Shown here: piece after piece, positions 1-64,000 of the stretch
Numbering within the stretch: position 1 is the first letter of the stretch
How the letters are laid out: each line of letters starts with the position of its first letter
Origin: Candidatus Omnitrophota bacterium
GTDB taxonomy: Bacteria; Omnitrophota; Gorgyraeia; Gorgyraeales; Gorgyraeaceae
DNA: 64,000 nt
Assembly: GCA_018814825.1 (NCBI GenBank)
Contig: JAHIYJ010000090.1
Span: 1,321 to 65,320 of the forward strand
Reading direction: 5' to 3'
The notes under the pieces: generated by a model
What the model was told of the DNA's origin: nothing
Databases searched by the model: none
Seen by the model: the letters and a program-made list of their open reading frames with translations, nothing else
Program-made: the position numbers and the translations under genes

Positions 1-884
1 ACCCCAGATGCAGAGAGATACTTAAGGCCAGCCCGCATATTGACGAGATAATAGTATATGACGAGAAAGGACGCAATAGACACCTCTTATCCAAGTTCGC
101 AGTTATATCACAGCTGAAGTCGAAAAAATTCGACACTGCGTTCATATTACGCAAGTCCCTCTCCAGGAGCATGCTTCTGTTCCTGTCCAAGATACCGGAA
201 CGCATAGGGTATGACAATAAACGAGCGGGATTTTTGCTCACTAAGAAGATACCTTTACCAAAAGAGGTTTTGCATAAGGCGGAATATTTTTTAGGACTGG
301 CGAGGGCAGTTGGCATAGATCCGCAAAAAGCGGCTTATGAGTTTCGCGTATCAGACGCAGGCAGGGAGAAGGCGGCGGAGATATTAAAAGAGGCGGGTCT
401 TAAAGAGAAAGAAAGTTTTATAGCCATAAACGCCGGCGGAAACTGGGATTTAAAGAGATGGCCTGCCGAGAATTTTGCTGAGTTAGGAGGCAGGATTTAC
501 GATAAGCTAAATCTTAAAGTGGTTCTTACCGGAGCCGTAAAGGATATTGAGCTGTGTAAAAAGATATCAGGCCTCATGAGGCGTAAACCAATATTGTTGT
601 GCGGGAAGACAGATCTGAATACTCTAGGCGCGGTGTTTGAAAAGGCTAAGTGGGTTATTTCAAATGACTCAGGCCCTATGCATATAGCGGCTGGTATAGG
701 CGCGTCTCTGGTGGCCTTATTCGGCCCGACTTCCCCGGAGATAACAGGCCCTTATGGTAATGGCGTTTGCGTGGTGTTCCGTAAGGATACCGGGTGCACA
801 ATACCCTGTTACAGGCTTTCGTGTAATGATAATAAATGCATGAAGGCAATAACTGTAGAAGAAGTTTTAAGAGCCATATCGTGA
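1..884 (+). CDS. ADP-heptose:LPS heptosyltransferase (GT9 family), 5'-partial; the frame is open from the window edge into the listed 171..884 ORF
   Basis: Translating from nt 3 (..ILKASPHIDEIIVYDEKG..KFDTAFILRKSLSRSMLLFLSKIPERIGYD..) gives no stop before 884. C-terminal GT9 hallmarks are present (GPMHIAAGIGA..LFGPTSP). The true start lies upstream of the window. Confidence 0.8.
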   Translation, partial: PRCREILKASPHIDEIIVYDEKGRNRHLLSKFAVISQLKSKKFDTAFILRKSLSRSMLLFLSKIPERIGYDNKRAGFLLTKKIPLPKEVLHKAEYFLGLARAVGIDPQKAAYEFRVSDAGREKAAEILKEAGLKEKESFIAINAGGNWDLKRWPAENFAELGGRIYDKLNLKVVLTGAVKDIELCKKISGLMRRKPILLCGKTDLNTLGAVFEKAKWVISNDSGPMHIAAGIGASLVALFGPTSPEITGPYGNGVCVVFRKDTGCTIPCYRLSCNDNKCMKAITVEEVLRAIS

Positions 885-893
885 AAATCCAAA

Positions 894-1856
894 ATGCGAA
901 AAGTCCTATTTATTACGCTTAGTAATATCGGTGACGTGATCTTGACATTGCCTGTCCTGTCTGGGTTAAAGTACAGTTTCCCGACCGCCAGGATAGATGT
1001 TGTGGTGGGTCCAAGGCCAAGCGAAATATTCAAAAAAGACCCGAGGGTGGGGACTGTCTATGTATACGATAAACAGGACCCGTTAAAAGAAAGGCTCTAT
1101 TTTTTAAGAAAGCTGCGGAGTGAAAAATATGACCTGGCGGTTGACATGAAAACCAGCCTTGTTCCGCTTTTAATAGGAGCTAAAAAGAGGTCTTCTCTGG
1201 TCGCGAGACGCAGTAATGGCGGGAGACATAAAAGCGCGGTTCATCTGGATAAATTGAGAGAATTAGGCTTAGCTCATAGCCCTGAGCCTAGCATTTACAT
1301 TGATGATAGTGACAGAGAAAAGATAGAGGCTCTCCTTAAAAAACATGGCATTGGTAAACCTCACCTGATAGCAGGAATAAGCCCCTCCACGCGAGGCACG
1401 TTAAAGCAGTGGCATACAGACGGATTCATAGAAGTTATCCGGGGGCTCTTGAAGGATGAGAGGCTCAGGATAATCCTTATAGGTGATGGCAGTCAAGTTG
1501 ATATTTCCGGGAAGATAATGGATTACATAAAAAGCGGATCAGTGATAGATCTTACTGGAAAGATTGACCTGAATGGGCTGTTTGCCCTGATAGAGCGCAT
1601 GAGCGTTATGCTTACAGGGGATAGCGCCGCGCTGCATATAGCGTCCGACCTTAGGATAAAGACGGTCGCCTTATTCGGCCCGACTTCTCCGGAAGAATAT
1701 GGTCCCAGAGGCAAGGATGATATCGTGATCAGGAAAAAACTGAAATGTTCTCCCTGCAAGAAGGCTGCCTGTTCGTTTAACCACGAATGCATGAAAGAGA
1801 TAAAACCTGCTGAGGTATTAGAAGCATTAAAAAGACTCTTAAATGGATATTGCTAA
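894..1856 (+). CDS. ADP-heptose:LPS heptosyltransferase (GT9 family), paralog 2
   Basis: 320 aa. N-terminus MRKVLFITLSNIGDVILTLPVL and C-terminal GDSAALHIAS..LFGPTSP are typical of the RfaF/RfaC/RfaQ family. It follows the upstream paralog after a 9-nt gap. Confidence 0.8.
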   Translation: MRKVLFITLSNIGDVILTLPVLSGLKYSFPTARIDVVVGPRPSEIFKKDPRVGTVYVYDKQDPLKERLYFLRKLRSEKYDLAVDMKTSLVPLLIGAKKRSSLVARRSNGGRHKSAVHLDKLRELGLAHSPEPSIYIDDSDREKIEALLKKHGIGKPHLIAGISPSTRGTLKQWHTDGFIEVIRGLLKDERLRIILIGDGSQVDISGKIMDYIKSGSVIDLTGKIDLNGLFALIERMSVMLTGDSAALHIASDLRIKTVALFGPTSPEEYGPRGKDDIVIRKKLKCSPCKKAACSFNHECMKEIKPAEVLEALKRLLNGYC

Positions 1857-2880
1857 AGTCAAGAGAATACTGATAGTCAGGACTGACAGGATAGGCGATG
1901 TGGTGCTTTCAACGCCCGTGATTACGGCTGTAAGGGCCGCTTTTCCGGAAGCCTATATCGCGGTGATGGTTTCTCCCCAGACCAGGGAGATTGTTTCGGG
2001 CAACCCGTATCTTAATGAAGTCATAGCTTATGATAAAATCTCAAAACATAAAGAGTTCTTAAAAACTTTTTTATTCGCAAACTGGCTTAGGGGCAAGAGA
2101 TTTGATCTGGCTCTTATACTGCATTCCACGATAAGAATCAACATTATTTGCTGCCTCGCGGGTATCCCGAGAAGGATAGGCTATGCCAGGGGCAAGATGG
2201 ATTTTCTTTTAACCCATAGGCTGGAATATGTGAAACGGTTAGGAGAAAAGCATGAGATAGAATATTCGCTTGATGTATTACGTTCCTTAGGCGTAAAAGC
2301 GGAGCCATCGCCTCTTGTAATGCCTCTGAAAGAAAGCGTTGTTAAAGAGGCTGATAGTTTGCTATTCGAATCAGGTTTAAAAAAAGACGAGAGGTTCGTC
2401 GTTATCAGTCCCGGTGCCAGCTGTGTTTCCAGGATTTGGCCTTCCGCGAATTTTGCCAGATTGGCCGATATCCTGAAAGAGTGTTTTGGCCTGTCGACAG
2501 TTCTTGTTTCAGGTCCTGAGGAGGTAAAGATAGGAGAGAAGGTCAGGGAGTCGATGAGCAGTAAACCTGTTTTTTTATGCGGCAGGACGTCGCTGGGTGT
2601 TTTAGCGGCAGTATTGAAGCGTGCGTCATTATTAATCTCTAATGATTCAGGACCTGTCCATATAGCGTGCGTCGTTAAAACACCGGTTATTTCCATATTT
2701 TCAAGAAAACAAAAAGGGCTTAGTCCCACGAGGTGGGGGCCCTATGGCGAAAGAAACGCCATTATCCATAAAGACGTTGGATGCGTTAAATGCCTTGCGC
2801 ATAATTGCAGTAAAGGGTTTTTGTGCCTCTACTCGATAACCGTGGAAGAGGTGCTGGAGAAGGCAAGGGAGTTACTCTAA
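1843..2880 (+). CDS. ADP-heptose:LPS heptosyltransferase (GT9 family), paralog 3
   Basis: 345 aa. ILIVRTDRIGDVVLSTPVI, ..NDSGPVHIAC.. and a C-terminal Cys-rich motif. It overlaps the upstream gene by 14 nt, consistent with translational coupling. Confidence 0.8.
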   Translation: MDIAKVKRILIVRTDRIGDVVLSTPVITAVRAAFPEAYIAVMVSPQTREIVSGNPYLNEVIAYDKISKHKEFLKTFLFANWLRGKRFDLALILHSTIRINIICCLAGIPRRIGYARGKMDFLLTHRLEYVKRLGEKHEIEYSLDVLRSLGVKAEPSPLVMPLKESVVKEADSLLFESGLKKDERFVVISPGASCVSRIWPSANFARLADILKECFGLSTVLVSGPEEVKIGEKVRESMSSKPVFLCGRTSLGVLAAVLKRASLLISNDSGPVHIACVVKTPVISIFSRKQKGLSPTRWGPYGERNAIIHKDVGCVKCLAHNCSKGFLCLYSITVEEVLEKARELL

Positions 2881-2915
2881 CTTGACAAAACTTACATTGT
2901 AAGATTTGTCAAGTT
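2879..2915. repeat. 17-bp-arm palindrome AACTTGACAAAACTTAC-att-GTAAGATTTGTCAAGTT placed right after a stop codon and right before an SD (AAGGGGG)
   Basis: Read directly from the sequence. The arms have one mismatch. A second copy with compensatory changes is at 61984..62020. Confidence 0.6.
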
Positions 2916-2923
2916 AAGGGGGT

Positions 2924-3742
2924 ATGAAAATGGCAAGGCTTGTAGTTTTGGTTATTTTAGTGTGCTTGATGGTTGGGTGTGGGATAGCTGCTCAATATAG
3001 AATAGCGGAGCCTCCTGAGGATGTTTCAATAGAGGCCCCTGCCAAAAAACTGGACATCGGGGAAAAATTCACATACAAGGCGGAATGGCTTGGTATGGAT
3101 GTGGGCATTGCCACTTTGTCTGTGCAGGGCATTACGGAACGAAACGGCAGAAAAGTCTATCATATACTCGCCACGGCGGAAACAGTGCCTATTATCTCTA
3201 AGATCTATAAAGTCGAAGACAGGATTTCCAGTTACCTTGATACGGAGAAGCTTTACCCCGTAAGGTTTGAGAAGCAGCAGAGAGAAGGTGGTTATCGCTC
3301 AGATGAATATACTGATTTTGACCAGACTAAAGGAAAGGCTTATTATTTTTCCAGGCGGAACCACACCAAAAAAGAATATGAGATACCGGAAAAAGTCCAG
3401 GACCCCTTGAGCTGTATGTATTATTTCAGACTCCAGGACGTGGCCGTGGGAGAGTCTGTATTCGCGAATGTCAACACTGACGAGAAGAATTATCTGCTAG
3501 AGGCCAAGATACTCAAAAAAGGCATTGTCAGGATTGAGGGCGTGGGAGAATGGGAGGCTTTTATGGTTGAGCCTCTGCCCTGGTTCCAGGGTAAAGTGAC
3601 CAGAAAGGCGAAAGTCACTATGTGGCTTTCATCGGATGAGAAGAGGATACCCCTTTTACTGGTGACAAAAGGCATCCCTTTTGTGGGGACGGTTACCATA
3701 ACCCTCCAGAAAATAGAGTGCCTTGACACTGTGAAAGAATAA
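2924..3742 (+). CDS. Lipoprotein, DUF3108-like (LPS-locus associated), function unknown
   Basis: Signal peptide plus lipobox (MKMARLVVLVILVCLMVGCG). GEKFTYKAEWLGMDVGIATLSV resembles the DUF3108 motif. It sits inside the LPS core gene block. Confidence 0.45.
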   Translation: MKMARLVVLVILVCLMVGCGIAAQYRIAEPPEDVSIEAPAKKLDIGEKFTYKAEWLGMDVGIATLSVQGITERNGRKVYHILATAETVPIISKIYKVEDRISSYLDTEKLYPVRFEKQQREGGYRSDEYTDFDQTKGKAYYFSRRNHTKKEYEIPEKVQDPLSCMYYFRLQDVAVGESVFANVNTDEKNYLLEAKILKKGIVRIEGVGEWEAFMVEPLPWFQGKVTRKAKVTMWLSSDEKRIPLLLVTKGIPFVGTVTITLQKIECLDTVKE

Positions 3743-3776
3743 TGTTAAAATAGTCAGAATATAACGGGAATTATAA

Positions 3777-4715
3777 ATGTCCAAAGATATAAACTTAGAT
3801 AAACTCAAGACTTATCCAATAGCCAAAAGAAAAAGCGAGGTCTCTTACAAGGATTTTGCGAAACCTCCCTTAAAGAACGCCGCTTTCTCTGATTTTTATG
3901 ACTCCCTTCCCCGTATACTTTCGGGCACGAGCTTCAGGCAGGTCGTCGATGCCGTAATTTCAGCGCGCAAAAGGAAAAAACCCGTCATAGCCATGATGGG
4001 TTCGCACGTGATTAAATGCGGACTGAATCCGGTGATAATAGAACTAATAAACAGGAAAATAATTACCGCTATCGCATTGAACGGTTCTGGCGCTATACAT
4101 GATTTTGAGATCGCCCTTATCGGCAAGACATCGGAAGACGTGGAAGAGGCCCTCGAAGACGGCAGTTTTGGCATGGCTAAGGAAACAGCCCTGTATCTCA
4201 ATGGCGCGATGGGAGAGGCAGTGGAAAAGGATATAGGCGCCGGCCTCGCCATAGGTCAGGTTATAGAGGAAGAAAAGCTTTCTTTCAGGAAATTGAGCCT
4301 TCTGTATAACTGCGCCAGGCAGGGAATACCTGCCACCGTGCATATAGCCATAGGTACTGATATTATCCATCAGCACCCGAGTTCGGACGGCGCGGCTCTA
4401 GGAGAGGCTTCGTTGAGAGATTTTCATAATTTTATAGATGTAGTCGCGGGGCTGGGTGATGGAGGCGTGGTTCTGAACATTGGCTCATCAGTGATTCTGC
4501 CGGAGGTTTTCCTGAAGGCCCTTAATGTGGCCAGGAATCTAGGGCATAAAGTCAGGAATTTTACGGCATGCAATTTTGACATGATAAACCATTACAGGCC
4601 TTATCAGAATGTGGTTAAGCGTCCGACAAAATCAGGAGGTTCAGGATATACGATTATAGGCCATCACGAGATAATGATTCCGCTTCTGGCGCAGGCCGTT
4701 ATTGAGAAAATATGA
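3777..4715 (+). CDS. Deoxyhypusine synthase-like protein (DHS/homospermidine synthase fold)
   Basis: VIAMMGSHVIKCGLNPVIIELINRKIITAIALNGSGAIHDFEIAL aligns, from memory, with the DHS motif ..GYTSNLISSGIRE..VDVLVTTAGGVEEDLIKCL. IPATVHIAIGTD matches the later IP..A.TD segment. Confidence 0.4.
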   Translation: MSKDINLDKLKTYPIAKRKSEVSYKDFAKPPLKNAAFSDFYDSLPRILSGTSFRQVVDAVISARKRKKPVIAMMGSHVIKCGLNPVIIELINRKIITAIALNGSGAIHDFEIALIGKTSEDVEEALEDGSFGMAKETALYLNGAMGEAVEKDIGAGLAIGQVIEEEKLSFRKLSLLYNCARQGIPATVHIAIGTDIIHQHPSSDGAALGEASLRDFHNFIDVVAGLGDGGVVLNIGSSVILPEVFLKALNVARNLGHKVRNFTACNFDMINHYRPYQNVVKRPTKSGGSGYTIIGHHEIMIPLLAQAVIEKI

Positions 4716-5686
4716 GGAAGAACAGATTAAAAAAGATAATCCCGGCCTTTACCGATAAAAAGGTCCTTATAATAGGCGACCTGATACTGGATGAGTTTTT
4801 ATGGGGCGATGTCTCAAGGATATCACCGGAGGCGCCGGTGCCTGTCGTGTGGATCCGTTCTGAATCGTTTATGCCGGGCGGCGCGGCGAACGTGGCGAAT
4901 AACATTCAATCTTTCGGAGGTAAGACATATCTGGCCGGAGTAATCGGAATGGATGAACGGGGCAGGACGCTTAAAGAGCTCCTCAAAAAGAATGGCGTAG
5001 ATGTGGGAGGTATAGTTGTTGACAGCGAAAGGCCTACCATACTTAAGACAAGGGTCATTGCTCATCACCAGCAGGTTGTGAGGATTGACAAGGAAAAGAT
5101 GGATAACTTGAGCGCGGATCTTATAAGCCAGATTATAATGTATGTTAAGGCCATAATTATAGATATAGACGCCATTATAATAGAAGACTATGGCAAGGGT
5201 GTTATAACGCCCAGGTTATTACGCGAGGTCCTGAGGCTGGCAAAGAAGCATGGCAAAATAGTAATGGTAGACCCAAAAGAAGAGCATTTTAATTATTATA
5301 AAGGGGTGACAGGTATAACCCCAAATCATCACGAGGCGTCAAAGGCAACCGGCATAAAGGTAACGGACGATAAGAGCCTCATAAGAATAGGAAAGGAGTT
5401 CTTAAAAAAATTAAAATCAGAAAGTGTCCTCGTGACTCTTGGCGAGAACGGAATGCGGCTTTTTGAGAAAGGCGGCAGGATTACACATATACCAACCGTG
5501 GCACAGGACGTATTTGACGTATCAGGCGCGGGCGATACTGTCATAAGCACGTTTACGCTGGCGCTCGCGGCAGGGGCATCCATGATAGAGGCTGCCCATA
5601 TTTCTAATCTCGCGGCGGGTATAGTCGTGGGCAAGGTAGGCATCGCTACGGTAACGCAGGAAGAATTATTAAATAAGATAAAATAA
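4712..5686 (+). CDS. hldA: D-glycero-beta-D-manno-heptose-7-phosphate kinase (RfaE domain I, HldA-type; no adenylyltransferase domain)
   Basis: KVLIIGDLILDEFLWGDVSRISPEAPVPVVWI..MPGGAANVANNI is the RfaE/HldE kinase-domain signature. At 324 aa it is a kinase-only form. Confidence 0.8.
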   Translation: MRKNRLKKIIPAFTDKKVLIIGDLILDEFLWGDVSRISPEAPVPVVWIRSESFMPGGAANVANNIQSFGGKTYLAGVIGMDERGRTLKELLKKNGVDVGGIVVDSERPTILKTRVIAHHQQVVRIDKEKMDNLSADLISQIIMYVKAIIIDIDAIIIEDYGKGVITPRLLREVLRLAKKHGKIVMVDPKEEHFNYYKGVTGITPNHHEASKATGIKVTDDKSLIRIGKEFLKKLKSESVLVTLGENGMRLFEKGGRITHIPTVAQDVFDVSGAGDTVISTFTLALAAGASMIEAAHISNLAAGIVVGKVGIATVTQEELLNKIK

Positions 5687-5746
5687 AAAATGAGTGCTTG
5701 GTTATCAGCAGCTGATAGCTGATAACTGATAGCTGAAAGCTGATAT
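5687..5746. repeat. Heptamer-periodic inverted repeat, (AGCTGAT)n with a GTTATCAGC/GCTGATAAC stem
   Basis: The sequence reads gttatcagcagctgatagctgataactgatagctgaaagctgatat. The 7-nt register is visible by eye. Confidence 0.6.
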
Positions 5747-6505
5747 ATGGATGTTATAGGGATAATTCCGGCGAGATACGGCGCGACGCGATTTGAGGGC
5801 AAGCTTCTGGCTGACCTGTGCGGTAAGCCTGTTATACAGCACACATGGGAGAATGCCAAGAAGTCCAGATCAATAGAAGACCTTTTAATCGCTACTGACG
5901 ATAAGCGTATTTACAATACCGCTAAGGGCTTTGGCGCTAAAGCGGTATACACCTCAAAAGCTCACAAAAGCGGTTCAGACAGGCTGACAGAGATCGCCAG
6001 CCAGTTTGAGGCCAAAATCATCGTGAATATCCAGGCAGATGAGCCATTGCTGCACCCCTCGATGATCGACAATATAGTAGACCCTCTCCTTAGAGATAAG
6101 GATATTCAGATGGCAACTCTCTGTCATAAGATTGAATCAGAGCACGAGCTCTTTGACAGGAATACGGTAAAAGTCGTGCTCGACAGGAAGGGTTTCGCCC
6201 TGTATTTTTCCAGAGCGGCCATTCCTTATAAGCCGCGTTCTATCCATAACGGCAACAGGATCTCGAATTGTTATAAACATATCGGACTCTACGCTTATAC
6301 CAGGGATTTTCTTTTCACGTTCAAGAGCCTGCCTCAGTCAACGCTGGAGAAGATAGAGAAATTAGAGCAGTTAAGAGTGATAGAGAACGGATATAAGATA
6401 AAAGTGGTTGAGACAAAATACGATACGGTGGGCATAGATACTCCTGAGGACCTGGCCCGGGCGAGGGAATTGATACAGGGGTCAAAGCAGTTGAGTTTTT
6501 TGTAA
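5747..6505 (+). CDS. kdsB: 3-deoxy-manno-octulosonate cytidylyltransferase (CMP-Kdo synthetase)
   Basis: IIPARYGATRFEGKLLADLCGKPVIQHTWENA is a KdsB-type N-terminus. 252 aa. Confidence 0.85.
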   Translation: MDVIGIIPARYGATRFEGKLLADLCGKPVIQHTWENAKKSRSIEDLLIATDDKRIYNTAKGFGAKAVYTSKAHKSGSDRLTEIASQFEAKIIVNIQADEPLLHPSMIDNIVDPLLRDKDIQMATLCHKIESEHELFDRNTVKVVLDRKGFALYFSRAAIPYKPRSIHNGNRISNCYKHIGLYAYTRDFLFTFKSLPQSTLEKIEKLEQLRVIENGYKIKVVETKYDTVGIDTPEDLARARELIQGSKQLSFL

Positions 6506-6534
6506 ATAGAAGTTGGTTTATGGGTATGGAAACT

Positions 6535-6605
6535 GGTTAAGAAATTAGAAGTAGAAGCTGGGTACTGGATATCAGGCTTCCAGTACCCACTTCCAGCTTC
6601 CTAGC
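6535..6605. repeat. Hairpin repeat of the GAAGCTG/CAGCTTC heptamer family (GGGTACTGG-loop-CCAGTACCC core stem)
   Basis: The sequence reads gaagctgggtactggatatcaggcttccagtacccacttccagcttc, lying between kdsB and pyrG. Confidence 0.55.
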
Positions 6606-6649
6606 AAGCCTCCACAACAATAAACCAGCTTCAACAGCCTAAATTTAAT

Positions 6650-8272
6650 ATGCCAAAGTATATATTCATAACAGGGGGCGTTGTTTCCAGCCTCGGGAAA
6701 GGTATTACCTCAGCCTCTATAGGCAAGCTTCTTGAATCCAAGGGCCTGAAGATAACAATACAGAAATGCGACCCTTACATAAACGTGGATCCCGGGACCA
6801 TGAATCCATTCCAGCACGGCGAGGTATATGTGACAGACGACGGAGCCGAAACAGACCTGGACCTTGGCCATTACGAGCGTTTTACAAGTGTGCCTCTCGG
6901 CAAGGATAACAATATCACTACCGGGAAAATCTATGATTCAGTTATTACAAAGGAACGCAGGGGTGATTATCTCGGAGCGACCATCCAGGTCGTCCCTCAT
7001 ATAACGAACGAGATAATATCTAACATAAAAAAGGTATCGAGCGGCAAGGACGTTGATATTGTCATCTGCGAGATAGGGGGGACAGTAGGTGACATAGAAA
7101 GCCTTCCTTTTCTTGAGGCCATCAGGCAGTTCAAGCAGTACGTGGGCAGGGGCAATGCCATAAATATCCACCTGACCCTGGTCCCATATATCAAGGCCGC
7201 AGAGGAAGTAAAGACCAAGCCCACGCAGCACAGTGTCGGCAAGATGAGGGAAATAGGTATCCAGCCGGATATATTGATCTGCAGGACCGAGAAACCCATT
7301 TCAAAGAAGGTAAAACAGAAAATAGCCCTTTTCTGCAACGTGGATGAAGACGCTGTAATAGATACGCCTGACGTGAAAGATATATATGAGATCCCTTTAT
7401 TGTTCCAACAACAAGGACTGGGGAAGATTATATTAAGGCTGCTGGAATTGAGATATAGAGAAGGTGACCTGAGCGCGTGGCGCGATAAAGTGGTTAAAAG
7501 GGCGCTTCACCCGACAAAAAGGGTCACGATAGCCGTTGTCGGAAAATATATAGAGCTGAATGACGCGTATAAATCTATCTATGAGTCCTTAAAGCACGCA
7601 GGCGTGGAAAATGACGCTAAAGTGGACATCAGGAAGATAGATTCGGAGGAGATAGAGGAAAAAAACGTGGATAACTTTCTTAATGACGCGGACGGGATCC
7701 TTGTCCCGGGGGGATTCGGCTCACGCGGCATAGAGGGTAAGATCAGGGCAATAAAATTTGCCAGGGAAAATAATATACCCTTTTTTGGCATATGTCTAGG
7801 TATGCAGTGCGCTGTCGTAGAGTTTGCCAGAAACGTATGCAAGTTAAAAAAGGCCCATTCAACGGAATTTGACAAATCAACGCCCTTCCCTGTAATAAGC
7901 CTGCTCGAGGAACAAAAAAGAGTGAAAGATATGGGGGGCACCATGAGATTAGGCGCCTATCAATGCAGGCTGAAAAAGGCGACGCGCACGTACGAGGCGT
8001 ATGGTAAAGAGAGGATCTCAGAAAGACACAGGCACAGGTATGAGTTTGACACGCACTATAAAAGGAGCATGGAAAAAGAAGGCCTTGTCATATCAGGGAC
8101 TTCTCCTGATCTTAGGCTGATGGAGGTAGTCGAGATAAAAAACCATCCATGGTTTGTGGCGTGCCAGTTTCATCCTGAGTTTAAATCAAAACCTGATAAC
8201 TGCCATCCGCTGTTCAGGGATTTTGTAAAAGCGTCTCTGGCCCACGGGAAAAAAGGCAAGACAAGCAAATGA
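6650..8272 (+). CDS. pyrG: CTP synthase
   Basis: [64 protein letters not shown], plus a C-terminal GATase domain (GICLGMQ). 540 aa. Confidence 0.95.
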
Positions 8273-9105
8273 CGAAAGAGATAAAGATAGGGAATATAAA
8301 GATAGGCGGCAATAATACCATTACCTTAATCGCCGGGCCATGTGTTATCGAGAGCGAGCGGCACGCCATGCGTCACGCGGAAGCTATCAAAAAGATATGC
8401 GGTAAACAAGAGATATCTTTTATATACAAATCCAGCTATGACAAGGCGAACCGCTCAAATGTCAAATCTTACAGGGGGCCTGGCATAGAAAAGGGCCTTA
8501 AAATACTGGCGAAGGTAAAGAAAGAAACAGGTGTTCCTGTATTAAGCGATGTACACTGCAGGGCGGAGCTTTCAGAAGCGTCTGGTGTCCTTGATATCAT
8601 CCAGATACCGGCTTTTTTATGCAGGCAGACGGATTTCATAGTAGAAGCGGCAAAGACAAAAAAGGTCATCAATGTGAAAAAGGGCCAGTTCCTTGCGCCA
8701 TGGGACATAAAAAACATAGTAGAAAAAATAGAGGTCAGCGGCAATAAAAATATCATCATTACGGAACGCGGCACGATGTTCGGGTACAATAATTTAGTCA
8801 GTGATTTCAGGTCCCTGGATATAATGAGAGAGTTTGGCTATCCTGTGGTTTATGACGCGACTCACAGTGTCCAGCTGCCGGGGGGCAGAGGTTCTTCTTC
8901 GGGCGGAGATAGGAAGTTTGTGGCGTCTCTTTCCCGCGCGGCAGTAGCTGTCGGGTGCGATGGATTATTTTTGGAAGTACACGAAAACCCAGACAAAGCG
9001 CCATGCGATGGCCCGAATATGATTGATTTGAAGACGCTGGAAAAATTATTGAGTGAAGTCAAAGATATAAATCGGGTAATATTTCAAACCCGCATTGCAA
9101 TTTAA
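8269..9105 (+). CDS. kdsA: 2-dehydro-3-deoxyphosphooctonate aldolase (Kdo-8-P synthase)
   Basis: [46 protein letters not shown]. 278 aa. Confidence 0.9.
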
Positions 9106-9120
9106 TTGCAATGCGGGTTT
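9086..9120. repeat. Palindrome with 15-bp arms AAACCCGCATTGCAA and a 5-nt centre TTTAA, spanning the kdsA stop codon
   Basis: Read directly from the sequence. Identical arms recur at 59309..59343. Confidence 0.7.
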
Positions 9121-9130
9121 GAAAATAAGG

Positions 9131-10096
9131 ATGGATATGCTAAAACAACGCGCTAAACAGGTCCTTAAAATCGAGTCAGACTCGATAAAACGGCTAATAT
9201 CCAGGATAAACAAGGATTTTGAGAAGGCCGTTAACCTGATATTCGCCTCAAAAGGCAGGGTAGTTGTTACCGGCATGGGCAAGGCCGGTATTATCGGGGA
9301 AAAGATTTCCGCTACACTTGCATCCACTGGCACGCCGAGCCTGTGGATGCATTCAGCGGAGGCCATACACGGCGACCTGGGCCGGGTAAAAAAAGAAGAC
9401 CTGATAATAGCCATATCGAATAGCGGTGAAACAGAAGAAACCATAAGGCTTATCCCTCACATAAAGAAAATAGGAGCCAGGCTTATTGCCATAACAGGTA
9501 ATATGCGCTCCACTCTGGCGAAGAACAGCGACGCTGTTCTGGATGTCTCGATAAAAGAAGAGGCGTGTCCGTTAGGCCTTGCGCCTATGGCAAGCACTAC
9601 CACTATGCTCGCGATGGGCGACGCTCTTTGCGCGGCATTGATAGACAAGAGAGGTTTTAAAAAAAGTGATTTCGCCTTCCTCCATCCCGGCGGGAGCCTG
9701 GGCAAGCAATTGCTTCTTAAGGTGGAGGACATTATGAGAAAAGGCCCTTCAAACCCTATTGTAAAAGAGAATGTGAAAGTGAAAGACGTGCTGTTAAAGA
9801 TTACGACCGCGAGGGCCGGGAGCGCAACGGTGGTTGACAAAAAAGGCAGGTTGGCAGGTATATTCACGGACGGTGATTTGAGAAGGCATTTAGAGGAGGG
9901 GCTTGATCTTTCAAAGAAAAAAGTAAAAGACGTGATGACGAAAAAACCTAAGGCCATGAAAAAAGGAGCGCTTGCCGTTGAGGCGCTGAAGGTTTTGCAG
10001 GATTACAGGATTGACGAGATTCCGATAGTGGATGAGAAGGGCAGGGCAATAGGGCTGGTGGATGTGCAGGATCTGCTGAAAGCAGGGCTTATATGA
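9131..10096 (+). CDS. kdsD: Arabinose-5-phosphate isomerase (KdsD/KpsF; SIS domain plus tandem CBS domains)
   Basis: SIS motif VVVTGMGKAGIIGEKISATLASTGTP and a C-terminal CBS pair. The listed 9095 start lies inside the palindrome. ATG 9131/9137 after AGGA is the more plausible start. Confidence 0.85.
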   Translation: MDMLKQRAKQVLKIESDSIKRLISRINKDFEKAVNLIFASKGRVVVTGMGKAGIIGEKISATLASTGTPSLWMHSAEAIHGDLGRVKKEDLIIAISNSGETEETIRLIPHIKKIGARLIAITGNMRSTLAKNSDAVLDVSIKEEACPLGLAPMASTTTMLAMGDALCAALIDKRGFKKSDFAFLHPGGSLGKQLLLKVEDIMRKGPSNPIVKENVKVKDVLLKITTARAGSATVVDKKGRLAGIFTDGDLRRHLEEGLDLSKKKVKDVMTKKPKAMKKGALAVEALKVLQDYRIDEIPIVDEKGRAIGLVDVQDLLKAGLI

Positions 10097-10608
10097 TAAA
10101 AGAACGCGCTAAAAAAATCAAATTACTGATACTTGATGTAGACGGCGTCCTTACAGAAGGCCATATAATCTACGATAATTTCGGGGATGAGCTTAAATGT
10201 TTTAACGTCCAGGACGGGCTGGGCATGTTCCTTCTTAATAAGGCTGGCATAAAGTCCGTGATCATAACTGCTAAAAAAAGCAAGGCCGTAAAGCGCAGGG
10301 CCCATGACATGAGGGTCTCTGCGGTATATTCAGCCCACGATAAACTTAAAGTCTACCAGAAGGTTCTTAAGAGATTCAGGGTAAAGAATGAAGAAGTATG
10401 TTTTATGGGAGATGAGCTTTTGGACCTGCCATTGATAAAAAGGGCAGGGCTCGCTATAGCGCCGCCGAACGCGGCGGAAGAGGTGAAAAACACAGCCCAT
10501 TATGTTACCAAAGAACACGGTGGCAGAGGCGCGGTGCGCGAAGTAATAGAAATCATCCTGAAATCCCAGGGCCTTTGGGATAAGGTAATCGCGAGGTATA
10601 TGGTATGA
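10093..10608 (+). CDS. kdsC: 3-deoxy-D-manno-octulosonate 8-phosphate phosphatase (HAD family)
   Basis: LLILDVDGVLTEGHIIYDNFGDELKCFNVQDGLG..KSVIIT..LFMGDELLDLP. 171 aa. Confidence 0.85.
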   Translation: MIKERAKKIKLLILDVDGVLTEGHIIYDNFGDELKCFNVQDGLGMFLLNKAGIKSVIITAKKSKAVKRRAHDMRVSAVYSAHDKLKVYQKVLKRFRVKNEEVCFMGDELLDLPLIKRAGLAIAPPNAAEEVKNTAHYVTKEHGGRGAVREVIEIILKSQGLWDKVIARYMV

Positions 10609-11282
10609 CGCGGTTTTTCAGGTTTGTTATCGTAGGAAGCGCTATTTTTCCAGCGTTATTTTTTTGCCAGTGCGCCTTCGCGTTTGATGACGGCGACTGG
10701 CAATACTGGGATACAGAAAGCGCATCCGCAGAGCTCTCTCGTAAATGGAGGTTTGGCATTGAAGAGGAGTTTCGCCGGGGCGATGATATGAAAAATCCCT
10801 ACTATAACCATACCGATATAGAGGTTGTATATTCTGGGCTGGCAGACTGGTTTGACCTTGGATTGAATTACAGGCATATAAACGAGGAAAGAAGCGGGGG
10901 CTGGAAAACAGAATACAGGCCACATCTTAACGGCACTGTCAAATGGAAATGCCGCGGCTTTTCCTTAAGTAACCGCGGAAGGTTAGAATTTAGAGAGAGA
11001 GAGGATGCGGATGAGGCCTGGCAGTACAGGAATAAAATATCAGTTAAGCCGCCCATGTCGTTCACGAAACATCAGATCCAACCCTATATCGCGGATGAGA
11101 CATTTTTTGATTCTGATTCAAAAGAGCTCAATAGGAACAGGTTTTACTCAGGCTTTTCATTTCAAATATTCAAAAATATAAAAGCGGAACCATATTACCT
11201 GTGGCAACGCTCCAAATCGTCTTCCTCGGGTAAGTGGTCGGATTATAATATAATAGGGACAAAATGGAAGCTTTTGTTTTGA
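10605..11282 (+). CDS. Secreted, W/Y-rich hypothetical protein (possible outer-membrane protein)
   Basis: N-terminal signal peptide (FVIVGSAIFPALFFCQCAFA). No confident family assignment. Confidence 0.4.
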   Translation: MTRFFRFVIVGSAIFPALFFCQCAFAFDDGDWQYWDTESASAELSRKWRFGIEEEFRRGDDMKNPYYNHTDIEVVYSGLADWFDLGLNYRHINEERSGGWKTEYRPHLNGTVKWKCRGFSLSNRGRLEFREREDADEAWQYRNKISVKPPMSFTKHQIQPYIADETFFDSDSKELNRNRFYSGFSFQIFKNIKAEPYYLWQRSKSSSSGKWSDYNIIGTKWKLLF

Positions 11283-11311
11283 TGAGTCAGGCAGGGATGT
11301 GTTGGGGTTGA

Positions 11312-12469
11312 TTGAAAATGACAAAACAACAGAGAATAAATGAATTAGAGCAGGAGCTTTTAAAGGCACATCAGGACATTGAAAAGCTGGTCAGGATTAA
11401 ATCCGATTTCGTGTCCATAATCTCTCATGAATTACGCACGCCTCTAACGTCTATCAAGGAGAGCGTTTCCCTGGTTTTAGACGGGGTGACAGGCCCTCTA
11501 AATGAAAACCAGAGTGAGTTCCTGGCTATCGCCAAAAATAATATAGGCAGGCTCACCAGGCTTATAACAGACATACTTGATTTTTCAAAGCTGGAATCCG
11601 ACAGGATTAGTATGCGTAAAAGAAAAGTCAATATAAACGAGCTGATAAAAGAAGCCTATTCCATGGCCGGGACTGGCGCCGGTAAGAAGAAGCTGAGTTT
11701 TGATCTGGAGCTCTCTGACGCCTTGGAAGACGTATGGCTTGACCCCGAAAGGCTCGGCCAGGCCTTAAATCATCTCATATCTAATGCTATAAAGTTTAAC
11801 AGAGAAAATGGCAGGATAAAGATCATTAGCTCAATGGAAAATATTGACGGCCGCGGTGCGGTAAAAGTTGTCATAGAAGACACAGGCATAGGCATCATGG
11901 AGAACGATATCCCCAATCTTTTTAATCATTTCAGCCCGCTGGACACAAGCATGACGCGAGCCTCGAACGGTGTAGGGCTTGGCCTCGCCATAAGTAAGCA
12001 GATAATAGAGCTGCATGGCGGGGATATATGGGTGGAGTCAAAGAAAGACGTGGGGAGCAACTTTATTTTTACCCTGCCTGTATATAAGGAGGGCGAAGAG
12101 TTTGAATTTATCCTTGAAGAGTCTATAGAGCGCTCAGAGCAAAATGATATGAATTTAGCCCTTATCCTATTTGGGATTGATTCCCATAAAGATTCCAAAA
12201 AAGAGACATTAGACCGGATAGAGAAGATTATAAGCTCAAGCGTTAGAGGCCCTGAGGATAAAACCGTGAGATTTAAAAAAGGGGAGTTTGTGGCTGTTAT
12301 GGCCGGGACTGACAGGACAGGCGCGATGAAGATAATCAACAGGCTCAGAGGCAAGCTGGAAACGCCTGTATGTTTTGGGCTGGCCATCTATCCTGATGAA
12401 TCTCTGGATAAAGATAAGCTGGTAAAAAAGGCTGAAAAGGATTTAAAGACAGGTAAACATTTCATATAA
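11312..12469 (+). CDS. Cytoplasmic sensor histidine kinase (HisKA + HATPase_c) with a C-terminal degenerate GGDEF-like domain
   Basis: H-box SHELRTPLTSI. G-boxes DTGIGI and GVGLGLAIS. In the C-terminal segment the GG(D/E)EF position reads RFKKGEF and the upstream DxD reads GID, so cyclase activity is unlikely. Confidence 0.65.
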   Translation: MKMTKQQRINELEQELLKAHQDIEKLVRIKSDFVSIISHELRTPLTSIKESVSLVLDGVTGPLNENQSEFLAIAKNNIGRLTRLITDILDFSKLESDRISMRKRKVNINELIKEAYSMAGTGAGKKKLSFDLELSDALEDVWLDPERLGQALNHLISNAIKFNRENGRIKIISSMENIDGRGAVKVVIEDTGIGIMENDIPNLFNHFSPLDTSMTRASNGVGLGLAISKQIIELHGGDIWVESKKDVGSNFIFTLPVYKEGEEFEFILEESIERSEQNDMNLALILFGIDSHKDSKKETLDRIEKIISSSVRGPEDKTVRFKKGEFVAVMAGTDRTGAMKIINRLRGKLETPVCFGLAIYPDESLDKDKLVKKAEKDLKTGKHFI

Positions 12470-12481
12470 CGGGGGTGCGGG

Positions 12482-12847
12482 ATGGATAAGAAAAAGATAC
12501 TGGTGGTAGACGATGACCCTGATTTGCTTAGGATGCTGAAACTCAGGATGGAATCGGAAGGCTATGAGTTTTTGTCAGCTCAGGACGGAGAAGAGATGTT
12601 AAAGATAATGAAGGCTAAAAGGCCGGATGCCGTGCTTTTGGATATAATGCTTCCCAAGGTTGACGGGTATACTGCGTTACGCGAGATGAGAAAAGAAGAT
12701 TCCTTTAAAGATACACCTGTGATAGTTATGACCGCGAAAGAGCAAAAAAAAGTAGGAGATCTGTTTGCGCTCGAAAAAGTAGCATTTTTCGTGGAAAAAC
12801 CTTTTGATTCAAAAGACTTGTTAGAGAAAATAAAAGAGGTGTTATGA
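12482..12847 (+). CDS. Single-domain CheY-like response regulator (paralog 1 of 3)
   Basis: ILVVDDDPD..DAVLLDIMLPKVDGY..VIVMTAKE..EKPF. Confidence 0.8.
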   Translation: MDKKKILVVDDDPDLLRMLKLRMESEGYEFLSAQDGEEMLKIMKAKRPDAVLLDIMLPKVDGYTALREMRKEDSFKDTPVIVMTAKEQKKVGDLFALEKVAFFVEKPFDSKDLLEKIKEVL

Positions 12848-13215
12848 TGAACAGAAAAAGGATACTTATAGTGGATGATGAGGATGACCTGAGAAAGATG
12901 TTGAGGTTCAGGTTGGAGGCGGCGGGGTATGATATTGATGAAGCCGGCGATGGACAGGAAGGCCTTGATAAGGCGAGGTCTCACTGGCCGGATCTGATTC
13001 TGCTGGATCTTATGCTTCCCAAGATCGACGGTTACAAGGTATGCAGGATGCTCAAGTTTGATGAGAAGCATAAGCATAAACCTGTTATCATGTTCACTGC
13101 GCGCGCCCAGGAGAAAGACATGGAGCTCGGCAAAGAAATGGGGGCTGACGCGTATATAACCAAACCATTTGAGCCTAAGGTTCTTTTGGATAAGATAAAG
13201 GAATTATTAAAATAG
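12844..13215 (+). CDS. Single-domain CheY-like response regulator (paralog 2 of 3)
   Basis: ILIVDDEDD..DLILLDLMLPKIDGY..VIMFTAR..TKPF. The start overlaps the upstream stop. Confidence 0.8.
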   Translation: MMNRKRILIVDDEDDLRKMLRFRLEAAGYDIDEAGDGQEGLDKARSHWPDLILLDLMLPKIDGYKVCRMLKFDEKHKHKPVIMFTARAQEKDMELGKEMGADAYITKPFEPKVLLDKIKELLK

Positions 13216-13256
13216 CGTATAGCGGGCAGCGTTTAGCGGATAGGAAAAACTAAAAC

Positions 13257-13643
13257 ATGGAGGATAATATGCCAGGCCAAAAAAAGATTCTTGTGATTGA
13301 TGACGAAGAGGACATACTGAAGCTCCTTAAGATAAGGCTGGAGCAGGAAAATTTCAATATCATAACTGCCTCTGACGGTGACGTGGGCGTGAAGGCGGCT
13401 GAACAGGAAGTGCCGGATCTGATCATTCTTGATATCATGATGCCTAAGATGGACGGCTATAGCTGTCTTAAGGAGATAAGAGGCCTTCCGAAGACAAAGG
13501 ATATCCCTGTTCTTATGCTGAGCGGGAAGGAAGAGGAAAAGGTGCGGGATCTATTCGCATTTCAGAAAATAAGCGGTTATATAGAGAAGCCATTTGAGCT
13601 GGATAATGTAGTGGCAAAGGTAAAAGAGATACTTAATAGATAA
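13257..13643 (+). CDS. Single-domain CheY-like response regulator (paralog 3 of 3)
   Basis: ILVIDDEED..DLIILDIMMPKMDGY..VLMLSGK..EKPF. ATG 13269 is an alternative start. Confidence 0.8.
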   Translation: MEDNMPGQKKILVIDDEEDILKLLKIRLEQENFNIITASDGDVGVKAAEQEVPDLIILDIMMPKMDGYSCLKEIRGLPKTKDIPVLMLSGKEEEKVRDLFAFQKISGYIEKPFELDNVVAKVKEILNR

Positions 13644-13659
13644 GGAAAAAAAGGCTATT

Positions 13660-15354
13660 ATGTCAGGGAAACAGAAAAAAGCTTTAGGTGAGAGCCTTGT
13701 GGAAGAGGGCATAATAACAGCTGAGCAGTTGAAACAGGCTAAGACAGAAGAAAAACGTTCGGGTCTCAGGTTAAGAAAAGCCCTCGTGAAAACAGGGTTG
13801 ATTACGGAAGAAGACCTTGTAATGTTTCTGAGCGGTAAGCTAGGTATACCACGGATAGAGCTAGGCAGTTATTTGATAGACTCTAAAGTAACGGAATTGG
13901 TGTCGGAGGATCTGGCGCGGAAATACGAGCTTATACCGATATTTAAAATAGGCAATCGTCTCACCTGCGCCATGGTCGATCCCTGGAATGTATTTGCCCT
14001 GGATGAGATAAGGCTCAAGACAAATTTGATTATAGAGCCTGCGGTGGCGACAGAGGCTGAGATAAAAAAGGCCCTGGATGAACATTATGGCGCGAAGGGG
14101 ACCATGGAAGACGTGATAAAGTCTATTGATGAGAAAGGCATTGGCGCAAAGGACGGAAAAGAAATAGACCTCAAGGAATTAGAGGGAATCGCTGAAGAGC
14201 CAGTAGTCATAAAATTGGTAAATCTGATTATAATGAAGGCTGTCCGCGAAGGCGCCAGCGATATCCATATAGAGCCCGAAGAGGATACGCTAAAGACGAG
14301 ATTCAGGGTAGATGGCGTGTTACACGAGGTATCTGCCTCGCCTAAACATCTTCAATCAGCAATTATTTCAAGGATTAAGATAATGGCGAATCTGGACATA
14401 GCGGAGAGGAGGGCGCCTCAGGACGGCAGGTTCACGCTCAAGATGGAAGGCAGGGAGATCGATATACGGGTTTCCTGTATGCCTACCATATATGGAGAGA
14501 ATGTCGTATTGCGAATATTGGATGTATCGAGTGCCCTATTGGACTTCAAAGATACGGGTTTTTCAGAAGATATTTTAGAAAAATATCAGAAACTTATTTT
14601 TCATCCGCATGGCATGATATTGGTCACTGGACCGACAGGATGCGGGAAAACTACCACGCTTTATGTCTCATTGGACAAAATAAATACAGTTGAGAAGAAT
14701 ATTATAACTATTGAAGATCCCGTTGAGTATAAACTATCTGGTATAAGGCAAATGCAGGTGAATCCCAAGGTAGATCTGACGTTTGCCAATGGTTTGAGGT
14801 CGATGTTAAGACAGGATCCTGACGTGATAATGGTAGGCGAGATCAGAGATTTCCAGACAGCAGAGATAGCGATTCACGCTGCCCTGACCGGGCATCTGGT
14901 CTTTTCCACGCTCCACACGAATGACGCGGCAGGGGCATTAACGAGGATGATTGATATGGGTGTCGAGCCGTTTCTTGTCTCCTCTTCCCTAATTGCTGTC
15001 TTGGCGCAGAGGCTTGTGAGGACTATCTGTAAGGATTGCAAAGAAGAATATACCCCGACAGAGGAAACCATGCGAGACATCGGCCTTCTCGACGAGCGAC
15101 GAATAAAATTCTATCGCGGCAAAGGCTGTTCCAAATGCATGAATACAGGCTATAAAGGCAGGATCGGGATATTTGAGTTGATGCCAATAGATGAGAATAT
15201 ACGCAAACTGACTATAGCCAGAGCGCCGCATGATGAGGTCAAAAAACAGGCTATAGCCTCAGGCATGATAACGCTGAAACAGGACGGCATTAAAAAGGTA
15301 AAAGAAGGTATTACTACTGTTGAAGAGATGCTTCGCGTGATCCAGGAGGAGTAA
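13660..15354 (+). CDS. pilB: Type II/IV filament assembly ATPase (GspE/PilB family), copy 1
   Basis: N-terminal T2SSE_N-like domain. Walker A GPTGCGKTTT and a C-terminal tetracysteine motif (CKDC..CSKC). 564 aa. Confidence 0.9.
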   Translation: MSGKQKKALGESLVEEGIITAEQLKQAKTEEKRSGLRLRKALVKTGLITEEDLVMFLSGKLGIPRIELGSYLIDSKVTELVSEDLARKYELIPIFKIGNRLTCAMVDPWNVFALDEIRLKTNLIIEPAVATEAEIKKALDEHYGAKGTMEDVIKSIDEKGIGAKDGKEIDLKELEGIAEEPVVIKLVNLIIMKAVREGASDIHIEPEEDTLKTRFRVDGVLHEVSASPKHLQSAIISRIKIMANLDIAERRAPQDGRFTLKMEGREIDIRVSCMPTIYGENVVLRILDVSSALLDFKDTGFSEDILEKYQKLIFHPHGMILVTGPTGCGKTTTLYVSLDKINTVEKNIITIEDPVEYKLSGIRQMQVNPKVDLTFANGLRSMLRQDPDVIMVGEIRDFQTAEIAIHAALTGHLVFSTLHTNDAAGALTRMIDMGVEPFLVSSSLIAVLAQRLVRTICKDCKEEYTPTEETMRDIGLLDERRIKFYRGKGCSKCMNTGYKGRIGIFELMPIDENIRKLTIARAPHDEVKKQAIASGMITLKQDGIKKVKEGITTVEEMLRVIQEE

Positions 15355-15420
15355 CCTTATCGTTTACCGTGTACCGTTTACCGCACGAGACGGTACACGG
15401 TAAACTGTAAGCGAAACACG
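15355..15420. repeat. Heptamer-periodic hairpin (CGTTTAC/CGTGTAC units; 15-bp stem TTTACCGTGTACCGT / ACGGTACACGGTAAA)
   Basis: The sequence reads cgtttaccgtgtaccgtttaccgcacgagacggtacacggtaaactgtaagcgaaacacgg, lying between pilB and pilC. Confidence 0.65.
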
Positions 15421-15431
15421 GAGGTTTTAAG

Positions 15432-16646
15432 TTGCCTACTTACATTTATAAAGCCAGGGATGCCACAGGTAAGTTAGTGAAAGGCACCATGGACGCGTCC
15501 AATAGAGACGAACTTACAGAGAAACTCCAAAGAATGGGGTATATGACTACCTATGCCGCGGAGATCACTCCCGGAGTCAGGGTCGAATCTATATTTGAAA
15601 GGATGAGGAGGATAAGCGCCGAGGACATGATAATATTTAATGTCCAGCTCGCCAATATGATAAATTCAGGTATACCTATTCTGGTCTGCCTGGATACGCT
15701 GGATAAACAGATTGAAAACAGGACGCTGAGGATCACCGTCGGTAATGTGAAGAGAAATCTTGAGTCAGGCGACAGCTTCTCTCAGGCCCTGGCGAGGCAC
15801 CCGCGGGTATTCTCCAAGTTATTTATAAATATGGTAAAGACCGGTGAGGCCAGCGGAAAGCTGGATACTGTTTTGACCGGGTTTGCTGAATTTACTGAAC
15901 GACAGGAAGAGTTAAAGCAGAAGATTAAAGGTGCGCTTTTTTACCCGATCATACTTTTATTCGCCGGTATCGCGGTCACGATTTTCATAGTTACTTTTAT
16001 TATCCCTCAGTTTGCCGAGATTTTCATGAAGGTAGGCATAAAATTACCCGCGCCTACATTGATCCTTTATAGGATTGGGACGGCCATCAAGAGTTACTGG
16101 TATTTAATAGGCCTTTTTTTTGCGGTAACATGCATAGGCGTAAAATATTATATAAGGACAGAAAAAGGTAGATTTAATTTTGATAGACTTAAATTAAAAG
16201 CACCTGTGCTTGGCCCATTGTTTCGTAAAGTGGCGATATCGAGATTTGCCAGGACATTGGCGACGCTTGTCTCAAGCGGTGTTTCTATATTGGTATCACT
16301 GGATATTACAAAGGAGGTAATTGGGAATGAAGTACTGAGTCGTGTTATTACAAATGTCCGCGCTTCTGTTGAGAAAGGAGAAGGCATTGCCGAGAGCCTG
16401 AAGATAAGCGGGGAATTCCCCCAGGATACAGTGCAGATGATCTCGGTAGGAGAGGAGACAGGAAATTTAGAGGGCATGCTGAATAAGATCTCGGATTTTT
16501 ACAATATGTCTTTAGGATACACCATAAAAAAGTTGACTACTATAATAGAGCCTTTATTTTTGGTCATCATGGGGAGCATGGTGGGTTTTATCATGGCGTC
16601 GATGCTTTTACCGATGTTTGACATGATGAAGGTATTGAGACATTGA
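15432..16646 (+). CDS. pilC: Inner-membrane platform protein (GspF/PilC family), copy 1
   Basis: Apparent TTG start after GGAGG. MPTYIYKARDATGK.. plus two T2SSF repeats. 404 aa. Confidence 0.85.
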   Translation: MPTYIYKARDATGKLVKGTMDASNRDELTEKLQRMGYMTTYAAEITPGVRVESIFERMRRISAEDMIIFNVQLANMINSGIPILVCLDTLDKQIENRTLRITVGNVKRNLESGDSFSQALARHPRVFSKLFINMVKTGEASGKLDTVLTGFAEFTERQEELKQKIKGALFYPIILLFAGIAVTIFIVTFIIPQFAEIFMKVGIKLPAPTLILYRIGTAIKSYWYLIGLFFAVTCIGVKYYIRTEKGRFNFDRLKLKAPVLGPLFRKVAISRFARTLATLVSSGVSILVSLDITKEVIGNEVLSRVITNVRASVEKGEGIAESLKISGEFPQDTVQMISVGEETGNLEGMLNKISDFYNMSLGYTIKKLTTIIEPLFLVIMGSMVGFIMASMLLPMFDMMKVLRH

Positions 16647-16686
16647 TCTCGTATATCGTATGTAGTATGTCGTATATAGTATATCG
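16647..16686. repeat. Heptamer tandem repeat (TCGTATA/TCGTATG units), forward orientation
   Basis: The sequence reads tctcgtatatcgtatgtagtatgtcgtatatagtatatcg, immediately after the pilC stop. Confidence 0.65.
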
Positions 16687-16725
16687 TTTTTCATTGAACA
16701 CTGAATGCAAAAAAAGGGGGTGGTT

Positions 16726-17175
16726 ATGAGAAAAGGTTTTACACTAATTGAGCTATTGATAGTCATTGCGGTGATATCTATCCTGATCGGGATCGCTCTC
16801 CCGCGTTTTAAGGGGATGCAGGATGAAGGAAATATTGCCAAAGCAAAGGGAGAATTAAAAACGCTTCAAGTCGCAGTAGAGAGTTATTATATCCATAATA
16901 ATAATACCTATCCAGCCACAGGTTCTGCAGCGCTTGAGACAGCATTAGCCAGCGCCACCCCTAGCATCATAACTTCTGTGCCTACGGATCCTTTTCGTTC
17001 TACCGGGGCGGATTATGTATATGTAAGAGGTGGTACAAACGGCAAATACTATATTATTTATTCTGTGGGGCCGGGCGGCAATGGAAGCGCGTCTATATCG
17101 AGCAATGCAGTCAGCGAGACGAATGGCTCGAGCTGCATCTATGTCTCTAATATGGGGGAGGATGTACAGCCATAA
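16726..17175 (+). CDS. gspG: Major pseudopilin / type IV pilin, GspG-like (short MRKG leader, class III signal)
   Basis: MRKG|FTLIELLIVIAVISILIGIALP, then ..YP..LP/VPTDPF..YYIIYSVGPGGNG, which resembles the GspG C-terminal signature. The ATG at 16726 follows GGGGGTGG. The listed ORF starts earlier, at 16705. Confidence 0.65.
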   Translation: MRKGFTLIELLIVIAVISILIGIALPRFKGMQDEGNIAKAKGELKTLQVAVESYYIHNNNTYPATGSAALETALASATPSIITSVPTDPFRSTGADYVYVRGGTNGKYYIIYSVGPGGNGSASISSNAVSETNGSSCIYVSNMGEDVQP

Positions 17176-17210
17176 CTCGTATGTAGTATGTCGTACATAG
17201 CATATCGTAA
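17176..17210. repeat. Heptamer tandem repeat (forward type), left flank of the four-helix-bundle gene
   Basis: The sequence reads ctcgtatgtagtatgtcgtacatagcatatcgtaa. Confidence 0.6.
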
Positions 17211-17211
17211 T

Positions 17212-17574
17212 ATGGATAAGAAGATCAGAAGTTTTAAGGATTTGAAAATTTGGCGAAAAGGTATAGAGATTGTCAAAGATACTTACGGGCTAACAGAGAG
17301 CTTTCCAGATAAAGAATTATATGGTTTAACGTCTCAGATGAGAAAGGCAGCTGTATCTCTGCCGTCAAATATAGCTGAAGGATTTAAAAGGTATCATAAT
17401 AAAGAATATAAGCAATTTTTACATATAGCCTTAGGATCAGCGGCAGAATTGGAAACACAGTTTATAATAGCACAAGAGCTTGACTATATTAACAAGGAAG
17501 AACTCGAAAATATCTCAGAAAAGTTAGATCATCTTTCAAAGATGATAACTGCCTTAATACATAAGTTAAGATAA
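17212..17574 (+). CDS. Four-helix-bundle protein (23S rRNA intervening-sequence protein family, PF05635-like)
   Basis: FPDKELYGLTSQMRKAAVSLPSNIAEGFKR is the hallmark motif of this family. About 120 aa. It lies between inverted copies of the heptamer repeat. Confidence 0.75.
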   Translation: MDKKIRSFKDLKIWRKGIEIVKDTYGLTESFPDKELYGLTSQMRKAAVSLPSNIAEGFKRYHNKEYKQFLHIALGSAAELETQFIIAQELDYINKEELENISEKLDHLSKMITALIHKLR

Positions 17575-17963
17575 TGACATGCCTACGATATACGATATAC
17601 GATATACGATATACGAAATGTGGGTTCACTCTACTCGAGATCCTGATTACCATCATCATCCTCACAATAGGCGTGGTTACATTGACCAGCGCTTTTAGTT
17701 CAGGGCTCTTCGCCACTACCGATGTTGAGAATGTGGATCTGGCATTAAATATTGCGCAGGCAAAGATGGAGCAGATCAAGAATACAGCCTTTGCCAGTTT
17801 AGTTGACAGCGGGCCTACTGCTGATGCGAATTTCTCGAACTTTAACGTAACCGTAGATGTGGCCGAGGGCGATGATCCTATGCAGGTGGATGTTACAGTT
17901 AGTTGGAATGTTAAAGGCGGCTCGCCGAGCATTACGTTGACGACGCTGGTCGTTGATTACTGA
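17574..17963 (+). CDS. Minor pseudopilin, GspI/PilV-like; the predicted leader MTCLRYTIYDIRYTKCG is encoded by heptamer repeats
   Basis: The prepilin motif G|FTLLEILITIIILTIGVV is followed by ALNIAQAKMEQIKN. The only in-frame ATG upstream of the cleavage site is 17574, which overlaps the TAA of the previous gene as TAATG. Confidence 0.6.
   Translation: MTCLRYTIYDIRYTKCGFTLLEILITIIILTIGVVTLTSAFSSGLFATTDVENVDLALNIAQAKMEQIKNTAFASLVDSGPTADANFSNFNVTVDVAEGDDPMQVDVTVSWNVKGGSPSITLTTLVVDY
17583..17610. repeat. (CGATATA)n heptamer repeat, reverse orientation, inside the 5' coding end of the GspI-like gene
   Basis: The sequence reads cctacgatatacgatatacgatatacgaa. Confidence 0.65.
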
Positions 17964-17964
17964 T

Positions 17965-17985
17965 TATCGTATATAGTATATCGTA
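17965..17985. repeat. Heptamer repeat, forward type (TCGTATATAGTATATCG)
   Basis: Nearly the reverse complement of 18044..18060, with one mismatch. Confidence 0.6.
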
Positions 17986-17987
17986 AA

Positions 17988-18590
17988 ATGCAAAACCATA
18001 ATTCAAAACTAGGATTATTAAACCCCCAATTTTTACCCAAAAAGCGATATACGATATACGACATACGACATACGAAACAAGGTTTAACTCTCATTGAGCT
18101 AATGATAACAATCGCGATGTTCAGTATTCTGGCAGTAGTTACCGTATATATATTTCGAGCGGTTTTATTAAGCTGGTCAAGTCAGGAGACAAGGGCAGGG
18201 ATTGATATAGTCCTTGATAGAGGCATAGAAGAGATGGTGCGGGATTTAAGAGAGGCAAAAGAGATTCAATCCACTGGCGGTTATGACGAGATAAGATTTT
18301 CACAGGACCAGAGCACTTATTATATCTACTACCTTTATAATGCCAGAGATTCTTATGCTCCTCCGCCAGCCTTTGACCAGACTGTATACGAATTGAGGAA
18401 AGCGGTTTTAACAGGAGATATAAACGGAAGTTTTACGTATGGCTCAGGCCAGATTATAATAACCGATGTCCTTCCTCCTGCTGTTTCTGATTTGTCCTTG
18501 AGTGGTAATATAGTGGCTATTGACCTGAGTGTTGCCAGGGGCGATGAAGCGATTCGCTCGAGGACCGAAGTGATGCCGAGAAATCTTTGA
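17988..18590 (+). CDS. Minor pseudopilin, GspJ/PilW-like; long repeat-containing leader
   Basis: ..KKRYTIYDIRHTKQG|LTLIELMITIAMFSILAVV. The leader segment MQNHNSKLGLLNPQFLPKK is paralogous to the one in the next gene. Confidence 0.55.
   Translation: MQNHNSKLGLLNPQFLPKKRYTIYDIRHTKQGLTLIELMITIAMFSILAVVTVYIFRAVLLSWSSQETRAGIDIVLDRGIEEMVRDLREAKEIQSTGGYDEIRFSQDQSTYYIYYLYNARDSYAPPPAFDQTVYELRKAVLTGDINGSFTYGSGQIIITDVLPPAVSDLSLSGNIVAIDLSVARGDEAIRSRTEVMPRNL
18044..18078. repeat. (CGATATA/CGACATA)n heptamer repeat, reverse orientation, in-frame within the leader
   Basis: The sequence reads gcgatatacgatatacgacatacgacatacgaaac. Confidence 0.65.
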
Positions 18591-18629
18591 TTCGTATATA
18601 GCATATCGTATGTAGTATATTGTAAAATG
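18591..18629. repeat. Heptamer repeat, forward type
   Basis: The sequence reads ttcgtatatagcatatcgtatgtagtatattgtaaaatg. Confidence 0.6.
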
Positions 18630-19766
18630 ATAGACAAAAACTTAAAACCAGGATTTTTAAACAAATCTTTTTTACTACCAAACGATATACGATATACGAC
18701 ATACGATATACGAAACATGCGATATGCGAAACGAGGCTCTGTCCTGATCATGACTTTCATAATCATGGCAACTCTTATTTCTATAACTTTAGGCTTTTTA
18801 TTTATGATGTCTATACAGCTTAAAGGTTCGGGATATGATGTGGCGAGTTCAAAGGCCCTCTGGCTGGCTGAGGCGGGATTGCAGAAGGTTATTTATCAGA
18901 TCAAAAATAGCTCTAGTTTTAGAGATAATCCGACTACCATAACCGGAAATTTAGAAAATGGGGGTTATTCTGTGAGTGTGAGTAAAAATGGAATCACATA
19001 CTCGCTTAGCTCAACCGGGACAGAATCTGACATATCGAGAACAGTAGAGTTGGATGCAGTTGTCAGCTCAAATGGAGGTAGTTATCCCGATGGCGCCCCT
19101 GAGGCATTTAATTATGCCATGCATTCTTTTGGCAATCACATCAAGTTCAAAGATTCCGAGGGCACTATTAACGGAAATGTGGCCTCGGCCAACAGTGTGC
19201 AAAATTCAGGCGATCCAACGATAAACGGCATCGTAACCAGTAATTCCACCGTACCCACGCCTTTTACGGTTAATATGGCTGGTTATCAGTCTATAGCCGA
19301 TAACGTTGAGAGCAGTAATTATACTTTTACGGAAGGTAATACCTATGGCTCCTCTGGCAGCGAACAAATTTGGTATGTGCAGGGGAATGTTACGATAGAA
19401 GAAAATGTTGCTATCTATGGCACAGTTGTTGCTGAGCATAATGTCACTTTGGGCAGTGAAGATATAACAATCGATGCAGCATCTGGTTACCCCGCTCTCA
19501 TCGCAGGCAATAATATTAGCGGAGATGGATTAGAAAATAGTGCTATAAATGGGTTGATTGCCGCAGAAAACAATATTGATTTTGATAACATCAAAGATGC
19601 TACTATCAATGGGGCAATACTCGCCGGCAATAATATAACTATGAGAGATGGCGAAGATTTTACAGTTAATTACGACTCAGATATAACATCCAATCCGCCC
19701 CCATATTTTAGCGGCTATGGGGGCACTACTACTGTTACGACACAGGGTTGGAATGAGATTACATGA
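18627..19766 (+). CDS. Minor pseudopilin, GspK/PilX-like (PilX_N-like N-terminus, no Glu5), with a large N/G/T-rich C-terminal domain
   Basis: ..RYAKRGSVLIMTFIIMATLISITLGFLFMM..ALWLAEAGLQKV is PilX/GspK-type. An alternative internal start is ATG ~18717 (MRYAKRG..). Confidence 0.55.
   Translation: MIDKNLKPGFLNKSFLLPNDIRYTTYDIRNMRYAKRGSVLIMTFIIMATLISITLGFLFMMSIQLKGSGYDVASSKALWLAEAGLQKVIYQIKNSSSFRDNPTTITGNLENGGYSVSVSKNGITYSLSSTGTESDISRTVELDAVVSSNGGSYPDGAPEAFNYAMHSFGNHIKFKDSEGTINGNVASANSVQNSGDPTINGIVTSNSTVPTPFTVNMAGYQSIADNVESSNYTFTEGNTYGSSGSEQIWYVQGNVTIEENVAIYGTVVAEHNVTLGSEDITIDAASGYPALIAGNNISGDGLENSAINGLIAAENNIDFDNIKDATINGAILAGNNITMRDGEDFTVNYDSDITSNPPPYFSGYGGTTTVTTQGWNEIT
18683..18733. repeat. 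(CGATATA)n heptamer repeat, reverse orientation, 7 units
   Basis: The units read cgatata|cgatata|cgacata|cgatata|cgaaaca|tgcgata|tgcgaaa. Confidence 0.65.
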
Positions 19767-19835
19767 TCGTTTACCGTTACGGTTAACGGTAAACAGCGAG
19801 GCGAAGCCGAGCGGGTAAACGGTAAACGCAACAAG
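19767..19835. repeat. Hairpin repeats of the CGGTAAA/CGTTTAC heptamer family
   Basis: GTTTACCGTT-acggtt-AACGGTAAAC forms a perfect 10-bp stem. It is followed by gggtaaacggtaaacg. Confidence 0.6.
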
Positions 19836-19845
19836 GGATACATAA

Positions 19846-21438
19846 ATGAATGTAAGAGGGGTTTTTCAGAAAGATTACATAGTAGGGCTGGACATCGGAT
19901 CTTCTTCTATAAAATTGGCCAAATTTTTGAAAACTCCGGACGGTTTATGTCTTATAAAGACCGATATAGAAGAGGTTAGCAGCTATGCAGTTGATGAGGC
20001 CTTGCGCGGGAAAGAAATACAAAGTCTTCTAAAAAAAATTACCAGAGGGGTAGATGTAAGCAACTCTAAATTTATTGTCACTATCAATTGTCCCAAGACC
20101 GCCATAAAAAAAGCGATAGTGCCTTATATGCCAAGGACAGAATTGCGTAATGCCATAAGATTGGCGGTAAAGAATTATTTCCCGTTTCCAATAGACGACT
20201 CCTTGGTAGATTTTGAGATATCGGGCGAGGTGATTGAAAAAGGTGTTAAAAAATTTGAGGTCCTGGTCGCGACCTCCCCTAAAAAGACAGTTAACGAATT
20301 TTTATCTATATTGAAGGAAGCAGGTGTAAAACCAGTTTCATTCATTGCCGTTCCTTATGCGATGCAAAGATTAGCCCATGCATTTTATCCTGGCGAGGGC
20401 CAGACAAGGTGTTTTCTTGATATAGGCAGTTGTCATACAGAATTGGTTATATTAAAAGGAAAGGGCCTGGTTTTTTCCCGTAAGATCCCTGTTGCAGGCA
20501 ATGATATTACTAAAGAGATGACAGGAGTTTTGGTCTCGGACAAGGGCAGGACAGAGCTTTCATTGGACGAGGCTGAAAAAATAAAGCGGAAAATAGGGCT
20601 ACCTCCTGAAGGCGAATCAAAGATGATAAATGACAAGATTTCCACGACTCAAATTTTATCTATGATAAGGATGCCTTTGGAGCAATTAGTAAATGAGATA
20701 GAAAGATGTTTTGATTATTACAGGGAAGAGGCGGAAGGCGGAAAGATAGATTCGTTTGTTCTATTAGGCGGAGGCTCTTCTCTCAGGAGACTTACGGATT
20801 TTCTTTCTAAGGAATTAGGAATAGAAGTAAAGTTGTTAAGCTCCCTCGAGGGTATAAAAATTGAGCCTGGGGCAATAGACGGACGCGCGCCCGAACTACA
20901 TAGATTAGCCCTGGCTATAGGCGCGGGTTTAGGTGGGGTAAAGGGGCTTAATCTGCTGCCCCTGGAAATTAAAGAAGAGACGAAAAAAACCTTTAAACGA
21001 GCGGGCATTCAGGCCGTGGTTACAGGGGTTATTATTACTCTGGCCCTTGTCTATATCGGGATGAGAATACAGGTTACGAGTTTTCAGAAAAGGATCGCGG
21101 CCAGCAGGATAGAGATGTTAAGTTTAAAGCCCCAGATGGAACAGGTCAAGGCGCAGAATTTGACAAGCGAGATATTGCGAAATGAGCCATACTGGGAAGA
21201 CGTGTTTAGGGAGTTGAGTAATATAGTTCCTGACGATAGCTATCTTACACAATTTACCATGAAGGACAAGACCTTTAAGATGCGAGGCGTGGTTATATCC
21301 AGTGCGCCTGAAGAGATCTTGTCTGGTTTTATACTTGCGCTTGAAAAGGGTATATTTAAGGACGTGAGGCTTATTAGCACAAAAGAGATCAGAGATACGA
21401 CCGGCAATGAATTTGAATTAGAATGTCGAATCGATTAA
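19846..21438 (+). CDS. PilM-PilN fusion (MshI-like): actin-like ATPase-fold domain + TM + PilN domain
   Basis: IVGLDIGSSSIKLAKF is the PilM N-terminus. The C-terminal third has a TM segment (AVVTGVIITLALVYIG) followed by a PilN-like periplasmic domain. 530 aa. Confidence 0.75.
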   Translation: MNVRGVFQKDYIVGLDIGSSSIKLAKFLKTPDGLCLIKTDIEEVSSYAVDEALRGKEIQSLLKKITRGVDVSNSKFIVTINCPKTAIKKAIVPYMPRTELRNAIRLAVKNYFPFPIDDSLVDFEISGEVIEKGVKKFEVLVATSPKKTVNEFLSILKEAGVKPVSFIAVPYAMQRLAHAFYPGEGQTRCFLDIGSCHTELVILKGKGLVFSRKIPVAGNDITKEMTGVLVSDKGRTELSLDEAEKIKRKIGLPPEGESKMINDKISTTQILSMIRMPLEQLVNEIERCFDYYREEAEGGKIDSFVLLGGGSSLRRLTDFLSKELGIEVKLLSSLEGIKIEPGAIDGRAPELHRLALAIGAGLGGVKGLNLLPLEIKEETKKTFKRAGIQAVVTGVIITLALVYIGMRIQVTSFQKRIAASRIEMLSLKPQMEQVKAQNLTSEILRNEPYWEDVFRELSNIVPDDSYLTQFTMKDKTFKMRGVVISSAPEEILSGFILALEKGIFKDVRLISTKEIRDTTGNEFELECRID

Positions 21439-21448
21439 AGGGGCTGGG

Positions 21449-21958
21449 ATGGAACTTACTAAAGATAGAGCTGCGATAATTATAACGGGTGTGATTGCAG
21501 TAGTTACCTTGGGGGTATATCTATTTTTGTATAGGCCGGCTATTTCCAAATGCAGTGAGGCTGGTTGCGAGTGCAGGATGATTGAATCAGAAGTTTTAAG
21601 GGCCAGAGAGTCAATGTATCTTTTAAAACAGGATGCTGCGAAACGTGTATTCGTGTCAGAAAACAATATATCTGTTGCCATAGATGAGTTGACGAAACAA
21701 GGCAGGTCTAAAGGCATTAATTTTACCTCTATTACCCCGGGAAAAATCGAGAATCCTGGAGATGTCGGGTATAAGATCCTTCCTATAGACATGGAGATAG
21801 AGTCAACTTATAAGGAATTGGCGGTATTTCTGGGTTTACTGGAAGGGCTGAAGGAGAGCCTTGTTACAGTAAAGGATATTGATATTGCCTCCGAAGAGAT
21901 AAGAAGCGCAAAACTAAGGGCCAGATTGATACTGAATATGTATCTTTCATACCAATAG
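21449..21958 (+). CDS. pilO: PilO/GspM-like inner-membrane assembly protein
   Basis: N-terminal TM plus coiled-coil. Size and position match PilO (169 aa). Confidence 0.5.
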   Translation: MELTKDRAAIIITGVIAVVTLGVYLFLYRPAISKCSEAGCECRMIESEVLRARESMYLLKQDAAKRVFVSENNISVAIDELTKQGRSKGINFTSITPGKIENPGDVGYKILPIDMEIESTYKELAVFLGLLEGLKESLVTVKDIDIASEEIRSAKLRARLILNMYLSYQ

Positions 21959-22058
21959 CAGTTATACATGTTTCGTGTACCGTTAACCGCTAACCGTTTA
22001 CCGTAACGGTTCACGATAAACGCTAAACGCTACACGGTAAACGGTAAACGGTAAAGCA
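21959..22058. repeat. About 100-nt array of heptamer repeats (CGTTAAC, CGCTAAC, CGTTTAC ... CGGTAAA x3) with inverted halves
   Basis: The right half reads cgataaa|cgctaaa|cgctaca|cggtaaa|cggtaaa|cggtaaa. It lies between pilO and pilP. Confidence 0.65.
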
Positions 22059-22490
22059 ATGCAGAATAAGAAAATAATAACGTTGATTATTTTAGGGATC
22101 CTAGCTGTCTTTAGCCTGGTTTATGGGATAGTTACTCCTTCAAAGGCAAGGCGCGGGATTTCTCGAGGGCCTATCGAGACTAAAAAGAAAGTGACAATTA
22201 GTGCAGGGGCAGAGACAATTTCTGGGGTAGGACGGCCGCAAAGGACCAGTTTCTCCGACTGGGGCAGAGATCCTTTTTCCGCGGTTTCGACGCTATCCCT
22301 ATCAACAAATATTTCCGATATGAGCCTTACAGGCATACTGTGGGACGACGTGGCGCCTCTCGCCATGATCAATGACAATCTCATAGGAATAGGAGATAAG
22401 ATCGGTGAGTATACTGTGGCGGAGATTAAAAAAGATCGAGTAATCCTGACTGATGGCACCAATGATTATCAACTCACCCTTCCTTATTAA
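22059..22490 (+). CDS. pilP: PilP-like periplasmic protein
   Basis: TM anchor and a C-terminal beta domain (EYTVAEIKKDRVILTDGTNDYQLTL). Position follows PilO. Confidence 0.45.
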   Translation: MQNKKIITLIILGILAVFSLVYGIVTPSKARRGISRGPIETKKKVTISAGAETISGVGRPQRTSFSDWGRDPFSAVSTLSLSTNISDMSLTGILWDDVAPLAMINDNLIGIGDKIGEYTVAEIKKDRVILTDGTNDYQLTLPY

Positions 22491-22604
22491 GATGGAATTG
22501 GCGTAGATTTTATTTATCAGATACTAGGTGGTTAAAAACCAGGATTCAAGGATAGGGTTGCTTATCAAGGGAGATATAGAAAGGCTTATGAAAAAGGACA
22601 CGCC

Positions 22605-23360
22605 ATGAATAACTCTAAGGGCATTAGTTTATTCAGTACTGTTTTGCTGATCGTATTCCTGTTGATTGTGTTTTACCTCATGGGATTCTTTTTAAGTTTC
22701 CAGATAGGCAGTTTGGATGGAGTCAGTCTTGCCTTCCTATGTGTGTTCCTTATTTTAACTTCTTTTTCTTTAGGTACGCTTATAATTTCTTTAGACCCGC
22801 CGTTTTTTAAAAACAGTCTTTCACGGTATGTATCTTTTGTGGCCCTCTTGTTATCTGTCCTTACGCTCATTACCTCTGCAGGCACAGCTGTATTCAAGGT
22901 AATAGTTCTAATAGCCCTTCCCGCACTTTTCTTCCATCTTTTTATTCTAGCAGTTCATGTAGCAAATTTTTTAAGAGAAAGAATAAGTCTGAGGCCTAAG
23001 AGGATAGTGGATTTTAGCGAAAAAAGAAGATATATGCGTATCAAAGGTTATGCGACTGCGCAATATCTGTCAAATGGGAAGAATTGGAAGGGGCTGGGTG
23101 TCTATGATATCAGTGCCTCAGGCATGAGGTTAATTATGCGGGAGGAGATGAATGTAGGCCAGAATATAGAGTTGAAAATAATCATACCCTATGACACCAG
23201 GCCGATCTTTGCTAGAGGCGAGATAATCTGGAAAAGGGAGTTTCTTTTAGAAACAAAGGTATTCCATATCGGAGTAAGATTTATAAAGATTGATTCCTCA
23301 GATGTTTTGAGGTTGTCCCTTAAGCAAGTTTATAGCTTATTTCAGGAGCATGTAACCTGA
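22605..23360 (+). CDS. Polytopic membrane protein with a C-terminal PilZ (c-di-GMP receptor) domain
   Basis: Four or five N-terminal TM segments. The PilZ motifs RRYMR (RxxxR) and DISASG (D/NxSxxG) are intact. Confidence 0.7.
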   Translation: MNNSKGISLFSTVLLIVFLLIVFYLMGFFLSFQIGSLDGVSLAFLCVFLILTSFSLGTLIISLDPPFFKNSLSRYVSFVALLLSVLTLITSAGTAVFKVIVLIALPALFFHLFILAVHVANFLRERISLRPKRIVDFSEKRRYMRIKGYATAQYLSNGKNWKGLGVYDISASGMRLIMREEMNVGQNIELKIIIPYDTRPIFARGEIIWKREFLLETKVFHIGVRFIKIDSSDVLRLSLKQVYSLFQEHVT

Positions 23361-23494
23361 TATGAAGATAGCAATAAGTAGAAAGGTCAGTCTCTTGGTA
23401 TTGTTTTTATATCCATATAGAATTACAGGATTTCAGGGTAGGTATCCTTTCAAACCAGAAGAACTTTTGGCTAAGATAAAGGAAGTTTAAAAAA

Positions 23495-26029
23495 ATGACT
23501 GATTCTTCCCCCGATGACCTGAAGAATATAACCCCTGCCGGTTATGAAGATTTGATAAAGGCCTTAAACCTGGCAGTGATTCAGTATACTATGTATCCGC
23601 ATGAACATATCCTGGCCAAAGGTGCATTAGAGACTGCCTATAACTCCCTAACCGAGGCGTTAAAAGATAAAAAAGATCTTATATTTGGCATCGTGGAGAA
23701 CAGGTTGTTGGTGGAGGATGCTGTCCTTAATGACGCAGTCTCTTTAATTGCCAGATTTTTCGATAACTTTAAGAAATTAAAAATAGACTCATTGACTTTT
23801 TCTGCAGGCATAACAAAACAAGAATTAAGTTCGCTTATCGCTGTCATGGCAATGCGCGAAGATACCATTGAGGCCAGCGGAGGTGCAAAAAAACTCCTGG
23901 CTTCCAATGCCACCCCAAATATTAAATTAGAAAATGTGCGGTATGAGAGAGTTGGCGAGGGCGAGACTGTTGTTTCTTTGGAGGACGGGGAAAAGATAGT
24001 AAAGGTTAGCGAGGGGGAAAGACTGGTTGTTGAGAAGGCAGATGAGCATAAGGTGCAAAAGCAACCCTTTTATAAAACCATGCTTCGATATTTAAAGGGC
24101 GAGATTAAAAATTTGAAATCTGAAGTTGATGAAAAGAAATTATTGGCAGAATTGACAAAGAATCCCAAGCGCACTGTTACCCTGCTTCTTGAGGTAGGCA
24201 GGGAGATCAGAAATCTACAATTTGTCGTGGAGAGATTAGGCGATTGGCTTGCAGATTTAGTTCATCGCGAGGGGAGTTCGTTAAAAAAGGATATTTCTCA
24301 AGTAATGGCTATTTTTGGGAAAAGACTTCAGGAGGAGCTCTTGAGTTCAGGCAAGACTACAGAATCGCTGAAAACCTCTGAAACCCTGGGCACCATTGTT
24401 TCTCAATATGTGGATCGCATTAAGGTAGACATGATCACTTCTAAATTTAAGATGTCAAAAAAGAAATCACCTAAAGAGCTCGAGAGGATTATGGGAAAAG
24501 TTGTCCAGTCAAAAGATGAAATGGATAGAATTTTGCCTCAACTTTCCACTCGTCTTCAGGGTTCAGGGGTATTGAGCGATGCAGAATTTAATGATGCCAT
24601 AAAAAGGGTCAAAGAAACGCCGCTTAAAGAAAAGAAGGTAGAAATATCAGAGGTAGAGCTCAGGCGTTTATACGAACTTGAGAAGATAGCCAGGGGAAAA
24701 CAGGTACGGCCTGTGCCAGCTAAAAAAGAGACGGCGAAAATGCCACAGGCTGTTTCGGAAGACACTGATCCGGGAAAAGAAAAGACCGGTGAAAAGTCGA
24801 ATGCCCCCGAAGAAGGAAAACAGGCGATAATTAAATCCGACGAGGTGGTTGTTTCAAGGCAAGAATTAGAGAGGCTTCGTCATGGTTTTCATGGATTTGA
24901 GGATGAGATAGCGTCAAGGGTGAAGGCCGCAACTAAACACCTTGCAGAGCGCAATAGAGAGCTTAGCGCTGATTTGGAGAGGCAATACACTCTTTTGCAT
25001 GAATGTTCTTCAGGGATTATTGTTGTTGACAGGGAAGACAAGGTCATATTAATGAACCGCGCGGCAGAAGAGCTTTTGGGTGTCCCTAAAGAAAAGATGA
25101 TAGGGCATTATATTTTAGACCAGCTCAGAGAGGAACATCTTTTGGCCTTAACAAGGAGAAAGGAATTTTCATCAGATAAGACTATCAAGCAGGTTGAAGT
25201 CTCCGCCGTCAATTCCGGGACAAGAGATACGATTAAGGCATCTACAGCTGTGGTTGAAGATGAAGACGGCAAAACCATTGGCATGCTCTTTGTCCTTACC
25301 GATGTTATTAAGCAGAGAGAATTGGAGGAGATAAAGAAGAATTTTTTATCCAGGGTTTCTATTCATTTGCTAGGCCCTGCAACAAGTATTCGCGACAATC
25401 TTATTGTCCTGTTGAATCAGACTGCAGGAGATCTTAATGAAGAGCAGAAAAGGCTAGTTTCAATGGGCAGGGATAATGTAGAGCACCTGGCCAGGACTAT
25501 CGGCGAACTTTTGATTGCTTCAGAGATTCGAAAAAAGGAGCTTAAATTAAACCTGACTAGATTTGACCTTGTTTCCCTTATAGAAACTTCTATAACAGGG
25601 TTTCAGAGATTTGCAGTGGAGAAAAAGATATCTATAAAAAAGGAATTGCCTAAAACAACCTTGGAAATTAATGCAGACAGGGAAAAGGTTTTTATGGTAT
25701 TGGATAGTCTCATTGCCAATGGCCTTAAGGCTGCTTCTAATGGCGGAGAGGTGACCATAGGCACTGGCCCCTATATTGACGAACAACAGATGAAAACAGG
25801 CTTTGTGTTGGTTTATGTGGCAGATACAGGCAGTGGTATACCGGCTTCAGAAATCGATGAGATATTCGACGAGTTTTATAATGCCGGGATTAACGATGAG
25901 AAATTTAGCGGTTTGGGCCTTGGATTATCCTCCGCCAAAGAAATAATAAATATGCACGGAGGAAAGATTTGGGTAGAAACTAGGCGGGGGAAAGGAAGCA
26001 AGTTTAGTTTAATCCTGCCGGTTAAATAG
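23495..26029 (+). CDS. Large cytoplasmic sensor histidine kinase (coiled-coil N-terminal region, PAS, HisKA, HATPase_c)
   Basis: PAS-like segment SGIIVVDREDKVILMNRAAEELLG. HATPase motifs DTGSGIP and GLGLGLSSAK. 844 aa. No receiver domain. Confidence 0.7.
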   Translation: MTDSSPDDLKNITPAGYEDLIKALNLAVIQYTMYPHEHILAKGALETAYNSLTEALKDKKDLIFGIVENRLLVEDAVLNDAVSLIARFFDNFKKLKIDSLTFSAGITKQELSSLIAVMAMREDTIEASGGAKKLLASNATPNIKLENVRYERVGEGETVVSLEDGEKIVKVSEGERLVVEKADEHKVQKQPFYKTMLRYLKGEIKNLKSEVDEKKLLAELTKNPKRTVTLLLEVGREIRNLQFVVERLGDWLADLVHREGSSLKKDISQVMAIFGKRLQEELLSSGKTTESLKTSETLGTIVSQYVDRIKVDMITSKFKMSKKKSPKELERIMGKVVQSKDEMDRILPQLSTRLQGSGVLSDAEFNDAIKRVKETPLKEKKVEISEVELRRLYELEKIARGKQVRPVPAKKETAKMPQAVSEDTDPGKEKTGEKSNAPEEGKQAIIKSDEVVVSRQELERLRHGFHGFEDEIASRVKAATKHLAERNRELSADLERQYTLLHECSSGIIVVDREDKVILMNRAAEELLGVPKEKMIGHYILDQLREEHLLALTRRKEFSSDKTIKQVEVSAVNSGTRDTIKASTAVVEDEDGKTIGMLFVLTDVIKQRELEEIKKNFLSRVSIHLLGPATSIRDNLIVLLNQTAGDLNEEQKRLVSMGRDNVEHLARTIGELLIASEIRKKELKLNLTRFDLVSLIETSITGFQRFAVEKKISIKKELPKTTLEINADREKVFMVLDSLIANGLKAASNGGEVTIGTGPYIDEQQMKTGFVLVYVADTGSGIPASEIDEIFDEFYNAGINDEKFSGLGLGLSSAKEIINMHGGKIWVETRRGKGSKFSLILPVK

Positions 26030-26051
26030 TCAGCACGGTGTTATTGAAGCC

Positions 26052-27110
26052 ATGAAGAAGGCAAAAAAAATTTTCAGAAAGGACAATTTTAAGCTTCGCC
26101 TTGCAGTTATATTACCCTTATTGTTTGTCATTTTGATCTCCGGTTATGGGATAGCTGTTTTCTATAATCTGTCGCATTTTTTTAATTCACCAAAGGCGAT
26201 TTTTAACCCACGCATATACCTCATTATCACTATAATTAGCTCTTTTTGTATCGGGTTAGCCCTGACTTATGCAATACTCATGCCCATAAGGAGGTTAAGG
26301 CAGATGCTGAAAGATATAGAAAGGAATAATTTTAGTTTAACTAAGCATCCGAACGTTGAACAGGAGATCGAAGAGGTTTTTCAATCATTTGAGCATTTAC
26401 ACTCATCTCTAGAAATCAGGAGAAGACGAGAAGTGCTTCAAAGGCTTGCCTCGCTTGGCCAGCTTGCCGCAGGGGTCGCTCATGAGATTAGGAACCCCCT
26501 TGGCTCTATAAAGGGCCTTATGAATTTAATAGCTGAGAGTTTGCCTGATGGCGATCCGAGAAATGAGTATGCCGAGGTAATATTAAGAGAGGTTGGGCGC
26601 ATGGAAGGCATTATCAATAGATTCTTAAGCGTATCCCCGTCTAAATACATGGAGATAAATCAAGAAGAGATAAATCTGGATTTAATCTTGGACGAGGCTA
26701 TATCTTTGGCAAAACTTAGCTGCTCTCAGACTAACGAGATAGAGATTATTAAAGAAGGTAATCTCGATGTAAATATAATAGGTGACAGGGAAAAATTAGG
26801 CCAGGCCTTATTTAATGTCATACTAAATGCCCATCAAGCTATGCCTAAAGAAGGCGGAACTCTGAGAGTTTCTATTAAAAGATTAGAAGATAATAGTATA
26901 CAAGTGAAATTTTCAGATACGGGGATGGGCATTGCCGAAGAAAATATAGAGAGGATATTCGACCCATTCTATACAAGCAAGGAAGAAGGAGTAGGTTTGG
27001 GCTTGACAATTACACATCAAATTATAACAGCGCATAAAGGTGATATCAGGGTGGAAAGCATCAAAGGTAAGGGATCAGATTTTATTATTTCCCTGCCGGT
27101 TGGAGGTTAA
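26052..27110 (+). CDS. pilS: Membrane sensor histidine kinase, NtrB/PilS-like
   Basis: Two TM segments. H-box LAAGVAHEIRNPLGSIKG, then HATPase_c (DTGMGI, GVGLGL). It sits immediately upstream of a sigma-54 activator. Confidence 0.65.
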   Translation: MKKAKKIFRKDNFKLRLAVILPLLFVILISGYGIAVFYNLSHFFNSPKAIFNPRIYLIITIISSFCIGLALTYAILMPIRRLRQMLKDIERNNFSLTKHPNVEQEIEEVFQSFEHLHSSLEIRRRREVLQRLASLGQLAAGVAHEIRNPLGSIKGLMNLIAESLPDGDPRNEYAEVILREVGRMEGIINRFLSVSPSKYMEINQEEINLDLILDEAISLAKLSCSQTNEIEIIKEGNLDVNIIGDREKLGQALFNVILNAHQAMPKEGGTLRVSIKRLEDNSIQVKFSDTGMGIAEENIERIFDPFYTSKEEGVGLGLTITHQIITAHKGDIRVESIKGKGSDFIISLPVGG

Positions 27111-27112
27111 AA

Positions 27113-28486
27113 ATGAGTAAGGACAGGGTTCTAATAGTGGATGATGACAGATCAATGCGTTTCATGCTTTCCGAGGCACTAAAAAAAGATGGCTACGAGA
27201 TAACGGTTACCCCTGATGCCTTAGAGGCTATTGAAAAAGTCAAAAGCCAAGTTTTTTCTGTAATTATAATGGATATAAAGATGCCAAAGATGAATGGACT
27301 GGATGCGCTTCTGAATATCAGCCATATCAGGCCTTTTATATCTTCAATCGTCCTTACTGCTTATGGCTCGGAGCAGGTAAATTTTAAAGGACTCAAAGAA
27401 TTACCTTTTGCTTATTTTACCAAGCCATTTGATTTAGAGAAACTGCGTTTAACTGTCAGACATGCAGTAGAAAAATATAGGCTGTATGAGGATAAGGCTT
27501 GCCAGAATAATCTTGCCTACAAGGATATTATTGGTGAGAGCGCTGCCATGAGAGAGGTGCGGGATTTTATTGTTAAGGTTTCAGAGACGCCGGTTACCGT
27601 ACTGATTCAAGGAGAGAGCGGCACAGGAAAAGAACTTGTAGCCAGGGCTATACACCTTTGCAGTCCAAGAAGGGATAAACCATTTATACCAATTACCTGT
27701 TCAGCTATCCCTGAAACGCTTTTAGAAAGCGAATTATTTGGTTATAAGAAAGGCGCCTTTACTGATGCCAAAGAATCTAAACCGGGCAAATTTGAATTGG
27801 CAGATGAAGGGACGGTTTTCCTCGATGAGTTTGCAGATATGAGCCCGGCTTTACAAGCAAAACTCCTGAGGGTTCTTGAGCAGAAAGAGCTCGAGGTATT
27901 AGGAGCGGTTAAGCCAGTCAAAGTCGATGTGCGTATAGTTGCCGCTACAAATAAAGATTTGCACACTGAAGTGAGAGAGCAGAGATTCCGAGAGGATCTC
28001 TATTATAGAATAAATATTGCGTCTTTGAATTTACCCCCCTTGCGTCAACGAAAAGGGGATATTCCTCTTCTTTTGGAACATCTTATAGGCAAATTTAATA
28101 AAAAGTTTAATAGGAATATTGAAAGTGTTTCGGTTGAAACATTGGAGTTTCTGATTAATTACAGTTGGCCGGGCAATGTTCGAGAATTAGAAAATATCTT
28201 ACAGCGCTCAATGCTTTTAGAGACAGGGTCTATCCTGACGTATGAAGCCTTAACTTCTTCTCTGAAAAATTTAGAAGACATAACACAGAAGACAAGCCAA
28301 ATGGATTCAACTAGGTTCCTTTCTTTAAAACAGGCCGTGAAGCAGTCTGCCTATAAAATTGAAAAGGAAATGATCCAGAAATGCCTTATAAAGCATAATA
28401 TGAACCGTAACCTTGTCAGCAGAGAGCTGAAGATAAGTCGAAAGACACTCTATAGTAAGATGAAAGAACACGGACTTTATAGTTAA
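27113..28486 (+). CDS. pilR: Sigma-54-dependent response regulator (NtrC/PilR family: REC + AAA+ + Fis-type HTH)
   Basis: REC domain (LIVDDDRSMR..IIMDIKMPKMNG). Walker A GESGTGKE. GAFTDA is the sigma-54 contact motif. The C-terminal HTH is present. Confidence 0.85.
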   Translation: MSKDRVLIVDDDRSMRFMLSEALKKDGYEITVTPDALEAIEKVKSQVFSVIIMDIKMPKMNGLDALLNISHIRPFISSIVLTAYGSEQVNFKGLKELPFAYFTKPFDLEKLRLTVRHAVEKYRLYEDKACQNNLAYKDIIGESAAMREVRDFIVKVSETPVTVLIQGESGTGKELVARAIHLCSPRRDKPFIPITCSAIPETLLESELFGYKKGAFTDAKESKPGKFELADEGTVFLDEFADMSPALQAKLLRVLEQKELEVLGAVKPVKVDVRIVAATNKDLHTEVREQRFREDLYYRINIASLNLPPLRQRKGDIPLLLEHLIGKFNKKFNRNIESVSVETLEFLINYSWPGNVRELENILQRSMLLETGSILTYEALTSSLKNLEDITQKTSQMDSTRFLSLKQAVKQSAYKIEKEMIQKCLIKHNMNRNLVSRELKISRKTLYSKMKEHGLYS

Positions 28487-28577
28487 GCATATGGGTAATA
28501 ATTTACACATTTTTATAAAGGATTACCCAACTCTTAGTTTTTGTTAATGCCAAAAACTGACATATGGCAGAAATAGT

Positions 28578-28593
28578 GCTGTATTGCTGTATT
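28578..28593. promoter_or_regulatory. Candidate enhancer (UAS): perfect tandem 8-mer GCTGTATTGCTGTATT about 100 bp upstream of the sigma-54 promoter. A nearby inverted repeat TGCCA-N12-TGGCA is at 28547..28568.
   Basis: Read directly from the sequence. The distance is typical of bacterial enhancer-binding-protein sites. The binding specificity is unknown. Confidence 0.25.
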
Positions 28594-28678
28594 AATATAG
28601 TTGTATAACTAATTATTATTAAAATAGTTATAGCAAAATATACTTTATTAGTTAAAAAATCTTATAAAAAATGTAATT

Positions 28679-28694
28679 TTGGCACGATTTTTGC
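28679..28694 (+). promoter_or_regulatory. Sigma-54 (-24/-12) promoter TGGCACG-attt-TTGCT
   Basis: TTGGCACGATTTTTGCTT matches YTGGCACGrNNNTTGCW, with 10 nt between GG and GC. It lies 32 nt upstream of the pilA ATG. pilR and rpoN are both in this window. Confidence 0.8.
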
Positions 28695-28725
28695 TTATAA
28701 TTATAGTAAAAAGGAGGTGATATTT

Positions 28726-29061
28726 ATGAACAAGAAAGGTTTTACGTTAATTGAATTGATTATGGTCATCGTTATACTTGGTATCTTGGCAGCTGTAGCT
28801 ATCCCTAAATTTGTAGGGCTGCAGGATGAAGCCAAGCAGGCAAGCTGCGATGGAAATTTGGCCGCAGTCAGGTCAGCTCTATCTGCTTATTATGCTGTAA
28901 CAGCAGTTAGGATCGGCACAGCAACATTTCCAAGCGCGCTTACTAACACAACATTTACAGACAACTATTTTACAGAGCAGACATTGCCTGTTTGTCCGTT
29001 TGGCTCAACATGGAGCTACAACTCTGCGACCGGCGCAGTAAGCGGTCATGGCCACACATAG
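28726..29061 (+). CDS. pilA: Short type IVa major pilin (PilA-like)
   Basis: MNKKG|FTLIELIMVIVILGILAAVAIPKF, 111 aa. The C-terminal third is Ser/Thr-rich. The RBS AGGAGGTG precedes it. The listed 28717 start is a GTG inside the RBS. Confidence 0.8.
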   Translation: MNKKGFTLIELIMVIVILGILAAVAIPKFVGLQDEAKQASCDGNLAAVRSALSAYYAVTAVRIGTATFPSALTNTTFTDNYFTEQTLPVCPFGSTWSYNSATGAVSGHGHT

Positions 29062-29155
29062 TATGAATAGGACTTAACAAGCAGTATGATTTTACGATGG
29101 GGGAGAAAGAAAGGGGATAAACAAAGCCTTCGTTCTCCCCCTGTTTTTATGGCCT

Positions 29156-30307
29156 ATGGATAATAAGATAAATATTTTTTCTATCTTCGCAATTATATTA
29201 TTGGGCGTCATAATCTATTCTAATGCCCTGAAAGGTCCTTTTGTCTATGATGATTTTCACAGCATAACAGATAATCCCTATATAAAACAACCGAGTCTTC
29301 TTTCTTCCCTGTTCGATCTCTCTTATGTAACTCATCCATCTCAGGCAAGATCAATATACCGTCCAGTGTTGATGTTTACATTTTTTTTAAACTATGCATT
29401 TGGCAGTTTTAACCCCATAGGCTATCATTTAGTAAATATTTTTCTGCATATCATGAATGGATTCCTGGTCTTTTTCCTGATAAAGGAACTTTTAGGGCCG
29501 GCGTATATTTTTAGAGAGAGGATTGCCTTATTTTCTGCCCTGATTTTTATCAGTCACCCCGTACAAACTGAAACCGTAAATTATATTATCTGCCGCTCAG
29601 AGTTATTGGCCGGATTTTTTCTTCTTTTATCTTTCTCTCTTTATATAAAGGCAGTGCGCTCTACGAAAGAAAGGTATAGTTTTTATAGAGCTTCTCTTAT
29701 TGCCTTTGGCCTCGGGCTTTTGTCCAAAGAGACGGCTCTTATGCTGCCCCTAATAATCTTTTTCTACGAATGCCTGTTTATTGGTTGGAAAAATTTTAAG
29801 GAATTCCTATGGCGGTTAAAAAGATACTATTCTTTTTTTGCTGTTATGGCCGTCATATATATCCTTTTACGGACGTTTCTATTAGGGAATTTTTTGGGGA
29901 AGTTGAGCATAAGTTCTCCGGTGAGGCCCCTTTTTATAAATCTCCTGACCCAAGCCAAGGTATGTGTTTTTTATTATCTTCGGCTGCTCTTTTTCCCATT
30001 CGGACTTTCTATCGATCACTATGTCCCTGTAGCTAAGCCTATTTTTGAATTCCCTGTTTTAATGTCTATTATTTTAATCATTATTCTTTTAGCCTCTGCT
30101 TTTATACTGCGGCGCAAGAATAAAGCTGTATCATTTTTTATTCTTTGGTTTTTCATTAACCTTATCCCAACAGGCATTATTCCTCTGCACATTATTATGA
30201 ATGAACACAGACTTTACCTTTCTACCGTTAGTTTCGGTTTTCTTGTTTCCTTGGCCTTGATAAGCGCCCCCGTCCTAAAAAAAAACCGCAATTTCTTAGT
30301 CAGTTGA
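29156..30307 (+). CDS. TMTC-like (PMT_2/DUF1736) GT-C glycosyltransferase, membrane domain; apparently split from its TPR domain
   Basis: GPFVYDDFHSITDNP and YRPVLMFTFFLNYAFGSFNPIGYHLVNIFLHIMNGFLVFF match the GFVWDD / YRPL..LSF..GYHL.N..LH signature of TMTC-like O-mannosyltransferase-like proteins. About 10 TM segments. Confidence 0.6.
   Translation: MDNKINIFSIFAIILLGVIIYSNALKGPFVYDDFHSITDNPYIKQPSLLSSLFDLSYVTHPSQARSIYRPVLMFTFFLNYAFGSFNPIGYHLVNIFLHIMNGFLVFFLIKELLGPAYIFRERIALFSALIFISHPVQTETVNYIICRSELLAGFFLLLSFSLYIKAVRSTKERYSFYRASLIAFGLGLLSKETALMLPLIIFFYECLFIGWKNFKEFLWRLKRYYSFFAVMAVIYILLRTFLLGNFLGKLSISSPVRPLFINLLTQAKVCVFYYLRLLFFPFGLSIDHYVPVAKPIFEFPVLMSIILIIILLASAFILRRKNKAVSFFILWFFINLIPTGIIPLHIIMNEHRLYLSTVSFGFLVSLALISAPVLKKNRNFLVS
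30277..30285. repeat. A9 homopolymer 20 nt before the stop of the TMTC-like membrane-domain ORF
   Basis: An A10 tract would read ..LKKKPQFLSQLIPSLCVIFF.. and fuse 29156..30307 in-frame to 30304..31095. Confidence 0.7.
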
Positions 30308-31095
30308 TTCCCAGTCTATGCGTAATCTTTTTTTCTGTATTAACGCTAAACAGAAACCCCTATTGGCAGGATGGGATTGAGCTCTGGAAGGCATCTGTTA
30401 AGGTAACGCCCTATTCTAATCGCAGTCATCATAATCTGGGTATAGAATATCTTAAAAAAGAGAGATATGGCGAGGCAGAAGAAGAATTTAAAGAGGCTAT
30501 AAGGCTAAAGCCGGATTATTATTATGCCTATGCCTGCCTGGGTTATCTGTATCATAAGAAAGGTGATTACGGGAAGGCGATAGAGTGTTATCGCTATAGC
30601 CAGAAACTTCAGCCAAATTTGTTTATTACCTTTTATCTCTCAGGAAATATTTATGACGATGAAGGGAAGATTGATGAGGCTATAATCGAGTATCAGAAAG
30701 CCCTTTGGCTTAATCCGGATTTCGGGATGGGGCATTTTCGGCTGGGAGTGCTTCTTGACAAAAAGAGATTTTATTCTGATGCAGAAGCTGAGTATAAAAG
30801 GGCGATATACCTTGACCATAAGATCCCTGAGGCACATTATAATTTAGGCATTATTTACGGTAAACAGGGTAATGCCCTTGCAGTTGAGGAATTCAGAAAG
30901 GCGATAAAGATAAACCCAGGATACCCTGAGGCACATTATAATTTGGCCATAACTTACGCCGCCCTGATGCCCCCAGATCTTAGACTGGCCCGAGAACATT
31001 TCGACAAGGCAAGAGAATTAGGTTATAATGTCGATGAGGGATTGGTGGATACCTTGTTAAATTTTAATGACAAAGATGAAGACAAAAGGCCTTAA
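30304..31095 (+). CDS. TPR-repeat domain, probable C-terminal part of the TMTC-like glycosyltransferase; as annotated it has a TTG start overlapping the upstream stop by 4 nt
   Basis: A last TM helix (IPSLCVIFFSVLTL) is followed by RNPYWQDGIELWKASVKVTPYS..NLG and at least 5 TPR units. Confidence 0.55.
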   Translation: MIPSLCVIFFSVLTLNRNPYWQDGIELWKASVKVTPYSNRSHHNLGIEYLKKERYGEAEEEFKEAIRLKPDYYYAYACLGYLYHKKGDYGKAIECYRYSQKLQPNLFITFYLSGNIYDDEGKIDEAIIEYQKALWLNPDFGMGHFRLGVLLDKKRFYSDAEAEYKRAIYLDHKIPEAHYNLGIIYGKQGNALAVEEFRKAIKINPGYPEAHYNLAITYAALMPPDLRLAREHFDKARELGYNVDEGLVDTLLNFNDKDEDKRP

Positions 31096-31795
31096 TGCCG
31101 GTTTTCTAATTCTTGCATCTCTTCTTGTATTATTTTCATATCTCTCTATAAAGAGGAATATTATCTGGAGTGACCCGCTCAAGATATGGGAAGAAGCAGT
31201 GAGGCTCTCGCCATACTCTAGCATGGCTCATTATAACTTGGGTATAGTTTTAGATAAGGATGGACAGCTGGATCTGGCCATGGAGGAATTTCAGGAGGCA
31301 ATAAGGCTTAACCCTTCACATGCCCTTGCCCATACCTCCTTAGGGGTTGCCTATAACCAGAAAGGCCTTTTGGATTTAGCAATAGAAGAACATAAAAAAG
31401 CCATACTTTTAGATCCGGATCTGTCAGAGGCCTATAATAATTTAGGCCTTGCTTTCTCAGCGAGTTCTCAGTTTAATGAGGCCATTGAAAACTACAAGAT
31501 AGCATTGGGGTTAAATCCGTGGCTGCTGGAGGCCTATAACAATATAGGCATTGCTTACAGAAAGAACATGATGTTTAAAGAGGCTTTAGAAACCTACGAA
31601 AAGGCAATAACGATTGATCCAGGCTTTAGTGCGGCTTATAATGGTATTGGCGTCGTGTATACCAATCTGGGCAATTTTAAAGAGGCAGAATACTGGTTTA
31701 GAAAGACGATCGAGATATCGCCTGAAAGCAAGGCTGCTCAGCTCGCAGCTGATAATTTAGCCCGTCTTGATATATTGTTAAAAACCGGATATTGA
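31067..31795 (+). CDS. Membrane-anchored TPR-repeat protein, paralog of the preceding TPR segment
   Basis: A TM helix (FLILASLLVLFSYL) is followed by IWSDPLKIWEEAVRLSPYSSMAHYNLG and 5 to 6 TPRs. Confidence 0.55.
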   Translation: MTKMKTKGLNAGFLILASLLVLFSYLSIKRNIIWSDPLKIWEEAVRLSPYSSMAHYNLGIVLDKDGQLDLAMEEFQEAIRLNPSHALAHTSLGVAYNQKGLLDLAIEEHKKAILLDPDLSEAYNNLGLAFSASSQFNEAIENYKIALGLNPWLLEAYNNIGIAYRKNMMFKEALETYEKAITIDPGFSAAYNGIGVVYTNLGNFKEAEYWFRKTIEISPESKAAQLAADNLARLDILLKTGY

Positions 31796-32655
31796 AAGGA
31801 GGTATTGTGGCCAGGATAAGCATTGTCATCCCTGCATATAATGAGGAGGCTTCCATCAAACAGGTGTTGATGGGGCTGAAGAAACTGGATAATGATTATG
31901 AGGTTATTGTGGTTGATGATGGCTCAAAAGATAATACTTATTCTCTGGTAAAGGAGTCGGGGGTGAAGGTGATCCGCCATCCTTACAATAAGGGTTATGG
32001 AGCAGCAATTAAAACTGGAACGAAAGTGGCTGGTTCTGAGATAGTGTTTTTGATGGATGCCGACACACAGCATAATCCCGCGGACATCCCGCGGCTTTGT
32101 GAATACATGGAAGAATTTGACATGGTCGTGGGCCAGAGGAGTAAGGGCTCAAAGGCCCCATTGGCACGCAGGCTTGGTAAGTGGGCCTTAAAAAGGGCCG
32201 CTGTTTTTTTGGCAAGGATGGATATCCCTGATTTAAACTCAGGATTCAGGGTAGTTAAAAAAGAGGTTATCCTGAAATTTATGCATATTCTGCCAGATAC
32301 ATTTTCTCTTTCGACCACTTTAACTTTGGCAGTCATAAAAGGAGGGTATACAATTAAGTATGTCCCGATAACCACAAAAAAGAGGGTTGGTAAGAGTTCA
32401 CTAAACCTCTTTAGGGATGGCTATAGGACTATACTTTTAATATTATCAACCATTGCCCTTTTTGACCCATTAAGGGTATTTACTCCTTTGGCGATCAGCC
32501 TCTTTATTCCCGGATCCATCTACACCGGCTATCAATTGGTCTTTTTCCACAATGTCCCTGATTCAGGGATCTTACTGGTTATCTCCGGCATGTTAATCTT
32601 TTTTTTCGGAATATTGGCAGAGCAGATTAGTCAGATGAGACGTCAGATGAGATGA
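31792..32655 (+). CDS. GT2-family polyprenyl-phosphate sugar synthase-like glycosyltransferase (DPM1/ArnC/GtrB-like) with C-terminal TM helices
   Basis: ISIVIPAYNEEASI..YEVIVVDDGSKDNT and a DAD motif (LMDADTQH). Two C-terminal TM segments. Confidence 0.7.
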   Translation: MKGGIVARISIVIPAYNEEASIKQVLMGLKKLDNDYEVIVVDDGSKDNTYSLVKESGVKVIRHPYNKGYGAAIKTGTKVAGSEIVFLMDADTQHNPADIPRLCEYMEEFDMVVGQRSKGSKAPLARRLGKWALKRAAVFLARMDIPDLNSGFRVVKKEVILKFMHILPDTFSLSTTLTLAVIKGGYTIKYVPITTKKRVGKSSLNLFRDGYRTILLILSTIALFDPLRVFTPLAISLFIPGSIYTGYQLVFFHNVPDSGILLVISGMLIFFFGILAEQISQMRRQMR

Positions 32656-34064
32656 AGGCACTGTTAATTTACCCGCCCAAGCAGCACATGATCAAGACAA
32701 ACGTCCCTGAATTTGTTGATAAGGAGACAGGTTCATACCCGCCGTTAGGGCTTTTGTACATAGCCGGTTTTATTCAAAGGAACAGCAGTCACGAGGTCGA
32801 GGTTTTGGATACACAGGCTGAGGGATTGGATTATGTGCAGATCGAAGAAAAGATAAGAGAAAAAAGACCTGATATTGTGGGAATACAGGTCTTTACCTTT
32901 ACCCTCATAGATGCTATCCTGACTGCTGAAACAGTCAAGAAGGTGAGCAATAATATCCTGGTATGTTTTGGAGGGCCACATGTGAATATATATCCTGAAG
33001 AGACGATAAATATCCCTGAAGCCGACTTTCTTATTATGGGAGAGGGTGAGATCAGGTTTACGAGACTACTGGATGCCTTAGATAAAAGAGAAGGATTGAT
33101 GGATATAGATGGGATCATTTTTAAGGATAATTCCAGGATTATCAGGACGCCTCTAAGAGGATATATTGAAGATCTGGATTCCATTCCTTTTCCAGCCCGC
33201 AGACTCAGCCCGTATAAAAAATATTACTCCTTGCTGGCTAAACAGACGCCTGTTACCACGATGATAACATCCCGAGGCTGTCCATTCAGGTGTCTTTTTT
33301 GCGGCCGCCCGCACCTCGGAAAAAAGTTCCGTGCCAGGTCTGCCGCTAATGTGGTGGATGAGATAGAGGATTCTCTAAAGATAGGGATACGGGAATTCTT
33401 TTTTTATGACGACACATTTTCAGTAAATAGGGATAGGGCCTACGATATCTGTGACGAGATTTTAAAGAGGGGCCTGGAGGTCAGCTGGGATGTACGCACA
33501 CGCATTGATACAGTGGACGAGGGGCTGTTGAAGAGATTGAAAAAAGCAGGCTGTGAAAGGATACATTATGGAGTTGAGGCAGGAACAAAGGAGATATTAA
33601 ATGTTTTATGTAAAGATATCGATCTTAAAAAGGCAAAGGAGATTTTTAAAAAAACAAAGGATTTAGGGATAACTACTCTGGCCTATTTTATGATCGGTTC
33701 GCCTACGGAAACAAAAGACCAGATATTAAGGACAATAGATTTTGCAATCGAACTGGATCCTGATTTCGTTCATTTTTCTATTACCACGCCATTCCCTGCA
33801 ACCGAACTATATCGCCTCGGCCTGGAAAGAGGGGTTTTAAAAAAAGACTACTGGAGAGAATTTGCTTCAGAACCTAAAAAAAATTTTATCCCTGAGATGT
33901 GGGAAGAAAACCTCTCACGGGATGAGCTATCCGCATTATTAAAGTTTGCCTATAAGCGATTCTATGCCAGGCCCTGTTATATCATGAAAGAATTGGCCAA
34001 GGTCAGAGATGTCAGGGAATTATTGAGAAAGATAAAGGCTGGATTAAATGTAATCAAGAGTTAG
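32652..34064 (+). CDS. B12-binding-domain radical SAM enzyme (class B rSAM), copy 1
   Basis: N-terminal B12-binding Rossmann segment (PPLGLLYIAGFI..DIVGIQV). rSAM cluster MITSRGCPFRCLFCG. 470 aa. Confidence 0.7.
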   Translation: MKALLIYPPKQHMIKTNVPEFVDKETGSYPPLGLLYIAGFIQRNSSHEVEVLDTQAEGLDYVQIEEKIREKRPDIVGIQVFTFTLIDAILTAETVKKVSNNILVCFGGPHVNIYPEETINIPEADFLIMGEGEIRFTRLLDALDKREGLMDIDGIIFKDNSRIIRTPLRGYIEDLDSIPFPARRLSPYKKYYSLLAKQTPVTTMITSRGCPFRCLFCGRPHLGKKFRARSAANVVDEIEDSLKIGIREFFFYDDTFSVNRDRAYDICDEILKRGLEVSWDVRTRIDTVDEGLLKRLKKAGCERIHYGVEAGTKEILNVLCKDIDLKKAKEIFKKTKDLGITTLAYFMIGSPTETKDQILRTIDFAIELDPDFVHFSITTPFPATELYRLGLERGVLKKDYWREFASEPKKNFIPEMWEENLSRDELSALLKFAYKRFYARPCYIMKELAKVRDVRELLRKIKAGLNVIKS

Positions 34065-34066
34065 AA

Positions 34067-35494
34067 ATGAATATCGTCTTAATCAATGTCCCTTATTTAG
34101 AGGTATACGGTAAGTTAAACGTAGGAAAGAATTCAAGCTTTCCTTTGGGTTTGGGCTATATCGCCGCGGTTTTAAGACAGGCAGGGTATAATGTTAATTT
34201 GCTTGATCCAGAGCCGCAGGGAATGGACTTAATTAATATAAGGGCATATCTTCTGCAAAAGAGGCCTGATATGGTGGGCCTTTCCTGCGCTACAGCAAAC
34301 TTTAAGAATGCTTTAGCTATTGGGGCCATTGTCAAAGAAGCAATAGGCGTTACAGTAGTTCTTGGGGGGGTGCATGCCTCGGCATTACCCAGAGAAATTT
34401 TAAGTAACTTTTCCCAATTTGATTTTTTAGTAATCGGCGAGGGCGAAGAGACAATAGTCGGGCTTGCTGCTTTTTTGGAGAGCGGCTATGGAAGCCTGGA
34501 TGATATAAGGGGCATTGCCTATAGAAAAGACAAGATGATTAAACTAACAGCGCCGAGGCCTTTTATGTCCATAGAAAAGTTGGCAGAGCTCCCTTTTCCA
34601 GCAAGGGATTTGGTTGATATCAGCCTGTACCGTCCCCAGGCGCATTTGGATCGCGGTAAACCTGCGGCAAGCATGATTACCTCCAGGGGTTGTCCTGCCA
34701 GATGCACTTTTTGCGCATCTTACCTGACGACTGGATATGCCTTTCGCTGGCGCAGTCCTGAAAGTGTGGTCAGGGAAATCGAGGATTTGGTTTATAATTA
34801 TAGGATAGAACACATTATATTTGTAGATGATACATTTACTTTTCTTGAGGATAGGGCAAAAAAGATTTGCCAGCTTATTTTAGAAAAAGGCCTTGAGATT
34901 GACTGGTATTGCTTTGCCCGCGCAGACAAGGTTTCAGAGGAACTGCTGTTAGCAATGAAACAGGCAGGCTGCTTCAGTCTTTTATTTGGCGTAGAATCCG
35001 GGGATGAAGACATATTGAGGAATATTAAGAAAGGGATAACTCCCCAACAGTCTAAACAGGCATTGGATACGGCAAATAGAATGGGATTTAAGACCTTGGC
35101 AGGGTTTATGTTCGGTAATCCTGGCGAGACGCCTGAGACTGCGAAAAAAACACTGGATTTTGCTGTAGAACTTAATCCAACCATCGCTTCTTTTAATATC
35201 CTGGTGCCGTATCCAGGGACAGAGGTATTTAAAACGCATTACAGGGAGAGGTTTAAAGATCCTGCAACCTGGGATAGTTTTTTGCCCAGGGCAGTAGAAC
35301 CAGTTGCTGAAACAGAGGCCCTTACGAATAAAGATTTGACGCGCTGGGCTTCCTGGGCCTTTATAAGATTTTATGCGTTACGTCCTTGGCATGTTCTGGG
35401 TATGCTGAGGAAGATAAAGACATGGGGAGAGATCAAGTCTTATCTAAGAGGTGCATGGGGTTTGACGCAGAGGATCTGGGAGTGGAGAAAATGA
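34067..35494 (+). CDS. B12-binding-domain radical SAM enzyme (class B rSAM), copy 2
   Basis: FPLGLGYIAAVL..DMVGLS and MITSRGCPARCTFCAS. 475 aa. Paralogous to the preceding gene. Confidence 0.7.
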   Translation: MNIVLINVPYLEVYGKLNVGKNSSFPLGLGYIAAVLRQAGYNVNLLDPEPQGMDLINIRAYLLQKRPDMVGLSCATANFKNALAIGAIVKEAIGVTVVLGGVHASALPREILSNFSQFDFLVIGEGEETIVGLAAFLESGYGSLDDIRGIAYRKDKMIKLTAPRPFMSIEKLAELPFPARDLVDISLYRPQAHLDRGKPAASMITSRGCPARCTFCASYLTTGYAFRWRSPESVVREIEDLVYNYRIEHIIFVDDTFTFLEDRAKKICQLILEKGLEIDWYCFARADKVSEELLLAMKQAGCFSLLFGVESGDEDILRNIKKGITPQQSKQALDTANRMGFKTLAGFMFGNPGETPETAKKTLDFAVELNPTIASFNILVPYPGTEVFKTHYRERFKDPATWDSFLPRAVEPVAETEALTNKDLTRWASWAFIRFYALRPWHVLGMLRKIKTWGEIKSYLRGAWGLTQRIWEWRK

Positions 35495-36165
35495 TGACGG
35501 TAAAACAATTCCAGACGCACCAGAAACGTTATTGGGAAAGAAATGGCTTGGCAAAGAGAAGGCACCCTGCGCATCCTGTGATAGAAGCATATGTCCTCCC
35601 AAAGATTAACATTCTGCGCAGTTACGTTGACCTAAAACCCGAGACTCGACTTTTGGATGTTGGCTGCGGCAATGGCTTTTTTACTTTCTACTTTGACAAG
35701 ATCTGCAATGCTTATGGCATAGACTATTCTGAGATAATGTTACAGATGAACCCTGTTAAAAAGACCTCCATTATGAATGCCAGTGACTTGAGATTTGAAG
35801 ACAATTCATTCGACGCAGTCTTCTGCCATGCCTTGTTACACCATGTCGATGATATTGATAGAGTAATACAGGAGATGAGACGTGTTTCCAGAAGATATGT
35901 AATAATCCTTGAGCCAAACAGAAATAACCCTTTGATGTTTTTGTTTTCACTGCTAGTCAAGGAAGAAAGGCAGGCTATAAGGTTTTCACTGCCATATCTG
36001 ATAAGGGCACTCAATAGGAATGCCTTATCTGTCATAGCCTCTTTTTCATACGGCATGATTGCGCCTAATAAAACACCGGCATTTTTTATTCCATTGGCAG
36101 GCTTGTTCAATTTCAAGCATCCACTGGGAATCACAAATTTCATAATAGCGGAAAAGTTGCAATAG
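35491..36165 (+). CDS. Class I SAM-dependent methyltransferase
   Basis: LLDVGCGNGFFTFYF is the SAM-binding motif I. ATG 35491 overlaps the upstream stop (ATGA). The listed 35386 start is an in-frame upstream extension inside the preceding gene. Confidence 0.65.
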   Translation: MMTVKQFQTHQKRYWERNGLAKRRHPAHPVIEAYVLPKINILRSYVDLKPETRLLDVGCGNGFFTFYFDKICNAYGIDYSEIMLQMNPVKKTSIMNASDLRFEDNSFDAVFCHALLHHVDDIDRVIQEMRRVSRRYVIILEPNRNNPLMFLFSLLVKEERQAIRFSLPYLIRALNRNALSVIASFSYGMIAPNKTPAFFIPLAGLFNFKHPLGITNFIIAEKLQ

Positions 36166-36198
36166 CTATATGTGCAGAGAAAACACCCGTTCAGTTTG

Positions 36199-36226
36199 TT
36201 GATTTTGGTACGAGATGTGATATAAT
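36199..36226 (+). promoter_or_regulatory. Sigma-70-like promoter TTGATT-N16-(TGa)TATAAT upstream of the second minor-pilin operon
   Basis: The sequence reads ttgattttggtacgagatgtgatataat. It has an extended -10 TG and lies about 35 nt from the start. Confidence 0.4.
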
Positions 36227-36257
36227 TTATAAAACATTCGGGTTAAAGATCTGGGGT

Positions 36258-36782
36258 TTGTTTATGATGCGAAGGGGATTTACTATTATCGAACTTATAA
36301 TGGTGATGGTGATTATCGCCATTTTGGCAGTAATTGCCATACCTAGGTTTGAGAGTTTTTATGAGATAAAATTAAGAGGCACGGCAAATAGACTGGTTTT
36401 AGATATTAGGTATGCCCAAAGGGTGGCGATCTCCGAACATGAAAGCTATGGCTTGGAGTTTGATGCTGCAAACGAGAGATATCGGGTATACCAAGTGTCA
36501 ACAGATTTGCCAGCCAGAGATCCTTTGACTCGATCGACAGGCACGGCGCAATGGAACGGCGGCCTTGTTTTAGACTATAATTCAGATTCAGAATATGGCG
36601 GCATTGACCTGACTTCTGCTAATTTTAATGGAACAGACAGGCTGCGCTTTACTTCCTTAGGTGTCCCTCAAGATGCGAATGGCACTAACCTTAGTTCGAT
36701 AGGGACAGTATCTATTTCTTATGAGGGATCGAGCGAGACAGTCAATGTCACGCCTAATACAGGAAAAGTGACCCTACAATGA
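36258..36782 (+). CDS. Minor pseudopilin, GspH/FimT-like
   Basis: MFMMRRG|FTIIELIMVMVIIAILAVIAIPRF is followed by ..LVLDIRYAQRVAISE.. 174 aa. Confidence 0.6.
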   Translation: MFMMRRGFTIIELIMVMVIIAILAVIAIPRFESFYEIKLRGTANRLVLDIRYAQRVAISEHESYGLEFDAANERYRVYQVSTDLPARDPLTRSTGTAQWNGGLVLDYNSDSEYGGIDLTSANFNGTDRLRFTSLGVPQDANGTNLSSIGTVSISYEGSSETVNVTPNTGKVTLQ

Positions 36783-37264
36783 GACAGGAAGCAGGTATTA
36801 CCTTGATCGAACTGGTCTTAATTATTGTCCTTATCGGATTGGTCGTGCCGCCATTATTAACTGTATTTTCTGATATCACCAGAAGGAGTGCCCAGGCAGA
36901 ACTCATCTCTACGGCCAATGCTTTAACAAGGAGCTTGCTGGAAGAGATTGTTAGCAAGAAATATGATGAAAAGAATTCTTCTCCATGGAGCAATCCTTTA
37001 GGCGCTGATTCCGGGGAGACAAACCGGGATGCTTACGATGATGTCGATGATTTCGATGGATTTTCAGAGCCTTCTGTTCCTGGTTTTCCTGGTTTTTCCA
37101 GGAGTGTTACGGTTTATTACGTCAATCCCGACAGTTCTAATTTAGATACCCCTCAACCAGACTCCTGCAACACGTTGGATTATAAACGCGTAGATGTTAC
37201 AGTCAATCATCAATTAATAGGGGATTTAAAAATGTCTTCTATTGTTTCAAGGAGCCATTTTTGA
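36779..37264 (+). CDS. Minor pseudopilin, GspI/PilV-like
   Basis: MRQEAG|ITLIELVLIIVLIGLVV..AQAELISTANALTRSLLEEI. Confidence 0.55.
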   Translation: MRQEAGITLIELVLIIVLIGLVVPPLLTVFSDITRRSAQAELISTANALTRSLLEEIVSKKYDEKNSSPWSNPLGADSGETNRDAYDDVDDFDGFSEPSVPGFPGFSRSVTVYYVNPDSSNLDTPQPDSCNTLDYKRVDVTVNHQLIGDLKMSSIVSRSHF

Positions 37265-37265
37265 T

Positions 37266-37757
37266 ATGAATAAAGGCTTTACAATTATTGAATTAATCAT
37301 GGTGATTGTCATAGCAGGCGTATTGACAGCTGGAACAGCGCCGTATATTAATGCAGTGATAGAACGCTGGCAATTTTTGCAGTTTCGCAATGAAGCAGGG
37401 ACGCAGGCAAGGAATGCGCTTGATTGGATGGTCAGAGAGATAAGAGAGGTAAAGGACAACAATAGTTTTGATATTGCTGATAGCTCTCGGCTTAAATTTA
37501 CCAATAGCAGTGATATCTCCATTGACTATACTCTATCGGGTAATACGCTTATGCGTAACAGCGATGCATTGGTAAGCGGCGTAAATAGCCTGCAGTTTGA
37601 ATATAGAAACGTCCAGAATAACATTATGAGTTCTTTGCCTCTTTCCTCAGGACAGAGAAAACAGATATGGCGTATTAGGGTAATCTTGACACTGAGTAGC
37701 GGAGGAGAAACCCTGACCCTGGAAACCGATATCTTTCCTCGGAATCTGGGAAGTTGA
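37266..37757 (+). CDS. Minor pseudopilin, GspJ/PilW-like
   Basis: MNKG|FTIIELIMVIVIAGVL..NALDWMVREIREV. ATG 37266 is used. The listed 37242 start lies inside the previous gene. Confidence 0.55.
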   Translation: MNKGFTIIELIMVIVIAGVLTAGTAPYINAVIERWQFLQFRNEAGTQARNALDWMVREIREVKDNNSFDIADSSRLKFTNSSDISIDYTLSGNTLMRNSDALVSGVNSLQFEYRNVQNNIMSSLPLSSGQRKQIWRIRVILTLSSGGETLTLETDIFPRNLGS

Positions 37758-37760
37758 AAA

Positions 37761-38114
37761 ATGAAGAGACTATTTAAGGATTCAGATGGCGCAGCCTTAG
37801 TAATAATTGTGTTTGCAATGCTTGTTTTTGCAATGCTTGGAGCTGTTATTGCTTCGATGCAGTCTAGCTATTATGAAACATCTCGAACACACCTCCGTTC
37901 AAACCAGGCTTTTTTTATCTCAGATAGTGGTATGGAGAGAGGAAAGGAATTATTGAATGATAGTTTAGGCTCTTGGCGTCCGCCTGACCCTCCGGGCTAC
38001 TTAAGGGAATATATGACTGTGGGCGGAACCTTGGGCCACTACGATATCTACGTTGAAAGTGCTGGCGGGGGCAGTGTAAGACTGATAGTAGAAAGCGAAA
38101 TGAATGCAGAATAG
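37761..38114 (+). CDS. Short GspK/PilX-N-like minor pseudopilin (no Glu5)
   Basis: GAALVIIVFAMLVFAMLGAVIASM..QAFFISDSGMERG follows the PilX_N pattern. 117 aa. Confidence 0.5.
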   Translation: MKRLFKDSDGAALVIIVFAMLVFAMLGAVIASMQSSYYETSRTHLRSNQAFFISDSGMERGKELLNDSLGSWRPPDPPGYLREYMTVGGTLGHYDIYVESAGGGSVRLIVESEMNAE

Positions 38115-38118
38115 GGCT

Positions 38119-38147
38119 TGAAATAGTGTTAGAAATCAGGTATAATA
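38119..38147 (+). promoter_or_regulatory. Sigma-70-like promoter TTGAAA-N17-TATAAT. A second candidate, TTGACA-N17-TACCAT, is at 38234..38262.
   Basis: Read from the AT-rich 175-nt intergenic region upstream of 38291. Confidence 0.35.
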
Positions 38148-38290
38148 TATATATATGATGAGTAACTAAATACTGAGAAAAGAGGTTATTTTTATCTAGA
38201 TATTTTATGTTTTTTAAAATAGCAAATAAAGTCTTGACACACAATAGTAGCTCTGTTACCATAAAAAGAAGACTATGGGAGGCATAAAAG

Positions 38291-39868
38291 ATGAAGCTAA
38301 AAATACAATTGATTGTATGCACAATAATTGTTTCGGCATTTATTTTTATAGAGGCACAAGTTCAAGCTCAAGAGGCACGAAAGGTTTCTCTGGCAGGAAG
38401 AAAGATTTTAGTAAGCGAGGAATTACTCCCTTACTTGGGAGCCTTGACTTTTATTGTTCCGCAAGAAGCTGAACACCCGCGCCCTAAAGTTCATGGGATG
38501 GCCAAGAGCGCTGATCTGTCACGTATCAATGGTTATAATCATTCGCTCGAAGGAGAACCTGTTGGTTCTGGTGCAGCTATAGGCGGCCTACCAGGCATTG
38601 CTACCAATGCTAGAGAAAAAGAGCTTTCTGTGCACCGGGTCGTGGTAACAGGTGACCCAGTACCCATAAAAGATGAAATAGACTATATTGATATCCCTGT
38701 CCTGGTCGATTACCTTAAAGAACAAGCTGATATTACAATAACGCAGGATACGGTCTATAAAGGAGGCAATATAGGCACCAAAGAGGATCCTAAGATCGTT
38801 GTAGTCAATGGTTCGAGGCTTAAGCTCATGCATGACTTCGAAGGTTATGGTATTCTCATACTTACAGGAGAGAGGACAGATAATCCGCGCTGGGATGACG
38901 AATCTGAAGAAGACGATATTGATGCCGAAAAAAGCACATTATACCAGGTTATCCGTAAAATAGGCGACGAACTGGATCTTGACTTTCCTCGTGAACAGCG
39001 TGTGAAGAGAAGATTAAGGCTGGTTATGGAAGATACATCTTCGTGGTATGGGATGATTATCTCTGATATCGGCTCTGAAACACTCATAGAAACTGATATA
39101 GATAGAGAGATCAATGTCCATGAGCGCCGGATAAATGACCTTAAGAAAGGCCGCAGGAATGATTCTGAAGACGAAAGAAAACTGCGTGATAGATGGGAGA
39201 GAGAGGAAAGAGAATCTCCTTCCAGGCAAAGGGAATCTTCGAACAGGTCTTTTAGAGAATTGTTCGCGCGGTTATTCGATGTCCAGCTTGCCTATGCTGA
39301 AGATAAAGATGACGATAAAGCCAAAGAGGAAAAAGATAAAAAGGAAAAGAAACACTTTATAGTTTACCCTAAAAAAGAGATAAAATACCATAAACCGGTA
39401 TGGCATCGCCATGGGGCCAAAGGTGTAGTGATGATCTTAGGAAGGCAGCATGGCTATTGGCACCCGCCCTATCCATGGCCTGTTATAGAGGAGGATATGG
39501 TTCCTGATTCTCCAAGGTATAAATGGATACATAAGTTAAAATCTTCCTCAATGGATTACTGGAATAAGTGGAGAGATTTTATGTCAAGGCCTGCTTATGC
39601 AAAGAACGACAAGGATGAGGACGAGGATAAAGATAAAGATAAAGACAAAGAAAAAGAAGGCAAGAGTGAAAAGAAAGTGCCGCGTAGATCCGAAGCAAAA
39701 CCTGGAGACGGCGTCAGGGTGTATGGGGCAATGCTTATAGGTGGTGAAAGGCCAATGGTTATCATGAAACTCGCTGATGTTTTTTATTCGAAAGAGGCCA
39801 TTGATATGGTGGATAAAAAACTTTCGAGTCTGCGCTTTACCTGGAGTGAATATAAAGAAGAAGAATAA
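38291..39868 (+). CDS. Secreted protein with highly charged K/D/E low-complexity tracts, function unknown
   Basis: Signal peptide (LIVCTIIVSAFIFIEAQVQA). Tracts DKDDDKAKEEKDKKEKK and DKDEDEDKDKDKDKEKEGKSEKK. 525 aa. It sits directly after an H/I/J/K minor-pilin set. Confidence 0.5.
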   Translation: MKLKIQLIVCTIIVSAFIFIEAQVQAQEARKVSLAGRKILVSEELLPYLGALTFIVPQEAEHPRPKVHGMAKSADLSRINGYNHSLEGEPVGSGAAIGGLPGIATNAREKELSVHRVVVTGDPVPIKDEIDYIDIPVLVDYLKEQADITITQDTVYKGGNIGTKEDPKIVVVNGSRLKLMHDFEGYGILILTGERTDNPRWDDESEEDDIDAEKSTLYQVIRKIGDELDLDFPREQRVKRRLRLVMEDTSSWYGMIISDIGSETLIETDIDREINVHERRINDLKKGRRNDSEDERKLRDRWEREERESPSRQRESSNRSFRELFARLFDVQLAYAEDKDDDKAKEEKDKKEKKHFIVYPKKEIKYHKPVWHRHGAKGVVMILGRQHGYWHPPYPWPVIEEDMVPDSPRYKWIHKLKSSSMDYWNKWRDFMSRPAYAKNDKDEDEDKDKDKDKEKEGKSEKKVPRRSEAKPGDGVRVYGAMLIGGERPMVIMKLADVFYSKEAIDMVDKKLSSLRFTWSEYKEEE

Positions 39869-39890
39869 CTTGTTGGTTGTATGGAATTTT

Positions 39891-39936
39891 AATCCCCTTA
39901 TTATTTAGTCACTATTATAATAAGGGGATTTTTTAT
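39891..39936 (+). terminator. Rho-independent terminator: 14-bp perfect stem AATCCCCTTATTAT/ATAATAAGGGGATT, 12-nt loop, then TTTTT
   Basis: Read directly, 23 nt after the stop of 38291..39868. Confidence 0.7.
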
Positions 39937-40004
39937 CAATAAGAATTTACATTGTATCTAACATGGCATAGGTGTATAATTTTTATTAAAAAGGGGGCGA
40001 TATT

Positions 40005-40265
40005 ATGACTCATAAGATAACTGTAGGTTTACTATCAGCGGCGTTGATTTTTGTCCTAATAGGACTTGTCTATGCCGGCAGAGAGACCGGTTCGGTGCTT
40101 TTACCTGAAGAAACATTGCAAAAGATTTTTGAGAAACTAGACAAGATCTCAAGAGAGCAAGATGCCATGAAGAGCAGGATGAATACAAGGCTCGATCAGA
40201 TTCTTGCTAATCAGGAAGCGGCAAAGGATGAATTGAAGACAATTAGGATAAGGAGTTTCCGATGA
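40005..40265 (+). CDS. Small membrane-anchored coiled-coil protein (hypothetical)
   Basis: TM helix (VGLLSAALIFVLIGLVYA), then a charged helical region. 86 aa. Its own RBS is GGGGG. Confidence 0.4.
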   Translation: MTHKITVGLLSAALIFVLIGLVYAGRETGSVLLPEETLQKIFEKLDKISREQDAMKSRMNTRLDQILANQEAAKDELKTIRIRSFR

Positions 40266-40373
40266 AGTGGCCCTATTTAATACTTGTAAAAGTTATAGTA
40301 TATGATATACTTATTGGAAAGTATTAATAAGTATTAGTTACCTTTACATAATATTAAATAGGGGGTATCCAAT

Positions 40374-40631
40374 ATGACAATAGAAAAAAACATATTGACA
40401 ATTGATGAGGTATCTAAGTTATTCAGCCTTTCTAAAGCAAGCATTAACTATTATATCAATATGGGGCTGATCGATGTATCCATGCGCAGGGGGAATAAGC
40501 GTTTTTTTGAATATGATATAATTAAGCATCGCATGAATACGATACAGCAATTGCAAGAAAAAGGTTTCTTACTGCGCCAGATCAAGGAAAAGATAATGCA
40601 GGAGAAATACAGGGAAGTCTCGCCGCGATGA
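40374..40631 (+). CDS. Small MerR-type HTH DNA-binding protein
   Basis: LTIDEVSKLFSLSKASINYYINMGLI matches the MerR N-terminal HTH. 85 aa. It overlaps the start of the downstream mshI-like gene by 4 nt. Confidence 0.55.
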   Translation: MTIEKNILTIDEVSKLFSLSKASINYYINMGLIDVSMRRGNKRFFEYDIIKHRMNTIQQLQEKGFLLRQIKEKIMQEKYREVSPR

Positions 40632-42361
40632 AAAAACAAACCTTATTTCAGAGACCTTTATTTCATACACTGTTATTAGATAACCTGAAGACTTGCCTTA
40701 AGAGCATAGGTGTGGTAACGGGTTTGGATATAGGGGCTTCTTCCTTGAAGATTGTCGAGCTCAAAAAGACAAGAGAGGGATTTAGCGTAAACAATTTTGT
40801 CTTTGACGTTATACCTGCTTCTGTAAGGGCTGATGATAAGGAGCTCGCGCAGTTTATTATCAATAGTATAAGAGAGGCAGTAAGACAGGATAAGCTTATG
40901 ACTAGGGGGGGGTTTTTAGCCTTGAGCGGCAAAGAGGTAAAGATCTTTTCGCTGACCTTTCCTAAAATAGCCAGACGTGACTTGAAGAATGCCATCCCGC
41001 TTGAGATCAAAAAACAGATGGTATTTGACCCTAAAAAGAGCTTTTTTGACTTTCAGGTTTCTTCTGAGTTTTCTGATCGCACTGGGCCAAAATTACAGAT
41101 CATTGCCGCAGTAGCAGATAGGAATGTCGTGCAAGAAAAAATAGATATTTTGCAGAAGGCTGGTATACGGCCTTTGGGCATAAGTATCATCCCTAATGCG
41201 TTGGGCAGTGTGCTGGAGAGGATAAGCGGGATTAATCCTGAAGAGGTAGTTTCTGTATTAGATATGGGCGCCAAGTTTACTGCCTTATGCATATTTAAAG
41301 GATCTAAATTGGAATTCAGCAGGGATATTCCGGTCGGAGGAGATCATCTAACCCAGGGATTAGTAAGAAAGATAACCCTGCCAGACAGGGAGATTAATAT
41401 TACCCTTGAACAGGCAGAGATAATCAAGAAGGAATGCGGCATACCCAGAAAGGAAGAATTGGAGCAAAGCGTAGGCCCCTTGTCAAAATCGCATATACTG
41501 GCTATAATGAAACCGACCTTAGAACGCTTGACCAGTGACATCCTGCGTTCAATCAATTATTACCGCCAGTATTTTAAGATACCGAAGATTGATAGGCTAT
41601 TGCTTAGCGGGGGCGGCTCGAGACTCAAGAACATAGAAGAATTTTTATCAACGAACTTAAAAGATATAAAGGTTGATAGGCTTAATCCGTTAGCGACAGT
41701 GGCAGTATGGACAGACAAGGGAGTTTCAAATCAGGAGTTATTAGAGGAATTGGCGCCGCATCTCAGTGTTGGGTTTGGCCTGGCCTTTGGGAAAAAGGGC
41801 GCAAAAGTAGACCTTTTGCCTTTTGAGACAAGGCTTCAACAAAAAGTTGAAACAGTAAAATTTATACTTAAAACCACAGTCCCTGTTGTTACTGCAGTTA
41901 TTTTTCTTTTATATGTTGCCTTTTCTGCCCAATCTTCTCATTATCGCAGGCTTATTACGCAGGCCAAGGCATCCTTAGAATCATTTGAGTCGACAAGACA
42001 GTCTATTAATGAATACGATGCGTTAAAAGAGAGAATGGAGCAGAGAAAAAACCTTCTGGAAAAGGCCGTGGGCAGGCAGCCTCTTTGGCGCGGGGTTCTA
42101 AAGGAGTTAGGGCGGGTTGGACCCGAAGGCATAACCTTGCATAGATTAGCTGTAGTAAAAGGTCAAAGTCCTATTAAGCTGAGATTAAATGGGGAGATAG
42201 TACCTTCTTATACAAGCATAGACCTGGTACTTTCACAGTATCTTATGGCGCTGGATGAATCGCCCTTTTTTGAGAACGTAGAGCTGGTCTCTCAGGTACG
42301 GGATGCATATTCATCCACGCCAAAAGCAAGATTTGAGATTATGCTTAAATTGGTGTATTAG
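40628..42361 (+). CDS. PilM-PilN fusion (MshI-like), copy 2
   Basis: The actin-like N-terminal domain (VTGLDIGASSLKIVEL) is followed by a TM segment and a PilN-like domain. 577 aa. Confidence 0.7.
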   Translation: MKKQTLFQRPLFHTLLLDNLKTCLKSIGVVTGLDIGASSLKIVELKKTREGFSVNNFVFDVIPASVRADDKELAQFIINSIREAVRQDKLMTRGGFLALSGKEVKIFSLTFPKIARRDLKNAIPLEIKKQMVFDPKKSFFDFQVSSEFSDRTGPKLQIIAAVADRNVVQEKIDILQKAGIRPLGISIIPNALGSVLERISGINPEEVVSVLDMGAKFTALCIFKGSKLEFSRDIPVGGDHLTQGLVRKITLPDREINITLEQAEIIKKECGIPRKEELEQSVGPLSKSHILAIMKPTLERLTSDILRSINYYRQYFKIPKIDRLLLSGGGSRLKNIEEFLSTNLKDIKVDRLNPLATVAVWTDKGVSNQELLEELAPHLSVGFGLAFGKKGAKVDLLPFETRLQQKVETVKFILKTTVPVVTAVIFLLYVAFSAQSSHYRRLITQAKASLESFESTRQSINEYDALKERMEQRKNLLEKAVGRQPLWRGVLKELGRVGPEGITLHRLAVVKGQSPIKLRLNGEIVPSYTSIDLVLSQYLMALDESPFFENVELVSQVRDAYSSTPKARFEIMLKLVY

Positions 42362-42363
42362 AA

Positions 42364-42918
42364 ATGAATAACTTTAAAATTAAAGAGATAATTCTTGCTA
42401 CAGGGATTTCAATCATTGCCATTTCTATGACATATTACCTACTTTATGTGCCGAAGGCCAGGCAGATAGCAGGGCTTCAAAAGGAAACGAAAAGCTTTCA
42501 CGAAGACATAGAAGAAATGGAAAAGATGATTTGCCGCGTTCCTAATCCCAAGAAAGAAATAGAAGTCCTGGGAGAGAGGCTGCAAAAACTTAAAGAAAAG
42601 GCCACGGATAAAGAGCAGACTCCTCGGATCATACAGCAGTTATTTCAAAAAACAGGGGAATTGAATATAGAGGTTATTTCTATTAACCCGCGCGAAGAAA
42701 CAGGGGAGAGCTCCATAGATATACCTGAAGGGGTAGGCAAGATCTATGTTGAGATAAAGATACGTTGTTCATATAAAACCTTATTAGCATACATAGAGGC
42801 CTTAAATCACCTGCCTCTTTTATTTACGCTTGAGGATTTATCCATTGAAAAAGCTGGTAAAGAGGCATCAGAAAATGTAGAGGTCCTCTTGCTTTTGAGC
42901 GCCTATGTCATGGCTTAG
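42364..42918 (+). CDS. PilO/MshJ-like protein, copy 2
   Basis: TM anchor plus coiled-coil. 184 aa. Position follows the PilMN fusion. Confidence 0.5.
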   Translation: MNNFKIKEIILATGISIIAISMTYYLLYVPKARQIAGLQKETKSFHEDIEEMEKMICRVPNPKKEIEVLGERLQKLKEKATDKEQTPRIIQQLFQKTGELNIEVISINPREETGESSIDIPEGVGKIYVEIKIRCSYKTLLAYIEALNHLPLLFTLEDLSIEKAGKEASENVEVLLLLSAYVMA

Positions 42919-42930
42919 GAAGGCAGAAAG

Positions 42931-43428
42931 ATGACGTTAGATAAAAGCAGGAAACAATTAATTATTACAGGGATACTTGTCCTGGCGCTGGTATTCATCA
43001 GCATTAATACCTTTTCAAATTCAAAGAAAGGAAAGAGAGAGAAGGCAAAAAAACAAAACGCGAGAGTTTCAATAACCCAGGAGGCCCCAAGTGGAGGGTC
43101 AGGGGATATATCTGTTCAGAAAACTGCTATGGAGGGTTTTGCGCCACTGGATCATAGAACAATTCAATTGCAACTTGTCAGAATAGCAGAAGAGGAGCCT
43201 ATAAAAGATCCATTTTATCCGATGGAGAAAAAAGAAACATTTAAAAGAGGTTCTATAGTCTTAAAGGGGATTTCCTGGAAGGAAAAGGCCCCGTCATTTG
43301 CAATTATAAACGAACAAATTATAAAAGTAGGCGATAGCGTAGGAGATAGCAAGGTTATGCGTATCGAGGAAAAGTCAGTTGTGCTAGAAAAAGACAATCG
43401 GGAATATATCCTGGTTCTGGAGGAATAA
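42931..43428 (+). CDS. PilP/MshK-like protein, copy 2
   Basis: TM anchor and a C-terminal beta domain (GDSKVMRIEEKSVVLEKDNREYILVL). Confidence 0.45.
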   Translation: MTLDKSRKQLIITGILVLALVFISINTFSNSKKGKREKAKKQNARVSITQEAPSGGSGDISVQKTAMEGFAPLDHRTIQLQLVRIAEEEPIKDPFYPMEKKETFKRGSIVLKGISWKEKAPSFAIINEQIIKVGDSVGDSKVMRIEEKSVVLEKDNREYILVLEE

Positions 43429-43429
43429 A

Positions 43430-44866
43430 ATGAGAAAATTACCTGTTATATTGTTGTTTTTTTTCCTGATCTTTTACTTTTCTTCAGAAGTTTTTCCCCA
43501 GGAGGACAAAGATTTTATATCGGTTGATTTCAGGGATACCGAAATTGGTGATGCCTTGAGACTTTTGTCTAAACAGCACAACTTGAATATCATTATCTCA
43601 GAATACGTAAAAGGGCCGATAACTGCGCAGTTTTCCAATGTTACTGTGCAGGAGGCAATAGACGCAATCGTTACTATTAATGGGTATGCTTATACTAAAC
43701 GCGGTAATGTGATAAAGGTTACTTCTCCAGAGGCAGCTGAGCTTGAACCGGCTGTCACGCGCCTATTTAAGTTAAACAATGCCACGGCATCAGAGCTCAA
43801 AGAGTCGTTTGCAAAGGTGTTATCCGAGACAGGTAATATCGAGATAGATGAGCGTTCTAATGCTCTCATAGTCACTGATAACTCTAAGGTTATAGAGAAG
43901 ATTCAGGAATTGATTGAAGGATTGGATGGAATTACCCCTCAGATAATGATAGAGGCCAAGGTTATAGAGACAATCTTGTCAGATTCTGATAGACTGGGTA
44001 TCGACTGGACAACGCAGATAACCGCCACGGGCGCTAATCGGCCTACAACATTTCCTTTTGACAGGAAGTCACAAGGCGGCAGGTGGTTTCCGGTAGGCGA
44101 CGCAACAGCTGATGCAGGTGATAACGCAGGCACATTTCCGCCTGATCCAGCCACAGGCTTTCCCCTGGCATTGCCATCAAATTTTACCTTAGGTTCTCTT
44201 GATTTTACCCAGCTTCAGGCAGTGCTCGAGATACTGGAGTCAAGGTCTAACACAACCACCCTTTCTAATCCAAAGATCGTTACTATGAATAACAAAGAGG
44301 CGAGTGTATTGGTAGGAACGCGTATGCCGATTCCTATATATGAGCGCAATGAAGCAACAGGGACATTTGAGATCACTGGTTACGATGAAGAGAAAGTAGG
44401 TGTATCCCTGAAGGTGGTCCCTCAGGTTAATTCACAGGGTTATATAAAACTTAAATTATCTCCAGAGGTCAGTTCTATTACCAGCTATACAGGCCCCAAT
44501 AATGAGCGCCCTATTATTTCTACGCGCCAGGCGCAAACCGAAGTCCAGATCAAGGATGGGCACACAGTTGTCATTGGAGGCCTGATCAAAGAAGAAAATA
44601 TCAAGACAGTAAGAAGGGTGCCTATCTTGGGACACATACCTATCCTTAGCTTACTATTTAAAAAGACAGAAGATACTAAAGGTAAAACTGATTTGCTTAT
44701 TTTTGTTACAGCCCATATTATTTCTGAAGATAAAGCCAAGAGTTTCACCCAGGAGGCTATTTATAAATCAAAACGGCCGGATCTCTTTCCAGAAGAAAAA
44801 CAGAAAAAGAATCTTAAGCCGAAAAAAGAAACAACAGAGGCAAAATCGTATAAACCATTGAAATAA
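43430..44866 (+). CDS. pilQ: Secretin (PilQ/MshL/GspD family)
   Basis: Signal peptide. The N-terminal domain ISVDFRDTEIGDALRLLSK..NIII is MshL/PilQ-like. The C-terminal secretin core is GGLIKEENIKTVRRVPILGHIPILSLLFKK..DLLIFVTAHII. 478 aa. Confidence 0.8.
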   Translation: MRKLPVILLFFFLIFYFSSEVFPQEDKDFISVDFRDTEIGDALRLLSKQHNLNIIISEYVKGPITAQFSNVTVQEAIDAIVTINGYAYTKRGNVIKVTSPEAAELEPAVTRLFKLNNATASELKESFAKVLSETGNIEIDERSNALIVTDNSKVIEKIQELIEGLDGITPQIMIEAKVIETILSDSDRLGIDWTTQITATGANRPTTFPFDRKSQGGRWFPVGDATADAGDNAGTFPPDPATGFPLALPSNFTLGSLDFTQLQAVLEILESRSNTTTLSNPKIVTMNNKEASVLVGTRMPIPIYERNEATGTFEITGYDEEKVGVSLKVVPQVNSQGYIKLKLSPEVSSITSYTGPNNERPIISTRQAQTEVQIKDGHTVVIGGLIKEENIKTVRRVPILGHIPILSLLFKKTEDTKGKTDLLIFVTAHIISEDKAKSFTQEAIYKSKRPDLFPEEKQKKNLKPKKETTEAKSYKPLK

Positions 44867-44893
44867 TATTGGCAGAGCCTTAAAATTAAGGAG

Positions 44894-46219
44894 ATGAGGA
44901 TGAAAACAAAAAAGGACTGGATAATAATAGGTTTATTTTTAGCTTCTTTATTATTGGGATACAAGAGTTTAAATTTAGCAGGGGTTAATAAACATCTGAA
45001 ACATAAGTTTAAATCTAACCAAGAGGAGGTTATCCAGGCTAAAAGGCGGATAAGTCAGCTGTCCATGCTTAACACCTCCCTTAATTCAGAGATAGAAAAA
45101 TTAAACGCTCAGATTGAAGGCTTCCCCTTATCTTTACAGTCCAAGGAAGAAGAGAACAAAAGATTAAAAGAACAGATGGCCACGCTAAATATAGATTTTG
45201 ATGGGTTGAAAAGGGCCCTTGTGAATTTTGAATCAGAATTCCAAAAAAATCAAGAGCTGAAATTAATAGATTCTCTCAAACAGGAAAACAAGGCCTTTAA
45301 AAATGTCAACCAGGAACTGCAGAAGGAGATCAGGTTGTTTCAGGGGCAATTAATAGAAACAGATAAAGAATTCAGCTCTATGCAAAGGGATATGCAAGAA
45401 TTTGACAGGCGCTTAAAGGATAAGGATGAAGAATTGGCAAAAAAGGAAGAAGAGATAGGCCTGCTTAAGGATGAACTGGCTAAAGTGCGTTCAGAAAAAG
45501 ATGTAATCAAGGTGGGGACAGAGGCAATAAAAGCAGAGCTCGATACAGCTACCAAGGCTGCTGTGTTTTTAAATAACAAGAGCATGGAGCTTGATAGGTC
45601 GTTAAGCGAGAAATCTTCACAGTTGGCTAAGCTGCAGGAAGAGATAGAAGCGCTCAGGTCACAAAGGAATAGTCTTCAGGAAGAACTCTCCTCATCTTTG
45701 GCCAGTCAAAAACAAGCCAATGGCCAGCTTATCCAGACTATGCAAACTATTTCTTTATTGCAAGACAGGTTCAAGGGTCTGTCAGAGTTATTGGAAAACA
45801 AATCCCCTGAAACAAAATCAGCGGCTGAGGTGAATTTGCCAAAGATAGAGATATTAATACCTAGGACAGATATTGAAGCCAAGGGAAAGACAGAAGGCAG
45901 AGCTGGCTCTAGCGGCAGTAAAGAGAAACATAAGACTAGAGAAGAAGCTATCGAATGCTATAATAACGGCCTGAAATACGCAGTAGAAGAGAACTATAAA
46001 AAAGCTGAAGAGAGCTTCCTGAAGGCCATTAAGATCAACCCTGAAGATGCTGATAGTTGTTACAACTTGGCAATTATCTATGATGACCACCTGGGTAATA
46101 AAAAGAAGGCCGCCTATTATTACAGGAAATACCTGGAATTAAGGCCGGATTCAGAAGATCGGGATATGGTTATGGAATGGCTGAGAAAGACAGACCGTAA
46201 TATAAAAAAGGGGAGGTAG
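44894..46219 (+). CDS. TM-anchored long coiled-coil protein with C-terminal TPR repeats (FimV/pilotin-like?)
   Basis: N-terminal TM segment, about 300 aa of heptad-rich coiled coil, and a C-terminal TPR region (AIECYNNGLKY..SCYNLAIIYDD). Confidence 0.45.
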   Translation: MRMKTKKDWIIIGLFLASLLLGYKSLNLAGVNKHLKHKFKSNQEEVIQAKRRISQLSMLNTSLNSEIEKLNAQIEGFPLSLQSKEEENKRLKEQMATLNIDFDGLKRALVNFESEFQKNQELKLIDSLKQENKAFKNVNQELQKEIRLFQGQLIETDKEFSSMQRDMQEFDRRLKDKDEELAKKEEEIGLLKDELAKVRSEKDVIKVGTEAIKAELDTATKAAVFLNNKSMELDRSLSEKSSQLAKLQEEIEALRSQRNSLQEELSSSLASQKQANGQLIQTMQTISLLQDRFKGLSELLENKSPETKSAAEVNLPKIEILIPRTDIEAKGKTEGRAGSSGSKEKHKTREEAIECYNNGLKYAVEENYKKAEESFLKAIKINPEDADSCYNLAIIYDDHLGNKKKAAYYYRKYLELRPDSEDRDMVMEWLRKTDRNIKKGR

Positions 46220-46221
46220 GC

Positions 46222-46488
46222 ATGAAAGTGACAATGATTCTGTTTGTTTTAGGAGGCTTGAGTTTAGGGTTTAGCCTGCTGTTTTTTTTGGCCCCAAAAC
46301 AGATAAATTCACGACAGATATTGGATCTGTATATAGGTCCAAAGGCTAAACAGGAAGGATTAGAAGGGCTTATAAACAGGATTATTACTATTGATGATAA
46401 GATTACTATGGCAGCCCAAGCTATGGGGGTTTTTCTAGTTTTTTTTACATTGATTTTATTTTGGACTGGCCTGGCGTTGATCCAATAA
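46222..46488 (+). CDS. Small two-TM membrane protein (hypothetical)
   Basis: 88 aa with two hydrophobic helices. Good RBS (AAAAGGGGAGG). Confidence 0.4.
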   Translation: MKVTMILFVLGGLSLGFSLLFFLAPKQINSRQILDLYIGPKAKQEGLEGLINRIITIDDKITMAAQAMGVFLVFFTLILFWTGLALIQ

Positions 46489-46546
46489 AAAATATTGCGT
46501 ATAAGGTTATTAAAGGTTACAACACAAGAGAACAGCTGGCTTAGAA

Positions 46547-46921
46547 ATGACAAAAAAAATTCTAATAGCTGACAGTGATCCTTTATTTCTAGAGACCATA
46601 GCGACTCAGATAAAAGATAATAGGGGCTATGAAGTCATTACGGCTTTTGATGGCATGGAGGCATTAAAGAAGGCAAGAAGGGAGAATCCGGATATTATTA
46701 TACTTGAAGATACCCTTGTATTTATAGACGGATTTAAATTGTGCCGGTTCTTAAAATTTGATAAACAACGCAGGCATATCCCTATAATACTTTTAACACC
46801 ACATATTAGTGATGCAAATGTGGCCCTGGCGAAAGAGGTAGGCTCAGACGACTATTTGTTGCATTCGGTTAACGATAATCTTTTAGAGAAAATAGATTCT
46901 TATCTTTCAAAGACTGATTAA
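46547..46921 (+). CDS. Receiver-like domain protein with a degenerate active site (pseudo-receiver)
   Basis: Paralogous to the 12844 receiver (..CR.LKFD....H.P.I..T). The acidic pocket is DSD instead of DDD, the phospho-Asp region reads IIILEDTLVFIDG, and KPF is replaced by HSV. Confidence 0.5.
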   Translation: MTKKILIADSDPLFLETIATQIKDNRGYEVITAFDGMEALKKARRENPDIIILEDTLVFIDGFKLCRFLKFDKQRRHIPIILLTPHISDANVALAKEVGSDDYLLHSVNDNLLEKIDSYLSKTD

Positions 46922-46923
46922 TT

Positions 46924-48762
46924 ATGGAAGACACAGAGCTGATACAGGAACTTACTTCACAGGGGCTGCTTACTGCGGAACAGTTACAAAAAGCTGAGGC
47001 AGAGGCGACTAAGAGAAGGGTATCTCTTGCGCAGACAATCCTGGATTTGAAACTTGTCAGCAAAGAGGATTTTTATGGCATTATAGCGCAAGAGAAAGAG
47101 ATTATCTATGTAGATCTTGATACTTACCAGCCTGATGCAAACCTTAAAGAGTCTATTCCCGAAGAACTCTGCAGGGCCCATATTTTCTTCCCGATTTTTA
47201 AAATCAAGGAAACCTTAACCATAGCTACTCCAGATCCTCTGAATCTTATGATGTTGGACCAGATAGGTATGAAGATAAGCTTGCAGGTAGAGTGCGTTTA
47301 TAGCCCGGAACATGAGGTCTTAAGGGCAATAGATAGATATTACGGGAAGAAGGATTCTACCCAGGAATTGATTGAAAAGATGGGTGAGGTCTCTCTATCG
47401 CAATCAGGTACAGGCGTTTCTGCTGAAATAACAGCAGAATCGCCGATTGCCAAATTAGTAGATCTTATAATCACTCAGGCAGCCCGCGACCGCGCAAGTG
47501 ATGTTCATATTGAACCTGAAGTGGATTTCTTGCGTGTCCGTTTCCGTATTGATGGTATACTGCACGAGATCCCTTCTCCGCCGAAACACCTGGAATTAGC
47601 TATCATATCTCGGATAAAAGTCTTGTCTGGCATGGATATTGCTGAGAGCCGTGCCCCTCAAGACGGGCATTTTCAGATAGACGTAGACAATCGGGTGATT
47701 GATCTGCGTGTCTCAAGTTTTCCTACTGTAAATGGAGAGAATATAGTAATGCGTCTTTTAGACACAGGAGGTGTTCTTGCCGGGCTGGAGAAAATGGGTT
47801 TTGGTAAAGAGGCGTTAAGGAAATATGAGGAAGTTATTTTGAGTCCTTACGGGATAATTTTAAGCACCGGACCAACTGGCTCAGGTAAAACAACTACTTT
47901 ATATTCTGCTTTGATGCGGATCAACTCTGTAGATAGAAAGATTGTCACGATTGAAGATCCTGTAGAGTATCGTATTGGTCTGATTCGTCAGACGCAGGTA
48001 AATCCCAGAGCAGGACTTACCTTTGCCAATGGTTTGCGTTCTATCTTAAGGCAGGATCCGGATGTTATAATGGTTGGGGAAATCAGAGATTTGGAAACGG
48101 CAGTAATTGCTATACAGGCGGCTCTTACAGGGCATCTTGTTTTCTCTACTCTTCATACGAATGATGCGGCATCCTCCATTACCCGTTTAATCAATATGGG
48201 AGTAGAGCCTTTTCTTATCTCTGCTTCCTTGGCAGGTGTAATGGCGCAGCGTCTTATTCGTTTGATTTGTGAAGAATGCAAGGAGGCATACGAACCTTCC
48301 AAGTCCTTGGCGCAGAGATTAGGCTTGAGAAACAAAGGAAAGGTGCAATTCTTTAAGGGTAAAGGTTGCGGAAATTGCAAGGGTACAGGGTATAAAGGAC
48401 GCACCGGCATCTTTGAGCTCATGATCATGGATGATGAATTGAGAGAGATGGTTATTCAGGGTTCATCCGCACTCGCTATTAGAGAGAAGGCCTGCGAAAA
48501 AGGGATGAAACTTCTTCGCCAGGATGGTTTAGAAAAGGTGCTGGCAGGTTTAACTACCTGGGAAGAGGTTTCCAGGGTAACGGAAGAGAGATTGGATGTA
48601 AAGCCATCCATAGAGATATCGACGACACTAGAAAGAGTGGTGACAGTGCCGAAAGAGGAACCGCCGGTGTTCGAAACGACTAAGGCTGAAGTAAGAATAA
48701 AACCTGTAGAGGTCGAAGAATATCAGAAAAAGATCAGTAATTGGTTAGCCAGGAAGAAATGA
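46924..48762 (+). CDS. pilB: Type II/IV filament assembly ATPase (GspE/PilB/MshE family), copy 2
   Basis: Walker A GPTGSGKTTT. Tetracysteine motif (CEECK..CGNCKGTG). 612 aa with a C-terminal extension. Confidence 0.9.
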   Translation: MEDTELIQELTSQGLLTAEQLQKAEAEATKRRVSLAQTILDLKLVSKEDFYGIIAQEKEIIYVDLDTYQPDANLKESIPEELCRAHIFFPIFKIKETLTIATPDPLNLMMLDQIGMKISLQVECVYSPEHEVLRAIDRYYGKKDSTQELIEKMGEVSLSQSGTGVSAEITAESPIAKLVDLIITQAARDRASDVHIEPEVDFLRVRFRIDGILHEIPSPPKHLELAIISRIKVLSGMDIAESRAPQDGHFQIDVDNRVIDLRVSSFPTVNGENIVMRLLDTGGVLAGLEKMGFGKEALRKYEEVILSPYGIILSTGPTGSGKTTTLYSALMRINSVDRKIVTIEDPVEYRIGLIRQTQVNPRAGLTFANGLRSILRQDPDVIMVGEIRDLETAVIAIQAALTGHLVFSTLHTNDAASSITRLINMGVEPFLISASLAGVMAQRLIRLICEECKEAYEPSKSLAQRLGLRNKGKVQFFKGKGCGNCKGTGYKGRTGIFELMIMDDELREMVIQGSSALAIREKACEKGMKLLRQDGLEKVLAGLTTWEEVSRVTEERLDVKPSIEISTTLERVVTVPKEEPPVFETTKAEVRIKPVEVEEYQKKISNWLARKK

Positions 48763-48772
48763 GGTTCGCTGT

Positions 48773-49588
48773 ATGTATGAAAAATATTGGAAACTAGACG
48801 TTAAGCCTTTTAGCAATACCCCTGATCCTAGATTTCTTTACCTATCCAGCCAGCATGAAGATGTCATGATGAAGCTTAGTTATTGTATTGTGGAAAAGAT
48901 GGGTGCAGGGCTTTTGACTGGCGTATTTGGCTGCGGAAAGACGCTTCTGGGTAAGGCCATTTTAAAAGAGCTGGGGGAGGATAAATATAAGGCCGTCTTT
49001 ATTAATAATCCTCAGGTGACATACGTGGAACTGTTGCGGGCGATTGTGCGGAATTTGAAATCCAGTGCCTTGCCTTCTCGCGCTGATGAGCTGCTGGCCG
49101 ACCCGCTTTTAGAAACATTGCATAATATCTTATTGGATAACATGCGGGATGGCAAAGAAACCGTGATCATTATTGATGAGGCACATATTATTCAGGATGA
49201 AAGAATATTCGAGGAATTAAGGCTGTTGCTTAATTTCCAGCTAGAAGACCGGTTTTTGCTTACCCTTATACTTTCTGGCCAGCCAGAGCTTAAAAATAAG
49301 ATTGCAGATTTGAGGCAGTTTGAGCAACGGATTGCCATTTGTTGTCACTTGGATGCCTTGAGCGAAAAGGATACTCAGGAATATGTACTTCATCGGATAA
49401 AAATTGCTGGCGGGAAAAACAATATTTTTACCCTTGATGCAATAAAATTTATCCATGACCGCAGCGGAGGTATTCCCAGGCGCATAAATCGCATGTGCGA
49501 TCTGGCGCTTCTGACAGGTTTTGGCAAGAAGTTGACCAAGATCGATAAAGATGTGATAAAACAGGTTGGAGAAGATTTTGGAGTTTAA
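48773..49588 (+). CDS. ExeA/GspA/MshM-like AAA ATPase
   Basis: ..FSNTPDPRFLYLSSQHEDVMMKL.. with the P-loop GVFGCGKTLL. 271 aa. Confidence 0.65.
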   Translation: MYEKYWKLDVKPFSNTPDPRFLYLSSQHEDVMMKLSYCIVEKMGAGLLTGVFGCGKTLLGKAILKELGEDKYKAVFINNPQVTYVELLRAIVRNLKSSALPSRADELLADPLLETLHNILLDNMRDGKETVIIIDEAHIIQDERIFEELRLLLNFQLEDRFLLTLILSGQPELKNKIADLRQFEQRIAICCHLDALSEKDTQEYVLHRIKIAGGKNNIFTLDAIKFIHDRSGGIPRRINRMCDLALLTGFGKKLTKIDKDVIKQVGEDFGV

Positions 49589-49590
49589 AG

Positions 49591-50814
49591 ATGCCCACAT
49601 ATAAGTATAAAGCGCAGAACATGGAAGGTAAAATAGTCACAGGATCCATTGTTGCCCCTCGCGAGACAGTAGTAACTGCACGTCTGGATAAACAAGGTTA
49701 TTTACCTCTCTCTATCACCTTAGAGAAGGAACTCATCATTGACTTTAAAGCTTTCTTTAAGCCGCGAGAAAAGGTAAAGATGCGAGATCTAGTTACCTTT
49801 ACGCGGCAATTCGCTACTATTGTTAAAGCAGGCGTACCCATACTTACAGGTTTAAAAGCACTTTCCGAGCAGTCAGAGACCCCTGTATTTGCAAAGGTTT
49901 TAAAGAATATTGGGCAGGATATTGAAGGAGGCTCAAGCCTGTCTCAGGCAATTGATAAGCACCCTAATATATTTTCAGAGCTTTATGTAAACTCTGTGGT
50001 TGCTGGTGAGGCTGGGGGTGTTCTGGACAAGGTGTTATTGCGTTTGGCTGAGATGATGGAGCGTGATATGGAAACCGCTACTGATGTCAAAACTGCTATG
50101 CGTTATCCCGTATTGACAGTTTTTGCAATGATTATCGCTTCTTTTGTTTTGGTGATTTTTGTTGTTCCAAATTTCTCATCAATGTATGCGCGTTTCGAAA
50201 CACAACTCCCGCTTCCCACAAGGATTCTAATTGCCGCTAATTATTTTATCACTCGTCTCTGGTATATAGGCATCCCTTCATTGATAGCTGCCGGGTATGG
50301 TTTCTACCGTTTTATCAATACAAAGATCGGAAGATGGCAATTCGATAGCCTCAAGTTAAAGTTGCCGGTCTTTGGCAAGCTTTTTACCAAGGTAGCTATG
50401 CTGAGGTTTGCTACTATGCTCAATGTATTGAATGAAAGCGGCCTTCCTATATTAAGGACATTAGAGATAGTCTCTATTACCATTGGCAATGTTGTTATCG
50501 GAAAAGAGGTTGAAAACATGCGCCAGAGTGTGGCTGACGGGAGAGGTATCTCTGGCTCTATGATGAAAAGTAAGATATTTCCTCCTCTTATGGGGCACAT
50601 GGTTGCCATCGGAGAGAAGACAGGGGCGCTTTTAGATATGCTAAATGCCATTTCAGAATACTATGATTTAGAGATCAAATCAACGGTCAAGAATCTTACC
50701 ACTCTGATTGAGCCGATGATGACCGCCATACTGGGTATGGTTGTCCTGGGCATGGCCCTGGCCATATTTTTACCGCTCTGGAATATGATTAAATTATTCA
50801 GAGGGGCGGCTTAA
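49591..50814 (+). CDS. pilC: Inner-membrane platform protein (GspF/PilC/MshG family), copy 2
   Basis: MPTYKYKAQNMEGKIVTGS. 407 aa. Paralog of 15432..16646. Confidence 0.85.
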   Translation: MPTYKYKAQNMEGKIVTGSIVAPRETVVTARLDKQGYLPLSITLEKELIIDFKAFFKPREKVKMRDLVTFTRQFATIVKAGVPILTGLKALSEQSETPVFAKVLKNIGQDIEGGSSLSQAIDKHPNIFSELYVNSVVAGEAGGVLDKVLLRLAEMMERDMETATDVKTAMRYPVLTVFAMIIASFVLVIFVVPNFSSMYARFETQLPLPTRILIAANYFITRLWYIGIPSLIAAGYGFYRFINTKIGRWQFDSLKLKLPVFGKLFTKVAMLRFATMLNVLNESGLPILRTLEIVSITIGNVVIGKEVENMRQSVADGRGISGSMMKSKIFPPLMGHMVAIGEKTGALLDMLNAISEYYDLEIKSTVKNLTTLIEPMMTAILGMVVLGMALAIFLPLWNMIKLFRGAA

Positions 50815-50840
50815 TTTAATGAGCCATGTGAAGAAAGATA

Positions 50841-53024
50841 ATGACGATATGCAGAGGATGTAAAAGCGAGATAGATGAAAAAGAATTTTTTTGCAGTCTT
50901 TGCAATGAAAGGATTCAAAGAGATTTAGGTGAGGCAAAGGGATATTTAGGGCAGTATGATTTTAAAAAGGCCCTGGATAAATTAGGTCAAGTTTTAGCAG
51001 TCGATAAAGAAAATGCTGTTGCCAGGACCCTGAAAGAAGAGATAGAGAGTAAGCTTAAGGCTATACAGGAGAACAAGATTCAAGTAGATAGATGTTTTAA
51101 AAAGGGCCTCTATAAGGAGGCCATTTTTTATTTGGAAGAGATCTTAAAGATTATGCCTCTGGATGAAAACCTTAGATTACAAAAACAGATGTCGGAGGTT
51201 TTAAGCTTTGCTGAATCGCAGCATTCTATCCACGAACCCAGGCGTAGATCCAGATTGCCGGACTGGGCAAAGGCGAATCATTACATGCACTCCGGATGGT
51301 TGTTGCTGGTGATGGCCTTGATTGTAATTTCTATCATGGGGTTTTTTGGTGACCTTGTTTACAGAAACCACGTAAAGAAGACAAATGCTCAGGACCTTTA
51401 TCAGATCCTGCGCCAGAAGATTGCCAATAGGGAGTATTATGGCAATGGTTTTATGGATGATTACAGCAGGCTGATAAAGGATTATAGCAAGACTAAGTAT
51501 GCCCGGAAGATAAAGGAGGAATTTTTAGATGCATCGCGTCAGATAATTCAGGGATATATAGACAAAGGAAATGAATATTTTAATCAAGGCAGGTACCGCG
51601 AGGCATTAGAGACTTATTCAAAGATCCTGGAAATAGAGCCTTTTTCCAGAGAGGCGTTTTCTTTAATTCAGGAGGCAAAAGAAAAAATTACCCTGAAAAA
51701 GTTACCGTCTTTTAGGCCAAAGATAAGATTGGATCAAGCCCGTTCTTCGCGTACTACCGCTGAAGATAAACCAGTGTCTCCTCAAGAAACACCTTTGGCT
51801 GAAACAGATGCTGCCAAAAGGCATATACTAAAAGGCCAGATTTATTTTGAAGAGGCGAGATATAATGATGCCATAGATGAATGGAACAAGGCAAAGGACT
51901 TAATGCCCCCTGAAGATAATGCAAAAATACAGGCCTTTATTGACAAGGCAGAGGAGTTTTCTTTAAGAAAAGAAGAGAATTATAATGCCCTAATCAAACA
52001 GGGGCATAAATTTATGGAGGCAGAAGATTGGGAAGAAGCGCTGCCTGTCTTTAAAACGGCGCTTAAGATTAAGCAGAATGATCCAGATGTCTTGCAGAAA
52101 ATAAACATAATTAAATCAAGATTAACGCCTGCCAAAACATCCGATGTAATCATAAAGAAGGCGCCTTCTGTGAATGTAGAAGAGAAAAATTTCATTTTTA
52201 AAATAATAGAGTCTTTAAAAGAAAAATATCAGCAGAAAAAACAGCATAGGGCCCGTTCCTATTATAATAGGGCATTAGAGGAGGAAAAAAGAGGGAGATT
52301 GCTCAAAGCGAATTATTATTATGATAAGTCAAGCCAGTATAAATTTAACCCACTGATTATTAAACAGATAAAGATAAACCGCATGATTGAGGCATTACGA
52401 AGACAGGAGGCGCTCTACCCCAAGGACCCTATTGTAAAAATTTCTCTGGGGAACCTTTATTATGCTAAGGGCTGGCTGGATAAAGCAGAGAGTATATGGG
52501 ACAGTATCCTTTTTGCGCATCCAGATGCATCGTCATTAGACCCGCTGATTCTTGGCCTGAAGGCAAAGATTTATGAAAAGAGAGGCCAGTTTATTGAAGC
52601 CAAAAGTAGGTATGAAGAATCTCTGGACAAGGCCGAGATATTCTATATAAGAAATAGTCTGGCAAAGATGCTTTACGAAGAAGGTTTTTATGATGAGGCA
52701 ATTGGATGTTGGAGGAAAATACTTGAGTCTAATCCATTTCAGCTCGATGTGATAAATTCTTTAGCAGAGGCCTATATTATTTTTGGCAGATTTGAAGAAG
52801 CCAGACTCTTGTTAAAACCCATCCCTCAATTAAGCCCTTTTGAATTAAGAAAGAGGCAGATCTATCCACTAGAGGTTGATCCTGAATATTTTGTGGGCAT
52901 TGTTCAAGAAAAGGATTATTTTTCCCGAAATACGTTTTTACTTAGCCAGTTCTATTCCTCTTTAGGAGATATAGCTGAGGAAATTCATTGGAATATCATT
53001 TCCGTGCAGATACAAGGGCAGTAA
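50841..53024 (+). CDS. Zinc-ribbon + single TM + extensive TPR-like repeat protein (MshN-like?)
   Basis: N-terminal CxxC..CxxC (MTICRGCKSE..FFCSLCNE). TM segment (LLLVMALIVISIMGFF). TPR-like helical repeats throughout. 727 aa. Confidence 0.5.
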   Translation: MTICRGCKSEIDEKEFFCSLCNERIQRDLGEAKGYLGQYDFKKALDKLGQVLAVDKENAVARTLKEEIESKLKAIQENKIQVDRCFKKGLYKEAIFYLEEILKIMPLDENLRLQKQMSEVLSFAESQHSIHEPRRRSRLPDWAKANHYMHSGWLLLVMALIVISIMGFFGDLVYRNHVKKTNAQDLYQILRQKIANREYYGNGFMDDYSRLIKDYSKTKYARKIKEEFLDASRQIIQGYIDKGNEYFNQGRYREALETYSKILEIEPFSREAFSLIQEAKEKITLKKLPSFRPKIRLDQARSSRTTAEDKPVSPQETPLAETDAAKRHILKGQIYFEEARYNDAIDEWNKAKDLMPPEDNAKIQAFIDKAEEFSLRKEENYNALIKQGHKFMEAEDWEEALPVFKTALKIKQNDPDVLQKINIIKSRLTPAKTSDVIIKKAPSVNVEEKNFIFKIIESLKEKYQQKKQHRARSYYNRALEEEKRGRLLKANYYYDKSSQYKFNPLIIKQIKINRMIEALRRQEALYPKDPIVKISLGNLYYAKGWLDKAESIWDSILFAHPDASSLDPLILGLKAKIYEKRGQFIEAKSRYEESLDKAEIFYIRNSLAKMLYEEGFYDEAIGCWRKILESNPFQLDVINSLAEAYIIFGRFEEARLLLKPIPQLSPFELRKRQIYPLEVDPEYFVGIVQEKDYFSRNTFLLSQFYSSLGDIAEEIHWNIISVQIQGQ

Positions 53025-53186
53025 AGTTTATTTTTCATGTTGGAAGAATTGATGATTTGGAGTATTTTTTAAATGTTATTAAAAATTTTTTAAATTAGTT
53101 GAAAATCAAGAATTAGTATGTTAAAATATATAATGTATAATTTAACCCATGTAGGTAGTTAAATAATCAATAATCTGGAGGTAATC

Positions 53187-54161
53187 ATGAACGAGAAAAG
53201 AAAATCCGTCCGTTTAAATCTTCCGACAAAAGTAGAGAGCAGATTATTAAAGGAAAACTCGATAACTGCTTCTAGTTGCTTAGGCACGGATATTAGCGCG
53301 GGAGGGATGCGCCTACGTGTCAAAAGGAGAATCGAGGCCCTGTCTCCTTTAGGGCTAAGAGTTTATCTACCTGATGAATGGCAGCCTATTTTAGTCGAAG
53401 GAGAAATTGCCTGGTTCAGGGCAATAGCCGACAGAGAGGAAGGGGATCTGCAGGGGGATTATGAGGCAGGTGTGAGGTTTTCTGAAATAAGCGGCTTCGA
53501 TAGATCTCGTATAGTAAGGTTAGTAACTATGGAAATGGAAAGACAAAGGTCTTGTGACACCAGTCCTTTGAGTAGGATTACCAGGGTAGAATTGGAGGAT
53601 AAAGAAGAGATGCTGTTGCTTGTGAAAAAAGGTATTGGAACCATAGAGCAGGGATTAAGGATAATAGATGAAAAAATAAATCTGAAAGAAGGAGGTATGC
53701 TAGATCTATTAGGCCTGGATTCGAGCGGTCAGTTGGTCATTATTAAATTAACGATTGAAGAAAACGAATCTATGCTTATCGAAGCACTGAAACACTATGA
53801 TTGGATCTTACGTAATGTATCTTTGCTAGGGCGCATTTACCGCGAAGACATTGATTTTAAACAAAATCCAAAGATAATTCTTATCGGGCCGTTATTTTCT
53901 GAGTTCTTTAAACGCCAGATTTCATACATTAAGCCGCTAAAGATAGAAGTTTTTGACTATTATTGTCTCAGTATTGACGGGCAAAAGGCCTTATTTTTTG
54001 AAAACAAAGAAACTAAAAGAGAAAGCTTTAATAGACAGGAATGGGCAGAGGACTTGTCTTTTACAGATGAACAACGATCTGTTTCGCTGGACTCAGAAGA
54101 GATTGCTGGTATAGATGAACAGCACAAAAAGATTGTGCGATGGCTTTGGAAAAGAAGGTGA
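53187..54161 (+). CDS. PilZ domain fused to a NucS/DUF91-like (PD-(D/E)xK fold) domain
   Basis: The N-terminal PilZ motifs are intact: RKSVR (RxxxR) and DISAGG (DxSxGG). The C-terminal segment is GTIEQGLRIIDEKINLKEGGMLDLLGLDSSGQLVIIKLT..LIEALKHYDWI, described in findings. Confidence 0.55.
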   Translation: MNEKRKSVRLNLPTKVESRLLKENSITASSCLGTDISAGGMRLRVKRRIEALSPLGLRVYLPDEWQPILVEGEIAWFRAIADREEGDLQGDYEAGVRFSEISGFDRSRIVRLVTMEMERQRSCDTSPLSRITRVELEDKEEMLLLVKKGIGTIEQGLRIIDEKINLKEGGMLDLLGLDSSGQLVIIKLTIEENESMLIEALKHYDWILRNVSLLGRIYREDIDFKQNPKIILIGPLFSEFFKRQISYIKPLKIEVFDYYCLSIDGQKALFFENKETKRESFNRQEWAEDLSFTDEQRSVSLDSEEIAGIDEQHKKIVRWLWKRR

Positions 54162-55921
54162 AGATAAAGGCGTTTCATCTAGCCATAGGCTTTATTTTTA
54201 TTGGCTTGAGTACTATTTTTTCTTTAAGCGGCATAAGCAGTATGCCCCGACAGTGGGAATCCAAAGCCCTGAGCTTATTGGCCAGCATTAATCCTGGGAC
54301 AAGATCTCAATCTGATATTGTGACCGTAGAAACAGATAAGTATTTTTTTCAGAAATATAACAATTTCCCTGGTGACAAAAAATTAATTCAACTTATAGAC
54401 TTACTTTTAAGGCAAGGCGTGTATTCGATTGGAATAACGACTATGCCAAGCAGAGAGAGACCTTTACTATTTCATGGCGGGTTAGAGAACCGTGTCTTTT
54501 ACTCAATTTTATTTAGAAAAATTGGTATCTTAGAGAAAAAAAAGGGTATATTTTTAGCCAAAGAAGTAAGGAGGCCTTCTCCTGCGCAGAGCTTTAAAAT
54601 AACAGAAAATATCGGCCATATAAATTATAAAGCCGAAGGTCCTCTTATAAGTTTTCCGCCAATAGTCAGTTATAAAAAGAACGATTATTTTGCATTGCCT
54701 GTAGTTTTAGCGGCTGACTATTTACATACCAGACCTTCTAATATTAAAATTCCCGTGGACAGCAAATCTGGCGCAGCATTTGTCAATATCCAGAAAAGGA
54801 GATTCGATAATTATTTGTATAAAGAAATAGAACAATCGGACTCGTTAAATCTAAAAGGTAAGATTTGCCTGATCGGTTTATCGGGAGTTGTGCAGGCACA
54901 GGCCAATTCTTTAAGTTCTATTCTTGCGGGGGATATTATCCGTTTTTGTCCTGAAGGCGTAGCTGTATCAATAAGCCTGATCTTAGGTTTGACCCTAAAT
55001 ACCCTTTTATTAAGGGTTAGACTTGTAAGATTTATCTTATTCGATCTCGGACTTTTGGTATTTTATATTTTAGTAGTTAGCCTATTGTTTATCTCCATGC
55101 ATATCTATTTCTATACGCTGGGGCCTGTGATGATTTGCCTTGGCTTTCTGCTGATCTCAGGCATAGATTGTTTGCTTAAGACAAAGAAACTGCATGGGAT
55201 TTTAAAGCCTAACTGCAAGGTAAAGATAATGTCACAGACTTTGCCACAGATTAAAGGTTTTGGTATTGGGTTTATGTATTGTCTATCCGGAGCTGATGCG
55301 CAGAAGGGTTTATGTGAGTTCGCAGTACTGTCGGATAATTGCACGGGCCTATTGATAGGAGACGTCCCTAAAAACGGGAGAGAAGCAGATATGTATAAAA
55401 AGAAATTAAGAACCGTTTTTAAGAATCAGGCCTCTCCTGATTTGGAAGCAAATCAAACTTTAGCAATAATAAATGATTTCTTGATTAAAGAGAATAAAAA
55501 GTTGTTTGCCAGCGTGGTCTATTTAATTTTAGAATCTGAAACAAAATCAGTTAGATTTTCTAATGCTGGAAGTAACCCCATAATTATATTCCGCTCTAAA
55601 CATAAGATTTTTGAGATTTTTTCTCAGGATGATATAACACCTTTAGGGGTAGTGAAGGGGGCTATCTTTCCTGAAGGATGTATTCAGCTTGAAGAAGAAG
55701 ATATAATTCTGTTATGTAATAATGGAGTAATAAAGGCAAGAAATAAACAGGAGAGGCTATTTGGCGTGGAAGGGCTGAAGGAATCTTTTGGAGCAGATGA
55801 TAAGGCCCTTTCTGCCCAAGAGCTGGCAAGAAAGGTCTTTGAGCAAATATGTAGCTTTAGTAAAGACAAGATTCTGGAAGGTGATTTACTACTTGTAACA
55901 ATAAAACCATTCAAGTCATGA
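54140..55921 (+). CDS. Membrane sensor (CHASE2-like extracytoplasmic domain + TM helices) fused to a PP2C/SpoIIE-type Ser/Thr phosphatase
   Basis: N-terminal TM segment and a roughly 250-aa extracytoplasmic domain. Three TM helices (~aa 270-330). The C-terminal PP2C-like motifs are LLIGDVPKNGREAD, NAGSNPIIIF and LLCNNGVIKARN..ERLFG. Confidence 0.55.
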   Translation: MALEKKVKIKAFHLAIGFIFIGLSTIFSLSGISSMPRQWESKALSLLASINPGTRSQSDIVTVETDKYFFQKYNNFPGDKKLIQLIDLLLRQGVYSIGITTMPSRERPLLFHGGLENRVFYSILFRKIGILEKKKGIFLAKEVRRPSPAQSFKITENIGHINYKAEGPLISFPPIVSYKKNDYFALPVVLAADYLHTRPSNIKIPVDSKSGAAFVNIQKRRFDNYLYKEIEQSDSLNLKGKICLIGLSGVVQAQANSLSSILAGDIIRFCPEGVAVSISLILGLTLNTLLLRVRLVRFILFDLGLLVFYILVVSLLFISMHIYFYTLGPVMICLGFLLISGIDCLLKTKKLHGILKPNCKVKIMSQTLPQIKGFGIGFMYCLSGADAQKGLCEFAVLSDNCTGLLIGDVPKNGREADMYKKKLRTVFKNQASPDLEANQTLAIINDFLIKENKKLFASVVYLILESETKSVRFSNAGSNPIIIFRSKHKIFEIFSQDDITPLGVVKGAIFPEGCIQLEEEDIILLCNNGVIKARNKQERLFGVEGLKESFGADDKALSAQELARKVFEQICSFSKDKILEGDLLLVTIKPFKS

Positions 55922-56006
55922 TGCCCCTTTTTATGTCCTCCTATACTGTCTGTAATTAACTTAGTAGCATTATTCGTGCCAAGAACTATTTTAGTTGTAA
56001 AAAAGC

Positions 56007-56034
56007 TTTACAAAAGCCTGTAACATGTTATAAT
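56007..56034 (+). promoter_or_regulatory. Sigma-70-like promoter TTTACA-N16-TATAAT upstream of rpoN
   Basis: The sequence reads ctttacaaaagcctgtaacatgttataat. A 7-bp hairpin (GACACTT..AAGTGTC) lies at ~56114..56134, just before the ORF. Confidence 0.35.
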
Positions 56035-56131
56035 ATCTTTACATTAAAATTTATAAAAAACCTTAAAAATTACCTGAAATAATTATTTATCATTCAAAAA
56101 TTGTTACTTTAAATAGACACTTTTAGGTAAA

Positions 56132-57457
56132 GTGTCGAGATTTTTGAACACTCATATGGAACAGAGACTGGTTCAAAAGCAGGTGCAGAAACTAATCTTC
56201 GGGCAAAAGATGCAGGAGTCCATGCACATCCTGCAGATGCCTTTGATAGAGCTCAAGAATCTCATAGAAAACGAAATGGAGACCAATCCCCTCCTTGAAG
56301 AAAGCCAGCTTCCTCCTTCTTCTCCGGATAGACTAAGGCATAAAATAGATAAAAACGATGTCAGGAGAGAGCTGCGGTTGACAAAACCCCTTACCCTGCA
56401 GGATCATTTGTTGAGGCAGTTGGGATTACTGGCTGCTACAGAGGAAGAGAGCGATATAGGCGAAGAGATTATAGGCAATATCGATGATGACGGGTATTTA
56501 AAGGCCGGGCTTGACGAGATCGCCCAGCCCCTGGGAGTGAACATATTAAAGATAGAGGCCATGGTAGTGGTGATACAGAGTTTTGAACCGGCAGGCGTGT
56601 GCGCAAGAGACCTGAAGGAATGTTTATTGATACAGCTAGAGGCCAATGGCAAGGAAGGTTCTATTGCATGGAAGATCGTTGAAGCCCACCTGGATGAGTG
56701 CGGTAAAAAACAGTACGCTAAGATAGCAAAGGCATTGGGGGTATCTATGGACAAGGTGCAGGCCGCCGTGGCAGAGATTGCCAGGCTCGAGCCCAAACCA
56801 GGAAGAAAATACTCTGATAAGGCTGAAACGCAATATATCGTGCCTGATATATTTGTAAAGAAAGTGGATGACGAATACCAGATATTGAGCAACCAGTTTG
56901 ATATCCCGAGCGTAAGGGTAAGTTCATTATACAGGGATATATTGAACGATAAGAATTCTGATGAGAAAACGCAGGATTATATAAGGGAAAAATTGACTGC
57001 CGCCAATTTTATGATAAAGTGCATCCGCCAGCGCCAGGAAACCATGCGCAAGATCACTGAATTCCTGGTCAAGGAACAGGGCGAATGCCTGGAAAAGGGC
57101 CGCTCGTTTATGAAGCCCCTGAACTTCGAAACCATAGCAAAGGCCATTGGCAGGCACCAGTCCACTATCTCAAGGGCCATAGCCAATAAATATATAGATA
57201 CGCCTTCCGGGATTTATGAATTAAGGGAATTTTTCAACGGCAAGATAGCACATACGAGTTCGGAAGATGACCATTCATCCACCAGCGTAAAGCTGGAGCT
57301 CAAGAATATAATAGACAATGAAGACAAGCGAAAGCCCCTGAGCGACCAGAAGCTCCAGAAGATACTGACTGATAAGGAGATAAAAATATCCCGCAGAACC
57401 ATCGCCAAATACCGCGAAGAGCTAAAGATCCTCCCGTCTTACCTTAGAAAGAACTGA
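56132..57457 (+). CDS. rpoN: RNA polymerase sigma-54 factor
   Basis: Region I is Q/L-rich (LVQKQVQKLIFGQKMQESMHILQMPLIEL). HTH is HQSTISRAIANKYI. RpoN box is SRRTIAKYREEL. 441 aa. The start could be ATG 56156. Confidence 0.9.
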   Translation: MSRFLNTHMEQRLVQKQVQKLIFGQKMQESMHILQMPLIELKNLIENEMETNPLLEESQLPPSSPDRLRHKIDKNDVRRELRLTKPLTLQDHLLRQLGLLAATEEESDIGEEIIGNIDDDGYLKAGLDEIAQPLGVNILKIEAMVVVIQSFEPAGVCARDLKECLLIQLEANGKEGSIAWKIVEAHLDECGKKQYAKIAKALGVSMDKVQAAVAEIARLEPKPGRKYSDKAETQYIVPDIFVKKVDDEYQILSNQFDIPSVRVSSLYRDILNDKNSDEKTQDYIREKLTAANFMIKCIRQRQETMRKITEFLVKEQGECLEKGRSFMKPLNFETIAKAIGRHQSTISRAIANKYIDTPSGIYELREFFNGKIAHTSSEDDHSSTSVKLELKNIIDNEDKRKPLSDQKLQKILTDKEIKISRRTIAKYREELKILPSYLRKN

Positions 57458-57575
57458 TAGGACACCAAGTCACCTCTGTTATATTAGACACACAAGGCGG
57501 TCCTTTTCTTTAAAATTATTACACACAGAACATTTCGTAAAGTTATTGACTTATGTGTGATATATATGCTAATAT

Positions 57576-58481
57576 ATGGCGGTTATGGCAAGGAAAAAGC
57601 CAAGAAGGTACTCTATCTTTCTGCTCTTTAGGGGGCTTAGTTTTATCGTATATATCCTACCCATGCGGTTAGGGATTTTTATAGGTAAGGCACTTGGGGC
57701 TCTGGCCTTTTGTATTCTCAAAAAAGAGAGAAACCTGGCTTTCTTGAATCTTGAAAGTGCGTTTGGGAATACCAAGAGCAAAAAGGAGAAAAGGCTTATT
57801 GCCAGAAAGGTCTTTGAAAACCTGGGAAAGAATTTTGTCGAGGTCATATCTCTTTCAAAATTCAATAAGGATAATATAGACGCCTATGTTAAGTGCCGGG
57901 GCCGGGAAGTGATAGACAGTCTTGTCCGACAGGGCAAGGGTGGCATAGTGCTTACGGCTCATTTCGGCAACTGGGAACTCCTGGCGCATTATTTTGCCAT
58001 AAAAGGCTACAGGGTAAATGTAATAGCCAGGCATGTCCGCATGGAGTATTTTGAGAAAATCCTGGATGGTATAAGGAAAAAGCACGGCGTTAATGTCCTT
58101 TACAGGGACTCTTCCGCCAAGGATGTCATCAGGCTGCTTAAGAATAATGAGTTCGTGGGCATAATACCGGACCAGGACATGGATAGTGTTTCAGGTGTGT
58201 TCGTGGATTTTTTCGGCAAACAAACGTATACTCCCAGCGGACCGGCTATTCTGAATCTCTTGACGGGCGTTTCCATTATTCCGTGTTTTATCGTTCGGAA
58301 TACAACCGGACATGAGATAATAATGGAACGACCTCTTGAGCTAAACTCTACAGGGGATAAAGAGAGAGATATACTGGAAAGTACTCAGCTCTACACAAAG
58401 GTCATAGAGAGTTATATAAAAAAATCTCCCGAACAATGGGTATGGTTTCACGAAAGATGGAAAACTTCCCGGGAATCATGA
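57576..58481 (+). CDS. lpxL: Kdo-lipid A secondary (lauroyl/myristoyl) acyltransferase, LpxL/LpxM family
   Basis: The HX4E active-site motif is TAHFGNWEL. N-terminal membrane anchor. 301 aa. Confidence 0.7.
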   Translation: MAVMARKKPRRYSIFLLFRGLSFIVYILPMRLGIFIGKALGALAFCILKKERNLAFLNLESAFGNTKSKKEKRLIARKVFENLGKNFVEVISLSKFNKDNIDAYVKCRGREVIDSLVRQGKGGIVLTAHFGNWELLAHYFAIKGYRVNVIARHVRMEYFEKILDGIRKKHGVNVLYRDSSAKDVIRLLKNNEFVGIIPDQDMDSVSGVFVDFFGKQTYTPSGPAILNLLTGVSIIPCFIVRNTTGHEIIMERPLELNSTGDKERDILESTQLYTKVIESYIKKSPEQWVWFHERWKTSRES

Positions 58482-59326
58482 TAAAAGTGAAGGTCTTGTT
58501 TTTGATATCGGCCGTGATTATATGCCCTGTATGCATGGCGCAGGAGGATAATAAGGCGGCTGATCAGGAGATCAACGGTTTTTCTCTTGTGCAATATAGT
58601 GACTCCGGTGACAAGAAGTGGGAACTGAACGGACGATCAGCGGAACTGGAAGAAAATAGCGTAAAGATAGATGATGTCTCCATCTTAGCGTCAGGAGATG
58701 AAACGTTTCTTAAATTAAAGGCGAGAGAGGGTAATTTTGACAGGGATGAGAGCCTAGCGCGTCTTAAGAAAGACGTTGTCCTGAAAACAACAGACGGCAT
58801 TACTATCAAAACAGACGCGCTCAACTGGGATGCTGAGGCAAAGAACGTTTTTACGGAAGAACCTGTAAACATAAAAAGGGCGGATTTCGAGGTCAATGGC
58901 AGGGGCGCCACCTGTGATCTGGAGAATAAGACAGCTGAGGTAAAAAAAGACGTGACGGCAAACATTAACGCCGCTATGCCAGCGTATATGGCTGCTGTAA
59001 GCGGTGATAGACAGAAAACAGTAATAACCTGTGACGGCCCGCTCGAGATAAATTACAGCAAAAACAAAGCCTCTTTTCTAAATAACGTTAAAGTCGAAGA
59101 TTCTCAGGGTAATATACTGGCGGACAGGATAGATGTTTATTTCGATGCTGGCTCAAGACGCGTAAAGTGCGTTGTGGCGAGAGGCGGCGTGGAGATTATT
59201 AACGGAGGAAATGTTACTTACAGTGAAAAGGCCATATATCTTGTTGATGAGGGCCGGGTGATTTTGCCAAAAAGGCCCAAATTAGTAATCCAAAGCGAAC
59301 CAAATCTCAAACCCGCATTGCAATAG
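58478..59326 (+). CDS. lptA: Periplasmic LPS-transport protein of the LptA/LptC (OstA-like) family
   Basis: Signal peptide (MIKVKVLFLISAVIICPVCMA). The OstA-like beta-jellyroll repeats have the ..TGN..L pattern, and the gene sits immediately upstream of lptB. At 283 aa it is longer than a typical LptA and may be an LptC-LptA fusion. ATG 58478 overlaps the upstream stop. The listed 58436 start is inside the preceding gene. Confidence 0.6.
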   Translation: MIKVKVLFLISAVIICPVCMAQEDNKAADQEINGFSLVQYSDSGDKKWELNGRSAELEENSVKIDDVSILASGDETFLKLKAREGNFDRDESLARLKKDVVLKTTDGITIKTDALNWDAEAKNVFTEEPVNIKRADFEVNGRGATCDLENKTAEVKKDVTANINAAMPAYMAAVSGDRQKTVITCDGPLEINYSKNKASFLNNVKVEDSQGNILADRIDVYFDAGSRRVKCVVARGGVEIINGGNVTYSEKAIYLVDEGRVILPKRPKLVIQSEPNLKPALQ

Positions 59327-59343
59327 ATTTGCAATGCGGGTTT
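59309..59343. repeat. Second copy of the AAACCCGCATTGCAA 15-bp-arm palindrome (centre TAGAT), spanning the lptA stop codon
   Basis: Identical arms to 9086..9120. Both copies sit at junctions within LPS operons. Confidence 0.7.
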
Positions 59344-59358
59344 GATGAGGATAAAGAC

Positions 59359-60093
59359 ATGATAGACAATATTCATTTGTTGACTATAGAAAACCTCAGG
59401 AAGGCCTATGACGGCAAGACAGTCGTGGATGGCGTAAACATGAAGATCAAGAGAGGAGAGGTCGTGGGGCTGCTCGGGCCTAATGGCGCTGGGAAGACTA
59501 CCACGTTTTATATGGTGGTAGGTATGCTCAGGCCTGATGACGGAAGGATAATATTTGACGGTAATGATATAACCAAGCTGCCCATGCATATGCGTTCGCG
59601 AAACGGAATAGGCTATCTGTCTCAGGAACCTTCCGTATTCAGGAAGCTTACGGTCGAGGAAAATATAATGGCTATACTGGAGACCCTGGATCTACCGCGG
59701 TCTGTCAGGAAGAAAAGGCTGGAAGAGTTACTGAACGAATTAGACATAGCCCGACTTGCCGAGAAAAAGGCGTATATGCTTTCAGGAGGTGAGCGAAGGC
59801 GCCTGGAAATAACAAGGGCTCTCGTGACGAACCCTTTGTTTATACTGCTTGATGAGCCTTTCAGCGGCATAGACCCTATCGCGGTTTCTGACGCCCAGGA
59901 GATAATATCCGACCTGAAAAGAAAAGGCCTTGGCATTCTTCTTACCGACCACAACGTTAGAGAAACACTTGAAATAACGGACTATTCGTATATAATGGCA
60001 GAGGGAAGAATACTTATATCAGGCAATGCCGAGGAATTGACAAAAGATCCAAAGGCGCGCGAGATTTATCTGGGCGAGAAGTTTAGGATGTAA
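59359..60093 (+). CDS. lptB: LPS export ABC transporter ATP-binding protein
   Basis: Walker A GPNGAGKTT. Signature LSGGERRRLEI. 244 aa. ATG 59359 follows GAGGA. The listed 59329 start lies inside the palindrome. Confidence 0.85.
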   Translation: MIDNIHLLTIENLRKAYDGKTVVDGVNMKIKRGEVVGLLGPNGAGKTTTFYMVVGMLRPDDGRIIFDGNDITKLPMHMRSRNGIGYLSQEPSVFRKLTVEENIMAILETLDLPRSVRKKRLEELLNELDIARLAEKKAYMLSGGERRRLEITRALVTNPLFILLDEPFSGIDPIAVSDAQEIISDLKRKGLGILLTDHNVRETLEITDYSYIMAEGRILISGNAEELTKDPKAREIYLGEKFRM

Positions 60094-60101
60094 GTGAGGC
60101 C

Positions 60102-60136
60102 ATAAGTTACGTCAATCTTTGATTGACGTAACTTAT
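60102..60136. repeat. Perfect 16-bp-arm palindrome ATAAGTTACGTCAATC-ttt-GATTGACGTAACTTAT, 9 nt after the lptB stop
   Basis: Read directly. It probably acts as a terminator or stability hairpin. No U-tract follows. Confidence 0.6.
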
Positions 60137-60312
60137 TCGGCCGAACTTATCCTTGACATTTTCTGGTGCTTGAAATTGTTTTATATGGTAAGCATACCAG
60201 AAGATGTCAAGGATGAACGCAGCGCAAGGCGCTGCAGCTACAACTTCACACTTTTTTGTGTGTCACGGATGTGTGAAGTAATTGCTTTGCTCGCAATGAC
60301 AGGTGGTGTATA

Positions 60313-61365
60313 GTGAAATCCAGCATTAAAAAGCTAAAAAATTGCAAAAAGATAGTAGAAGTTAAACTTGCCCCCGATAAAGTTAAAGAGGAATTTGACA
60401 GGGTCTACGAGGGCATCAAAAAGGTCGCGAATGTGCCAGGTTTCAGGCCCGGGATGGCCCCGCGGGATCTACTGGAAAAACACTACAATGAGACCGCCAG
60501 GGAAGAGGTGATAAAAAAACTAGTGCCGGATACCTATAAGATGATCATCGAAGAACATAAGCTCGACCCCATAGGCTACCCTGAGATAACGGACTTGAAG
60601 CTTGATCTGGATGGGGGGTTCTCCTATACCGCCAGTATTGAAACCAGGCCGGAGCTTAGTCTTAAGAATTACAGAGGCATTAAACTAAAAAAGAAAAAAA
60701 GAGAGGCGAAGGAAGAGGATGTCCAGAAGAACCTCCAGGCCCTGAGAGAGACATATGCCCAGAAGGCGCCCAAAGAGGGAGGAGAGGAAAAGGAAAAGAT
60801 ATTGCCTAAACTGGATGATGACTTTGCGAAAGACCTGGGACTGGAAAATCTGGAGAAGCTGAAGGAAGCCGTAAAGTTAAATTTACAGCATAGGCTTGAG
60901 CAGGAAAGCCGGGCTGACCTGGAGATGCAGGTCATAAGTTACCTTACAGACGGCGTTAATTGCGAGGTACCGAATTCCCTGGTAAATTCAGAAAAAGATA
61001 GATTATTAAAGGACGCTAACAGCCGCATCGCGTACATACAGGCTACGCAGAAAAAACAAACTCCTGATAAAAAATTCGAACTCAGCGATAAAGAGAGAAA
61101 AGAGCTGGAGGAAAATTCCCGTAAACAGGCGATCCGTCAGGTAAAGACGTTTTTTATACTCGATAAAATAGCCCATGCCGAGAAGATATATATTAAAAGC
61201 GAAGAGCTTGACAGGGAGATAGAAAATATGGCGGAAGAGTATCAAAAGCCGAAAAAAGAGATAGAGGATTACCTTGAAAAAAATCACAAGATGGATGAGA
61301 TAGCGGTTAATATGCGTAACGCGAAGGTCATGGAGTTTTTATTAAAGGAGGCGAAAGTCTCCTAA
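60313..61365 (+). CDS. tig: Trigger factor (ribosome-associated chaperone), short form apparently lacking the FKBP/PPIase domain
   Basis: The N-terminal ribosome-binding domain carries the GFRPG motif (VPGFRPGMAPRDLL). A C-terminal arm domain is present. At 350 aa it is about 80 aa short of typical TF. clpP follows. Confidence 0.7.
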   Translation: MKSSIKKLKNCKKIVEVKLAPDKVKEEFDRVYEGIKKVANVPGFRPGMAPRDLLEKHYNETAREEVIKKLVPDTYKMIIEEHKLDPIGYPEITDLKLDLDGGFSYTASIETRPELSLKNYRGIKLKKKKREAKEEDVQKNLQALRETYAQKAPKEGGEEKEKILPKLDDDFAKDLGLENLEKLKEAVKLNLQHRLEQESRADLEMQVISYLTDGVNCEVPNSLVNSEKDRLLKDANSRIAYIQATQKKQTPDKKFELSDKERKELEENSRKQAIRQVKTFFILDKIAHAEKIYIKSEELDREIENMAEEYQKPKKEIEDYLEKNHKMDEIAVNMRNAKVMEFLLKEAKVS

Positions 61366-61377
61366 AGAGGAGGAAAC

Positions 61378-61977
61378 ATGTCTATGCTAGTCCCCATAGT
61401 CGTTGAGCAGTCAGATCGAGGCGAACGCGCGTATGATATTTACTCAAGATTATTAAAAGACAGGATCATATTCATAGGATCCGCCATAGATGACGTTGTG
61501 GCGAATCTTGTCATTGCCCAGATGCTCTTCTTACAGACAGAGGATCCTGATAGGGACATCAATATATATATAAATACCCCGGGAGGCATGGTAACATCCG
61601 GGCTTGCCATATATGATACCATGCAGTTCGTTAAGCCGGATATCTGCACTTATTGTATGGGACAGGCCACCAGCATGGGCGCCGTACTCCTGGGCGCGGG
61701 CACCAAGGGTAAACGCCTTGCCCTCCCTAACTCCAGGGTAATGATACATCAGCCATGGGGCGGAGTGCAAGGCCAGGCAGCCGACATCAATATACAGGCA
61801 AAGGAGATCCTGAAGATGCGAGACAGGATTAATGATATACTCGCGAATCACACTGGACAGAATCTGGATAAGATACAAAAAGACACTGACAGGGATTATT
61901 TCATGTCAGCCGAAGAGGCAAAAGAGTATGGGATTATAGACGAGGTAATAGTAAGCACCAAGAAAAACAAAAAATAA
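61378..61977 (+). CDS. clpP: ATP-dependent Clp protease proteolytic subunit
   Basis: [44 protein letters not shown] carries the Ser-His-Asp triad context. 199 aa. Confidence 0.9.
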
Positions 61978-61983
61978 CCGCTT

Positions 61984-62020
61984 AACTTGACGAAAGTTAC
62001 AATGTAACTTTCGTCAAGTT
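61984..62020. repeat. Perfect 17-bp-arm palindrome AACTTGACGAAAGTTAC-aat-GTAACTTTCGTCAAGTT, placed right before the SD of the aminotransferase gene
   Basis: Second member of the family seen at 2879..2915. The two copies differ by two compensatory base-pair changes. Confidence 0.65.
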
Positions 62021-62037
62021 AAGGTTTAAGGAGAGTT

Positions 62038-63174
62038 ATGAAAAACTATTTACTTACACCAGGGCCGACTCCTGTGCCTCCCGAAGCTCTGGAGTCGATG
62101 GCAAGGCCGATAATACACCACAGGACGCCGCAGTTTCAGGAGATCTTGAAGGAAGTGGAAGACAACCTGAAATATGTATTCCAGACCACAAACCCGGTTC
62201 TTATATTTTCTTCAAGCGGTACAGGCGCAATGGAAGGCGCGGTTACCAGCCTCCTTTCCCCTGGAGATAAGGCCATAGTGGTAAGGGGCGGAAAATTCGG
62301 AGAAAGATGGGGGGAGCTTTGCGCGGCTTACGGCATAGAATTTATCCCCGTGGATGTGGAATGGGGCAAATCGGTTAGTCCGCAGGAGATAAAGAAAATT
62401 CTTGAAGCTGAAGGCTCAAGGCTGAAGGCTGTATATGTAACGCTATGCGAGACTTCAACAGGCGTTACGACTGATATAGAGGCTCTCGCGAAGATCACAA
62501 AAAGTTCCGAGGCTGTCTTGGTGGTTGATGCAATAAGCGCTCTGGGAGCCGTTCCTTTAAAGACTGATGAATGGGGGATTGACGTCGTGGTGTCAGGTTC
62601 GCAGAAGGGGCTGATGATCCCACCCGGGCTCGCGTTTGTAAGCCTGAGTGAAAAGGCCTGGAAACTGGCCGAGGAGTCCACATTGCCAAAGTATTATTTC
62701 AATTTCAAGGCATATAAAAAATCTATCGAGAAAAACGATACGCCTTACACACCGGCCGTGAATCTTATCATGGCCTTAAGAGAGGTTTTAAAACTGATAA
62801 GAAAAGAAGGCATTGATAACCTGATAAACCGCCACAGAAAAAACAGTAAGGCGGTACGGGACGCCGTTAAGGCTCTTGGCCTTGAGCTATTCGCTCCTCA
62901 GGCGTATTCAGAGGCGGTTACCGCGGTCATGGTACCAGAAGGTGTTGACGGAGGCAAACTTGTAAAGACCATGCGTGATAAGTACGGTGTGGCGATCGCC
63001 GGCGGCCAGTCACAGCTAAAAGGGAAAATATTCAGGATAGCCACCATGGGTTACATAACAGAGGATGATTTGAAAAAGGGTTTTGAGGTCCTGGAGATAG
63101 TCCTTGCGGAGCTGGGATATAAATTCGAGAAGAGCGCAGGAGTTAAAGCGCTGGAAAGAGGATTAGCAAGTTAG
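62038..63174 (+). CDS. Class V PLP-dependent aminotransferase (AGXT/SerC-like); possibly the phosphoserine aminotransferase, given the adjacent serA
   Basis: MKNYLLTPGPTPVP.. 378 aa. It is contiguous with a D-3-phosphoglycerate dehydrogenase gene. Confidence 0.65.
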   Translation: MKNYLLTPGPTPVPPEALESMARPIIHHRTPQFQEILKEVEDNLKYVFQTTNPVLIFSSSGTGAMEGAVTSLLSPGDKAIVVRGGKFGERWGELCAAYGIEFIPVDVEWGKSVSPQEIKKILEAEGSRLKAVYVTLCETSTGVTTDIEALAKITKSSEAVLVVDAISALGAVPLKTDEWGIDVVVSGSQKGLMIPPGLAFVSLSEKAWKLAEESTLPKYYFNFKAYKKSIEKNDTPYTPAVNLIMALREVLKLIRKEGIDNLINRHRKNSKAVRDAVKALGLELFAPQAYSEAVTAVMVPEGVDGGKLVKTMRDKYGVAIAGGQSQLKGKIFRIATMGYITEDDLKKGFEVLEIVLAELGYKFEKSAGVKALERGLAS

Positions 63175-63180
63175 AATTAG

Positions 63181-63250
63181 TGAGCTTTCAGCCTTCAGCC
63201 ATCAGCCTTCAGCAGCTGACAGCTGAAAACTGGAAGCTGATGGCTAACAT
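63181..63250. repeat. Heptamer-periodic inverted repeat (YTTCAGC)x4 then (AGCTGAN)x4, forming a hairpin
   Basis: The units read tttcagc|cttcagc|catcagc|cttcagc|agctgac|agctgaa|aactgga|agctgat. Confidence 0.65.
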
Positions 63251-63262
63251 TAGGAGAAGCAT

Positions 63263-64000
63263 ATGTACAAGATACTAATTAGCGATTCACTGGCAGAAGA
63301 AGGTATTGAGATACTGAAAAAAGTAAAGGAGTTTCAGGTGGATGTGAAGCTCAAACTTCCGCCCGATGAGCTTAAAAAAGTCATAACGGATTATGACTGC
63401 CTTCTGGTTAGGAGCGGGACAAAGGTGACAAAAGAGATTATTGAGGCTGCTGATAAATTAAAGGTTATAGGCCGCGCTGGGGTCGGGCTTGACAATGTCG
63501 ACCTTGAGACTGCTTCAAAGCGGGGCATTATAGTAATGAATACACCTGGCGGAAATACTATCTCCACCGCGGAGCATACCATGTCCTTGATTCTGGCCCT
63601 TTCAAGGAATATACCCGCGGCAGACGCGTCCACAAAAAAAGGCGGATGGGAGAGGAAGAAATTCATGGGAGTGGAGTTATACGGCAAGATACTCGGTATC
63701 ATAGGCCTTGGCAGGATCGGGAGCGAGGTCGCGAAGCGCGCCGGAGCGTTTGGTATGAAAATAATAGCCTATGACCCGTTTCTCGCGCTCGAGAAGGCAA
63801 AAGAATTGGGGATAGAGTCCGTTGAGTTGAATGATATATTCAAGAGGTCGGACTACATAACCACACACACGCCAATGACAGAGGAAACAAGGCATATTAT
63901 CGACAAAAAGGCGATAAAGGCCATGAAAAAAGGTGTTCGCATAGTAAATTGCGCTAGAGGCGGCATTGTTGACGAAACCGCTCTTATAGAAGGAATAAAA
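63263..64000 (+). CDS. serA: D-3-phosphoglycerate dehydrogenase, 3'-partial (runs off the window)
   Basis: MYKILISDSLAEEGIEIL..VIGRAGVGLDNVDLETASKRGIIVMNTPGGN..GKILGIIGLGRIGSEVAKRA. The ATG at 63263 follows GGAGAAG. The frame is open to the end of the window. Confidence 0.75.
   Translation, partial: MYKILISDSLAEEGIEILKKVKEFQVDVKLKLPPDELKKVITDYDCLLVRSGTKVTKEIIEAADKLKVIGRAGVGLDNVDLETASKRGIIVMNTPGGNTISTAEHTMSLILALSRNIPAADASTKKGGWERKKFMGVELYGKILGIIGLGRIGSEVAKRAGAFGMKIIAYDPFLALEKAKELGIESVELNDIFKRSDYITTHTPMTEETRHIIDKKAIKAMKKGVRIVNCARGGIVDETALIEGIK

Follow-up and report, generated by a model that had tools for sequence, protein, structure and literature searches.

Few chromosomal bacterial genes are known to need homopolymer slippage for a full-length product, among them dnaX, tssM, genes of the Shigella type III secretion and some endosymbiont genes. 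In Neisseria, the pilin glycosyltransferase gene pgtA, encoding a cytoplasmic enzyme, is phase-variable through a poly-G tract of strain-dependent length.

Runs of nine A's or T's are efficient slippage sites for the bacterial RNA polymerase (Atkins et al. 2016, PMC5009743). In tssM1 of Citrobacter rodentium and tssM of Yersinia pseudotuberculosis, the gene of an inner-membrane protein is cut just after a poly-A tract by a stop codon located 19–28 nt downstream, and the periplasmic C-terminal domain lies in another frame; A's added in the mRNA restore the full length, and two length variants are produced. The A11 tract of tssM1 leads to about 20–25% full-length protein, and the slippage, its efficiency and the need for both forms have been shown by experiment (Gueguen et al. 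2014, PMC4256274). In Thermus thermophilus dnaX, RNA polymerase yields heterogeneous transcripts at a run of exactly nine A/T, and in Escherichia coli dnaX the lysine-codon heptamer A_AAA_AAG allows −1 slippage, aided by strong stimulators (an internal Shine-Dalgarno and a hairpin); two protein lengths are obtained in both cases (PMC5009743). Lastly, poly(A) frameshifts that are common to several species, with an undecayed downstream frame, and that are rescued by polymerase infidelity have been described in the AT-rich, drift-dominated endosymbionts Blochmannia and Buchnera, whose genomes carry many such lesions (Tamas 2008; Wernegreen 2010; as summarized in PMC3017870).

The locus analysed here lies in a window of 64 kb (the whole stretch of DNA that was studied). 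It resembles tssM1 in the position of the poly-A tract within the gene of a membrane protein, in the displaced C-terminal domain, in the predicted restoration of the full length by an added A and in the conservation of the arrangement in a second species; it differs in the length of the tract (A9 vs. A11), in the protein (a GT-C/TPR protein instead of the T6SS component TssM) and in the host, which belongs to uncultured PVC-like bacteria and is known only through metagenome assemblies. The number of A's is that of Thermus dnaX and the lysine-codon heptamer recalls that of E. coli dnaX; however, dnaX makes its long form without a shift and its short form by slippage, whereas here slippage would lead to the long one, and no stimulator comparable to those of E. 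coli dnaX is conserved at the A9 site. With the endosymbiont cases the locus shares the comparative signature of a homopolymer frameshift common to more than one species and not followed by decay of the downstream frame; it differs in belonging to a genome of 42% GC with a single such site in 64 kb. With pgtA the locus shares a homopolymer in a glycosylation gene tied to a type IV pilin, but here it is a run of A's in which no variation in length was seen, and it belongs to the gene of a GT-C membrane protein.

Organization of the Locus

The features of the locus are the following:

28680..28694, forward strand: sigma-54 −24/−12 promoter box TGGCACGATTTTTGC (perfect consensus match)
28726..29061, forward strand: type IV major pilin gene, 111 aa, with N-terminal methylation motif (Pfam N_methyl, E = 9.8e-9; NCBIfam GspG/PilA-type N-terminus)
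29099..29148, forward strand: hairpin resembling a terminator, located between pilin gene and ORF1 and made of GGGGGAGAA...UUCUCCCCC with UGUUUUUAU behind it (RNA fold)
29156..30307, forward strand: ORF1 (383 aa), encoded in the unshifted frame, predicted GT-C-like membrane domain with about 10 TM helices (AlphaFold2, Foldseek, weak PMT_2 match)
30232..30307, forward strand: stretch in which both the ORF1 and the ORF2 (−1) frames are open and the frame change must fall (three-frame translation, stop-to-stop frames)
30277..30285, forward strand: A9 tract, proposed slippage site (same CTAAAAAAAAAC in L002/L116; 100% kept in the assemblies L001 and L122)
30283..31095, forward strand: ORF2 frame, shifted by −1 against ORF1, encoding the last TM helix (fused residues about 380–398) and about 7 TPR repeats, first canonical start codon TTG at 30304 (Pfam TPR, colinearity with P0005, pN/pS, AlphaFold2)
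31067..31795, forward strand: ORF3, separate protein made up of a TM helix and TPR and starting with an ATG of its own (44% identity to TM11 + TPR in the fused homolog P0004)
31792..32655, forward strand: GT2 glycosyltransferase, similar to polyprenyl-phosphate sugar synthases (NCBIfam)

The sequence-only reading had placed ORF1 downstream of a sigma-54-driven pilin gene, and this promoter prediction holds: the box is one of just two perfect sigma-54 matches in the window and lies 32 nt before the pilin ATG at 28726, with a PilS/PilR-like histidine kinase and a sigma-54 activator encoded just upstream (26052–28486). The pilin gene also has a strong Shine-Dalgarno (AAAGGAGGTGA), and the C-terminal half of its product is rich in Ser/Thr. 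The region between it and ORF1 (29062–29160) folds with −29.1 kcal/mol (z = −2.35), and the hairpin embedded in it might attenuate transcription. A simple terminator scan did not return this hairpin because of its long loop.

Downstream of ORF2, the ORF3 ortholog of L116 (see below) likewise starts with ATG. The best NCBIfam likenesses of the GT2 protein are AglJ, dolichyl-phosphate hexose transferase, PpgS, PgfS and ArnC-type enzymes, all under the curated cut-offs, and it likely supplies a lipid-linked sugar donor. The fused homologs P0004 and P0005 have a GT2 gene directly upstream, whereas here it is located two genes downstream.

Reading Frames at the A9 Tract

The A9 tract is the sole homopolymer of at least nine nucleotides in the window. 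One A/T run of this size per 64 kb is unremarkable by itself, the expected number being 1.6 with independent bases and 3.3 with a first-order Markov model. Its position is instead beyond chance, since the only such run of the window falls within the 76 nt (0.12% of the window) in which both frames of an ancestrally fused gene are open, and the correction required is exactly +1 nt.

The end of ORF1 reads ...CTA AAA AAA AAC CGC AAT TTC TTA GTC AGT TGA, and its TGA is overlapped by 4 nt (TTGA) by the TTG at 30304, from which ORF2 extends to 31095 (263 aa). Re-translation confirmed what had been noticed from the letters alone, that is, this overlap, the separation of the membrane domain from the TPR ORF at the A9 and its repair by one extra A: A10 gives a single 646-aa ORF up to 31095 with the junction ..SAPVLKKKPQFLSQLIPSLCVIFFSVLTLNRNPYWQDG.., while A8 leads to a prompt stop after ..VLKKTAIS. 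The A9 codes for Lys and is placed in the cytoplasmic loop preceding the last TM helix.

As an alternative to the extra A, a −1 ribosomal shift on A_AAA_AAA also joins ORF1 to the TPR ORF: positions 30277–30283 form this heptamer in the phase correct for a −1 shift (CT A_AAA_AAA AC), and the phase is the same in both lineages carrying A9. However, no conserved stimulator was found downstream of the tract, where only weak folds occur, with z = −1.4 and −2.1 and a spacing that differs between the window and L116, and no Shine-Dalgarno-like sequence was found upstream of it in either of them, which disfavours efficient ribosomal −1 frameshifting but not polymerase slippage.

The stop-to-stop frame scan of the 64-kb window revealed no further homopolymer-linked frame break, and about 50 runs of 7–8 nt lie inside uninterrupted long ORFs. 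An A7 at 58418, located in the other two-frame overlap containing a homopolymer, was discarded as an ordinary ATGA gene overlap with no frameshift.

Fold and Family of the Encoded Protein

Pfam TPR families match ORF2 with E down to 2e-34; aligned with the fused homolog P0005, ORF2 follows its TPR domain colinearly as far as the C-terminal tail, at 39% identity. For ORF1, Pfam PMT_2 gave E = 0.0012 and 19.5 bits, under the 26.1-bit cut-off, and several homologs have precomputed PF13231 matches; no NCBIfam model matched ORF1, and searching PDB sequences with a profile of the membrane domain returned nothing meaningful. When the profile or model covered the full length, TPR proteins dominated the PDB matches, and ORF1 was for this reason modelled alone.

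AlphaFold2 modelled ORF1 with pLDDT 91.4 and pTM 0.92, and the 646-aa fused sequence as one confident chain (pLDDT 92, pTM 0.92) in which helix 379–405 runs on into the TPR array, with TPR helices up to residue 635; hydropathy and the model agree in placing the last TM helix at 379–405. In the Foldseek search of the ORF1 model against the PDB, the top 18 matches were all GT-C enzymes or GT-C-like subunits (STT3, ArnT, AglB, Pmt4, PIG-U), with probability 0.97–1.00, modest E-values (about 1e-2 at best) and a TM-score of 0.51–0.52 for ArnT; the closest solved folds are STT3 by E-value and ArnT by TM-score. As modelled, ORF1 is a GT-C-like membrane domain. The TMTC-like membrane signature cited by the sequence-only reading was also found: the motifs GPFVYDDF and YRP..GYHLVNIFLH fall on nearly invariant family columns (F29, D32, D33, R69, Y90, H91, N94, H98). 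D32 and D33 are kept in at least 90% of 55–57 homologs and GPFVYDDF lies in the first extracytoplasmic loop; this acidic motif is putatively catalytic.

An array of about 11 TM helices with a TPR domain behind it, at a non-cytoplasmic C-terminus, is predicted only for the frame-corrected protein, and more than 100 homologs share this fused TM + TPR architecture. It is known that ArnT is the best template for the TMTCs too and that DUF1736, corresponding to the TM7–TM8 loop, matches every human TMTC at E < 1e-30 (PMC7801869). The locus protein resembles TMTC1-4 and ArnT in the N-terminus facing inwards, the odd number of TM helices, the non-cytoplasmic C-terminal TPR and the DD in the first external loop; it differs in having no Pfam DUF1736 match at E ≤ 0.01, a PMT_2 match under threshold and no PDB sequence match for the membrane domain. 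Since DUF1736 is not matched, the protein is TMTC-like in architecture and is not placed in the TMTC family; the earlier GT-C plus TPR assignment was right.

Comparison with Related Lineages

Three assemblies of the lineage of the window show A9, which is identical in Logan SRR2544004 and NCBI GCA_018824945.1 (L122). An ortholog (L002/L116) was retrieved from the JGI metagenome 3300009374 and from the NCBI MAG GCA_964579905.1, labelled "uncultured Planctomycetia"; it shares 61% protein and about 65% DNA identity with the window, and its pS of 0.775 is saturated. Both of its assemblies, which differ by one SNP in 2480 nt, have the same CTA AAA AAA AAC and the same −1 offset, and the A9 falls within the two-frame stretch there too, although this is only about 30 nt long in L116. 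A9 is thus present in 5/5 assemblies over two lineages; the assemblies inside each lineage possibly derive from the same or overlapping reads and a consensus hides minority alleles, so that they are a weak test of length variation within populations.

The shared 12-mer was not used as evidence alone, identical 12-mers not being rare at about 65% DNA identity; for this reason, the case rests on codon-choice probabilities and on the shared frame offset. AAA accounts for 55% and 47% of the Lys codons and CTA for 6% and 11% of the Leu codons in the two lineages, respectively, and from the codon frequencies the chance of keeping an uninterrupted run is about 4e-4, or 5e-3 if any A-ending codon precedes it; the chance retention of the run is, therefore, improbable. 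ORF2 is open for 263 codons in the window and 269 in L116, and its comparison with L002 (pN 0.27, pS 0.78, pN/pS about 0.35) indicates that the TPR frame is under purifying selection.

The clade is small, and its four members are all unfused (4/4); they make up a single group nested within fused homologs, the more distant relatives being almost all fused, which points to an old event rather than to a recent lesion. The third lineage (L003) has an A7 requiring a +1 shift or the loss of one nucleotide, on a contig with only 2x coverage, and the fourth (L004/L005) has an A7 followed by TAA and no TPR domain at all; the A9 and the −1 configuration are, thus, limited to two lineages. Outside the clade, about 148 family copies are all free of colinear frame switches. 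KK(N/K) at the junction position is a general feature of the family, and Bacteroidales paralogs have an in-frame A8 there.

The fused (A10) protein, with either start codon, has no exact match in a collection of 15 billion sequences, and neither a tract-length variant nor a fused A10 form was found in any sequence examined. The search for close orthologs gave only relatives with up to 40% identity in genome contigs and, among the matches listed, up to 45% (nearly all below 40%) in metagenome contigs; these distant relatives were kept as a background set. The search for ORF2/TPR homologs gave one relative with 48% identity (P0121), whose 927-nt contig starts within the TM helix and does not include the junction, and a profile search with the clade alignment yielded no new clade members. 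In the annotation of L122 there is no gene over ORF1, two short antisense ORFs being listed instead.

Possible Meaning of the Split Reading Frame

On the basis of these comparisons, the A9 could be a maintained RNA-level slippage site giving a short and a long isoform, an interpretation to which we assign about an even chance. The locus would encode a pilin-associated TMTC-like enzyme made up of a GT-C membrane domain and a periplasmic TPR domain, whose coding sequence would have been broken, in this small clade, by a one-base offset within the Lys-coding tract, A9 being a genuine and fixed genomic state. Standard decoding would produce the 383-aa membrane protein devoid of TPR, and a frame shift at the tract in a fraction of the expression events would produce the 646-aa full-length enzyme. 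Of the RNA-level mechanisms, by analogy with tssM1 or Thermus dnaX, RNA polymerase slippage adding one A to the mRNA appears the most likely, to which −1 ribosomal slippage on the heptamer might contribute. Slippage presumably occurs in this organism with some efficiency, with both isoforms being used, and the substrate of the enzyme may be the adjacent pilin.

A different possibility, which we regard as unlikely, is that ORF1 and ORF2 give separate polypeptides, ORF2 being translated from its TTG through termination-reinitiation coupling and joining the GT-C core non-covalently, as ORF3 presumably does. According to this reading, the A-run merely codes for lysines flanking TM helices. The TTGA overlap of the window would suit such coupling, and in L116 a TTG located 22 nt before the ORF1 stop would yield a well-formed MPKKK + TM signal anchor, the run being dual-coding there (LKKN and PKKK), which alone could conserve it. 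Moreover, a TPR-less GT-C subfamily exists, as do stand-alone TM + TPR genes with their own ATG (ORF3, its L116 ortholog and L021, the last beside a TPR-less GT-C). However, the TTG of the window aligns to CTG in L116 and that of L116 to CGT in the window; judging from this alignment, the candidate starts are not homologous, and neither is preceded by a Shine-Dalgarno, whereas the ATG of ORF3 is conserved. In the window the run precedes the TTG and is not dual-coding, so that its conservation would remain unexplained; besides, a start at this TTG would cost the protein 4–5 residues together with the KKK flank of TM11, so that its N-terminus would fall within this helix, of which only about 15 hydrophobic residues would be left, unflanked by positive ones. 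ORF2 is, in addition, a colinear descendant of a fused TPR domain. The sequence-only reading had taken split orthologs with an independent start codon for the TPR ORF as the mark of a genuinely bipartite system: the orthologs turned out to be split, but a conserved independent start was not found.

The same reading had proposed DNA-level phase variation, in which slipped-strand mispairing during replication would toggle the tract between A9, for the short form with the TPR off, and A10, for the fused form with it on, generating heritable and reversible sub-populations differing in pilin glycosylation. Such a switch is classically found where a homopolymer lies within the coding part of a surface-glycosylation gene that neighbours a pilin gene, selection has kept the run across saturated divergence, and the different lengths and offsets within the clade (A9, A9, A7, A7) imply that the tract has changed over evolutionary time. 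Nevertheless, this switch seems quite unlikely: all five assemblies of the two lineages have A9, including those of L002/L116 despite their SNP, two lineages at saturated synonymous divergence share the same out-of-frame length, the TPR ORF is out of frame in all the clade members that have it, the very large protein collection does not contain the A10 form, and the 64 kb harbor no other long repeat tracts. Furthermore, where mismatch repair is normal, nine A's are few for a bacterial poly(A) tract to switch at a high rate. Even though the absence of length variants is a weak test, a fixed A9 with RNA-level readthrough, which the sequence-only reading did not include, fits better than phase variation.

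The other option raised there, an assembly error, is very improbable. Homopolymers are the commonest sites of indel errors and one extra A restores a perfect fusion, as would be expected if the true genome had A10 and an ordinary fused gene; yet the same A9 was obtained in three assemblies here and in two of a divergent ortholog by different pipelines, the 7–8-nt runs of the window are in frame, the family copies from public assemblies outside the clade are free of frameshifts, and no clade member is fused. A recent pseudogenization at a mutational hot spot, with an unexpressed TPR part, in keeping with the complete loss of this part in L004/L005 and with the lack of an ORF1 entry in L122, is hardly credible for a frame that has stayed open and selected over saturated divergence and for a lesion found identical in two deeply diverged lineages.

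Conclusions

If the A9 is a slippage site, slippage would be extended to a new gene family, that of a surface-glycosylation enzyme, and to a new lineage, i.e., uncultured environmental PVC-like bacteria. In that case L122, where ORF1 is unlisted, would also exemplify that annotation pipelines can mishandle genes of this kind.

The TPR domains of ORF3 and ORF2 are orthologous to those of the fused proteins P0004 and P0005, respectively. It is conceivable, though distinctly improbable, that recoding at the A9 sets the ratio of two forms of a pilin-glycosylation enzyme, i.e., by default a TPR-less GT-C core working with ORF3 in trans and, upon slippage, the same core fused to ORF2; if so, one catalytic domain would be shared by alternative substrate-recognition modules through polymerase slippage. 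The comparison between the short and the long form would offer a handle on the contribution of the TPR domain to a bacterial TMTC-like glycosyltransferase.

The A9 Tract and the Two Reading Frames

An uninterrupted A9 tract, the only homopolymer of at least nine nucleotides in the window (GC content 42%), separates a GT-C-like membrane domain gene (ORF1) from a TPR ORF in the -1 frame (ORF2). The coordinates of the tract and of both ORFs in the sequence-only reading, and its re-translations with A10 and A8, were all right.

The tract and the neighbouring ORFs
30277-30285, + strand: uninterrupted A9 tract
29156-30307, + strand: ORF1, 383 aa; tract read as CTA AAA AAA AAC, stop 19 nt past the tract
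30304-31095, + strand: ORF2, 263 aa, -1 frame; earliest canonical start a TTG overlapping the ORF1 stop (TTGA)
31067-31795, + strand: ORF3, stand-alone TM helix and TPR with its own conserved ATG, 3' of ORF2

Re-translation with one additional A gives a single ORF of 646 aa (junction ..VLKKKPQFLSQLIPSLCVIFFSVLTLNRNPYWQD..), and with one A fewer gives ..VLKKTAIS*. The tract also contains an A_AAA_AAA heptamer in the right phase for a -1 ribosomal shift, which would thus yield the same protein as the additional A. A single run is unsurprising, given that 1.6-3.3 A/T runs of at least nine are expected per 64 kb; its position is non-random, since it falls within the 76 nt (0.12% of the window) over which neither frame has a stop. 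Elsewhere in the window, only one homopolymer of at least seven lies in a same-strand two-frame overlap (A7 at 58418, within 58361-58481); it was rejected as a second frameshift, being an ordinary ATGA stop/start overlap of neighbouring genes.

In the gene list of the same-lineage locus in NCBI GCA_018824945.1 (contig JAHJFG010000056.1, 1547-2526), ORF1 goes uncalled, with two short ORFs of 45 and 52 aa listed in antisense in its place, and the call for ORF2 is a protein of 263 aa. The loss of ORF1 from the annotation is a consequence of the frameshift.

The Encoded Protein

Pfam searches identified ORF2 as a TPR array (E down to 2e-34) and gave only a sub-threshold PMT_2 match for ORF1, for which DUF1736 and NCBIfam matches were sought and none was found. 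The AlphaFold2 model of ORF1, obtained with 55 homologs as input (pLDDT 91.4), has its best PDB matches exclusively among GT-C enzymes or GT-C-like subunits (STT3, ArnT (TM 0.52), AglB, Pmt4, and PIG-U), and the DD motif of the first loop is near-invariant among homologs. The frame-corrected protein is modelled by AlphaFold2 as a single chain (pLDDT 92, pTM 0.92), in which the last TM helix (residues 379-405) runs directly into the TPR repeats. It resembles TMTC1-4, whose best structural template is ArnT (PMC7801869), in topology and in having ArnT as structural match; unlike them, it gives no DUF1736 match, for which reason it is not classed as a TMTC family member. As modelled, the gene product is a GT-C glycosyltransferase with TMTC-like architecture.

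Orthologs and History of the Clade

A protein database of 5.8 billion clusters contained only three other close lineages of the gene, in all of which the protein ends directly past the same LKK. The first is represented by a JGI metagenome (L002) and by the NCBI MAG GCA_964579905.1 (L116, labelled 'uncultured Planctomycetia'), which across 2480 nt are separated by a single SNP. In each, the A9 is again read as CTA AAA AAA AAC, its phase unchanged, and the TM + TPR part follows in the -1 frame as in the window; the proposed comparison of orthologous loci for fused or split genes thus found the split at the very same tract. Synteny with the window is kept (kinases, sigma-54 regulator, pilin, GT-C, TPR, TM + TPR). 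The proteins share 61% identity and synonymous sites are saturated (pS 0.775), whereas pN is 0.24 in ORF1 and 0.27 in ORF2, so purifying selection has acted on both frames all through the divergence; recent pseudogenisation is highly improbable. Since AAA represents only 55% and 47% of the Lys codons, and CTA 6% and 11% of the Leu codons, in the window and L002/L116 lineages, the chance of an uninterrupted A9 surviving in both is low (~4e-4, or 5e-3 with more lenient assumptions, computed from codon frequencies).

In the second lineage (L003), an A7 is followed by the TM helix in the +1 frame, on a contig whose 2x coverage leaves this ambiguous. In the third (L004/L005, at 840-1000), the gene ends TTA AAA AAA TAA (A7 then TAA) without any TPR domain; a second, more distant GT-C paralog lies 55 nt 3' of it, the GT-C genes being in tandem. 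The four lineages form a single clade nested among fused homologs, and more distant relatives are nearly always single-frame fusions. In one of the fused homologs (P0005), the TPR domain aligns colinearly with ORF2, distinctive C-terminal tail included. The simplest history would be one old break of a fused gene at a Lys-coding A-run, after which selection kept the TPR part in two or more lineages and one lineage lost it.

The Pilin-Linked Neighbourhood

The gene had been placed downstream of a sigma-54-linked pilin, and this arrangement is borne out by the order of the features.

Features of the neighbourhood, in gene order
PilS/PilR-like kinase and sigma-54 activator
28680-28694: perfect sigma-54 -24/-12 consensus box before the pilin gene, its predicted driver
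28726-29061, + strand: major pilin gene
29099-29148: strong terminator-like hairpin between pilin stop and ORF1 start, GGGGGAGAA..UUCUCCCCC then U-tract (-29 kcal/mol, z = -2.35)
3' of the hairpin: ORF1, ORF2, and ORF3
After ORF3: GT2 resembling polyprenyl-phosphate sugar synthases
After GT2: two B12-radical SAM enzymes and one methyltransferase
After the methyltransferase: minor pilins, then PilM, PilO, and secretin

The hairpin is probably a leaky terminator that keeps the glycosylation genes below pilin in expression. The only other perfect sigma-54 box of the window (19418-19432) lies in or near the end of ORF 18591-19766, ~400 nt 5' of the next long ORF. The island at 31792-36165 comprises the GT2, the two B12-binding radical SAM enzymes, and the SAM methyltransferase, a gene set that points to an uncommon sugar, perhaps methylated, or to a further modification. 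A GT2 also adjoins the fused relatives P0004 and P0005, and the former (locus L117) has a methyltransferase and a B12-radical SAM enzyme in its vicinity as well. The adjacent pilin can reasonably be taken as the putative glycosylation substrate.

Two TPR Modules

ORF3 shares 44% identity with the TM11 + TPR part of P0004, the counterpart of ORF2 being that of P0005, and it looks like the detached TPR module of a second fused gene. Its ortholog in L116 (10022-12058) is far longer, with at least 679 codons. Judging from these comparisons, the locus is one catalytic core with two different TPR modules, one reached via a frame shift only and the other free-standing. In a Deltaproteobacteria MAG (L021, 5087-5300), a GT-C gene lacking TPR precedes a separate ORF starting from ATG (MSALRLTISTTLLLLLSIATFERNYVWND..), with no homopolymer at the junction; here the architecture is naturally split into two parts. 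Such pairs of stand-alone core and TM + TPR imply that the short ORF1 product might function as a subunit instead of being waste, and the A9 may set the ratio of two enzyme forms. In a Bacteroidales MAG (L055, ~4410 and ~6520), two fused paralogs lie in tandem, each with an in-frame A8 (..LLWKKNK..) at the exactly equivalent site past the penultimate TM helix. Across the family, long A-runs arise repeatedly from this Lys-rich loop.

Expression of the TPR Part

The favoured reading, at moderate confidence, is a maintained RNA-level slippage site, since independent initiation fits poorly, stimulators of a -1 shift were not found, the run alone suffices for RNA polymerase slippage, and precedents exist in the literature. 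On stretches of 9 A or T, slippage by bacterial RNA polymerase is highly efficient, and Thermus dnaX makes use of it (PMC5009743); the window gene likewise has A9. The tract of C. rodentium tssM1, A11 versus the A9 of the window, gives ~20-25% full-length membrane protein, and both forms are required (PMC4256274). Endosymbiont poly(A) frameshifts conserved across species are rescued by slippage, with ~30% full-length transcripts (PMC3017870). Ribosomal -1 frameshifting on A_AAA_AAA is possible; neither a conserved downstream RNA structure nor an upstream Shine-Dalgarno sequence was found for it in the window and L116.

Termination-reinitiation, with ORF2 translated from its own TTG, is unlikely. 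The candidate TTG codons do not align (that of the window is opposite CTG in L116, that of L116 opposite CGT in the window), neither is preceded by a Shine-Dalgarno sequence, and a start at the window TTG would lie inside TM11, leaving ~15 hydrophobic residues and no positive flank. In contrast, the ATG of ORF3 is conserved between the two lineages, and in each its N-terminus is rich in Lys. Independent initiation of ORF2 is thus a poor fit to the two sequences.

The sequence-only reading had offered phase variation or assembly error. DNA-level phase variation at the tract is possible but rather doubtful, RNA-level slippage being preferred; the two are not mutually exclusive, since the same tract can slip at both levels, at different rates. 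A sequencing or assembly artefact is very improbable. The A9 is present in 3/3 assemblies of the window lineage (window, Logan SRR2544004, and NCBI GCA_018824945.1), 100% identical over 11-13 kb, an agreement that mainly rules out assembler error, as they possibly derive from shared reads. Systematic homopolymer error is unlikely, because ~50 further window runs of 7-8 nt lie within unbroken long ORFs and a screen of 152 family gene copies (120 fetched loci) flagged colinear frame switches in L002 and L116 only, both of this clade; the window copy was unflagged because its sequence had served to build the query.

On comparative evidence from two lineages, this putative RNA-level slippage site is best regarded as a new candidate for the known homopolymer slippage (recoding) class, in a gene family and a lineage previously without a described site of this kind.

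Follow-up and report, generated by a model that had tools for sequence, protein, structure and literature searches.

A PilZ protein with a NucS-like, probably non-catalytic nuclease-fold domain and its CHASE2-PP2C-like gene partner in Candidatus Omnitrophota

The stretch of DNA analysed here, hereafter the window (64,000 nucleotides of a Candidatus Omnitrophota contig), encodes a PilZ protein whose C-terminal domain has the fold of the NucS nuclease domain without its catalytic pair, and whose gene is strictly paired with that of a CHASE2-PP2C-like membrane protein. The reading that we consider the best, with a probability of about 55%, is that the protein acts as a c-di-GMP-sensing, non-enzymatic adaptor in complex with its co-translated CHASE2-PP2C-like membrane sensor, and that the output of this complex is regulated binding. 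The combination of a PilZ and a NucS_C-like domain is rare and lineage-restricted, and it appears to be undescribed. It adds an output domain not previously described to the set of PilZ c-di-GMP receptors, and together with its partner gene it makes up a two-gene module that is strictly conserved in Omnitrophota, a phylum for which hardly any experimental biology exists.

The gene and its N-terminal PilZ domain

An earlier note, made from the sequence alone, had placed the open reading frame at 53187-54161 on the forward strand, and these coordinates proved exact (Table 1). The product is identical to an entry from a Candidatus Omnitrophica MAG (P0001), whose database name is 'PilZ domain-containing protein' only; annotation pipelines overlook the second domain. 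The gene is preceded by an AT-rich gap of 162 bp, which holds a sigma-70-like match, and a similar gap of 125 bp lies 5' of its counterpart at the orthologous locus L001. The match hints, if weakly, at a possible promoter of its own for the two-gene unit.

Table 1. Position of the PilZ-NucS_C-like gene, its partner gene and their features in the window.
Feature	Position	Strand	Details
Sigma-70-like promoter match, TTGAAA-17-TAAAAT with TG	53099..53127	+	Consensus scan
Shine-Dalgarno sequence GGAGG	53177..53181	+	5 nt before ATG; sequence read
PilZ + NucS_C-like gene, complete	53187..54161	+	324 aa plus stop, ATG start; open reading frame list
PilZ domain, residues 3-113	53193..53525	+	Pfam PF07238
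RxxxR c-di-GMP-binding motif, R5-K-S-V-R9	53199..53213	+	Sequence; residues 5-9
(D/N)xSxxG c-di-GMP-binding motif, D35-I-S-A-G-G40	53289..53306	+	Sequence; residues 35-40
NucS_C-like PD-(D/E)xK-fold domain, residues 139-274, predicted non-catalytic	53601..54008	+	
D173 (NucS D160), retained	53703..53705	+	142/152 family members, all fused homologues
K187-L-T189 in place of the NucS E174-x-K176 catalytic pair	53745..53753	+	Alignment
Acidic, low-confidence linker, residues 275-303, probably disordered	54009..54095	+	pLDDT 59-69; net charge -4
Conserved basic/aromatic C-terminal helix (…DEQHKKIVRWLWKRR)	54096..54158	+	Predicted helix, model residues 182-198
Overlap of 22 nt, PilZ-NucS_C-like gene end and CHASE2-PP2C-like gene start	54140..54161	+	Translational coupling
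CHASE2-SpoIIE/PP2C-like partner gene	54140..55921	+	Pfam; alignment with SpoIIE 5mqh
Partner layout: TM1 9-33, periplasmic CHASE2 31-248, three TM ~273-348, cytoplasmic SpoIIE/PP2C-like 399-589			

The N-terminal domain reaches 40 bits against the Pfam gathering cut-off of 22.5 (E=5e-10), and both binding motifs, which had been read as intact, are present. Judged by its sequence, the product is a bona fide PilZ protein and is predicted to bind c-di-GMP. R5 and R9 are invariant in all eight PilZ-fused homologues. The second motif divides the homologues into a long subclade with DIS..G and a short subclade with [ND]IGGGG; since Gly takes the place of the Ser of DxSxxG in the latter, c-di-GMP binding may differ there. 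The canonical PilZ domain with both motifs is shared with other PilZ receptors that have a fused or bound partner (YcgR, MapZ-CheR1, Alg44, BcsA, MrkH and PlzA), and the likely common mode of action is ligand-dependent binding to protein or nucleic acid. In contrast to all of these, the output domain here is a nuclease fold and the gene is obligately paired with that of a CHASE2-PP2C-like membrane protein.

A NucS-related domain at the C terminus

Taken alone, the product scores 18 bits against Pfam NucS_C (PF01939), below the gathering score of 24, and its C-terminal half matches the PDB entry 2vld with E=0.32; its relative P0005 passes the same Pfam threshold (27.3 bits vs 24). Residues 125-324 of the product and two orthologues served as the profile for an exhaustive search, which retrieved a family of 677 representative clusters, defined at 50% identity, at E≤0.001 (317 at E≤1e-10), and none of the ten cluster names looked up was informative. 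Of 149 family representatives, 69 match Pfam NucS_C by themselves, the best with 1.8e-12. Moreover, a profile of 74 family sequences, compared with all PDB sequences, matches NucS (2vld) with E=6.2e-11 and EndoMS (5gke) with 6.8e-8. The C-terminal domain modelled by AlphaFold2 with the same number of family sequences reached a pLDDT of 88.7, with values >90 over residues 125-274; this model superseded a full-length one from a 3-sequence alignment, which was unusable (pLDDT 39.9). NucS ranks first in the fold search, and Can2/Card1, Cap4 and NucC are also among the matches. The domain is a homologue with the fold of the NucS nuclease domain: the NucS/DUF91 PD-(D/E)xK fold proposed earlier holds, NucS and not an unrelated fold being the top match.

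Compared with NucS/EndoMS (PF01939, formerly DUF91; 2vld, 5gke), the PilZ domain replaces the N-terminal DNA-binding/dimerisation domain. The NCBIfam equivalog model for NucS (NF003270) matches residues 142-205 only, at 18.5 bits against a cut-off of 216. Since the product fails this cut-off and has neither the NucS N-terminal domain nor the E-x-K pair (see below), it is classed as a divergent homologue of the NucS nuclease domain and not as an orthologue. The candidate defence family PDC-S11 of PADLOC also gave a weak match to residues 126-192 (E=2.8e-6, profile positions 12-78 of 358), which probably reflects a shared NucS-like N-terminal part.

Beyond the NucS_C-like domain, a basic/aromatic C-terminal helix with the pattern DEQxKxIxxWLWKKR occurs in the subclade of 317-324 aa only, where it is conserved in five homologues and kept even at a homologue with only 4 nt of gene overlap. 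The subclade of ~300 aa, the one with Gly in the second PilZ motif, has no such helix.

Loss of the catalytic motif

D160, E174 and K176 of NucS align with D173, K187 and T189 of the product; the E-x-K pair thus reads K-x-T, exactly the substitution seen in the first reading of the sequence. In the QxxxY motif of NucS, Q is replaced by E199, and Y204 is retained. At positions 187/189 the eight PilZ-fused homologues have K/T, E/T, H/K, E/A, E/A, Q/L, Q/L and E/L, so that the complete D…[DE]xK of an active PD-(D/E)xK site is found in none of them. D178 is retained almost universally, like D173, and these two residues could provide residual metal or ligand binding. K139, E141, D161, D173 and K267 are the invariant charged residues.

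Because positions 187 and 189 drift freely in a domain whose other parts are well conserved, the domain is probably non-catalytic, as the earlier note had also concluded from the single sequence. Its caveat that the active site might have migrated has become weaker, both through this variability and because the family comparison revealed no alternative Lys peculiar to degenerate members. Elsewhere in the domain core just one Lys, K267, is invariant, and since it is as frequent in members with the canonical Lys and an intact motif, it does not represent a compensating migration of the active site. BamHI-like sites without Lys exist, and the loss of activity is therefore not proven for every member.

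Occurrence of the fusion and the conserved gene pair

The fusion was recovered as seven clusters by a five-sequence profile among 5.8 billion clusters, and the exhaustive search added P0006, which makes about eight, a small sample that is metagenomic throughout. All named fusion clusters belong to Candidatus Omnitrophota (Candidatus Omnitrophica), and among 185,579 species-representative genomes the fusion is carried by two, both of them Omnitrophota. A survey of PilZ architectures (10.1101/814665) does not mention PilZ with NucS or another nuclease, literature searches found no description of the fusion, and database names are uninformative; the first impression that this architecture is not a described one thus appears to be correct.

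At all eight informative loci, a CHASE2-SpoIIE/PP2C gene with 31-58% identity lies directly downstream of the PilZ gene. These eight include the truncated loci L007 and L110, whose fragments cluster with the CHASE2-PP2C family, and leave out L004, which is too truncated and has a weak CHASE2-PP2C match. The start of the downstream gene overlaps the end of the PilZ gene by 22 nt in the window and at L001, by 53 nt at L006, 50 nt at L014, 16 nt at L015 and 8 nt at L016.

The CHASE2-PP2C-like partner

Pfam recognises both domains of the partner, SpoIIE with 91.7 bits (threshold 25) and CHASE2 with 39.4 bits (threshold 26.3). A single-sequence PDB search with its PP2C-like domain gave no match; a profile of seven such partner domains aligns with SpoIIE 5mqh at E=1.2e-5. 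In SpoIIE the metals are held by D628, D746, D795 and the carbonyl of G629 (PMC5468089). All seven partners have Asp at the D628 position (D408 in the window). The equivalent of D746 is N528 in the window and Ser in the six others, that of D795 is G581 in the window and E, D, Q, E, E and Q in the others, and an equivalent of D796 is present in six of the seven. Two MAFFT modes reproduced this mapping, in which the partner from the window does not have the full metal-coordinating Asp triad. With the equivalents of D746 and D795 substituted, the partner may be a pseudophosphatase or a non-canonical enzyme, as far as three positions can tell, and Asn, Ser or Glu could yet coordinate metal in the PP2C-like domain. 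The domains and the position of the 'CHASE2-PP2C phosphatase' of the earlier note were thus confirmed, with the correction that in this 'phosphatase' the canonical metal ligands are partly missing.

A SpoIIE-family fold on a sensor domain is common to the partner, RsbU/SpoIIE and RssB. The last, a receiver plus pseudo-PP2C adaptor, is presumably an example of a PP2C-fold protein used without catalysis; the loss of metal ligands is what the partner has in common with such adaptors, and its own inactivity would be a further likeness. The partner differs from RsbU, SpoIIE and RssB in its input, a CHASE2 transmembrane sensor, and from RsbU/SpoIIE in having a PilZ-NucS_C-like protein in the place of the STAS protein or sigma factor.

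The metal-ligand positions also bear on an alternative in which the CHASE2-PP2C protein works as an active Ser/Thr phosphatase and has the PilZ-NucS_C-like protein as its phospho-substrate or its c-di-GMP-dependent regulator, comparable to the STAS proteins in RsbU/SpoIIE partner switching or to MapZ on CheR1. Such a relationship would be in keeping with the strictly kept, overlapping gene pair, the SpoIIE score of 91.7 bits, the invariant D628 and frequent D796 equivalents and the conserved Ser residues of the fused proteins (S102 and S107 in 8/8, S238 in 7/8). However, the D746 equivalent is Asn or Ser in all seven partners, that of D795 is Gly in the window, and no kinase is conserved in the unit; we therefore regard an active phosphatase as doubtful.

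The wider NucS_C-like family

A degenerate DNA pattern for the family motif P-R-x-x-L-[IV]-A-P-x-F-S, which fixes Ser as TCN and may bias which subfamilies were sampled, yielded 120 metagenomic loci with ~97 true members. Once the earlier loci were added, the non-redundant set comprised 84 loci (L001-L138), whose neighbours were clustered without prior assumptions. The intact D…[DE]xK is present at 26 of the 84, and across the family the complete catalytic motif is kept by about one member in three. None of these 26 has any of the recurrent neighbours, which are found with the 58 degenerate members: a ParA/MinD-like ATPase fused to a CBM48 glycogen-binding module (26 loci, mostly adjacent and on the same strand), a GT4/GT5 glycogen-synthase-like enzyme (13 loci), GH57 (11 loci), PGK (10 loci), PP2C-like proteins (7 loci) and a second ParA-like protein (5 loci). 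The NucS/DUF91 nuclease domain thus has a large unnamed sister family in which motif loss accompanies the entry into operons linked to ParA/MinD, glycogen and PP2C. This coincidence speaks for an adaptor function of the domain in the window's protein, and the family clearly illustrates how a nuclease fold has become an adaptor, the pattern of its degenerate members being what reuse of a dead fold would produce. A Rosetta-stone fusion of the NucS_C-like domain to PP2C was not found among the 149 representatives, nor a ParA-like gene or a second family member in the window.

Several arrangements within the family were observed in passing. The large subgroup linked to ParA-CBM48 (L008 4792-6604; L011 1143-2863; L131, L092, L134) has a degenerate D…D-x-D/E and an N-terminal R-K-R-L-G-R-G-L-E-D-V-S peptide, which we take to resemble the ParA-stimulating N-terminus of ParB, and GT4/GT5 and GH57 genes are often nearby; a ParA-based system for the positioning of glycogen granules is possible. 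The closest non-PilZ relatives of the product are P0007 and P0005 (L018 1-3222 / L017 1-3296). The former is found in the order [CBM30 + PP2C-like]-[divergent ParA-like]-[NucS_C-like], where the CBM30-PP2C-like neighbour has H/C/N at the three metal-ligand positions, and the latter in the order [ParA-like fragment]-[NucS_C-like]-GvpK/GvpL-F gas-vesicle genes. Another fusion to a signalling module is P0130 (463 aa; L012 6001-7392), with an N-terminal NucS_C-like domain and a receiver domain at 332-442, which adjoins a sigma-54 activator.

The family comparison is also relevant to the idea of a c-di-GMP-controlled nucleic-acid-binding regulator, with a logic similar to that of MrkH or PlzA, in which the dead nuclease domain still binds DNA and is held or released by the membrane partner. 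Nucleic-acid binding has precedents among PilZ proteins. The fold is ancestrally DNA-binding, with the full motif still in about a third of the family, and the basic residues common to the intact members are kept (R158, R/K229, R243 and K267). The net charge of -2 and pI of 5.5 of the domain are uninformative on DNA binding, since the whole family is acidic, intact-motif members included. On the other hand, the protein has no HTH, a conserved DNA target is lacking, and the adjacency to rpoN is not conserved (see below), which makes such a regulator unlikely.

Neighbourhood of the gene pair

The neighbours listed in the earlier note, a TPR/Zn-ribbon protein, the CHASE2-SpoIIE protein and rpoN, are all as described. 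In the window (56132-60093, forward strand), rpoN stands between the CHASE2 gene and the genes for a lipid A acyltransferase, an LptC-like protein and LptB. The proposed tie of this regulatory node to rpoN and the filament system did not hold, since the adjacency is not conserved and the CHASE2-PP2C gene is the only conserved partner. The pair is flanked by an MSH-type type IV pilus cluster in the window and at L001, by WbqC/glycosyltransferases and an Alginate_exp porin at L006, L014 and L016, by an ABC transporter at L015 and by permeases at L004. Since these flanks differ, the conserved unit is the two-gene module, and neither the pilus cluster nor rpoN is part of it. A functional link to rpoN was rejected because the gene, 3' of the pair in the window, is missing from that position at the orthologous locus L001.

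The same neighbourhoods speak to the possibility that the protein serves the adjacent MSH-type type IV pilus system alone, as an accessory through which c-di-GMP is coupled to pilus assembly. In the window and at L001-L003 the gene lies directly 3' of an RR-MshE ATPase-AAA_22-T2SSF-TPR cluster, and a PilZ protein likewise follows the other pilus-like cluster of the window. Nevertheless, at L004, L006, L014, L015 and L016 the pair is found in unrelated neighbourhoods, and between it and the pilus genes lies the 162-bp gap with its promoter-like site, so that a role restricted to the pilus is improbable.

An active c-di-GMP-gated nuclease, as suggested by the joining of a sensor to a PD-(D/E)xK fold, by the fold matches to Can2/Card1, Cap4 and NucC of defence systems and by the weak PDC-S11 match (E=2.8e-6), was rejected as most improbable, because the catalytic positions are not conserved and the motif is incomplete in all eight homologues, the operon is a conserved one of housekeeping type and not a variable defence island, and the family members with an intact motif are those without conserved neighbours. 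Can2/Card1 (CARF), Cap4 (SAVED) and NucC share with the product the layout of a messenger sensor joined to a restriction-endonuclease fold; these are, however, active nucleases of defence islands, whereas the gene at 53187-54161 has a PilZ in place of a CARF or SAVED sensor, no intact catalytic site and a place in a conserved signalling operon.

Proposed mode of action

The non-enzymatic adaptor that we favour would be a cytoplasmic receptor in which the N-terminal PilZ domain binds c-di-GMP and the NucS-type domain, devoid of E-x-K, serves as a non-catalytic module for binding or assembly. Through the overlapping reading frames, the PilZ protein would be made together with its membrane partner and would most likely act in a stoichiometric complex with it, a physical association in which neither enzyme fold would be active. 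The pair would then work as a largely non-enzymatic switch that combines an envelope or extracellular cue, perceived by CHASE2, with the intracellular level of c-di-GMP, perceived by PilZ, with the dead nuclease domain providing the output in the form of regulated binding. In the long subclade this binding might be aided by the basic/aromatic helix at the C terminus, whose location would let it reach the membrane or the partner.

A more specific version of this adaptor can be offered tentatively, as a new type of two-component switch made of two dead enzymes. The membrane pseudo-PP2C would hold or release the PilZ-pseudonuclease according to the envelope signal and c-di-GMP, and the freed domain would bind DNA or a cellular machine. 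Across the family, the same fold would repeatedly have been reused as a module that partners ParA/MinD ATPases and PP2C-like proteins, perhaps in glycogen granule positioning.

Other c-di-GMP-related features of the window

A second PilZ protein is encoded at 22605-23360 on the forward strand (251 aa; PilZ at 139-233, 49.9 bits), with a hydrophobic and probably membrane-spanning N-terminal half. As a relative of the NucS_C-like domain it was rejected, the two being unrelated (hhalign probability 0.3). Upstream, its gene borders directly on the first type IV pilus-like cluster (13660-21958); downstream come two histidine kinases and a sigma-54 activator. Both filament clusters of the window thus have a PilZ protein after them. 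A simple motif scan of the window found no GGDEF or HD-GYP motif and few EAL-pattern matches. Both pilus ATPases (13660-15354 and 46924-48762, forward strand) contain an MshEN domain (78 and 67.6 bits), a family which, we assume, binds c-di-GMP in MshE, and the messenger may thus have several points of action in this region.
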